This document shows positions 1 through 64,000 of a stretch of 64,000 nucleotides of DNA, piece after piece (the stretch's first letter is position 1; every line of letters begins with the position of its first letter). Position numbers and translations under genes: made by a program. Below the pieces are notes generated by a model. It saw nothing but the letters and a program-made list of their open reading frames with translations. It had not been told where the DNA came from and did no database searches. The stretch is taken from the NCBI RefSeq assembly GCF_009914755.1, contig NC_060929.1, one strand, 5' to 3'. This DNA is from the human T2T-CHM13v2.0 reference genome, Homo sapiens.

Positions 1-780
<780 letters not shown>

Positions 781-1325
781 AAGTTTACTAAGAAAGTAAA
801 GGAATAAAGAATGGCTATCCCCCAGGCTGAGCAGCCCCGAAGGCTGCTGGTTGCCTATTTTTATGGCTATTTCTTGATTGTATGCTAAACAAGGGGTGGA
901 TTATTCATGAGTTTTCTGGAAAAGGGGTGGGCAATTCCCAGAACTGAGGGTTTCTCCTAGTTTTAGACCATATAGAGTAACTTCCTGATGTTACCATGGC
1001 GTTTGTAAACTGTCATGGCACTAGTGGGAGTGTCTTTTAGCATGCTAATGCATTATAATTAGTATATAATGAGCAGTGAGGATGACCAAAGGTCACGTTC
1101 TTCGCCATCTTGGTTTTGGTGGGATTTGGCTGGCTTCTTTACCACACGCTGCTTTATTAACATGGTCTTTGTGACCTGTATCTTGTGCCGACCTCCTATC
1201 TCATCCTGTGACTTAGAATGTGACTGGGAATGCAACCCAGCAGGTCTCAGCCCTATTTTACCCAGCCTCCATTCAAGATGGAGTTGCTCTGATTCAAAGG
1301 CCTCTGACAGACTTCCTCCCTCCCA

Positions 1326-1636
1326 TTTATTTATTTACTTATTTATTTAATTTGGAGACAGAGTTTTGCTCTTTTTGCCCAGGCTGGAGTGCAATGGCAT
1401 GATCTCAGCTCACTGAAACCTCTGCCTCTCAGGTTCAAGTGATTCTCCTGCCTCAGCCTCCCAAGTAGCTGAAATTACAGGTGTGTGCCACCATGTCCAG
1501 CTAATTTTGTATTTTTAGTAGAGACGGGGTTTCACCACGTTGGTCAGGCTGGTCTCGAACTCCTGACCGCAAGTGATCCACTGGCCTCAGTCTCCCAAAG
1601 TGTTGGGATTATAGGTGTGAGCCACTGCACCTGGCC
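1326..1636 (-). mobile_element. Alu with a (TTTA)n tail.
   Basis: It runs from ggagacagagttttgctc to gtgagccactgcacctggcc. Confidence 0.85.
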
Positions 1637-2412
1637 CCTCCCTCCCTTTTATAAGAAAACTCTTAATCCTAAGGGTTGTAGCAGGATGAAGATCCATGTT
1701 TTGTAACTTTTTCAGGCTGAATAGGGGCAATGATATTCCTGCCTAATTATTAGGGTCTCTTGTATTCAGGGTAGAGAGTAGCTCAATCAGAAAGCATCAG
1801 TATGTCAAGCACCATTCATAACCCTGAGTACTGATAAAAGGTGACATCTGGAAGATTAATAAGTGTTTAATTTGGGAAAACATTGAGTAAGCTTGTTCTG
1901 CATTCCTACGCAAAGAGCACAACACCAATATATTCCACAAAAGTAAAGCAAAATAAGTAAAGTTATCTCAAGTAAACTAAATAAGAAGGCTTTCCATAAG
2001 CTAGGCAACTGTTGGAACTGAGCTAATATGGAGTCACTAGCTGATTTCAATACATGCCCAGAATTAGAATATTGATCCACATTTTTATATCACCTATCCT
2101 TCTTGTTTCTTCTATCAGCCAGACACCACTGGTTGGTTTACAGGAATAAGCAGTCTAAATTGCAGACAAAAAACTCAAAAACAACTGATGAGACTAAAAT
2201 CTGACAAAAGGTGTACCATAGTTCCTGAAACATATTTTTTCTCTCTCCAGTCTCCCATTTTTACTAAAGACAAATCATGGTAAGACCAATTTGCTTTAAT
2301 ATACTTGGCCTAATTATTTGTATAAAGTGCAGCAAGAATAATTATTTGCCACATAGGCTTCTTTTAATTGGTTTTGATGGAACTCTGTTCCATAAAGAAT
2401 CTCAGATAAGAC

Positions 2413-2707
2413 TTTTTTTTTTTTTTGAGATGGAATCTCGCCCTGTCACCCACGCTGGAGTGGAATGGTGCGACCTTGGCTCATTGCAACCTCCACCTCC
2501 CGGGATCAAGCAACTCTCCTGCCTCAGCCTCCTGAATAGCTGGGATTACAGGTGCACGTCACCATGCCTGGCTAATTTTTTGTATCTTTAGTAGAGACAA
2601 GGTTTCACCATGTTGGCCAGGCTGGTCTTGAACTCCTGACCTCGTGATCTGCCTGCCTCGGCCTCCCAAAGTGCTGGGATTATAGGCATGAGCCACCGTG
2701 CCTGGCC
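2413..2707 (-). mobile_element. Alu, first of a head-to-tail triplet.
   Basis: It starts with a poly-T and ends gagccaccgtgcctggcc. Confidence 0.85.
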
Positions 2708-2712
2708 TAAGT

Positions 2713-3314
<602 letters not shown>

Positions 3315-3329
3315 TCTCATTTTTTTTTA

Positions 3330-3790
3330 ACAATTATATTGTACACCATTGACACTGTTCAGTAGATTCATCATATTTCATTCAGTCTGAGCTGATTACC
3401 ATTGGGTTGTTTTCCAGTTATTTTATTATAAATGATGTCACAATAAATAACTTGGTGTATATAATGTTTAATATTTGTGAAGGTGTATATTTAAATTTTT
3501 AAAGATGGAATTGCTAGTTCAAAAGACAAATGCATTCATCATTCTTTGAAGATATTGCCAAATTACCTCCATTGTGGTTCTACCATGTTTTTCACTCCTA
3601 CAAACAATACATGAGAATGCCTACTTTTCCACAACCTTATTAATAGAGCCTATTGTCAATTTTTCTAAATGTTTGTTCATCGTATTGATGAAAAATGATG
3701 TCTCAATGTGGTTTTAATTTGTATTCTTGTTATGGATGAAATTAAGCAAGTTATAATATGTTTAAAGCTCTTCTTTTTTGTTTTTGTTTT
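3330..3790 (-). mobile_element. Ancient L1 (L1M) ORF2 C-terminal fragment.
   Basis: The sequence gatattgccaaattacctccattgtggttctaccatgtttttcactcctacaaacaatacatgagaatgcc is a typical old-L1 3' region. Confidence 0.4.
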
Positions 3791-4422
3791 ATACATTTAC
3801 AGTACTGTACTGTATTTATCAATACTATAAATTTACAACATCTTTTTTTAGCTTATATTTTAAGTCCAGGGATACAATGCAGGTTTGTTATGTAGGCAAA
3901 CTTGTGTCACAGGGGTTTATTGTACAGATTATTTCGTCACCCAGATATTAAGCCTAGAACTCATTAGTTAATTTTCCTGATCCTCTCCCTCCTCCTGTAA
4001 ATCCCGGTGTCTTTTGTTCACCTCTATGTGCCCATATGTTCTCATCATTTAGCTCCCACTTAGAAGTAGGAACATGCAGTATTTGATTCTCCATTCCTGC
4101 ATAAGTTTGCTAAGGATAATGGGCTCCAGCTCCATCCATGTTCCTGCAAAAATATGATTTCATTGTTTTTTATGGCTGCATAGTATTCCATGGTGTGTAT
4201 ATGTACTACATTTTCTTTATCCAGTCTACCATTGATGAGCATTTAGGTTGATTCCATGTCTTTGCTATTGTGAGTAGTTCTGCAGTAAATATGCATGTGT
4301 CTTTATGATAGAACAATTTATATTCCTTTGGGTATATACCCAGTAAAGGGATTGCTGGGTCAAATGGTAGTTCTGTTTTTAGCTCTTTGAGGAATTACTA
4401 CACTGTTTTCCACAATGATTGA

Positions 4423-4798
<376 letters not shown>

Positions 4799-5238
4799 CT
4801 ATTGTTTGACTTTTTAGTAATAACCATTCTGACTTGTGTGAGATGGTATCTCATTGTGGCTTTAATTTGCATTTCTCTAATGATCAGTGATGTTGAGCTT
4901 TTTTTCATATGCTTGCTGGCCATATGTATATCTTCCTTTAAAAGGTGTCCATTCATGTCCTTTGTCCACTTTTTAATGGTGTTTTTTTCTCTTGTAAATT
5001 TAAGTTCCTTATAGATGATGGATATTAGACCTTTATCAGATGTATAGTTTGCAAAAATTTTCTGCCATCCTGTATGTTGTCTGTTTACTCTGTTAATAGT
5101 TTCTTTTGCTGTGCAGAGGTTCTTTAATTAGATCCCATTGGCCAAGTTTTGCTTTTTTTGTGAATGTTTTTGGCATCTTTGTCATGAAATCTTTGCCAGT
5201 TCCTCCATCCAGAATAGTTTTGCCTAGGTTATCTTCTA

Positions 5239-5358
<120 letters not shown>

Positions 5359-7225
5359 TCATTTGTTGAATTGCTTGTTTTTCTCAGCTTTTCCCATTGC
5401 TTGCTTTTGTCAGCTTTGTCGAAGATCAGATGGTTGTAGGTGTGTGGCCTTATTTCTGTGCTCTCTGTTATGTTCCATCGGTCTATGTGTCTGTTTTTGT
5501 ACCAGTTCCATGCTGTTTTGGTTACTATAGCCCTGTAGTATAGTCTGAAGTCAAGAAGTGTGATGCTTCCTGCTTTGTTCTTTTTGCTTGGGATTGCCTT
5601 GGCTATTCAGCCTCTTTTTTGGTTCCATATGAATTTTAAAATAGTTTTTTTCTAGTTCTGTGAACAATGTCATTGGTAGTTGATAGAAATAGCATTCAGT
5701 CTATAAAATGCTTTGGGCAGTGTGGCCATTTTAATGATATTGATTCTTCCTATCCATGAGCATGACCATGGAATGTTTTTCCATTTGTTTGTGTCATCTC
5801 TGATTTCTTTGAGCAGTGTTTTATAGTTCTCCTTGTAGAGATCTTTCACCTCACTGGTTAGCTGCATTTCTGGGTATTTTATTCTTTTTGTGGCAATTGT
5901 GAATGGGACTGCATTCCTGATTTGGCTCTTTGCTTGGCTGTTGTTGGTGTATAGGAATGCTAGTGATTCTTGTACATTGATTTTGTATCCTGAAACTTTG
6001 CTGAAGTTATCAGCTGAAGGAGCTTTTGTGCCTAGACTATGGGGTTTTCTAGATACTGGATCATGTCATCTGCAACAGGGATAGTTTTGACTTCTTCTCT
6101 TCCTATTTGGATGCCTTTTATTTCTTTCTCTTGCCTGATTGCCCTGGCCAGGACTTCCAATACTATTTTGAAAAGAAGTGGGGAGAGAGGACATCCTTGT
6201 CTTGTGCCAGTTCTCAAGAGGAATGCTTCCAGATTTTGCCCATTCAGTATGATGTTGGCTGTGGGTTTGTCATAGATGGCTCTTATTATTTGAGATATGT
6301 TTCTTCACTACCTAGTTTACTGAGAGCTTTTAGCATACAGTTGAGTTGAAATTTATCACCTTTTTTGCATCTATTGAAATAATCATGTGGTTTTTGTCTT
6401 TAGTTCTGTTTATGTGATGAATCACATTTATTGATTTGCATGTGTTGAACCAACCTTGCATCCTAGGAGTAAAGCCTATTTGGTCATGGTGGATAAACTT
6501 TCTGATATGCTACTGGATTCAGTTTGCCAGTATTTTGTTGAGGAGTTTTGCACTGATGCTCATCACAGATATTGTGCTGAAGTTTTCTTTTTGTGTGTGT
6601 GTGTCTCTGCCAGGTTTTGGTATCAGAATGATGCTGGCCTCTTAGAATGAGTTAGGGAGAAATCCCTCCTCCTCAATTTTTTGGAATAGTTTCAGTAGGA
6701 ATAGTACCAGCTCTTGTTTGTACTTCTGGTAGAGTTCAGCTGTGAATCCATCTGGTCTTGGGATTGTTTTTGGATAGGGTACTTATTACTGATTCAATTT
6801 CAGAGCTCATAATTAGTCTGTTCAGGGATTCAGTTTCTTCCTGGTTCATTCTTGGGAGGGTGTATATATCCAGGAATATATCCATTTCTTCTAGATTTTC
6901 TAGTTTGTGTGCATAGAGGCATTCATAATATTCTCTGATGGTTATTTGTATTTCTGGGGGGTCAGTGGTAATACCCGCTTTGTCCTTTCTAATTGTGTTT
7001 ATTTGGATCTTCTCTCTTTTCTTCTTTATTAGTCAAGCTAGTGGCCTGTCTTATTAATTTTTTCAAAAAAGCCAACTTCTGGATTCATTGTTCTTTTCTT
7101 GTTGTTTATTCAATGATCTTTTGAATGGTTTTTTGTGTCTCAATATCCTTCAGTTCAACTCTGATTTTGGTTACTTCTTGTTTTCTGCTAGTTTTGGGGT
7201 TGGTTTGCTCCTAGTACTGTAGTTC

Positions 7226-7523
7226 TTTTTTTTTTTTTTTTTTGAGTTGGAGTCTCACTCTGTCACCCAGGCTGGAGTGCAATGGCAGTCTTGGCTCACT
7301 GCAACCTCCACCTCCCGAGTTCGTGTGATTCTCATGCCTCAGCTTCCTGAGTAGCTGGGATTACAGGCTCACACCACCATGCCCGGCAAATTTTTGTATT
7401 TTTAGTAGGGATAGGGTTTTGTCATGTTAGCCAGGCTGGTCTCAAATACCTGACCTCAAGTAATCCACCCGCCTCAGCCTCCCAAAGTGCTGGAGTTGCA
7501 GGCATGGACCACTGTGCCCAGCC
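7226..7523 (-). mobile_element. Alu inserted in the L1.
   Basis: It starts with a poly-T and ends gaccactgtgcccagcc. Confidence 0.85.
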
Positions 7524-10500
7524 AAGACCTGTCTAACTTTTTGATGTGGGCATTTAGTGCTATAAATTTTCCTCTTAACACTGCCTAGCTGTGTCCCAGA
7601 GATTCTGGTATGCTGTAACTTTGTTCTCTTTGGTTTCAAAGAACATCTTGATTTCTGCCTTAATTTCATTATTTAACCAAAAGTCATTTATGAGCAGTTT
7701 GTTTAATTTTCATGAAATTGTATGGTTTTGAGTTAGTTTCTTAGTCTTCATTTCTAATTTTATTGCATTGTGGTTGGTATAAGAGTAGTTGGTATAATGT
7801 CAGTTCTTTTGCATTTGCTGAGGATTGGTTTACATCTAATTGTATGGTTGATTTTAGAGTACGTGCCATGTGACAATGAGAAGAATGTATATTCTGTTGT
7901 TTTTGGATGGAGAGTTCCTTAGATGTCTATCAGGTCCATTTGATCCAGTGCTGAGTTCAGGTCCTGAATAGCTTTGTTAATTTTCTGACTTGATGCTTAG
8001 TCTAGTACTGTCAGTGGGGTGTTGAAGTCTCTCACTATTATTGTGTGGGAGTCTGAGTCTCTTTGAAGGTCCCTAAGAACTTGCTTTATGAATCTGGATG
8101 CTCCTGTGTTGTGTGCATACATATTTGGGTAGATCTTCTTATTGAATCTTTTACCAAAATATAACGTCTTTCTTTGTCTTTTTTGATCTTTGTTGGTTTA
8201 AAGTCTGTTTTGTATGAGATTAGGACTGTAACCCCTGCTTTTATCTGATTCCATTTGCTTGGTAGATTTTCCTCCATCTCTTTATTTTGAGCCTACGGAT
8301 GTTATTGTGTGTGAGATGGTCAGATGAAGACAGCATACCATTAGGTATTGCTTTTTTATCCAGCTTGCCACTCTGTTCCTTCAATTGGGGCATTTAGCCC
8401 ATTTATATTCAAGGTTAGTATTGATATGTGTGGATTGGATCCTGTCATCATGTTAGCTGGTTATTATAGATACTTGTTTGTGTGGTTGCTTTACAATGTT
8501 ACTGGCCTGTGTACATGAGTGTGTTTTTGTAGTGGTTGGTAATGGTCTTTCTTTTCCATATTTAGTGCTTCCTTCAGGAGCTCTTGTAAGGCAGGTCTGG
8601 TGGTAACGAATTCCCTTAGCATTTGCTTGTATGTAAAGGATCTTACTTATCTTTCACTTATGAAGCTTAGTTTAGGTGGATATGATATTCTTGGTTGGAA
8701 TTTCTTTTCTTTAAGGATGTTGAATATTGGCTCCCAATCTCTTCTGGCTTGTAGGGTTTCTGCTAAGAGGTCCACTGTTAGTCTTATGGGCTTCCCTTTG
8801 TAGGTGACCTGACCTTTTTCTCTAACTGCTTTTAACATCTTTTCTTTCACTTCAACCTTGGGGAATATGATGATTATGTGTTTTGGGGATTATCTTCTTA
8901 TGAACTCTCTTTATTGGGGTTCTCTCATTTCCTGAATTTGAATGTTGGCCTCTCTAGTTAGGTTGGGGAAGTTCTCATGGATGATATCCTGAAATATGTT
9001 TTCCAAGTTGGTTCCATTCTTCCCATCTCTTTCAGGGACACCAATACATCATAGCTTTGGTTTCTTTACATAACCCCATATTTCTTAGAGGTCTTCGTCT
9101 TCCTTTTCATTCTTTTTTTATTGATTACTGTCTGACTGTCTTATTTCAGAAAGCTAGTCTTTAAGGTCTGACATTCTTTCCTCAGCTTGGCCTGTTCTGC
9201 TATTAATACTTGCAATTGCACTATGAAATTCTTTTTTTTTTTAAATTCTTATAGAGTGTTTTTTTAGCTGTCATGTTGGTTATGTTCTTTTCTATACTGG
9301 CTATTTTGTCTGGCAGCTTCTGCATTGTTTTATTGTGATTCTTAGCTTCTGTGGATTGTGTTTCAATGTAGTCCTGCATCTTGATTATCTTCATTCCTAT
9401 CCGTATTCTGAATTCTGTTTCCATCATTTCAGTCATTTCAGCCTCTTTCAGAACTCTTGCTGGAGAGTTAGTGCAGTCGTTTGGAGGAATAAAGGCATTC
9501 TCACTTGTTGAGTTGTCAGATCTTGTGCTGGTTCTTTCTCATCTTTGTGGGCTGATGTTTCTTCAATCTTTGAAGTTGCTGTCCTTTGATGGGTTTTTTC
9601 TTTTATCCCATTTGATGACCTCAAGGGTTTGATTGTGGTATAAGGTGGGTTCAGTTGACCGGCTTTGTCTCTGGAAGATTTCAGGGGGCCAAGGCTCAGC
9701 TCACAACTCCTGGACTACGTGCTCTAACTCTAGGGGACCAATACTGGACCCCAACTTTGTTTTCTGGCTCCTTGAGGTTAGGAACTCACTGCACTGGGTA
9801 GACTGAGGTGCTCCTGCATCTTTGGTTTCAGCATTCCTACAGGTGGTGACAGCCAAAGCATTTCATAAGGCAGTGGCAGCGGGGTCCATCCTCATTTGCA
9901 TGTGCCAGAAGCAGCATGGCAGGGTACATGCTTATTGGCTGTAGCCTGGTGCTCATGGGTGTTCGGGCATTCATAACAGTGGCAGAGACAGCATGGCTCA
10001 GGGGTTGGGGTCCCTGCTGGTGACTGACTGCGTGTGTGGTTTGCTGGTGGTGGTGTTAGCATGGGGGCAAGGTGCTGGCAGGTGCAGGACTGTGTGCACC
10101 TTCTGTGTGTTTTCATGTAGGTGGAGGTGGTCACTTAGGGCAGTGGAGGGTCCACTCTTCTCTGCCTAGTTTCACTCTGGTGACAGTGTTGGTGCTGGGG
10201 CAGGGTGCTGGTGGTGGCTGGGCTGCACTCTGACTACAGTGGAAGTATGATGGGGGAGGTGGTGGAGTGGACTGCACTTACCCCAGCAGCAGTGGCAGCA
10301 GAGGGTTCATGGGCACACACATGCTGGTAGGACAGGGAAGGTAAAATCCACCCATGCACATATACTCCAGCAATATAGGGGTGGTTGTGGGCCTGGAGTG
10401 AGGGGAGGGAGTGGGTGGGCTGGTGCAGTCTGCCAGCGCAGGAGCTATGATGCAGCCCCCCGAGGGCACTCGAGGCTGCATTGCAAGCAGGTGCAGCCAG

Positions 10501-10954
10501 GCTGGGGCCCTGCGAGAGGTCAGCAGGCAAAGGGGTGCTCACGTCAGACTGGCCTCATTTGGTGGGCAAGACTGCCCTGAGAGCTCATGTCCAACAGTTC
10601 CCCTAGGGCTAAAGTCTCTTATGGGAGCAAATCAAGCCTAGGGGGATGGGCATCCCTGATTATGCTTCACTACAGACATTACCACAACAAACCCTCTGGG
10701 CTCTGCACCAGCTGGAGTGCTTCCCCTACCACTTCTCTAAGCAGCTCTCCCTGCCAACTCAAGTGTCCATGGTGGTTGAGGGGTCTCCTCCTGCCCAGAT
10801 TCCAGAGGCATGTGGTGAGGGCAGGTTGCTCCTTTCCAGTTCAACTTGCTCCTTCCCCTGGAGTAATTGGGGGCTTTTTTTCAGGTTTGATATCGGAGTA
10901 ATGCTGGCCTCGCAGAATGAGTTTGAATGTATTCTCTCCTCTTTAGTATTTTGA

Positions 10955-11276
<322 letters not shown>

Positions 11277-11711
11277 GTTTTTATTCTTCTTTAAATGTTG
11301 GTAGAATTCAGTAGTGAAACTACCAGGTATTGGGCTTTTCTTTGATGGGAGACTTTTTATTACTGATTCGATGTCCTTACTCATTATTGGTCTCTTGAAA
11401 TTTTTTTATAACTTCATAATTCAATCTTAGTAGGTTGTATGTGTCCAGGAATTTATCTGTTTCTTCTAGGTTATTCCATTTGTTGGTGTAAAATTGTATA
11501 ATAATGTCTTATGATCCTTTTTATTTCTGTGGTATCAGTTATAATGTCTCCTTTTTCATTATTGTTTTGTTTGTCTTCTCTCTATTTTCCTTAGGTAGTT
11601 TAGCTAACTGTTGGCTGGTTTTATTTTTTCTCAAAACACCAACTCTTAATTTTGTTGCTCTTTTGTATTTTTTTCAAGCCTCTATTTCATTTATTTATAT
11701 GCTGATATTTT

Positions 11712-11999
11712 TTAGGCGAGGCCTCACTCTGTCACCCAGGCTGGAATGCAGTGGTGTGATGTTGGCTCACTGCAACGTCTACTACCCAGGCTCAAGAGTT
11801 CCTCCCACCTCAGCCTCTTGAGTAGCTGAAACCACAGGCACCTGCCACCACGCCTGGCTATTTTTTTTTTTTCATTTTTGGAAGAGATGGTGTTTCACCA
11901 TGTTGCCCAGGCTGGTCTTGAACTCCTGTGCTCAAGTCATCCATATACCTCAGCCTCCCAAAGTGCTGGGATTACAGGCGTGAGCCACCTCATCTCACC
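11712..11999 (-). mobile_element. Alu
   Basis: It matches the reverse-complement Alu consensus and ends gtgagccacctcatctcacc. Confidence 0.8.
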
Positions 12000-12840
12000 T
12001 AAATTATGACCTTTATTACTTCCTTCTCCTAATTTTAGATTTAGTTTGTTCTTGTATTTCCAGTTCCTTGAGGTATAATGTTGGATTCTTTATTTGAAAC
12101 CTTTCTTCTTTTTGAATGTAGGTGTTTATAGCTATAAACTTTTCTCTGAGAACTGCTTTTGCTGTATCCCATAAGTTTTGGTGCATTGTGTTTCCATTTC
12201 TATTTGTCCAAAAGGGATATTTAAATGTCTTTTAATTTCTTCATTGACTCATTGGTTTTTCAGGAGCATATTTACTCTCTATGAATGTATAAAGTTTCTG
12301 AAGTTCCTTCTGTTATTGATTTTTAGTTTTATATCATTGTGGTCAGAAGAGACAATTGATATGATTTCAATCTAAAATTTGTCAAGGCTTGTTTTGTGGC
12401 CTAACATATTATCTATTCTGTTAAATATTTTATGTACAGTTGAGAAGAATGTGTATTCTGCAGCTGTTGGATGGAATGTTCTGTAAATGTCTGCTAGGTC
12501 CATTTGGTCTACAGTGCAGTTTAAATCTGAAGTTTCTTTGTTGATTTTCTGTCTGGATGACCTGTCCATTGCTGAAAATGGATAGCAAATCCCCCTAATA
12601 TCATTGTATTGCAGTCTTGTTCTCCCTTTAGATCTATTAATATTCGCTTCATATATTTAGGTGTTCCAATATTGGATGCTTTTGTATTTACAATTGTTAT
12701 ATCCTCTTGCTGAATTGAACTTTTATTATTATATAATGACTTTCATTGTCTCTTTTTAGAGTTTTTGACTTAAAGTTTATTTTATCTGATGTAAGTACAG
12801 CTATTCTTGCTCTCTTACAGTCTCCATTTGCATGGAAATT

Positions 12841-12908
12841 CTTTTTTTTTTTTTTTTTTTTGAGACAGAGTCTTGCTCTGTCGCCCAGGCTGAAGTGCAG
12901 TGGCATGA
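12841..12908 (-). mobile_element. Alu fragment (3' 65 bp only).
   Basis: A poly-T is followed by gagacagagtcttgctctgtcgcccaggctgaagtgcagtggcatga. Confidence 0.7.
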
Positions 12909-15094
12909 AATTATATTCATTAAGGTGAAGATAAAATGTGCTTTGGCATAATGAAAGAGTAGAACAGATTAAGAGAATCAGAAATCTGTGAGAGATGGGA
13001 TGAATGTCACAATATTAAAGAGCTATATAGAATAATCAGGATAGACTTCATTAAGAAATTATATCTAACTTGAAGGATGTGAGGGAGTTAGCCAAGCTGT
13101 TTTCTTGGGGTAAAACATTTAAGGCAGAGGGAAAAACTACAGCAAATGCCCTAAGGAAGAAGAATGCTTGTTGTGTTCAAGGAGTAGCAGAGACGTCTGT
13201 GTGCTTGGATCAGAGAGATAATAATTATTAGGAGGAAATGAGGCCAAGGTGGTAATAAAAGAAACAGATAACTTGGGTTTTCTTTGTCACTGTAAGTCTT
13301 TGCTTTCCTGAGGGAAATAGGAAGCTAGAGCTACTCTTTTTGGCACAGGAGTGATGTGGCTAAAGGATTACTCTGGCTGCCATATTAGAAATATGATGTA
13401 GGAGGAAAGGGTAAAAGCAGGAGGATACAATAAGAGCTATTTCAGTGACCTCAATGAAAGGTTATAATAATTTTGACCAGGGTGGCAGCGGTGGGGAAAA
13501 TAAAATAATCAGATTATGAATATTTTTTCAAATGTTGAAAAATATCAAACCCATGGAAAACTTACAAAAACAGGACAATGAACTTTTATATAGTTGGTGA
13601 ATCTAAGCTACCATTTGCCACATTCTTTCTCTCTCTCACTATGTATATTCATTTGGAGATATATGGAATAGATCTGTATCTATTTATATCTATCTATAGA
13701 TACACACACACACTCACACACAGAGAAAGACTGTGTATGGTAAAATGTTAATTGTTAAATGCTTTTTACAATGTTAAAAGAATTTTACAGCTATTAAATC
13801 CTTTTACCTCATATTGAAACACTTCAGCATGTAACTCTCAAGAACAAGAATATACACCTCAAAATGGCAGCATGATGATTAAATTAGAATATTTAATCTT
13901 ATTATAATTTGACTATCTACTATACTACCCATATTAAAGTTTCACAGATTTTCCAAATAATATATTTGATGGAATTTTTTTCTCTGACTTAGAATCACAC
14001 ATTGCACTTAGTTCCTAGGTCTGTTTAGTCATATTTAATCTGAAATGGTTCTTAGCTTTTCTTTATTTTTGATGATATTAACAAATTTTAAAGGGTACAA
14101 AAACCAATAGTTTTATAGAATGATCCTGAGTTTTAGCTTGTCTGATTATTTCCTTATAATCGCAGCAGAAATTAATATTATGACTTCTCAGTATAGCACA
14201 TTGGAAGATACATAATGTCAGTTTGTCTCATTATTGGTGATGTAACTTGATTAGTGTTATGTTCACCAAGTTTCTCAACTGCAAATATACCATTTTTTCC
14301 TTGTAATTAATAACTAATTTGTAGGGAGATACATTGAAACTAATCACCAATAAGCTTTTACCCCAATGTTTTAGTATTTGTTGAAGATTCTTGTCTGAAT
14401 CAATTATTCCTATGATGATTAAAAAATAGTAACTTTCAAATGGTCATTTATTCTACATGTATTAATTGGCATTCTTCTGTAAAAAATGTTCCCATTTCCC
14501 CTACCCCTGTTTAAGCCATATTTACATCTGTTCATATTAATGTATTCATTAGTATCCATTATTAGTCATTATTATATGGATTCTGTTTTATGCATTTTGT
14601 TATAATGCATTACTGTCAGTATTCACTGTGGTATTCAAACTGTATCATATTTTTCCAGTGGGAGACCCTTCACATGTTTCCTGTGGTGTTTTTACAAGTA
14701 TTCCCATAATTTTTGAGCAGTTTCTTACTTTCTGAAGAAAAAACAGATATTCGTTTCTTTTTGCACTTTTGTCACCACTATCCTGAGGTGAGTAATTTCT
14801 CCCAAAAGCCCTGTTTCCTTTTAGTGAGTAGTGGTATTTATAATCTATATGTACTATTAATATACAGCCTTAGTGCCTAGCACATAAGAAGTGCTTAATA
14901 CATACTCTTGAATACACAATTATAATGAGATTTATGTATTTGTTTTTGCCTTATGTTTGAAGTTTCATTTTAAAAGTCCTTTATTGCCCCTATGTTTTAA
15001 AGGTATCACCCTATATTTCCTTCTATCAACATTATTGCTTTACCTCCATATTGTGTTTAATCTACTTGGAGTCCACCTTTGATTATTATGGTGT

Positions 15095-15108
15095 ATACAC
15101 ACACATAC

Positions 15109-15139
<31 letters not shown>

Positions 15140-15141
15140 CA
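15095..15141. repeat. (CA)n microsatellite.
   Basis: The tract acacacacatacc(ac)n is visible directly. Confidence 0.9.
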
Positions 15142-15236
15142 TATATATATTTTATGGTAATACCTAATTGGCCGAATCTTCCATCTTTCCACTTCATTTG
15201 TAATGCTGACATAAAATTTATTGATCTTTATGCTTC

Positions 15237-17427
<2,191 letters not shown>

Positions 17428-17491
17428 GATCTTTATGCTTCTTTTAAAGTTTTAGATTAAGATTATCTATCACCTTAAAAATACCACCAGA

Positions 17492-17806
17492 GGCTGGGGG
17501 CAGTGGCTATTGCCTGTAATCCCAGCACTTTAGGAGGCTGAGGTGGGTGGATCACCTGAGGTCAGGAGTTTGAGACCAGCCTGGCCAACATGGTGAAACC
17601 CCGTCTCCACTAAAAATACAAAAATTAGCCAGGCGTGGTGGTGGGTGCATGTGATCCCAGCTACTGGGGTGGCTGAGGCAGGAGAATTGCTTGAAACCGG
17701 GAAGTGGAGACTGCAGTGAGCCAAGATCGTGCATTGCACTCCAGCCTGGGCAACAAGAACGAAACTCTGTCTCAAAAACAAAACAAAACAAAACAAAAAC
17801 AAAAAT
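17492..17806 (+). mobile_element. Alu with a (CAAAA)n tail.
   Basis: It runs from ggctgggggcagtggctattgcctgtaatcccagcacttt to a poly-A-like tail. Confidence 0.85.
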
Positions 17807-18039
17807 GAAAACAATACTACTGGAATTTCGATGTCAATGATTTTTAATTTATGGACTAATTTGGGGTGATTGTATTTCATATTAATTAATGGCATCCAAC
17901 TGATGCTATTAGAATGGCACATAGAATGTGTCTCTATTTATTTAGAATCTTCTCTATACTGTAAAATTATGTTGTATCTTTCTTCATTGAGATCTTGTGT
18001 ACTCTTAGTTAATTCCTAGATGCTTTATAGCTTTTGTTT

Positions 18040-18634
<595 letters not shown>

Positions 18635-18837
18635 TAGCTTTCTTAATGTTGTGCATGGTATGTTAGCTTTTATTTATATTTTCTGTTAGATTATTGATAA
18701 TATAGTGAAATATTATTAATAAGTTAAAATTTCTCTTGATTCTATCATCTTTGCTGATATTTCTGATCAGTTCTGAATTTATGACTTATTTTTGTTTTTC
18801 TAGGTAGATTATTGCATCAATAATAAATAATGAATGA

Positions 18838-19155
<318 letters not shown>

Positions 19156-20016
19156 TATTTTTTTCTTGTCTTATAGTATTGGGACCAGGACCTACAGTAA
19201 CATATTAAACAGTAGAGATAATGGCAAGCATCCATATTTTATTTTCAGTTTTAAAGGTAATGTATTTAAACTTTCTATATAAAGTTAATGTCTACTATAG
19301 GTTTCTAATGTGTAGTTCTACCAAGTAGAGGAATTTTCCTAAAAGTTATTTTAAATCAGAATTATGTATTGAACCTTATTAAATGCTCTAGTTGTTTGAA
19401 TGTTGGCCCCCAAGAAGATATGTCCGTTTCCTAGTATATGGACCTTATTGGAAATGTGACCTTGTTTGGAAAAGGGGTCTTTGCAGATGTAATTAAGTTA
19501 ATCATCTTAAAATGAGATCATTCTGGGTTATCAAGGTTGGCACTAAATTCAGTGATAAGTGTCCATATAAGACACAGAAAAAGACACAGAGAAGAGAAGC
19601 AAATTAATATAGAGGAACATATTGGGCTGATACACCTAGAAGGAATGTCAACAGCCACCAGAAGCTGGAACAAAGAAGGATCATTCTCCCCTAGAGCCTT
19701 TTGGCAGAAGGATAACTCTGCTAATACCCTGATCTTGGACATATGGCCTCTACAGCTGTGAGAGAATAAATTTGTTTTAAGCCACCATATTTGTGGTAAT
19801 TTGTTACAGCAGCCTTGTGAAATTAATACAAATGCTTTTCTTTATTATTTGATTTTTATCTTTTAGTTTGTTACACAGTCAATTTCTGACTAGTGTTCAG
19901 TGCCAATATCAAACAATTGCAGGTACTTTTAATTGGGAGGAGATTCACACAGAAAATTGTGTGCTAACAAAATTTTTGGAAGGGTTTAAGTAGTAAGCTG
20001 AACAAAACTGGTTTAC

Positions 20017-20318
20017 CAGCTGGGTGTGGCAGCTCACACGTGTAATCCCAGCACTTTAGAAGGCCAAGGCAAGAGGATTGCTTGAGCCCAGGAGTTTAAG
20101 ACCAGCCTGTAAAATATAGCAAGACCCCATCTCCACAAATAAAAAAATTAGCTGGATGCCTATGGCATGTGCCTATAGTCCTAGCTACTCAGAAACTGAG
20201 GTGAGAAGATCACTTGAGCCCAAGAGGTCAAGGCTGCAGTGAGCTGTGATCATGCCACTGCACTCCAGCCTGGCCGACAGAGTGAGACTCCATCTCAAAA
20301 CAAAACAAAACAAAAAAA
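20017..20318 (+). mobile_element. Alu with a (CAAAA)n tail.
   Basis: It starts ccagctgggtgtggcagctcacacgtgtaatcccagcactttag. Confidence 0.85.
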
Positions 20319-20699
20319 ACCTAGCTTACTAGCAAAACTTTTTAAAAATGGAACTGTCATTATAGATATGCCAGTCTATTTCTGGATAATCTTCTATCAC
20401 CACAACAGCCTTTGGACCCAGAATTCTGGAGAGTAGACACTAAAAATGTAATCCAGGAATTAAGGAATCAGGCTAAGAAGTAATACAATTGACCTTGAAG
20501 CCTCTGTTTTTAGAAATAACTGAAATTGTGAGCGCATGCTTAAGAAGGAGGATTTTACTTAAATTACTATCTACAACAGTAACAGTAATAGTAATAGTAA
20601 ATAGAAATTTCAAATTTTATATCACGTAATTTATAAGAGCCAGAAACTATTATTGTATTATAAACAGAAGTAATATTATATTACTTATACATTGAAAGA

Positions 20700-21565
20700 A
20701 AATTTGTTCTGTTTAGAAATGGTGTGATCACAAACAATTTGAGATGACCAGTAGTGGATATCAATTTACACAACATCAGAGAACTCATACTGTGAAAAAC
20801 ACAATAGATGTAAAAAAATGTGAGAAGATATTACAATTCAATTTAGTCCTTATCACAGACATAGTGAATTCATACTGATGAAAAACTTTATGAATGTTAA
20901 GAATATGTGAAAGCTATTATTTGTGTGGACTATTTAGCCAACACCAGAGAATTCATACTAGTAAGAGGTTCTATGAATATAAGGAATGTGGGAAGCTCTT
21001 TAGAATGAATTGAGTTTATTCTGTAAATTAGAATTCATGCTGATTCTACACTTTATAAGTATTAGGAATGTTGGAAATCCTTTCTTGTGTGCCGGCAAGT
21101 CACTCACTATAAGAGAATTCATACTGTTGAAAAACCTGAAAAAATGTAAGAACTGTGGAAGGACATTTAAATTTTAATCCTTATTATGTATCAGAGAATT
21201 CATATGGTGAGAAACTATGAATATAAGGGATGCAATAAAGCCTTCCTTGTATTCGGACAATGTACTCAATATCAGAGTATTCATATAAGTGCCAAATTTC
21301 ATGAATGTAAGGAACATAAGGTCTTTAATCTGATTTGAGTTCTTCTGAGAAACAGATAATTCATACTGGTGACAAACTTTATGAATGTAAAGAATGTAGT
21401 AAAGCCTTTATTGTGTCTGGACACATTGCTCAATATCAGAGAATTCAAACTGATGAGAAACTTGATGAATGTAAGAAATGTAGGAAAATATATAAAGTTA
21501 ATTCTGCCTTACTACATATTAGAGAATTCATACTGGTAAGAATCTTTATGGATATAAGAAGTACA
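20700..21565 (+). pseudogene. Decayed C2H2 (KRAB-type) zinc-finger array: about 10 tandem ~84-bp finger/linker units, full of stops and frameshifts.
   Basis: The unit cagagaattcatactggtgacaaactttatgaatgtaaagaatgtagtaaagccttt (HTGxKxYEC-KECxKAF) recurs with 84-bp periodicity. The ORF 21335-21697 reads HTGDKLYECKECSKAFIVSGHIAQYQRIQTDEKLDECKKC. Confidence 0.65.
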
Positions 21566-21689
21566 ATAAAGCCTTTACAGATATATATATCAGATATATA
21601 TATCAGAATATATGTATATATAGATATGTTCTGGATATATGTTCTGGATGCATTTCCCACATTTCTTTCTGTTATTAATTTCCAGTTTT

Positions 21690-22010
21690 CATTGTGATTG
21701 TTTATTCTTTTATGAGTTCAATGCTTTTACATTTGTTGAGGCTTGCTTTATGGCCTAGCATATAGTCAAACGTGGAAACTGTGCCATATGTAAGTGAGTA
21801 GAATGTGTATTCTGCTGTTGTTGGATGGAGTTCTCTATAGATATCTGTTAGGTGTAACTTGCATATACTATTGTTGAAGTCTCTGATTTCATTGCTGATC
21901 ATTGCATAGTTGCTGTTTTCAGTATTGACAATGGAATGTTGAAGTCTCCAACTATTATCGTTCAGTTATCTAGTTCTCCCCTCAATTCTTTCAGCTTTTG
22001 GTTCATGTAT
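21690..22010 (-). mobile_element. Old L1 ORF2 endonuclease-domain fragment.
   Basis: The minus ORF 21702-21902 contains LTDIYRELHPTTAEYTFYS. Confidence 0.5.
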
Positions 22011-22035
22011 TTTGGGGCTCTGATGTTTCAGTGGA

Positions 22036-22062
22036 GATATATATATATATATATATATAAAT
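22036..22062. repeat. (TA)n microsatellite.
   Basis: The tract (at)13 is visible directly. Confidence 0.9.
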
Positions 22063-22578
22063 TTCATAATTTCAAGATGGGCTGACCATTTTATCAATAT
22101 AAAATATCAATATTTATTCTAATGACATTTTTATTTTCAACTATATTGTGTCTAAGTATAGCCACCCTTGCTTTTGTATGATTCCAGTTTTCATAATTTA
22201 TCTTTTGCCAACCCTTTACTTTTAATTCACTTCTCTCTTTGAGTCTAAAATGTGTCTCCTGTACATGGCAAATAGTAGGTTTGTATTTTTTAAAATTTAT
22301 TCTGCCAAACTTTGCCTTTTGAATGGAGAGTTTAACTGATTTATATTTAGAGTAATTATTGATGAGAAAGGACTTACTCTCATCATTTCATTATTTGTTT
22401 TACATATGTCATATCTTTGTCTTAATTTACTACAGTACTACCTTCATTTGTGTTTAGTTGATTCTTTAAAGTCATATACTTTGATTATCTTCTCATTTCC
22501 TTTTGTTTATATCCTATAGATACTATCTTTGTGATCACCATGGCGATTACACATGACATCCTAAAGTTATAACAATCT

Positions 22579-22868
22579 GGCCAGGCATGGTGGATCATGC
22601 CTGTAATCCTAGCACTTTGGGAGACTGAGGTGGGTAGATTACTTGAGGTCAGGAGTTCAAGACCAGCTTGGCCAATATGGCAAAACCCTGTCTCTACTAA
22701 AAATACAAAAATTACCTGGGCCTGGTGACACATACCTGTAATGGCAGCTACTGGGGAGGCTGAGGCATAAGAATCACTCAAGCCTGAGAGGTTGAGGTTG
22801 TAGTGAATTGAGATTGCACCACTGCACTCCAGCCTGGGCAACAGAGTGAGACCTTGTCTAAAAAAAAG
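22579..22868 (+). mobile_element. Alu
   Basis: It runs from ggccaggcatggtggatcatgcctgtaatcctagcactttggga to a poly-A. Confidence 0.85.
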
Positions 22869-23069
22869 TTATAAAAATCTAATTTGGGTTGATACAAACT
22901 TAACTTCAATCACAAATAAAAACTCTGCTTCTCTACTGCTCCATTTCTCACTTTGTGTAATAGTTGTTACACATTGCATCTTTAGGCACTGTATGCCAAA
23001 TAACATAGTTTTATAATATTTTTATGCATTTGTCTTTTAAATTCTGTAGACAGCAAAAAGTAGAGTTAC

Positions 23070-23450
23070 TGTATTAGTTCATTCACACACTGCCATGAAG
23101 AATTACCCGAGACTGGGTAATTTATGAAGAAAAGAGGTTTAATTGACTCACAGTTCTGCAGGCTGTACAGGAAGTATGGTTGGGGAGGCCTTATGAAATT
23201 TATAATCATGGCATAAGGGTGAAGGAGAGGCAAACACATCTTCACATGGTGGCAGGAGAAAGAGAGCAAAGGGGGACACTTTCAAACAACCAGATCTCAT
23301 GAGAACTCACTCATTTTCGTGAGAACAGCAAGGGGGAAATTTGCCTTCATGATTTAATCACCCCCCACCAGATCCCTCCCCCAACTTCGAGAATTACAAT
23401 TCATCATGAGATTTGGGTGGGAACATGGAGCCAAACTATACCACTTAGAA
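23070..23450 (-). mobile_element. Solo MaLR (THE1/MST-like) LTR.
   Basis: It is the reverse complement of an LTR starting TGATATGGTTTGGCT and ending ...ggactaataca. It is the same family as the LTRs at 26569, 38139 and 40538. Confidence 0.6.
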
Positions 23451-23642
23451 ACCAAAATTACCACAATATTGGCTTTTGCATATGCCCATATATTTACCTT
23501 AACTGGTGATTTGTATATCTCCATTCAGATTTGAGTTACTGTCTAGCATTTTTTCATTTCAAACTGAAGGATTCCCCATTAGAATTTCTTGTAGAGAAGT
23601 TTAGTGACGATGAACTCATCTTTCATTTATCTGGGAATATCT

Positions 23643-23940
23643 TTTTTTTTTTTGAGACGGAGTCTTGCTCTTTCACCCCAGGCTGGAGTGCAGTGGTGCG
23701 ATCTTGGCTCACTGCAACCTCCACTCCTGGGTTCACGCCATTCTCCTGCCTCAGCCTCCCGAGTAGCTGGGACTACAGGCACCTGCCACCATGCCTGGCT
23801 AATTTTTTTTTTTTGTATTTTTAGTAGAGATGGGGTTTCACTTTGTTAGCCAGGATGTTCTCGATCTCCTGACCTCATGATCTGCCCTCCTCAGCCTCCC
23901 AAAGTGCTGGGATTACAGGCGTGAGCCACCACGCCTGGCC
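23643..23940 (-). mobile_element. Alu
   Basis: It starts with a poly-T and ends gtgagccaccacgcctggcc. Confidence 0.85.
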
Positions 23941-26568
23941 CTATCTGGGAATATCTTAATTTTTTCCTCATATTTGAATGACAGTTTTGGTGGATATGAA
24001 ATTATTGATATACAGTTTTTTTCTTTCAATGCGTTAAATTTATAATTCCATTGCTTTTTGGTCTGCAAGGTTTCTGATGAGAAGTTGGTTGATAATTTTA
24101 TTGAGCATTTCCTATACATATTGAGTTGCTTTTCTCTTGCTTTCAAGATTCTATCTTTGTCTTTGGATTTTCATAGTTTGATTATAATGTGTCTTAGTGT
24201 GGGTTTCTTTGCGGTTTCCCACTCGGACTTTGTTGAGCTTCTTGAATTTGTAGATTGATGTCTGTCATTAAATGTGGAAAGTTTTCAAACACTATTGTTT
24301 AAAAATATTCATTTCAACCATTTTTATCTCTGTCTCTCTTTCTCTCTTCTCCTTATGGGACTCTCATATGTATATATTTGTATGCTTGATGATATCCCAC
24401 AAGTCCTTTAGGCTCTCCTCACTTTTCTTTATTCGTTTTTCCTTCGTGCTTTTCCAATGATAATGTCAATTATCTTATTTTCAAGTTGCTGATTATTTAT
24501 TCTGTCTAATTAATTCACTTTTTTCAGAGATGAGGTCTCATCTCACTGTGTTGGCTAGGCTGGTCTTGAACTCCTGGGCTCAAGCAATCCTCCCACCTCG
24601 GCATCCCAAAGTACTAGGACTACAGGCATGAGCCACTATACTCAGCTTCTTCTGTCTACTTAAATCTGTGGGTTGAACCCCTCTAGTGAACTTTTCATTT
24701 AGTGATTGTATTTTTCAGCTTCAGAATTTGTTGGGTTTCTTTTCATAATTTTTATATCTTTGTCAATGTTCTCATTTGGTTCATATGTTATCTCTTGATT
24801 TTTTTTACTTCTTTGTTCATATTTTTTCTTAGCTATTTGAGCATATTTAAGACAATTATTTTAAATTCTTTGCCCATTAAGTCCAAGGTCAGGGAAATCT
24901 TAGGGATGATTACTGTCCATGTATTATGTTTCTCTGAATAAGACATGTTTTCCTGTTTCTTTGTATGATGTGATTTTTTCTTGAAAATTAGACATTTTGA
25001 TATTTTGTGAAAACTTTGAAAATAAGATTATCTCACTTTCCCAGAGTTTAATGTTTTAAATTGTTGAAGGCTGTAGTAGTTCTTTCTTTTGAGACTTTTC
25101 CAAGCATGTTTTGCAAAGACTATTCCTTGTCAAATGTGATCACTGAAGTTTCTGATCCTCTAGCTTGTGTTCGTCTAGTTATTTGATGGATTCCCTTGAG
25201 TGTCATGAACCTAAACAAACAAATCAAAATCAGAGAAAGAGAGAAGCCATTTCTCCCAGTCTTTTCAGATTGCCTGTGTACTGGAGCACTTCTTCACCAT
25301 ACATAGGCTTGTTGTAAGCTTAGGGATTATCTCAAGGTGGAAATTTTTCTAAGCATATGTCTTGCCTGGACATGCACATGGCTTTTTAAATTTCCTTATA
25401 CATGTGGCTGAATTTGAATGTCTTAATTTCCCACAGAGTGTCACCCCAGCTTATCTTCCAGGTCTTAGATGATATATTACATGTCCCCAAGCATAATATC
25501 TTCCTCCAGATGTCTGTGGGTTTGTAGTCACCTTGTAGCTTTTAGGAGCAGTGCCTGTGTCTTAGTCTGTTTAGTAATGCTGTAACAGTCTAGTGGGACC
25601 ACATAGTTTATAAAGAAATGATTAGTCTCATGGTTCTGGTGACTGGAAAGTTCAAGATTGCATATTTCCATCTGAGGGTCTCAGGCTGCCACATATCATG
25701 GTGGAATGTGGAAGGTTAGGCAGTGTGCAAAGAGATCAAATGATAAGAGAGGAGGCAGATGTTTATGTGTGCATGCCAGGTTCTTTTTAACTACCAGCTC
25801 TCGTAGGAACTATTTAGAGCATAAACTCACTAACCCAGCAGGGAAGGTATTAATCTATTCATGAGGTATCCACCTTCATGAACCAAATGCTTCCCACTAG
25901 GTCCTACCTCCTAACATTGCCACAATGGGGATCAAATTTCAACATGAAGCCTGGAGGGGACAAACATTAAAATTATAGCCACCTGCAAATTCTTTAACCT
26001 TCAAACAATCAAACACTTTGCTTCAGTCCTTCAGTTGTTTCCCTAGACAGATTAGAAGAGACAAACAAAAAAAATTGTAAATGAAGTCTGCTCTTCACCC
26101 TTTGGTTCTAGGGAAGGAACTGGGAACTGTGCTGTCACCAATTCAAGACCATGTTTGATATTGTGCCAGGAAGAAGGTCAGGCAAGGAAGAGTAAAATCA
26201 TCACCAAATGTTTCTTTCTGAGACAGGGTCTTTCTCTGTTTTCCAGGCTGTTTTCATTTTTATTTTTTGGTAGAGATGGAGTCTGACTACCCAGGCTAGT
26301 CTCAAACTCCTGGCCCAAGCAAACCTCCTACCTTGGCCTCCCAAATTGCTGGGATTACAGGCATGGGCCACAGCTCCTGGCTAGATTTTTTTTTTCTTAC
26401 AGTCTAAATATGTTCATAGATTTTTTTTTCTTGATTGGGCGTTTACTTGGTTGTTGTAGACCTTTGACTGTTTTTTGTTTTGTTGATGTTTCTGTTGGGG
26501 GACAAAAGTTCGGAGCCTCCTTGTTCATGATTTTGCTGTCTTCGCTTCTGATTTTATAATTAAACTTG

Positions 26569-27300
<732 letters not shown>

Positions 27301-30027
27301 TTATTATTTAAGATAATTGTAGGCTCACATGCAATTATAAGAAATAATAATCCTCTGTACTCTTTACCCACTTTTCCACAATGGTAACATCTTCCAAGAC
27401 TATCAATATTACATCCAAAATATTGATATTGATGCAGTTAAGATCCAGAACATTTCCATTACTACAGAGATTCCTTATATTGCCCTTTTATGCCCATACT
27501 ACCTTTCACCCCTGGCCCACCTCTTTCTTAACCCTTGCAACGACTAATCTGTTTTCCACTTTTAAAATGTTGTTATTTCCAGAATGATATATAAATAAAA
27601 TCATACAGTATAAAACATTTTGTGATTAGTCATTTTCACTCAGCATAATTCTCTGGAAATTCATCCAGGTTATTGAATGTATTAATATAATGGAATAGAA
27701 TTCCATTACATAGATGTTCCCCTGTTTATTATTCATCTGTTGAAGGACATCTGGGATGTTTTAAGTTCAGGAATATTATGAATGAAATTTGTATTACCAT
27801 TTGTGTAAAGGTTTTTGTGTGAACACAAGTTTTTACTTCTATTAAATAAATGCCAAAGAATGCAATTATTGTTCTATATGAGAGGTCCATGGGTAGTTGG
27901 TTGCTTTGTTTTGTTTTTAAAGAAACTGCCTTACTCTTTATCAGAGTGGCTATAGCAGTTTGCATTATCACCAGAATGTATGAGTAATCTAGTTTCTCTG
28001 AATTTTTTTCTAACATTTGGTGTTTTCAACATTTTATCTGAGTCATTCTGATAGGTATCTAATAATACCCAATTGTAGTTTTATTGCTCCTCCCTAATAG
28101 CTACTGGCATTGAAAATATGTTCATGTGTTTCTTTGCCTTCTTGGATATTTTCTTTGGTAAAATGTCTTTTCATATCCAGGTTCTAATTGGGCTGTTTGC
28201 TTTTTTACTGTTGAGTTTTGACTGTTCTTTTATATGTACTAGATATAAGTGTGTTGTCAGATATGTGCTTGCAAACATTTTCTCCAAAATTTTAGCTTTA
28301 TCTTTTATGCTTTTAATATGTTTTTTTTAAAAGGGTAAAAGTTTAAAAATGTTTAAGAAATTCAACTTATTAGTTTTTCATTTTACAGATTATGCTTTTG
28401 ATGTCAAGTCTAAGAGCCTTTTGCCTAGCCCTAGATCCTGAATATTTTCCTTTATGTTGTTTTCTAAAAATCTTAGAATGTTATGTTACTTTTAAGTTTG
28501 TGATAAATTTTGAATTAATTTTAGTATAAGATGTGAGACTTAGGCTGAAGCTTATTTTTTTTGCCCATGGATGTCCAATTGCTCCAATGCCATTTTTTGG
28601 AAGCCTATCTTTCCTTCAGTTAGTTGCATTTGCACCTTTGTCAAAATTCAGATGGGCATATTTGCATGGGTCTACTTTTGGATTATTTATTTTATCTTGT
28701 TCCATTGATTTACATGTCTATTCATCTACTTATTATTATACACAGTCTTGATTACTGTAGCTATTTAGTAAAAATCTTAAAATAGAGTACATTGATTTTT
28801 CCTACTTTTTTCTTGTTTCTCAAAATTGTTTTAATTATTCTAGTTCCTTTGGTATTCCATATAAATTTTACAGTAATCTCATCTATAGCCACAGAAAATC
28901 TTGCTGGCATTTTGGTAGAAACTGTGTAAAATTATATATCAATTCAGGAAAAATCGATGTATCTCCATGACTTTTTGAGTCTTCCAACACATGAGCACAG
29001 TGTATGTCTCTCCATTTATTTAGATTTTAAAAATCTTTCATCAGTGTTGTGTAGTTATTGTAGTTTTTAGAACACAAGTCCTGTACATGGTTTTTTTACA
29101 TTTACACCTAAGTATCCTTTTTGAGTTAATGGAAATGGTATTATATTTTAAATTTTGGTATCCATTTGTTCATTGTTAGTATATGGGTATACAATTTACT
29201 TTTCTATGTTCATCTTTTTTTTAGTGACTTTGCTGAATTCATTTATTCTAGAAGTGGTTTATTTTTTGTCCATTCCTTGGGATTTTAAAGTACACAGTTG
29301 TGTCAAACATGAATAAAAACAATTTTATTTCTTTCTCGTTTGTATTCCTCTTATTTACTTTTCTTGCCTTATTGCATTGTGTAGAACTTCCAGTGCTATG
29401 TTGAATACGAGTGGTGAGAATAGATATTTTTGCTTTTTTCTTGATCTTGGGATAAAAGCATTCAGTTCTTCACAATTAAATATAAATCTGTCTATAGATT
29501 TTTTATAGATGCTTCTTACTGGGTTGAGAAAGTTCTCCTCTATTTCTATTTTTCTGAGAATTTTAAAAACCGTGAATTGATATTGAAGTTTGGTTGAATG
29601 TCTTTCTGCATTTATTGACATAATCATTATGAACATATGTCTTTTCTTCTTTAGCCCTTTAATATGGTAGATTATAATGACAGATTTTCAAATATTGAAT
29701 ATATGAAAAAAGCCCACTTGATCATGGTGTATAATTCTTTTTACTCATTGTAAAATTTTATTTGCTAGTATTTTAAAAATTGTTGAAATCTAAATTTATA
29801 AAAGTTATCACTCTGTGTTTTCTTTTTATTTTTGTATTGTCTTTGGTTTTGGCATCAGGGTGATACTGTCTTCATAGCATACATTGAGAAATATTCCTTC
29901 TACTTAGATGGATTACTTTCCTATGTGGGGACTTCCAAAAGTTCATGGAAAATAGAATTAAAAGATCAAAATAAAAATTATCAATTTTATTTCTCAACAA
30001 AATCTCCATCAAGTTCAAGACACTTTT

Positions 30028-33402
<3,375 letters not shown>

Positions 33403-33585
33403 AAGCTCAAGACATTTTTATAAGGGATGATACCAGCCATTTAGTCCGTCTCTAAAGAGCTGATGGTCCTAAGAATTTAACCATGTCAATGAAGAATTGT
33501 TTACATTATTAACTGAAGGAAAATGGATGCTCTTTAAAGATTTTTTAAGATTGGGAAATAAAGAAAAGTCAGAAATAATCACACT

Positions 33586-33897
33586 GGGGCAGGGCATGGT
33601 GGCCCACACTTGTAATCCCAGAACTGTGGGAAGCAGAGGCAGGTGGATCACTTGAGGTCAGGAGTTTGAGACCAGCCTGGCCAACGTGGTGAAAACCCAT
33701 CTCTATTAAAATATAAAAATTACCTGGGCAAGATGGCACACACCTGTAATCCCAGCTACTCAGGAGGCTGAAGCAGGAGAATCACATGAACCTGGGAGGT
33801 GGAGGTTGCGGTGAGCCAAGATCGTGCCACTGCACTCCAGCCTGGGCGACAGAGTGAGACCCTGTCTCGAAAAAAAAGAAAAAGAAAAAAAAGAAAT
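33586..33897 (+). mobile_element. Alu
   Basis: It runs from ggggcagggcatggtggcccacacttgtaatcccag to an A-rich tail. Confidence 0.85.
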
Positions 33898-34112
33898 AAC
33901 CAAACTGGGACTGTATGGTGGATGCCCAGTGATTTTACATGTCAGAATTCTTGTGAAATTGCCCTTGTTGAGAGGAATGAACATGAGCGTTGTTGTGGTG
34001 GAGAAGAACTCTATAGTAAAGCTTTCCTGGTTATTTTTCTGCTAAAGCTTGGCTTTCTTAAAACGTTCTCTGGCCCTCCAGAAAGTCAACAAGCAAAATA
34101 CCTTTAAGATCT

Positions 34113-34421
34113 GCAAAACCTGTTGTCATGACCTTTGCTTTTTGTGTGTGTTGGGACCTTTGCTTTTGACCAGCCAGCTTTTACTTTGACTAGACAATTT
34201 ACACCTCTTGATAGCATTGCTTTGATTGTGCTTTGTCTTCAAGATCATACTGCTAAAGCCATGTTTCATCTCCCGTTACAATTCTCCAAAGAAAGTATTC
34301 AGAATCTTGATCCCATTGTTTAAAATTTCCATGGAAACTCAGCTCTTATCTGCAGCTGATCTGGGTGCAATTTGGCACCCATTGAGCAGAAATTTGCTCA
34401 ACTTTAATTTTTTAGTCAGAA
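34113..34421 (+). repeat. Arm 1 of a ~310-bp inverted duplication of unidentified family.
   Basis: It is roughly 93-95% identical by eye to the reverse complement of 36238-36548. The track ORFs 34135-34323(+) and 36340-36528(-) translate to near-identical peptides. Confidence 0.8.
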
Positions 34422-35278
34422 TTGTGTAAGCTGAACCATCTGGGATGTCTATGGTATTTCCTAGTGTATCTGCTGTTAATCATTGGCCCTGTTCAATTAC
34501 GGTATGAACAGGACTAATTTGTTTCTTATAAAATGATATGGATAGCCTGTCACTACAGGCTTTATCTCCAACATCATCTTATCCCTTCTTAAAACAAGTT
34601 ATTCATTTGTACACTACTTATTTCTTTGAGGCATTGTCCTCATAAACTTTTCATAAAGTGTCAATGATTTCATTATTCTTCCACCCAAGCTTCACCATAA
34701 ATCTGATGTTTGTTCTTGCTTCAATTTTAGTGAATTCATGTTGCTCTAATCGGGAGTCTTTTCAAACGGAAGTCCTATCCTTCTTTGTGGCTTAAACTAG
34801 ATCCTGCTCAGACATGTTATAACAAGTTAATACAAGTTTATTATGATGCAAACTTTATTTAAATTCATGCATATTTTTTCATAGTACGCATTTTTCATGA
34901 ACTTTTTGAAGACCTCTTGTATTTTCTGGGAGAGATTAGTATTGGTGTTATTTTTTAAATTAAATTTTTTTTACCTCATACCATGTATTTTTTTTTATTC
35001 CTTTGAGACATCGTCTTTGGCCCATGGATTATTTAGAGATACGTTAACATCCAAGTGTTAGAATATTTTTCTTTTATCTTTATGTTATTGATTTCTCCTT
35101 TGATTCCATTGTGGTCACAGAACACACTCTGTATGATTTCATGTCTTTTACATTTACTGAGGCTTGTTTTATGACTCAGGGCAAGATGTGTTTTGAGATA
35201 TGTTTCACTGGCACTTGGAAGAGTGTATTTTGAAATTTTTTTTTTTTGAGATGATGGAGTCTCTCTCTCTCTCTCTCT

Positions 35279-36161
<883 letters not shown>

Positions 36162-36237
36162 TGATTTTCCTCTATATACCGGTAGTTATCTTTGTCTTGA
36201 ACTCTATTTGATAGATGCTTCTGCTTTCCTTTGATCA

Positions 36238-36548
36238 CTTCTGACTAAAAAATTAAAGTTGAGCAAATTTCTCCTCAATGGGTCCAAAACCATTGCACCT
36301 AGATCAGCTGCAGATGAGAACTGAGTTTCCATGGAAATTTTAAACAATGGGATCAAGATTCTGAATACTTTCTTTGGAGAACTGTAACAGGAGATGACAC
36401 ATGGCTTTAGCAGTATGATCTTGAAGACAAAGCACAATCAAAGCAATGCTACCAAGAGGTGCAAATGGCCTAGTCAAAGTAAAAGCAGGCTGGTCAAAAG
36501 CAAAGGTCCCAACACACACAAAAAGCAAAGGTCATGGCAACAGGTTTT
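36238..36548 (-). repeat. Arm 2 of the inverted duplication.
   Basis: It is the reverse complement of arm 1. The spacer is about 1.8 kb and holds two Alus (35279-35579, 35870-36161) and an L1 EN fragment. Confidence 0.8.
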
Positions 36549-36683
36549 GGGGATGCTCAAGACATTTTGCTTGTTGATATAGCTTTTACATTTTTAATTT
36601 TAATCTCCCTGTATTTTTATATTTCAAGTGAGATACTCATAGGCAGCATGTAATTGGGTCTTTTTTTGATTCACTTAGTCAGT

Positions 36684-37016
36684 TTTTTTTTCTCTTTCTT
36701 TTTCTTTTCTTTTCTTTCTTTCTTTTTTTTTTTTGAGACAGGGTTTTGCTCTGTCACTCAGGCTAGAGTGCAGTGATATGGTGTTGGCTCACTGCAGCCT
36801 TGATCTCTCAGGCTCAAGTGATCCTCCCACCTCACCCTCCTAAGTAACTGAGAGTACAGGTGCATGCCACCATGTCCAGCTAATTTTGTTTATTTTTTGT
36901 AGAGACAAGGTCTTACTATGTTGCCTAGGTTGGTCTTGAACCCCTGGGCTCAAGAAATCCTCCCACTTTGGCCTTCCAAAATGTTGGAATTACAGGCACA
37001 AGCCTCTACACCTAGC
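36684..37016 (-). mobile_element. Alu with a (TTTC)n tail.
   Basis: A tttcttttcttttctttc...poly-T tract is followed by the Alu body. Confidence 0.8.
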
Positions 37017-38138
37017 CTAAGATTTTTTCTTTTTCATTTATTTTCAAAAGTTTGCCTGTTATATGCCTTGGTGTGGAGTCTTTGGAGTTCACTCACCTCT
37101 CTATATTGTTTATCAAATTTGGGAACTTTTTAGCCATTTTTTGAGTTATTTTTAGCCTTGTCTCCTTTGCCTTTTCTTTCAGTACTCCACTGACATGAAT
37201 GTTGGAGCTTTTGTTAAGTTCCCACATGTCCCCAAGGTACTGTTCTTTTTTATTCTTTTAGTCTATTTTGTTGCTGTTTTTCAAATTGCGTAATTTTTAT
37301 TTATTTACTTATTTGTTATGTTTTTAGAGATGGGGTCATGCTCTGTTGCCCTGGCTGGAGTGCAGTGGCATGATCATACTGCACCATAACCTCAAACTCC
37401 TGGGCTTAAGCAATCCTCCCACCTTCACCTCCCAAAGTGCTGTGATTACAGGTGTGAGCCACTGTGCCCTGCCCAGATTCAGTATTTTCTATTTTTCTTT
37501 TAGTTTCCTTATTCTCTTTTTTGACCACTCCATTCTTCTATTTGGGTTTTTATTTTGGTTATTGTACTTTTTTCCAAAATTTTCATTTGGTTCTTTTCAT
37601 CATCTATTTATTTGCTGAGACTTTCTGTTTCATTGCTGAGGGTTTCTATTTTTTTATTCGTTTCAAGCATATTTGCAATTGCTCATTGAAGCATTTTCAT
37701 GGTGACTGCTTTAAAATTTTTATCACAGAATTCTAACAGCTCTTTCATCTCATTGTTGGCATTGGTATGTTATTTTTTAAATTTAATTTATCTTCTTGGT
37801 TATTGGAATAATGAGTAATTTCTTCATATTGAAACTTGAACATTTTTATATCATGTTTTGAGACTCTAGAGCTTACTTATTCTATTTTAGCTAGTTTCTC
37901 CTGACACTGTTCTGTCAGAGAGAGCATTGGCACTACCTCATTACTGTCACTTGAAGATAAAGCCCAAGTTTCCCATAGGCCTACATTGACAAATGCATGG
38001 ACATGTCCTCTATACTTCTAGGTGGGGTGGAAGTTTTGGCCCCACCATGTGTTCTCCATAGACACTAAGGTAGAGATGCCCTTGTTATCACATGGTGAAA
38101 GGTCTTGGCTCTCCACTAAAACCTCCTCTGACATCACC

Positions 38139-40950
<2,812 letters not shown>

Positions 40951-42712
40951 CCACCCCAGCAGAGAGGGGGAGGTGGCACCGTGTTATTTTCTGCACAGTC
41001 CAGGCTGTCCACATGGTCTCCTCTGATACCACAACTGTGGAGCTTGCTAGCAGTTGGGGGAATGAAAGTCTCAGTTTCATTTTTTGGCCTGATCTGATAC
41101 CACCAGAAGTATTGGGATTCCTCATTAACAGCTTTGCAAGAGCGTTAATCTAGATTCCCCACTCAACTTTTGCTGGTGTGGGGCCACAGTTTTTTTCTGT
41201 GGTGATTACCTGGAGTAAATGATTATCTAGGAGCTTTTTGTCTTGCTAGGCTGCCTATTTCCTGGTCCTTTGTCTAGAGAAAGCATGCTTTTTTTTTTGA
41301 GCTTTTTGCATCAGTACCCAATAATGTTTCTGGTTGTTGGCTTCTTCTGGTCCAAGTCTGGAATAGATAAGGCAAAAACCCAGAGATTTCACCACTGTGT
41401 CAGTCTTCAAAATTTATAACACTTTAAAGTATTTTGCACTTCCAAATGTTGACAATGTTCTCTAAATCTGCTAACCTTTAGAATGTTTCCAAGTTTAAAG
41501 TTTGCTTCACTTTTAGACTAAGAGAATATTCATGTATCTTATGTTGCTCTATCTTTTGTAATAAAGTAATTACTACATTGAACTGTTAAAATATATAAAC
41601 TGCTTGTTAAAAATAAAATAGCTCCATGTTTTGTCTATATCTTAATTATCAAGTAAACAAGGATTTAGGCTTTCTGATTATGAAGACATACTGGATTAAA
41701 TAATCCTTATTCACATTAATGTCCTTAACTATTCTTAGTACTTAAAATATAAACATTATGGCCATTCCTTTAAAAAAAAACTAGTGATAGCTTATTCTGA
41801 TCACATTTCTTAGTCAAACTAAGATGTAGCTATGGGATTCTGATTATGAATTGGACTGAAATTGAAAGAGAGGTTTATTAATAGGTAGGTTATTCTCAAA
41901 TTATTTTTTAAATATATCTTTGCATAAGATTTACATTTTTCTTTTGACTATGGATTATATAAAGATTCTCAGTACGTGTCTCTGATATTGCGATTCAATA
42001 TCCATATGATTTTTGTTGTAATATGACAATGTTTGGTCTTGATAAGAAAAAAGCATGGATGAAAATTTAACATAGGAATAAAAGATCTAGTGGACACCGA
42101 TTCAATTAGGAATACTGAGTTTTGGAAGTCAGAGTTATAAGTTCAATACTTAGGTCATTATGTTATATAACAACAAGGGAAAATGTCACAAATATCTTTA
42201 TTCTAACAGTTAAAGTATCAGAAAATGATGAAGTTGTTCATACCACATTAAAGGAATTTTACATGTGTTCAGAAATTTTCCAAAAATGTCATCTGTAAGT
42301 ACCTGATAACTATATATACATGTGCATATGTACGTGTGTGTGTATAATATCATTTAAAAAAAAACACCCAAGCTATCCTAGAATAAGGTGAATCATATCA
42401 GTCAAACTACCTTATTTTAAAACTTTGACATTCAGTTGCAAATATTTAATAATAAAAATATATAAGCTGATAAATCGTTTTAAATAAAATGATGTAAGGA
42501 GAGGTTAAGTAGATCTTAAAGTTTCTAATTCAATTGTAATATGTTTGTAATCATTACTAAAAGAAAATACTGGATTACACACTCTCCAATGAGATTTGAA
42601 ATGTTCTGGGTCTTAAAAGGACATAAAATTGAAAATGATTGCATTTAACAAATTGCAGACGGATATAGATTGCATTTTGAAAATCAACGAATGGATCTAA
42701 AATTTACATTGG

Positions 42713-42742
42713 CCACATGATGTCGCTGTACACCACAAAGTC
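42713..42742 (+). promoter_or_regulatory. PCDHA1 promoter conserved sequence element (CSE), with the CGCT core at 42724-42727. This is a CTCF-bound promoter site.
   Basis: The sequence is ccacatgatgtcgctgtacaccacaaagtc, 189 bp upstream of the ATG. The same ~20-mer recurs before every variable exon in the window. Confidence 0.85.
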
Positions 42743-42912
42743 TTGTCAATAGAAGGGAGCTACTGATCACTAAAAGTGAAGGAGGAAGCTCCATTTTGTC
42801 ACCGCCTGAGAGAAGACAGAAACGGTAAAGAGATAAATGATTGGAAATATTAGATAAAATGGCATGATTTTGAAGTAAGAGGAGAGCATAAGAAAGGTGT
42901 AGTCCTTTTGCA

Positions 42913-45306
42913 ATGGTGTTTTCTAGGAGAGGGGGCCTGGGAGCCCGGGATCTGCTTCTTTGGCTTCTGCTCCTCGCAGCCTGGGAGGTGGGGAGCGGCC
43001 AGCTCCACTACTCGATCCCGGAGGAAGCCAAACACGGCACCTTCGTTGGCCGCGTTGCTCAGGACCTGGGACTGGAGCTGGCGGAGCTGGTGCCTCGCCT
43101 GTTCCGGGTGGCGTCCAAAACACACAGGGACCTTCTGGAGGTAAATCTGCAGAATGGCATTTTGTTTGTGAATTCTCGGATCGATCGCGAGGAGCTGTGC
43201 CAGTGGAGCGCGGAGTGCAGCATCCACCTGGAGTTGATCGCCGACAGGCCGCTGCAGGTTTTCCATGTGGAGGTGAAGGTGAAAGACATTAACGATAATC
43301 CACCCGTCTTCAGGGGCAGAGAACAAATAATATTTATTCCTGAATCTAGACTCCTGAATTCGCGTTTTCCGATAGAAGGAGCTGCTGATGCAGACATTGG
43401 TGCTAACGCTCTTCTAACGTACACGCTCAGCCCGAGTGATTATTTCTCTTTGGATGTAGAGGCAAGTGATGAACTGAGTAAATCTCTTTGGCTTGAATTG
43501 AGAAAATATTTGGATAGAGAAGAAACACCAGAACTTCACTTATTACTGACTGCCACTGATGGGGGCAAACCGGAGCTGCAAGGTACAGTTGAGCTGCTGA
43601 TCACCGTCCTCGACGTTAATGATAACGCCCCACTGTTTGACCAGGCCGTATACAGAGTCCACTTGTTAGAGACTACAGCAAATGGAACATTAGTGACCAC
43701 ATTAAATGCCTCTGATGCTGACGAAGGTGTAAATGGTGAAGTCGTCTTTTCCTTTGACAGTGGTATTTCTCGTGACATTCAAGAAAAATTCAAAGTTGAT
43801 TCCAGCTCAGGAGAAATTAGGTTAATTGATAAACTGGATTATGAAGAAACAAAATCCTACGAAATTCAAGTAAAGGCAGTTGATAAAGGAAGTCCTCCGA
43901 TGTCAAATCACTGTAAGGTTTTGGTGAAAGTGCTGGATGTAAATGATAATGCTCCAGAACTGGCGGTCACTTCATTGTATTTGCCTATCAGAGAGGACGC
44001 TCCACTCAGCACCGTCATCGCCCTCATCACCGTGTCTGACCGTGACTCAGGTGCCAACGGGCAGGTGACTTGCTCCTTAATGCCCCACGTCCCCTTCAAG
44101 CTGGTGTCCACCTTCAAGAATTACTACTCGTTGGTGTTGGACAGCGCCCTGGATCGCGAGAGCCTGTCGGTCTATGAGCTGGTGGTGACCGCGCGGGACG
44201 GGGGCTCGCCTTCGCTGTGGGCCACGGCCAGGGTGTCCGTGGAGGTGGCCGACGTGAATGACAACGCGCCTGCGTTCGCGCAGCCCGAGTACACAGTATT
44301 CGTGAAGGAGAACAACCCGCCGGGCTGCCACATCTTCACGGTGTCTGCGCGGGACGCGGACGCGCAGGAGAACGCGCTGGTGTCCTATTCGCTGGTGGAA
44401 CGGCGGGTGGGCGAGCGCGCGCTGTCGAACTACGTGTCAGTGCACGCGGAGAGCGGCAAGGTGTACGCACTGCAGCCCCTGGACCACGAGGAGCTGGAGC
44501 TGCTGCAGTTCCAGGTGAGCGCGCGGGATGCGGGCGTGCCGCCTCTGGGCAGCAACGTGACGCTGCAGGTGTTCGTGCTGGACGAGAACGACAACGCGCC
44601 GGCGCTGCTGGCGCCTCGAGTGGGTGGCACTATTGGTGCAGTCAGTGAGCTGGTGCCGCGATTGGTGGGTGCGGGTCATGTGGTGGCGAAGGTGCGCGCA
44701 GTGGACGCCGACTCGGGCTACAACGCGTGGCTGTCCTATGAACTGCAGCCGGCAGCAGGCGGCGCGCGCATCCCGTTCCGCGTGGGGCTGTACACGGGCG
44801 AGATCAGCACGACTCGTGTCCTGGACGAGGCTGACTTGTCGCGCTACCGCCTTCTGGTGCTAGTGAAGGATCACGGTGAGCCGGCGCTGACAGCCACGGC
44901 CACTGTGCTTGTATCTCTGGTGGAGAGCGGCCAGGCGCCAAAGGCGTCTTCGCGGGCGTCGGTGGGTGTCGCGGGCCCAGAGGCGGCGCTGGTGGATGTC
45001 AACGTGTACCTGATCATCGCCATCTGCGCGGTGTCCAGCCTGCTGGTGCTCACACTGCTGCTGTACACGGCGCTGCGGTGCTCAGTGCCGCCCACTGAGG
45101 GTGCGTATGTGCCGGGCAAGCCCACTCTGGTGTGCTCCAGCGCGTTGGGGAGCTGGTCGAACTCACAGCAGAGGCGGCAGAGGGTGTGCTCTAGCGAGGG
45201 CCCACCCAAGACCGACCTCATGGCCTTCAGCCCAGGCCTATCTCCAAGTCTTAACACGTCAGAAAGAAATGAACAACCAGAAGCAAATTTGGATCTTTCT
45301 GGTAAT
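42913..45306 (+). CDS. PCDHA1: Protocadherin alpha-1 variable exon (signal peptide, EC1-EC6, TM, proximal cytoplasmic segment). The CDS stops at the GT donor, and the remainder of the protein comes from constant exons outside the window.
   Basis: The ORF starts [34 protein letters not shown]. It has six cadherin repeats with [36 protein letters not shown] and DENDNAPAL junctions. The TM helix is [26 protein letters not shown]. The frame is closed at ...LDLSGN immediately before gtaagt at 45307. The N-terminus matches my memory of human PCDHA1. Confidence 0.85.
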
Positions 45307-45312
45307 GTAAGT
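45307..45312 (+). other. 5' splice donor (gtaagt) ending the PCDHA1 variable exon.
   Basis: It is in phase 0 after codon AAT (N). Downstream read-through gives nonsense (VSPTFEFWL*). Confidence 0.8.
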
Positions 45313-45776
45313 CCAACTTTCGAGTTTTGGCTTTAAATATTTTTCATATTTAACTTGTCTAATCATCTTTTCAAATATCACTTTAAAAAATGTCTTCAAG
45401 GTGTTCACTAACGTTGAAATAAATCATACCATTGAATGTAGATATCCTATTAATGGCAGTTTTGTCTTGAATGGAACTAGAAAGCAAAGAAAAATGTAGG
45501 GACAAATTGTCGTATTTCTTGATTTAAATGGCAGGTTAAAAAAGCTACAATACAAGGTACAATAAAAGGTAATGTTGGTCATATTTAACACAATATCTCA
45601 ATGTAGTAAAATAACAGTGACATATTCGGGGTAACTTATTATGTTATCTTTTCTGGTGAAATGTCAAGCCCCGGACAAACAATTCTTGACAAAGTTACAG
45701 AAATCATCTGCCTTCCCTTTACGTGGCTAAGTTTCAAAGTGAACAATAAACTGAAGTTTTAAGCAAACGTAATTTA

Positions 45777-46127
<351 letters not shown>

Positions 46128-48594
46128 TTATTGGGCGATTTGTTTAATTTCTTTATGAAAACATACAACCACGACTTCATTGTCATTGTGAACAATTTCC
46201 TGATGCCATTAACCTTGAATTCCCCTGGGTCTAGAAGGCTTAGCATTGCATGTATTTGCTATTTCGGGGATCCAGTTAGGAAACACTTATTAAGCACCTC
46301 CCATTCCTCCCATTCACTCACAAATGTTCTAAAACCCTTTACTTTTTTAGCTCATTCGATCCTTCCAACGATTTTATGAAGTGAAGACTTTCGTCACATT
46401 TTGTGGATAAAGGTGCTGAGGCTCGCAAAACCTAAGTTCAGTATTATTACTAAGTTTTCTTCAAATTTCCCGAGGATATCCAAAAACTTGCTTGCTGTTA
46501 ATACAGTTCTTTACCTTTCCTAAAATGTTTAAGGTGGCTTACAGTGGAAGAAATTTGTGAAAGCAAATTATTAAAAAATCTGCTTAAGGTCAAAGTAAAA
46601 GATCAAGAGAAAGGTGGGAGTCATTATTTCAAAAATCAAGCCTAGGCTGAGTGAAAATCCCAATACTTACCTTCCTGTAAGTCAATATAGAAGTATGAAA
46701 AAATAACAATAAAAGGAAATTCTCTATACCATTTCTTCAAGAGAGAAAAAATAGCCTCTTCCTGCTACAAAATCAAGGAAGATTTGATTACTGATGATTG
46801 TGTAAAGGTTGAGAAATATACTGGGCAGCACGTTTTATAGCAGTTTTGCAAAACCCACGGAAATATCCTTGATGTAGACATCATTGTATTTGGTAGTCAT
46901 TCAGTCAAGGGCATAATGTTAAATTTTATTTCCTATGTTTGCTTCTGAAGTTACTTAAATATTAAATGAATATATTTTTGTTTGTCAAACTTTCAAACAT
47001 ACATGAATGTCCCCTTGTGAAGACATTCTATGAGAAATTAATATAATTTGCTAGTTAAGTTTCCAGAGATTTGAGTTGATACAGAGTTGTTGCTTAGAGT
47101 ATTGTAAAAAATAGGCTGTAAACATGTTCTGTAACTTTTAATATATTATCGTACTCAGCCTTTTGGCAAGAATCAGAAAAAAATAATCTTAGCATCACGT
47201 TGCCAAGAAAATGTCCCAGTTCCTCAAAATATGAGACAAACTTTGCAGGATTATAAAATTGGAAAAAATAGATCAGAAAATCACAAAATAATTTCTCTTT
47301 CCAATTCACATTACTGTGTCCCCAAAGCTTCATTTGCTAACAGTATTAATGGCCAGGCTTAGGATTGCCTTTACATACATTCAATATTTCTTTATTTAGT
47401 TTTCTAGGTTAGTTGAGTGTATTAACCTGAAGGTGAATCACAAATAATAGTGAATTACTATTAAACCAAAAATAAATGGGCGTAGGAGTACAAAATTTGA
47501 AAAGTAATTTTTATGAAAAGGTAATTCTAGAATGGAGGAAAAAATGATTGTGGAGTGGTATTGTCACTTAGTGTTTATTTTAATGTAAATATGAATGGAT
47601 TTCCCATTGGTAGTTAAAGTTCTTGCTCCATTCCAAATCTTCATATAGTTAACACAACTTTCAACAGGTTTATCTTTCTTCACAAGATTTCATCCACAAA
47701 CTAGTAAGGTATCATTTGAGGGACCTTAGAGACTTGTGGTCAGTGAAGGATGCAAATAGATGAAAATGAGAAATAGTTTATATTGCTAGCCACTACCGAT
47801 ATTCCTCTGAGAATGCTGGAGGATTTCACTTTTCTGTTATTTTGAGGTAGCACGATTGTGTAATTTCCTTTGGCCAATGAAATGTGAATGGTGTGTCACT
47901 TCCAAGCAGAATTATGTAACTGCCAGTGAAAGACTCTTCTGCTATCTTTTCCTGTTACAGCAATTACATAAGCACTGGTTGATACTGAGACACCATAAAG
48001 TCAAAGCAATCCAGGATGCTGAGCCAACATGTGGAGAAAAGCTGTCATAGGAAGTCCCCAATAACTACAAAGGACTCTGCAGCAGCAAGAAATAAAATTA
48101 TGTTTATTTTAGAGGAAAAACTGAATGTTAACTCACAACAGCATATGTATTGAGGTCCCACTGCCATTAAGCTAATATGAACCAGATAAATTTTAAGAGG
48201 GGGGCATTTTTTTTACAACAGGAAATACAACTGTAGGAGAACATTATTGTTGACACTTTTTACTAAGACATCTGACCGTTAAGCAGATTAGATAACTTGA
48301 ATTCCATGGAAAAAATCTACTGTGTTTTGATTTCTTTTTCTTAAATATAAAAGGTAGCAGAAGAAAAATAATAAACTGAAATTTAAAATGTCATAGATAT
48401 TCCTTCTTTTTTCTTGCTTAGCATCCACTCCCCTTGTTGTTTTTTTCTTCTGGGGTCTTCTAGTAGTTTTGTGAAAGACTAGGTTGAAGGTTTTGCAAGA
48501 ATGAGTGCTTGGACATGTAAACGTTAAGGGATATACAGTTCCATAGATAGGTGCAAAGGGTATAATTTTAGCAATGGGTACTATATTAATTTCC

Positions 48595-49060
48595 TTGGGC
48601 TGATGCAACAAATTACCACAGACTTGGTGGCTTGAAATAACAGAAATTTATTTTCTTACAGAGTCTCTGTAAGAATAAATTTCTTCTCTCTTATGGAGGC
48701 CAGAAGTCCAAAATCAGCGTGTTTCCTGGGCCGCATTTCTTCTGAAGACTTTAGGGGAAATTTTTTTCTTGGATCTTCCAGCTTCTGGTAGCTCTTGGCA
48801 TTGCTTGGCTTGTGGCAGCATAACTCCAGTTCCTGCCTCTGTCTTCACATTTCCTTCTTTCCTGTGTTACTATATGCCTTCTCTTTTTCTGTCTTTTATA
48901 AGGGGCAACCATCATTGGATTTATGGCCTTCTGTAATCTAGGATGATCTCATATCAAGATCCTCATCTTTGTTACATCTGCAAAGACCTTTATTCCAAAT
49001 AAGGTCACTTATTTAAACCTCAGAAAAGTGATGTCTTTTGGGGTATCTTTGACCCAAAAC
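48595..49060. repeat. Unclassified old interspersed repeat, LTR-like.
   Basis: The sequence ...caacaaattaccacagacttggtggcttgaaataacagaaatttattttcttacagagtctctg...ggccagaagtccaaaatcagcgtgtttcctggg is a motif I recognise as a common mammalian repeat, but I cannot name the family. Confidence 0.35.
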
Positions 49061-50559
49061 AGGTACCAAGAGATATCAAGTGCAGTGGGAGGAAGGATAT
49101 TTGCTGAGCATGGCTTCTTAATCTCTTTTCCCCGTTGTGGGGGAAATGTACTTGCATATCTGGCAATAGTATTCTATCTCCGGGGGAAGGGGGAAATATT
49201 CCATATTCTCAGAAATCCTAAATAACAGCACAAAATGCCTCTTATACCCCCACATATGTCATTCTGAATATCCGGTATAATTAATTACCTTATATGATTG
49301 CAGAAATTGTCTCAAGCAAGCCATGTTTCCTGAAGCTAGCATCTGGATTCTAGGTATAATTCCTTCTATGTGTCAACAGTGGTCAATGTTGGCTATAGAT
49401 TAAATAATAATTACTGGGTATCATACATATGCAATTGCTTTGCAACTACATAATGCTGTAACGAGCAGTTCTGAAGCTATCTGCCATCTGTTTAAGCTCC
49501 AGGAGAATTTGGGTACATGCCATGACCTCCACTTTTCAGTTCACATAAAAACCAACCTCCCACTTTTCAGTTCACATAATTTAGGTGGAGCTGATTTCAT
49601 TTCCTGGCTTCAAGAATGAGCAAGTGGACCCATGTCTAGCCAATGTGAGAAAAATCACAATTATTGACTAAAGGAAATTTACATCATCCAAACTGGGCTG
49701 TAGGAAGTAATATCCAGGATTTTTGCTGGACTATTAGAAAAGAGCACTTTCTGGTAAGAGTCATCAAACTGGTAATTTTTAGTCTAGAAAGCTACTTTGG
49801 CCATTTTGCCAGCAGATGGGAAAAGTCTATCTGAGAAGAAGTTCAGCAGGGGAAAAGGAATTATAAATGTGGAGATTATTTTCCTTATGGAATTATGGAA
49901 GGGTGTAGACCCAGCTCTGTCTGAAACCAGTAATTAATTACCCATTTCCATGTATGAGTCAGTACAGGATTCTCTGGTTTATTTTTGCTTAAATCGGTTA
50001 ACTTGGGATTTACTGTTAGAGTATGATTAACATAAATACACATTTCCATAGATGGTACAAATGAGTATCTTAAGATACTGTACATGAGGGAAAAAAATTG
50101 TTATTGGAAAAAAAGCTAGCTTTTCTTAACAAGAGCTTTGCTTTTCTCTTACGGACATTGCAAATTTTGCAATTAATTTTACTTCTCTCTTTGCTCTAGG
50201 AAGCTGAAAACAAAATTGGTGACATGGTTAGAGTAACTGAAGGTGACCCTTTATTATGGATTTTGTATGCTATCCCACTCCTTGATTCATTTTATTTCAT
50301 CCTCATCTTATCTTTATTCTATTTTCATTTTTTTACTGTGAAGGGATCAGCTAAAAATTAACAAAAGAAGATATTCTCAAGTAATTAACACAAAAAAAGA
50401 GATCGATTGTATTGTTCTTGCATAAAAGTCTAAATGTAATGGAAAAGGAATATTCTAAAGTAATAGTACATTATCCAAATGAGAAACAAATAAATTATTA
50501 ATTTCAAAACATTTGCAAACAATTCAAAAATCAAAATTAAATCACAAAACAACAGTATA

Positions 50560-51310
50560 TATACACATATATTTTCAATGGACTAAAATACCTTTGATTA
50601 CTATGTTCTTCATTTGAAGAAATAGTGAAAAATGCTAATATATCCAAAAGAATTGAAAGCAGGGTCTCAAAGAAATATATGCACACCCATGTTCATGGCA
50701 GCACTGTTCACAACAGTCAAGAAATGGAAGCAACTCAAATGTCCACGAATACTTGAATGAATAAACAAAACGTGGTGTATACATATGTTGGACTATTATT
50801 CAGCCTTAAAAAGGAAAGAAGTCCTGTCACATGTTACAATATGGATGAACCTTGAGGAACCATCCACGGATGCTTGAATGAATAAACAAAACGTGGTGTA
50901 TACATACGATGGACTAGTATTCAGCCTTAAAAAGGAAATAAATCTTGTCACATGCTACAACATGGATGAACCTTGAGGACATTGTGCTAAGTGAAATAGG
51001 CCAGTCACAAAAAGACAAATACTTTACGAGTCCACTTACACGAAATATCTAAAGTAGTGAAATTCATAGAAATAGAAAATAGGACTGTGGTTACCAGAGA
51101 CTGGAGTGACGGTGAAAAGCGGAGTTGTTGTCTAATGGGTATAGAGTTTCTGTTTTCCAAGATGAAAAATTTGTAACAATGTGAATATACTTAACATTAC
51201 TGAAATGTACATTTAATCATAGTTAATATGGTAATTTTAAATATTATGTTGTGTGTTTTTTAACCAGAGTAAAAAAGGGTAAAAAGGTAATATATTTTAG
51301 GGCTTAAAAT
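50560..51310 (+). mobile_element. Old L1 (L1M-type) 3' end with an internal ~118-bp tandem duplication (50750-50866 and 50868-50985). It lies 100-850 bp upstream of the PCDHA2 CSE.
   Basis: It is the same family as 1-780 in opposite orientation. The unit cttgaatgaataaacaaaacgtggtgtatacata...atggatgaaccttgagga is repeated twice in tandem. Confidence 0.55.
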
Positions 51311-51406
51311 AGTTATTTTTTTCCAAGATGAAAGCTATGAGTAAACTTAAACCAGAAAATCGACTAGTTTTAAATCTACAGAATAAACAGTAGAGCCTTC
51401 CTTTTA

Positions 51407-51438
51407 GCCACATGATGTCGCTGTCCACCATAGAGTGT
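51407..51438 (+). promoter_or_regulatory. PCDHA2 promoter CSE, with CGCT at 51419-51422.
   Basis: The sequence is agccacatgatgtcgctgtccaccatagagtg, 168 bp upstream of the ATG at 51587. Confidence 0.85.
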
Positions 51439-51586
51439 TCTCTAGGAAGGAAAATACCCAGAGCCCCTTTGTTACTTCAGAGAAGCGGAGGAATAAGAGA
51501 AGCAGCAGGACTTTAACAGAGACTAGAATATTTAAATTTTTGCAAAACATGCTCTTCTAATTTGATCAAAACATTGAGGATTGGTA

Positions 51587-53974
51587 ATGGCGTCTTCTAT
51601 CAGAAGGGGCCGAGGGGCCTGGACACGGCTGCTCTCGCTTCTGCTCCTCGCAGCCTGGGAGGTGGGGAGCGGCCAGCTCCGCTACTCCGTCCCCGAGGAG
51701 GCCAAACACGGCACCTTCGTGGGCCGCATCGCGCAGGACCTGGGGCTGGAGCTGGAGGAGCTGGTGCCGCGCCTGTTCCGGGTGGCGTCCAAAAGACACG
51801 GGGACCTTCTGGAGGTAAATCTGCAGAATGGCATTTTGTTTGTGAATTCTCGGATCGACCGGGAGGAGCTGTGCGGGCGGAGCGCGGAATGTAGCATCCA
51901 CGTGGAGGTGATCGTGGACAGGCCGCTGCAGGTTTTCCATGTGGAAGTGGAGGTGAAGGACATTAACGACAACCCGCCAATATTTCCAATGACAGTAAAG
52001 ACTATCCGGTTTCCCGAATCAAGGCTGCTTGATTCTCGGTTTCCTCTAGAGGGAGCATCTGATGCAGATATAGGAGTAAATGCTCTTCTCTCCTACAAGC
52101 TCAGCTCCAGTGAGTTTTTCTTCCTAGATATACAGGCAAATGATGAACTAAGCGAATCTTTGTCTCTCGTGCTGGGGAAATCGCTGGACAGAGAGGAAAC
52201 TGCTGAGGTTAATTTGTTACTGGTGGCTACTGATGGGGGCAAACCTGAGCTCACGGGCACCGTTCAAATACTTATTAAGGTATTAGATGTAAATGACAAT
52301 GAACCAACTTTTGCCCAATCAGTTTACAAAGTAAAATTGTTAGAGAATACGGCAAATGGGACCTTAGTGGTTAAGTTAAACGCTTCTGATGCAGATGAAG
52401 GACCGAACAGCGAGATTGTGTATTCACTCGGTAGTGATGTGTCCTCCACTATACAGACTAAGTTTACCATAGATCCCATCTCAGGGGAAATCAGAACTAA
52501 GGGAAAATTAGATTATGAAGAAGCAAAGTCCTACGAGATTCAGGTCACTGCAACTGACAAAGGAACCCCTTCAATGTCAGGACATTGTAAAATTTCATTA
52601 AAACTTGTGGACATCAATGATAACACACCAGAAGTCTCAATAACGTCTCTCTCACTTCCCATCTCAGAGAACGCTTCCCTGGGCACTGTCATTGCTCTCA
52701 TCACGGTGTCGGATCGCGACTCTGGTACGAATGGACATGTCACCTGCTCCCTGACGCCCCACGTCCCTTTCAAGCTGGTGTCCACCTTCAAGAATTACTA
52801 CTCGTTGGTGCTGGACAGCGCCCTGGACCGCGAGAGCGTGTCAGCCTATGAGCTGGTGGTGACCGCACGGGACGGGGGCTCGCCTTCACTGTGGGCCACC
52901 ACCAGCGTGTCCATCGAGGTGGCCGACGTGAACGACAACGCGCCGGCGTTCGCACAGCCTGAGTACACAGTATTCGTGAAGGAGAACAACCCGCCGGGCT
53001 GCCACATCTTCACGGTGTCAGCGTGGGATGCGGACGCGCAGGAGAACGCGCTGGTGTCCTACTCGCTGGTGGAGCGGCGGGTGGGCGAGCGCGCGTTGTC
53101 GAGCTACGTTTCGGTGCACGCGGAGAGCGGCAAGGTGTACGCGCTGCAGCCGCTGGACCACGAGGAAGTGGAGCTGCTGCAGTTCCAGGTGAGCGCGCGG
53201 GATGCGGGCGTGCCGCCTCTGGGCAGCAACGTGACGCTGCAGGTGTTCGTGCTGGACGAGAACGACAACGCGCCGGCACTGTTGGCGCCTAGGGCTGGCA
53301 CCGCTGCTGGCGCAGTGAGTGAGCTGGTGCCGTGGTCGGTGGGTGCAGGGCACGTGGTGGCGAAGGTGCGCGCAGTGGACGCTGACTCAGGCTACAACGC
53401 GTGGCTTTCGTACGAGCTTCAGCTGGGTACTGGCAGCGCTCGCATCCCGTTCCGCGTGGGGCTATACACGGGTGAGATCAGCACGACACGTGCCCTAGAC
53501 GAGGCTGACTCCCCTCGACACCGCCTACTCGTGCTGGTGAAGGACCACGGCGAACCAGCGTTGACAGCCACGGCCACCGTGTTAGTGTCGTTGGTGGAAA
53601 GTGGCCAGGCACCCAAGGCCTCGTCGCGGGCGTGGGTGGGCGCCGCGGGCTCAGAGGCTACGCTGGTGGATGTCAACGTGTACCTGATCATCGCCATCTG
53701 CGCGGTATCCAGCCTGTTGGTGCTCACGGTGCTGCTGTACACTGCGCTGCGGTGCTCGGTGCCACCCACCGAGGGTGCGCGCGCGCCAGGAAAGCCCACG
53801 CTGGTGTGCTCCAGCGCCGTGGGGAGCTGGTCTTACTCGCAGCAGAGGCGGCAGAGGGTGTGCTCTGGGGAGGACCCCCCCAAGACGGACCTCATGGCCT
53901 TCAGCCCTAGCTTATCTCAAGGTCCAGACTCCGCAGAAGAGAAACAGCTCTCAGAATCAGAATACGTAGGAAAG
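51587..53974 (+). CDS. PCDHA2: Protocadherin alpha-2 variable exon. The ATG is at 51587; the ORF-track start at 51581 is a TTG artefact.
   Basis: The protein reads [44 protein letters not shown]..., with six EC repeats and a TM helix. The exon ends ...SESEYVGK followed by gtgagt at 53975. Confidence 0.85.
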
Positions 53975-53980
53975 GTGAGT
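53975..53980 (+). other. 5' splice donor (gtgagt) ending the PCDHA2 variable exon.
   Basis: It is in phase 0 after AAG (K), and the downstream sequence is AT-rich nonsense. Confidence 0.8.
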
Positions 53981-54467
53981 CTTTTACTTTTTCTTGCCAA
54001 TTCTAAAATTGTTCTTTTTAAAAAATTCTATATGATTTCTACTAGTTATTTAGATTCATAGTTCTTCATTTATTTTATATCATCCTACCGTGCGATTTTG
54101 AATATGAATTAGAGATCAATTTATTGCATTTACTGAACAATTTATTTAAACAATCTACATAACTGTTTTCTTATTTTTACATTTTGGCACTTCCATCATT
54201 AAGTCATAAGTAATAGACCATGAAACACTGAAAAACACCTCAGCAAAATTTGTAAATTAAACATTTCCCATAAATATTTTCTCTCTTAAAAATTGAAAAT
54301 CACAATCGGAAGAAATTAAAGAATTTGATTATATAATACGTATTTTCAACTGACACTGTCTATCCAATCTGTCGGATAGTGTTTGGAATAACCTATATCC
54401 TGGACATTTCTTAGATTGTTCTTTGGATCAACAATGCCCTTGTCTATGCAATAGTTAATAAGCTACA

Positions 54468-54793
<326 letters not shown>

Positions 54794-57619
54794 TTTTTAT
54801 TTGTATTTGAAAGCAGCCTGAGTGGATATTTTAACACCAGAATTTCCAAAAGTATGTAGCACAGGTTGTTACAACAAAATGACAGCACTTAGGAATAACT
54901 GCTAATCTTAAGTATGTTTTTTATAAGTAAAATAACCCATTATTTGGTATAAAGATTTCACACTGATAACATTTTTGAGTTATCAGGCAAAAATAGAGAG
55001 TATTGAGAAAAGAGACCCTCTCAATTTTGTTTAATTTGAAAATATTAACATTTAAAAATCACACTGGGGTTTTTCAGGTGGTGGGACTTTTTCTTCATTT
55101 AAGTGGAGACTACCCAGTCTTTATGTTAATGGTTGATAAATCATCCTTTCAGTATCATTATCATTAGGCCAATGTGTGCAGGCCTCCCACTGCAGAGATT
55201 GACTACTTTTTTCTGGCATCTAATTCTATGCGTGGGAATACATTTTCCATTAATGTGAGCTCACTCAATTTTACCTGGAAGCATCCATATTCCTAATGAA
55301 ATTGGAATTTTTCCAAAAGATGAGGCCTGGTCTTGGATGACTACATTTTCACTTGAAACATTTATTTTGGGTAATTATAACACTGAACTCGACAAGTAAA
55401 TGTTACACTTGGAAAGAACTTTTTTAGCTTTTCCAACCAAAGGCAGATGTATTGCAATAAAATAACTGTCTTAAACGGTCCTCTACTATTTAGTTCTTAG
55501 TTATTTGCTGTTTATTCTAAATATATGTGCATATTGATAAATCATAGAAATAACTTCCACTAGTGATCTTACCTTTAGCCATTTCATAGTTAGGTCAGAA
55601 TATCCATTTCCAAGTAATACTTGACCACTATGTTTCTACCATAGGTAAATGATAAGCTTCTAAAATTATATTCACATATATCCAAATCTCCAGGAGTCAC
55701 AATCTGTTGCTCTATAAGTTTTTTCAAAACATTCTTATTTACATTTTTTCTTGGTTGTCTAAGTGACATCTAGGTGGTAGTAGAAATTATTCACTGATAC
55801 TTTATCTACAAAATGGCTCAATCTTCTAAACTCATAGTTCCTTTAATATTACCTTTATCTCTTAATAATCAGTATGGAGTCTACTCTGCTATAAATTCTC
55901 ATGTGACATTCCATTTTGCAATTAGTATAACTCTTAAAGGTACTGAAAAGTGCAGTATTACAATAAGTTGTCAAAGGCATCTCATTACTATGAAGTCCAT
56001 GAAGTTTAAAAATTTTAAATTTATCTCTTATTTTCAAACTAGCTACCATCTTTAAAAATTCAGCAAAGTGGTAACTGGAATATTAATAGCTATAATTATT
56101 TCTTAGGTCCATGCTTTTCAGAAATAATGCTTAAATGTTTACTTACTTCTTCATAATATAGCACAATATAATCATTTAGAAATTATGTAAGTTTGATATT
56201 AACAAATATCATTAACTTACATTTTTATTTATCTTGCTTGAAAAAGTTAATTCAAAATATTAATTTATTTATTCATGAAAACAACAATTGATAATTTATC
56301 CTATTCTAAATATGAATGATAAAATCTGAGTAAGTTGCAGTCCTGGCTTCCATTTCATGAATACACAGGAAACAAAAGCTGAAATGAAAACTTTTCCCCT
56401 AAATATTTAAATCACATGTTTGATTTCATTTTTAAATGGTCTGGGTATAAGCAAAAATTTGTACATTATTTTATTTCTCTAAATTTGACCTCTTTCCATA
56501 AATTTTCTTTGCCCCACTTCCAAATGCGGCGAGAATTCATGCTTCTCATTGAATTCACAGATATCTTTAGAATGTTTTATTGCTTAGTGTTAAATATGTT
56601 GAGTAAATACTGGCTTATGTTCCTAGGTTACTTTTCTCCCTTCACTGTTTAGTTAAATAATCAATTCTTTCAAGTAACAACTTTTAAAAAAACTGGAATC
56701 TAGAAATTCATCAGGAGTGGAGATCATCAAAAACGTAATTACTTTATATTGTTAACATTTTAGTATATACAGGTAAATTCAAATACATAAAGAGTGTGGA
56801 AAAATTAAACCTAATATATTCTTAATTGATGTGATGTGAGTGTAACAAATATACAAATCACATTCCCACAATAGGAAACAAATTTCCTGTTTGAATTTCT
56901 CTGTAAAGGACCGACTTCTGAAATCTTTATGTAAGTTACAGTCAAGACAGTTGATGAGGCTATAGTTCTTGAAAAAGGGGCATGGGAGGGAATTACAGAC
57001 ATTCTACAAATTTAAAAAACCATAAATGTACATATTTTAAGAAATTAACAGTTGCTGTAATAACATAAAAGTAGATATATGTATGTTTTAATATATACAG
57101 CACACACACACTTTTAAATACTTCAACATCTCAATGTTTTGATGATCATAAATCTGAAAGGATCTGATTTTTCTATAAAATGTAACTTGGGTGGTAAAGA
57201 GGTTAATGGTAAGTTGTCTTGAATCAGATTGAAATCCCATCGTACCAAGAGATAATATCGTTTTACTTAACCTCTATGTGTTTATAAAAAGCGAATAATA
57301 TTAAAACTTATTTCAGAGGATTGTGATAATTTAACGGGATAATTCCATTAAGACAAATAGAAAAGTGGCTGTCACATGGGAAATATTTCCAATAGATGTC
57401 CACTGTTAAAACAGGAATCACAATATTTTAGTGTATGTCATGAATTAGCACAATTGATAGTGAATTAGTATAAAAGTTCTAAGGAAATATTTAGATAAAA
57501 TATAAGGACTTTGAGGAGTGACCGAAGGATATTACAATTGAAACTAGAAATTTTGGGAAAGTTCAAACGACATACAAGGAAAAGAAGATACGTTTACATA
57601 TTTAATACTTACACGTTTA

Positions 57620-57650
57620 GCCACATGATGTCGCTGTCCACCACAAGGTC
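57620..57650 (+). promoter_or_regulatory. PCDHA3 promoter CSE, with CGCT at 57632-57635.
   Basis: The sequence is agccacatgatgtcgctgtccaccacaaggtc, 188 bp upstream of the ATG at 57820. Confidence 0.85.
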
Positions 57651-57819
57651 TTTCTCCACAAAAGAAATAACAGCGTGCATTACGTATTCAGATACTGCTT
57701 TGCTTCATCCTCTCTAAAATTTAACACCGAGGAGTTTAAGAAATGAAGATAAGGAACTCGAATTATTTTTAAACTTTGGATCAATGTAAAGGCAATCTAA
57801 TATTTGGAAAATACTTGCA

Positions 57820-60213
57820 ATGTTGTTCTCCTGGCGAGAAGATCCTGGAGCCCAGTGCCTGCTGCTTTCTCTTCTGCTCCTCGCAGCCTCGGAGGTGGGG
57901 AGCGGCCAGCTCCACTACTCCGTCTCTGAGGAGGCCAAGCATGGCACCTTCGTGGGCCGCATCGCGCAGGACCTGGGGCTGGAGCTGGCGGAGCTGGTGC
58001 CGCGCCTGTTCCGGGTGGCGTCCAAAAGACACGGGGACCTTCTGGAGGTAAATCTGCAGAATGGCATTTTGTTTGTGAATTCTCGGATAGACCGCGAGGA
58101 ACTGTGCGGGCGGAGCGCGGAGTGCAGCATCCACCTGGAGGTGATCGTGGACAGGCCGCTGCAGGTTTTCCATGTGGAGGTGGAAGTGAAGGACATTAAT
58201 GACAACGCGCCAGTTTTTCCAATGGCTGTAAAGAATCTGTTTATTTCCGAATCCCGACAGCCTGGCTCTCGGTTTTCGCTAGAGGGCGCATCAGATGCAG
58301 ATATCGGAACAAATTCGTTGTTGACTTACAGTCTTGATTCCACTGAATATTTTACCTTGGACGTTAAAAGAAATGATGAGGAAATTAAATCCCTTGGACT
58401 CGTGTTGAAAAAAAATTTAAATCGAGAGGACACTCCTAAGCATTATTTACTAATAACAGCAATTGATGGTGGGAAACCAGAGCTCACTGGCACGACTCAA
58501 CTAAAGATCACTGTTTTAGATGTAAACGACAACGCCCCAGCGTTTGAGAGGACGATCTATAAAGTCAGATTACTCGAAAATGCACCAAATGGTACCCTAG
58601 TGGTGACCGTTAACGCCACCGATTTGGATGAAGGAGTAAATAAGGATATCGCGTATTCTTTCAATACGGACATGTCAGCAGATATTCTGTCAAAATTCCA
58701 TTTAGATCCAGTCAATGGACAAATCAGTGTAAAGGGTAACATAGATTTCGAGGAAAGTAAGTCATATGAAATCCAGGTAGAAGCCACGGATAAAGGAAAT
58801 CCCCCAATGTCAGATCACTGCACAGTTCTACTCGAAATTGTGGACATCAATGATAATGTACCTGAGTTAGTTATTCAATCACTATCTTTACCTGTATTAG
58901 AAGACTCTCCACTTAGCACAGTCATCGCTCTGATCAGCGTGTCCGACCGCGACTCAGGAGTCAATGGACAGGTCACCTGCTCGCTGACGCCCCACGTCCC
59001 CTTCAAGCTGGTGTCCACCTTCAAGAATTACTACTCATTGGTGCTGGACAGCCCTCTGGACCGCGAGAGCGTGTCGGCCTATGAGCTGGTGGTGACTGCT
59101 CGGGACGGGGGCTCGCCTTCACTGTGGGCCACGGCCAGCGTGTCCGTGGAGGTGGCCGACGTGAACGACAATGCGCCGGCATTCTCGCAGTCCGAGTACA
59201 CGGTGTTCGTGAAGGAGAACAACCCGCCGGGCTGCCACATCTTCACGGTGTCTGCGCGGGACGCGGACGCGCAGGAGAACGCCCTGGTGTCCTACTCGCT
59301 GGTGGAACGGCGGGTGGGGGAGCGCGCGCTGTCGAGCTACGTGTCGGTACACGCGGAGAGCGGCAAGGTGTACGCGCTGCAGCCGCTGGACCACGAGGAG
59401 CTAGAGCTGCTGCAGTTCCAGGTGAGTGCGCGCGATGCGGGCGTGCCGCCTCTGGGCAGCAACGTGACGCTGCAGGTGTTCGTGCTGGACGAGAACGACA
59501 ACGCGCCGGCACTGCTGATGCCTCGGGTGGGTGGCATCGGTGGCGCAGTGAGCGAGCTGGTGCCGCGGTCAGTGGGTGCGGGCCACGTGGTAGCGAAGGT
59601 GCGCGCAGTGGATGCAGACTCAGGCTACAACGCGTGGCTTTCGTATGAGCTGCAGCCTGGGACCGGCGGTGCGCGCATCCCGTTTCGCGTGGGGCTGTAC
59701 ACGGGAGAGATCAGCACGACCCGTGCCCTGGACGAGGTGGACGCCCCGCGCCATCGCCTACTGGTGCTGGTGAAGGACCACGGTGAACCCTCATTGACCG
59801 CCACGGCCACTGTGCTGGTGTCGCTGGTGGAGAGTGGCCAGGCACCCAAGGCCTCGTCCCAGGCGTCCGCTGGCGCCACGGGCCCGGAAGCTGCACTGGT
59901 GGATGTCAACGTGTACTTGATCGTCGCCATCTGCGCGGTGTCCAGTCTGTTGGTGCTCACACTGCTGCTATATACTGCTCTGCGGTGCTCCGCGCCGCCA
60001 ACCGAAGGCGACTGTGGGCCGGGCAAGCCCACGCTGGTGTGCTCCAGCGCGGTGGGGAGCTGGTCATACTCGCAGCAGAGGCAGCAGAGGGTGTGCTCTG
60101 GAGAGGGGTTGCCCAAGACCGACCTCATGGCTTTTAGCCCTAGCCTTCCTCCTTGTCCAATTAGCCGGGATAGAGAGGAGAAACAGGATGTGGACGTTGA
60201 TCTCTCAGCCAAA
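57820..60213 (+). CDS. PCDHA3: Protocadherin alpha-3 variable exon.
   Basis: The protein reads [44 protein letters not shown]... and has the same domain layout. The exon ends ...VDVDLSAK followed by gtgagt at 60214. Confidence 0.85.
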
Positions 60214-60219
60214 GTGAGT
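60214..60219 (+). other. 5' splice donor (gtgagt) ending the PCDHA3 variable exon.
   Basis: It is in phase 0 after AAA (K). Confidence 0.8.
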
Positions 60220-62055
60220 AATTTTTATTTATTCTTTCCAAAATGTCTTTGTTTTTCATTCCTCAATGTTTCCACTCCTCTGGAAATACATTAATAGTTA
60301 AGTATGAATTATGTGATTCATAATTAGACTTTTCCAGTTTTGTGGTTTTGTGGTTAAAACGGTAAGATTTTTGTTGCTAATTTTTGAACCAAATCAGCAG
60401 TAAGTTATGATATCCACACTTGTAATTTTGTTTTGTTATTAGGTGCAGTAGTAGAATTATTTTATTGCTAAATGCCTGGGTATAAGACAAATATTTTTTC
60501 TTAGATGAATTGCATTATTTAGAGAATCTGACTTCGACTTGTTTTATACTTATCCCTATACAATGCTTCTTCAATATCTTTTGCCACTTTTCATTTGGAC
60601 TTCCTACTACCTGTTAGTACAAATGTTACTTGCTCATTTTATGAGTTCACCTAATGCTTATAACTCCCTATTGATTATGCTTTTCCACCTTCAGTTTCAA
60701 AAATTAGATCATTACACCTGTTGTCTTTTATGGAACCTCTTTTATTCTCTTATTCACTTGTTTGGAGTCTCAATCCTTATTTTTTACTTGAATATGATTC
60801 ATTTTAGGCCTTGTGCTCTAATTTGGCAATACCGTTTATTGTTTCTTGATTTCCCAGTTGGGAAAAAAATCGAGAATAACAATTGCATTTAGAATTGCAT
60901 CTTTGTTCATCTTTAGTTTATCACTACTTTATTTAATACTACTTTAATAATACTACTGTATTATATGTTAAAATTTATTACTAATAACTAAAATATCAAT
61001 ATGAAGTGAAAATTTAATAGTTGTATAGTATATTTATATATTCATTTTAAAAGAATGTTTTAAATCTTGTTAAAAATAATTTTCAATCTGAACAATATCT
61101 TGAAAATAATTATGGTATCTAATTTTAAAACTATCCCTACTAGCAAAACTTTTTATTCATTAGTGTCTTTTGCATACCATACTAAGGATGCTAATATGAA
61201 ATAAGTTTGATAAGCCAATGTTATAATGTTATTACTGGTTAACTTCTCTGAATAGCATCCTGCCTATTAATGTGTGCCATGCAATAAGTAGAAAACTCCA
61301 AATAACCAGAACCAAATGAAATTGAAGGTAGACTTTTTTCTAATCACTACCCCTACATATTTGGTTATCTCCTCTAGCAATTAGTTGGACTCCCATTTAA
61401 GTTTCCCTACCACTGGAGAGAAATAGTAACCAACTGAAACCTGGTTAATACTCATTGACAGTGTGGGAGGTCTAACACGTAAAATAGATATTTTTCTTGA
61501 CTCCTCTCCTTCCCCTCACTTCCATTTTCTTTATTTCCTTTTTTGGCACTATCCTTTGTTGCTCCCTTGTCCATGAAGTAGTAGCCATAGTGTGTCCATC
61601 TCAGGTCAGTATTTTAAAAATTTAGTTCTGTTATCAGCTTCTTGAATATAATAGAGTCAGCCAAAGTACTTGTCTTCCCAGATATGGAACTTCAATCTTC
61701 AAATCCAGCTTGCCTCTTGAAACTATTGTCTAACAAGACTCTTGGCAAAGACATTTTGAAGACTTTGGAATTTTCACTTCACAGATGTACTGATGCTATG
61801 CCAAATAAATATTGAATAGCTACCAAATAAACATTGTTTTCTATTCTGCTGCATTCCCCATCTGTACATTAAAATACCTGGTAAATGAAAATATTACAAA
61901 TGAAATGGGTGAAAATGGAATTCTTCCTCCTTTTTTCCAATGTGCTTGATGTCAATGATCATTTTGTAAAAATATAGTTTGGGTCCCCACATAGTGAAAG
62001 TACTCTGGTTTCTGTTTGATTCAGAAATTTGGTGGGTTTTTTGTTGTTGTTTTGG

Positions 62056-62092
62056 TTTTTGTGTGTGTGTGTTTGTGTGAGTGTAGTTCTTC
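62056..62092. repeat. GT-rich simple repeat.
   Basis: The tract ttttggtttttgtgtgtgtgtgtttgtgtgagtgt is visible directly. Confidence 0.8.
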
Positions 62093-63603
62093 AATAGAGA
62101 GGGAGCGTAAAGCTATTTTCACTAGATTGATTTTTTGTTTAGACAAACAGGATGAAAATAACTTTATGGATATAGGAGGCAAGGAAAGTTTTTAAATGGC
62201 TACCATTATGTCTTTATATATTAAATTTCTTTATGTAAGAAAATGTATTGTGGTTTATTTATTGGGAAGTCTTCATTCCCCATTAATACCCAGGATGATT
62301 CAAAGATCATGATTACCAAGAATTAGAATAAAAATTAAGCTAAAACCCAAGTTTTCAACATTGAACTTGAAATACATCTTAATTGGGGAAATGTCTAGAG
62401 ACTTTTTTTGTATCTTTAGAAAATCATAGAGGCTATTGAAACACCACATTTTCCCAACTAGATATGCGATCACCTTAAATTAATGCATTTTATTAGGCAA
62501 TGGAAGGAAGCAAACATTTTCTGCAGGGTAAATATTTAGGAAATATTAGGTAAGTCCCTCTGAGCTATTAAACAATTAAGATACAACTATTCCCTTTAAA
62601 ATATATATTCCAAAAAAGGACACACATACTCAAATGCTTATAAGAGATAAATTAATGTAATAAATGGCCCACGCGATTCCACCCTGGTGCTGCAGTTTGT
62701 AAAAGAAGAAAAAATACCTGTTCAATTGGTTTGATCATGACATTCTTCATGGGTCAGGGAAGTTTTAAGTGGTTATAAAATGGGGTAAATTGGCTTTAGA
62801 AGAGTTTAGAAATGATGTGGATTACTTATAGACAGGACAAAATGAACATGCTTGTTTATTAAAAAAAGCTATTGGAAGCAGGAAATATTCAGTTTGGCTA
62901 AAATATATAAGCACTATAGGAGAAAATAGAAGCTTAGGCACATTACATACTGGAGAACAAGCAAGTACTTATAAACTGTAAGAGTCAAAATGAGAATACC
63001 AGCGTTTCTCATGGGAGCAAATGAGTTCCAATGAATAAAATTATTTGGAATGCTTTTCCATGCAAGCTATTTGCTATAACTTCCTGCTTCCTTGCACTTT
63101 CAGCCCTGACATGACTCAAGGAAGACATCTAATTAAATGCTGATGGTCTTTGATCCTTTTATAAAACATCTGCAAATTTCCCTGTCAATAGCTTGTTCTT
63201 GGCACCAGAAGTTCCCTAGAGACCAGTCCCCTCAAGTCAACAACACCAGAAATACTAGGGTGAAGAGGGTGTTATCATTAATAAAAAAAAACCCTGGAAT
63301 TCTTGGGAACACAGGAATCTGTAATGAATTTTTCTAATCAACAGTTTACAGTTACATGTTTACAAAGTGTATAGTTAGGTCTCTGTAATACTTAAAACCT
63401 GTGTTGAAAAAATTATTTCTACTGAAGTAAAAGTTGCCCCTATGGCGAAACTAAGGACCACACTCAATCAATCAGTGGTACAATGTGTACCACAGTAGTA
63501 CAAAATGTATTCCTATTCTCCGAAACGACTGAAATAATAAATAAAACCAAGTAGTTTACAGTAGAGTGTGTGGGGGTTTCCACAATTGCTACTTACGGTT
63601 TGG

Positions 63604-63634
63604 AGCCACATGATGTCGCTCTTTACCACAAAAT
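63604..63634 (+). promoter_or_regulatory. PCDHA4 promoter CSE, with CGCT at 63617-63620.
   Basis: The sequence is agccacatgatgtcgctctttaccacaaaata, 193 bp upstream of the ATG at 63810. Confidence 0.8.
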
Positions 63635-63809
63635 ACATGAGAGAAGGAGGAAGAAGGGAAAATTCCTTCTATTCTTACTGGAAGGAACCATATACACTCT
63701 TTGGAGTCTGAAATATGGAGGATGCAGCTGCACTTGACTGACCGATTAAAAGATTTCCCTTGACTTTGAGAAACGATATTTAATCAGAACAAAATACTGT
63801 GCACTAAAG

Positions 63810-64000
63810 ATGGAGTTTTCCTGGGGAAGCGGCCAGGAATCCCGGCGTCTGCTGCTCTTACTTCTTCTCCTCGCAGCCTGGGAGGCAGGGAACGGTCAGC
63901 TCCACTACTCGGTCTCCGAGGAGGCCAAACACGGCACCTTCGTGGGCCGCATCGCGCAGGACCTGGGACTGGAGCTGGCGGAGCTGGTGCCGCGCCTGTT
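63810..64000 (+). CDS. PCDHA4: Protocadherin alpha-4 variable exon, 5' part only; it runs off the end of the window.
   Basis: The ATG at 63810 gives [63 protein letters not shown], which is the PCDHA4 N-terminus as I recall it. A CSE lies 193 bp upstream. Confidence 0.8.

What the first reader, a model, noticed from the sequence alone, without database searches (positions are those of the whole stretch)
43250..44050. Mosaic paralogue similarity: conserved exon ends, divergent EC2-EC3 core
When the three complete exons are aligned, the first ~330 bp (signal peptide/EC1, e.g. [29 protein letters not shown]) and the last ~1.35 kb (from ...[20 protein letters not shown] through the TM helix) are nearly identical at protein level and largely at nucleotide level. 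The central ~700 bp (A1 43300-44000, A2 51960-52700, A3 58200-58950) is highly divergent. This fits the known picture of gene conversion homogenising the exon flanks while the EC2/EC3 homophilic-specificity region is kept distinct.
Basis: partly seen in the sequence, partly recalled or inferred. Interest (0 to 1): 0.5.

Follow-up and report, generated by a model that had tools for sequence, protein, structure and literature searches.

The report
Known gene-conversion mosaic in PCDHA exons
The three large exons are human protocadherin-alpha 1, 2 and 3; their ends have been kept alike by copying between neighbouring exons, while the middle part that sets each protein's self-recognition specificity has stayed distinct since before placental mammals diverged. 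This pattern is real but already well documented.

Summary
Observation confirmed, interpretation supported, already known.

- **What it is.** The window is the human PCDHA cluster (A1 ORF 100% identical to human PCDHA1), with variable exons A1, A2 and A3.
- **The mosaic.** Two-breakpoint max-chi2 places a divergent core at A1 43291-44083, A2 51968-52757 and A3 58198-58963. Chi2 is 150-192, against at most 24 in 200 permutations.
- **Divergence.** Nucleotide divergence is 0.33-0.39 in the core and 0.12-0.13 outside it. Four-fold sites differ at 0.56-0.71 in the core and 0.21-0.26 in the flanks (P 2e-7 to 9e-11).
- **Extent of the core.** It covers EC2, EC3 and the first ~15-45 residues of EC4.
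- **Base composition.** GC3 is 0.38-0.41 in the core and 0.75-0.81 in the flanks.
- **Decisive test.** I compared A1/A2/A3-type exons from Cebus, Lynx, Tamandua and Dipodomys. The core groups by orthologue (100% bootstrap). The flanks group by species or lineage (86-100%) and never by orthologue across orders.
- **Why not constraint.** Human-Cebus orthologue synonymous divergence is no lower in the flanks than in the core.

This is regional gene conversion, as published (Noonan 2004; Wu 2005).

In the human lineage the 3' block was last broadly homogenised before the human-Cebus split.

The parts
42913..45306 (+). PCDHA1 variable exon (ATG to the last base before the GT donor; the ORF reads through to 45336)
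   Evidence: 100% identity to human hCG1982192 isoforms (807 aa read-through form and 950 aa form); best solved relatives are mouse Pcdha7 and Pcdha4.
42913..43290 (+). A1 5' homogenised block (signal peptide + EC1)
   Evidence: EC1 amino-acid identity 0.88-0.95, pS 0.15-0.28, GC3 0.75-0.83; groups by species, not by orthologue.
43291..44083 (+). A1 divergent core (EC2, EC3 and the first ~15-45 residues of EC4); the 3' breakpoint is 43996 against A3 and 44083 against A2
   Evidence: nucleotide divergence 0.33-0.39, pS 0.64-0.91, GC3 0.32-0.41 in EC2/EC3; orthology groups at 100% bootstrap.
44084..45250 (+). A1 3' homogenised block (rest of EC4, EC5, EC6, TM, start of the variable cytoplasmic part)
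   Evidence: EC5 amino-acid identity 0.96-0.97 and pS 0.16-0.21; EC6 pS 0.40-0.46; GC3 0.71-0.93. BLAST similarity ends at 45245-45269, before the donor.
51587..53982 (+). PCDHA2 variable exon (ATG 51587; donor GT inferred from the alignment, end approximate)
   Evidence: human PCDHA2 isoforms are among the hits, and the 824 aa read-through isoform has the same length as the ORF from 51587.
51968..52757 (+). A2 divergent core
   Evidence: breakpoints 51968/52001 and 52730/52757.
57820..60215 (+). PCDHA3 variable exon (donor GT inferred from the alignment, end approximate). Named by its position after A1 and A2; no protein match to PCDHA3 was made.
   Evidence: In some searches its core pairs with the second Lynx exon.
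58198..58963 (+). A3 divergent core
   Evidence: breakpoints 58198/58234 and 58903/58963.
42710..42745 (+). Conserved sequence element (CSE, promoter CTCF site) of A1, about 200 bp upstream of the ATG. It is the only conserved island outside the coding sequence. Counterparts lie at 51403-51442, 57616-57652 and 63603-63621.
   Evidence: invariant GCCACATGATGTCGCTGT.CACCA. Identified as the CSE/CTCF site from PMC7811963.
43366..43384 (+). Candidate exonic CTCF site (eCBS) inside the divergent core. Counterparts lie at A2 52040-52058 and A3 58273-58291.
   Evidence: forward-strand CTCF-like matches at homologous positions, 635-655 bp downstream of the CSE. PMC7811963 places the eCBS about 700 bp downstream, in forward orientation. 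The PWM was recalled from memory and A1 scores below my cut-off, so this is an inference.

Best explanation
These are the variable exons of human PCDHA1, PCDHA2 and PCDHA3. The mosaic is the footprint of regional, non-allelic (interlocus) gene conversion between tandem paralogous exons.

Conversion tracts repeatedly overwrite the signal-peptide/EC1 block and the block from mid-EC4 through EC5, EC6 and the TM helix. These blocks therefore evolve in concert within a lineage and become GC3-rich through GC-biased repair.

Tracts do not persist across EC2, EC3 and the first part of EC4. That core has kept a separate identity for each isoform since before the eutherian radiation, and it evolves under purifying selection within each orthologue line.

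**Shown here:**
- the breakpoints;
- the contrast at silent sites;
- the species-versus-orthologue tree conflict;
- the GC3 contrast;
- the same boundaries in five mammalian lineages.

**Inferred:**
- The molecular event is heteroduplex formation during double-strand-break repair.
- The core is protected by two things. Selection acts against loss of a distinct EC2:EC3 homophilic specificity. The core's own ~35% divergence blocks heteroduplex extension.

In the human lineage the last broad homogenisation of the 3' block fell after the split from Glires and before the split from platyrrhines. Only short later tracts are hinted at.
For: **Identity**
- 100% identity to human PCDHA1.
- Cadherin_2 plus five Cadherin domains.
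- mouse Pcdha7 and Pcdha4 are the closest solved structures.

**Mosaic**
- chi2 150-192, against at most 24 in permutations.
- four-fold sites differ at 0.56-0.71 in the core and 0.21-0.26 in the flanks (P 2e-7 to 9e-11).
- per-domain table.

**Concerted evolution**
-, within-species paralogue pS in the 3' block: Lynx 0.00, Tamandua 0.06-0.09, Dipodomys 0.10, human 0.26-0.27. Between-order values are 0.17-0.39.
-, core: orthologue pS 0.09-0.46, paralogue pS 0.67-0.83.
- bipartition bootstraps give 100% orthology in the core, 0-2% in the flanks, and species groups at 86-100%.

**Not silent-site constraint**
- human-Cebus orthologue pS in the flanks (0.16-0.25) is at least that of the core (0.09-0.14).

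**GC-biased signature**
- GC3 0.75-0.81 in the flanks, 0.38-0.41 in the core.

**Restricted to coding sequence**
- similarity starts at the ATG and ends 40-60 nt before the donor. Only the ~35 bp CSE is shared upstream.

**Same boundaries in all lineages**
- A1 residues 122-139 to 362-409.

**Literature**
- PMC4978886, PMC1852091, PMC7811963 and PMC5001838 describe the same pattern. They cite Noonan et al. 2004 (Genome Res 14:354) and Wu 2005 (Genetics).
Against: - Human A1-A3 flanks are not very similar at silent sites (pS 0.22-0.28). In the 5' block a primate clade is not resolved (5-32% bootstrap). For human, the case for the 5' block therefore rests partly on analogy with the other lineages.
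- Only one genome per species was used. The near-identity of the Lynx 3' tract (3 mismatching codons in about 390) could in principle be an assembly artefact. Tamandua and Dipodomys show the same pattern without perfect identity.
- Only three of the ~13 alternate human exons are in the window, so donors and recipients of tracts cannot be assigned.
- No site-wise test of diversifying selection in the core was possible, because paralogue dS is saturated.
Confidence: 0.92

Rival explanations
1. No conversion. The flanks are alike because purifying selection acts on the protein and also on the DNA or RNA there (exonic CpG island, antisense promoter, CTCF site, codon or GC preference). The core is simply less constrained.
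For: - Flank dN is very low (pN 0.01-0.07 in EC1, EC4b, EC5 and EC6).
- The 3' block is CpG-rich (observed/expected 0.92-0.97).
- PCDHA exons carry regulatory DNA elements (PMC7811963; bioRxiv 10.1101/360206).
- Some runs of 77-109 nt are identical in two or all three human exons.
Against: - Human-Cebus orthologue synonymous divergence in the flanks equals or exceeds that of the core.
- Flanks group by species in Lynx, Tamandua and Dipodomys, and by primates, in 86-100% of bootstraps, including on third positions only. Constraint cannot produce that.
- The candidate eCBS lies in the divergent core, not in the flanks.
Confidence: 0.03
2. The exons duplicated recently, which would explain the similar flanks. 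Positive diversifying selection then drove EC2-EC3 apart rapidly.
For: Core dN is 3-10 times flank dN. The literature reports diversifying selection on EC2/EC3 (Wu 2005, as cited in PMC7811963 and PMC1852091).
Against: - Positive selection raises dN, not dS. Core pS is saturated (0.64-0.91), against 0.15-0.46 in the flanks.
- Each core has a clear orthologue in other eutherian orders with low pN (0.03-0.09), so the duplications predate the eutherian radiation.
- Overall pN/pS in the core is below 1.
Confidence: 0.02
3. Homogenisation occurs by repeated unequal crossing-over between misaligned exons (reciprocal exchange producing hybrid exons), rather than by non-reciprocal conversion tracts.
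For: - A tandem array of ~2.4 kb homologous units spaced 6-9 kb apart is a substrate for unequal exchange.
- Exon content differs between lineages. In Lynx the second exon is an A3-type core with no A2-type exon between. The third Tamandua exon has no close human A1-A3 counterpart.
Against: - A single unequal crossover homogenises everything on one side of the breakpoint, intergenic DNA included. Here the sequence between exons is not alike.
- Both ends of each exon are homogenised around an unconverted core, which would need two exchanges per event.
- The order of orthologous cores A1 then A2 is kept in human, Cebus, Tamandua and Dipodomys.
Confidence: 0.03

Closest known systems
Regional gene conversion in clustered protocadherin variable exons (Noonan et al. 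2004, Genome Res 14:354; Wu 2005, Genetics; as summarised in PMC4978886, PMC1852091 and PMC7811963)
   Same: - Same locus type and the same pattern: low paralogue dS and high GC3 in the C-terminal ectodomains, with EC2/EC3 escaping homogenisation.
- Published average identities among mouse alpha isoforms are EC1 96, EC2 69, EC3 59, EC4 85, EC5 98, EC6 84% (PMC4978886). Human A1-A3 here give EC1 88-95, EC2 61-68, EC3 54-64, EC5 96-97, EC6 87-90%.
   Different: Nothing essential. Details added here:
- exact breakpoints for human A1-A3;
- extension of the core ~15-45 residues into EC4;
- the same boundaries in five eutherian lineages;
- an older date for the last broad homogenisation in anthropoid primates than in Lynx, Tamandua or Dipodomys.
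Fugu and zebrafish Pcdh subcluster homogenisation (PMC1852091)
   Same: A highly similar 3' region of the variable exon, a divergent 5' region, boundaries in EC4/EC5, and elevated GC3 in the converted part.
   Different: In fugu the 3' regions are more than 99% identical and the whole N-terminal part (EC1-EC3) is divergent. In the human alpha exons EC1 is also homogenised, and flank identity is only about 87-88% at nucleotide level.
Structural model of cPcdh trans recognition (antiparallel EC1-EC4 dimer; PMC5001838, and PDB 5dzv/5dzw found)
   Same: The divergent block coincides with EC2 and EC3, the repeats reported to carry isoform specificity. Alpha isoforms are reported to have low isoform-specific conservation at the EC1/EC4 interface, which matches the homogenised EC1 and most of EC4.
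   Different: No binding or structure analysis was done here. The correspondence is positional.

Membership tests
Clustered protocadherin alpha variable exon | One ~2.4 kb exon encodes the signal peptide, six cadherin repeats, the TM helix and a short cytoplasmic stretch | tested here: met
   Cadherin_2 plus 5 Cadherin stretches in each ORF; five DxNDNxP linkers at A1 residues 125, 234, 342, 447 and 557; hydrophobic TM segment.
Clustered protocadherin alpha variable exon | Sequence identity to annotated PCDHA genes | tested here: met
   A1 ORF is 100% identical over 100% coverage to human hCG1982192 isoforms (807 and 950 aa). Primate 'protocadherin alpha-1' proteins are 92-98% identical. Human PCDHA2 entries are among the hits, and the 824 aa isoform has the same length as the A2 ORF. 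A3 was not matched to a named protein and is named by position.
Clustered protocadherin alpha variable exon | Own promoter with a conserved sequence element (CSE, CGCT box) about 200 bp upstream | tested here: met
   invariant GCCACATGATGTCGCTGT at 42710, 51405, 57618 and 63603.
Clustered protocadherin alpha variable exon | The exon ends in a 5' splice donor for cis-splicing to constant exons | tested here: met
   GTAAGT/GTGAGT at the aligned position in all three (A1 45307). The constant exons are outside the window and were not seen.
Interlocus gene conversion / concerted evolution | Paralogue silent-site divergence is lower inside the tract than in adjacent sequence | tested here: met
Interlocus gene conversion / concerted evolution | Tract sequences group by species while adjacent sequence groups by orthologue | tested here: met
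   100% against 0% bootstrap in both directions for the 3' block; 86-94% species groups in the 5' block. For human itself the grouping is at primate level (97-100% in the 3' block; unresolved in the 5' block).
Interlocus gene conversion / concerted evolution | Silent sites of the tract are not slowed between orthologues | tested here: met
   Hs_A1-Cebus_1 pS 0.17 / 0.14 / 0.19 and Hs_A2-Cebus_2 pS 0.16 / 0.09 / 0.25 (5' / core / 3').
Interlocus gene conversion / concerted evolution | Elevated GC3 in converted regions (GC-biased repair) | tested here: met
   0.75-0.81 against 0.38-0.41.
Interlocus gene conversion / concerted evolution | Direct observation of non-reciprocal transfer events | not testable with these tools
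   Needs population, pedigree or sperm-typing data.
Diversifying selection on EC2-EC3 | Sites with dN/dS above 1 among paralogues | tested here: inconclusive
   core pN 0.18-0.27 with saturated pS, so the ratio is below 1 overall and uninformative. Orthologue pN in the core is 0.03-0.09, which shows purifying selection within each isoform.

The most novel reading that the evidence does not exclude
The rate of exon-flank conversion may differ strongly between mammalian lineages while the tract boundaries stay fixed. Among A1-A3, the broad 3' homogenisation in the human/Cebus lineage predates the catarrhine-platyrrhine split (paralogue pS 0.26-0.33). Lynx, Tamandua and Dipodomys show much more recent events (pS 0.00-0.10). 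In all five lineages the unconverted core spans the same residues (about 125-135 to about 360-410). That would point to a hard barrier rather than a gradual decay of tract frequency. It would also imply that the CpG-island-like 3' exon body is a by-product of GC-biased conversion.
Probability: 0.45. Interest if true: 0.3.

Novelty: already known. Interest (0 to 1): 0.15.

Why it matters
The pattern shows how a tandem array can keep about a dozen distinct recognition specificities (EC2-EC3) while the parts used for shared functions stay uniform. Those shared parts are EC1/EC4 affinity contacts, EC5-EC6 cis interactions and membrane anchoring.

Practical consequence: orthology of PCDHA exons should be assigned from EC2-EC3 only. 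Read mapping and variant calls in the flanks are prone to paralogue confusion.

Tried and rejected
- **Strict CTCF consensus.** CCASYAGRKGGCRS with 1 mismatch gave no match in the window. A PWM recalled from memory then found the CSEs and a candidate eCBS. I treat the eCBS as an inference only.
- **Primary papers.** Noonan 2004b (PMC353213) and Wu 2005 (PMC1449604) are not held. Their content is cited second-hand from PMC4978886, PMC1852091 and PMC7811963.
- **Old World monkey locus.** The look-up with P0018 failed.
- **GENECONV.** It is not installed. I substituted max-chi2 with permutation and a longest-identical-run permutation test within the flanks (P 0.001-0.013).
- **Post-split human tracts.** Counts hint at them, for example the EC5 tract with Hs_A1-Hs_A2 2 differences against 6 and 6 to the Cebus orthologues. 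The numbers are too small to claim.
- **First tree's support values.** The midpoint-rooted NJ tree gave unreliable support near the root. A proper bipartition bootstrap replaced it.
- **Other features.** Rfam, ORF and tandem-repeat scans of the whole window found only interspersed repeats.
Full report
**1. What is in the window**

Three + strand ORFs of 807-826 aa lie at 42913-45336, 51581-54061 (first ATG at 51587) and 57820-60294. Each carries an N-terminal Cadherin_2 domain and five further Cadherin domains.

The closest solved structures are mouse Pcdha7 EC1-5 (5dzv) and Pcdha4 EC1-4 (5dzw).

The first ORF is 100% identical over its full length to human hCG1982192 isoforms of 807 and 950 aa. 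Primate proteins named protocadherin alpha-1 are 92-98% identical. Human PCDHA2 entries are also among the hits, and the 824 aa isoform has the same length as the second ORF. I did not match the third ORF to a named protein and call it A3 from its position.

The window is therefore the 5' end of the human PCDHA cluster, with variable exons A1, A2 and A3.

- The true exon ends at a GT donor (A1 45306|45307). The ORFs read on into the intron, which matches the annotated short read-through isoforms.
- Each exon has the promoter conserved sequence element GCCACATGATGTCGCTGT about 200 bp upstream.
- A fourth CSE (63603-63621) and an ATG at 63810 start another exon, PCDHA4 by its position, which runs off the window.

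**2. Checking the observation**

A codon-based alignment of the three exons gives a sharply non-uniform profile.

| Region (alignment columns) | Nucleotide identity, 30-codon windows | dS |
|---|---|---|
| 16-135 | 0.84-1.00 | about 0.0-0.8 |
| 121-390 | 0.52-0.78 | mostly saturated |
| 376-780 | mostly 0.80-0.98 | about 0.04-1.3 |

A two-breakpoint max-chi2 search places the divergent block as follows.

| Exon | Start | End |
|---|---|---|
| A1 | 43291/43294 | 43996/44083 |
| A2 | 51968/52001 | 52730/52757 |
| A3 | 58198/58234 | 58903/58963 |

- Chi2 is 150-192, against a permuted maximum of 24.
- Divergence is 0.33-0.39 inside the block and 0.12-0.13 outside it.

At four-fold degenerate sites in codons encoding the same residue, 56-71% differ in the core and 21-26% in the flanks (P 2e-7 to 9e-11).

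Per domain, for human A1-A3:

| Domain (A1 residues) | Amino-acid identity | pS |
|---|---|---|
| Signal peptide (1-29) | 0.66-0.69 | 0.18-0.40 |
| EC1 (30-130) | 0.88-0.95 | 0.15-0.28 |
| EC2 (131-238) | 0.61-0.68 | 0.64-0.91 |
| EC3 (239-346) | 0.54-0.64 | 0.72-0.78 |
| First 34 residues of EC4 (347-380) | 0.68-0.74 | 0.70-0.77 |
| Rest of EC4 (381-451) | 0.89-0.93 | 0.19-0.29 |
| EC5 (452-561) | 0.96-0.97 | 0.16-0.21 |
| EC6 (562-672) | 0.87-0.90 | 0.40-0.46 |
| Stalk + TM (673-722) | 0.84-0.90 | 0.22-0.42 |
| Variable cytoplasmic tail (723-798) | 0.66-0.72 | 0.43-0.51 |

- The 5' block is about 380 bp, not about 330 bp.
- The 3' block is about 1.2 kb, not about 1.35 kb.
- The core runs into early EC4.
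- The flanks are 84-89% identical at protein level overall, not nearly identical.

**3. Extent of the similarity**

BLAST of each exon with 1.5 kb of flank shows that paralogue similarity begins at the ATG (42908-42912). It ends 40-60 nt before the splice donor (45245-45269). Outside the coding sequence only the ~35 bp CSE is shared, apart from one inverted interspersed-repeat match in the introns. Homogenisation is thus confined to coding DNA.

**4. Conversion or constraint?**

I fetched the homologous loci of four other species.

| Species | Locus | Exons used |
|---|---|---|
| Lynx rufus | L001 | 2 |
| Cebus imitator | L002 | 2 |
| Tamandua tetradactyla | L004 | 3 |
| Dipodomys spectabilis | L005 | 2 (the second cut by the locus end) |

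*Core.* Orthologues are obvious.
- Hs_A1 against Cebus, Lynx, Tamandua and Dipodomys exon 1 gives pS 0.14, 0.37, 0.39 and 0.38.
- Hs_A2 against Cebus_2, Tamandua_2 and Dipodomys_2 gives 0.09, 0.38 and 0.34.
- Hs_A3 against Lynx_2 gives 0.33.
- All paralogue pairs are at 0.67-0.83.
- Orthologue pN in the core is 0.03-0.09.

*3' block.* The picture inverts. Within-species paralogue pS is 0.00 in Lynx, 0.06-0.09 in Tamandua, 0.10 in Dipodomys, 0.26-0.27 in human and 0.33 in Cebus. Between-order values are 0.17-0.39 whichever exon is compared.

*Bipartition bootstraps* (NJ, JC, 300 codon resamplings, on all sites and on third positions alone):

| Grouping | Core | 5' block | 3' block |
|---|---|---|---|
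| A1, A2, A3 orthologue groups across orders | 100% | 0-2% | 0% |
| Lynx, Tamandua, Dipodomys species groups | 0% | 86-94% | 100% |
| Primate clade (human A1-A3 + Cebus 1-2) | 0% | 5-32% | 97-100% |

Silent sites of the flanks are not slow between human and Cebus orthologues. Hs_A1-Cebus_1 pS is 0.17 / 0.14 / 0.19 for 5' / core / 3', and Hs_A2-Cebus_2 is 0.16 / 0.09 / 0.25. Constraint on silent sites is excluded and concerted evolution is shown.

GC3 is 0.75-0.81 in the flanks and 0.38-0.41 in the core. This is the mark of GC-biased conversion that the literature uses for these genes (PMC1852091).

The core boundaries fall at the same residues in all five lineages (A1 residues 122-139 to 362-409). 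In Lynx the tract from residue 378 to 770 has only three mismatching codons.

**5. Timing in the human lineage**

In all three blocks Hs_A1 pairs with Cebus_1 and Hs_A2 with Cebus_2 (80-100%). Human paralogue pS in the 3' block (0.26-0.27) exceeds the human-Cebus orthologue values (0.19-0.25). The 3' blocks of the human and Cebus exons still form a primate clade that excludes Dipodomys.

The last broad homogenisation of the 3' block therefore falls between the primate/Glires split and the catarrhine/platyrrhine split.

Runs of 77-109 identical bases within the flanks are longer than permutation predicts (P 0.001-0.013). Small difference counts hint at short later tracts, but the numbers are too small to claim.

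**6. Mechanism**

*Shown:* a mosaic with fixed boundaries, concerted evolution of the flanks, ancient orthology and purifying selection in the core, and the GC3 contrast.

*Inferred from established knowledge of ectopic gene conversion:*
- Tracts start in the high-identity blocks during double-strand-break repair between misaligned tandem exons.
- Tracts fail to persist in the core for two reasons. About 35% divergence blocks heteroduplex extension. Conversion of EC2-EC3 would also erase a distinct homophilic specificity and be selected against.

The functional reading rests on published structures and assays. These report that EC2:EC3 contacts set isoform specificity, and that EC1/EC4 contact residues show low isoform-specific conservation in alpha isoforms (PMC5001838, PMC7811963, PMC4978886). 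It was not tested here.

**7. Rivals**

- *Selection without conversion* is rejected by the tree conflict and by the orthologue silent rates.
- *Recent duplication with positive selection on the core* is rejected because core dS is saturated, not only dN, and because the cores have orthologues across eutherian orders.
- *Unequal crossing-over* is unlikely as the homogenising process. The DNA between exons is not homogenised, and both exon ends are converted around an unconverted core. Exon content does differ between lineages, however. Lynx has an A3-type core directly after A1. The third Tamandua exon has no close counterpart among human A1-A3.

**8. Comparison with what is known, and novelty**

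The pattern is published. PMC4978886 states that EC2-3 is less prone to conversion than EC4-6, citing Noonan et al. 2004b. It gives average identities among mouse alpha isoforms that parallel the human values found here:

| Domain | Mouse alpha average (PMC4978886) | Human A1-A3 |
|---|---|---|
| EC1 | 96% | 88-95% |
| EC2 | 69% | 61-68% |
| EC3 | 59% | 54-64% |
| EC4 | 85% | 68-74% (first 34 residues), 89-93% (rest) |
| EC5 | 98% | 96-97% |
| EC6 | 84% | 87-90% |

PMC1852091 notes frequent conversion among human Pcdh paralogues, elevated GC3 in converted regions, and escape of EC2/EC3. PMC7811963 summarises diversifying selection on EC2/EC3 (Wu 2005).

The finding is correct and ordinary: already known. 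The only modest additions are the exact breakpoints, the constancy of the boundaries across five lineages, and the apparent difference between lineages in how recent the last homogenisation is.

Noticed in passing
window 63603-64000: A fourth CSE (GAGCCACATGATGTCGCTC, 63603-63621) and an ATG at 63810 open a further variable exon ([63 protein letters not shown]...). It runs off the window. By position it should be PCDHA4. Its EC1 start closely resembles A2 and A3.
   Followed up: partly
window 43366-43384, 52040-52058, 58273-58291: Forward-strand CTCF-like motif (TTTCCkmTAGArGGmGC) at the same codon position in all three exons, 635-655 bp downstream of each CSE. This fits the published exonic CTCF site (eCBS, about 700 bp downstream of the CSE). 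It lies inside the divergent core, over the conserved FP.EGA.DADIG motif of EC2. The PWM was recalled from memory, and the A1 copy scores below my cut-off.
   Followed up: partly
window 45307-45336, 53983-54061, 60216-60294: Each exon ORF reads past its GT donor into the intron before a stop. The resulting 807 and 824 aa products match annotated human read-through isoforms (hCG1982192 CRA_d; PCDHA2 isoform 2).
   Followed up: partly
L001 17052-19469; L004 16050-18458: Exon content differs between species. In Lynx the exon after A1 has an A3-type core (pS 0.33 to human A3), and no A2-type exon lies between. The third Tamandua exon is only distantly related to human A3 (pS 0.72), so it may correspond to an exon outside the window.
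   Followed up: partly
L001 about 11130-12310 and 18180-19360: The Lynx A1 and A3-type exons have only three mismatching codons over about 1.18 kb (A1 residues 378-770). This is either a very recent conversion tract or an assembly collapse.
   Followed up: partly
window 15460-16947 (-): A 495 aa ORF that I recognised by eye as a LINE-1 ORF2 remnant. No domain search was run on it. It lies in the intergenic DNA upstream of PCDHA1.
   Followed up: no
window 2407-3315 and 35288-35442 (-): Three tandem ~305 bp Alu-like units (TRF score 1241). A separate Alu-like stretch matches the Rfam Metazoa_SRP model at 76 bits.
   Followed up: no
window 45795-46097 and 54473-54788: A ~300 bp stretch in the intron after A1 matches the intron after A2 in inverted orientation (78.8% identity). 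It is probably an interspersed repeat and is not part of the exon homology.
   Followed up: no
window 32788-33010 and 50742-50979: Short tandem arrays in the non-coding DNA: a 59 bp unit with about 3.4 copies, and a 121 bp unit with 2 copies (91% matches).
   Followed up: no
window 44053-45078 and counterparts in A2 and A3: The homogenised 3' exon body is CpG-island-like (about 120-125 CpGs, observed/expected 0.92-0.97, GC3 about 0.8-0.9). The core has 21-32 CpGs. The CpG richness may be a by-product of GC-biased conversion.
   Followed up: partly
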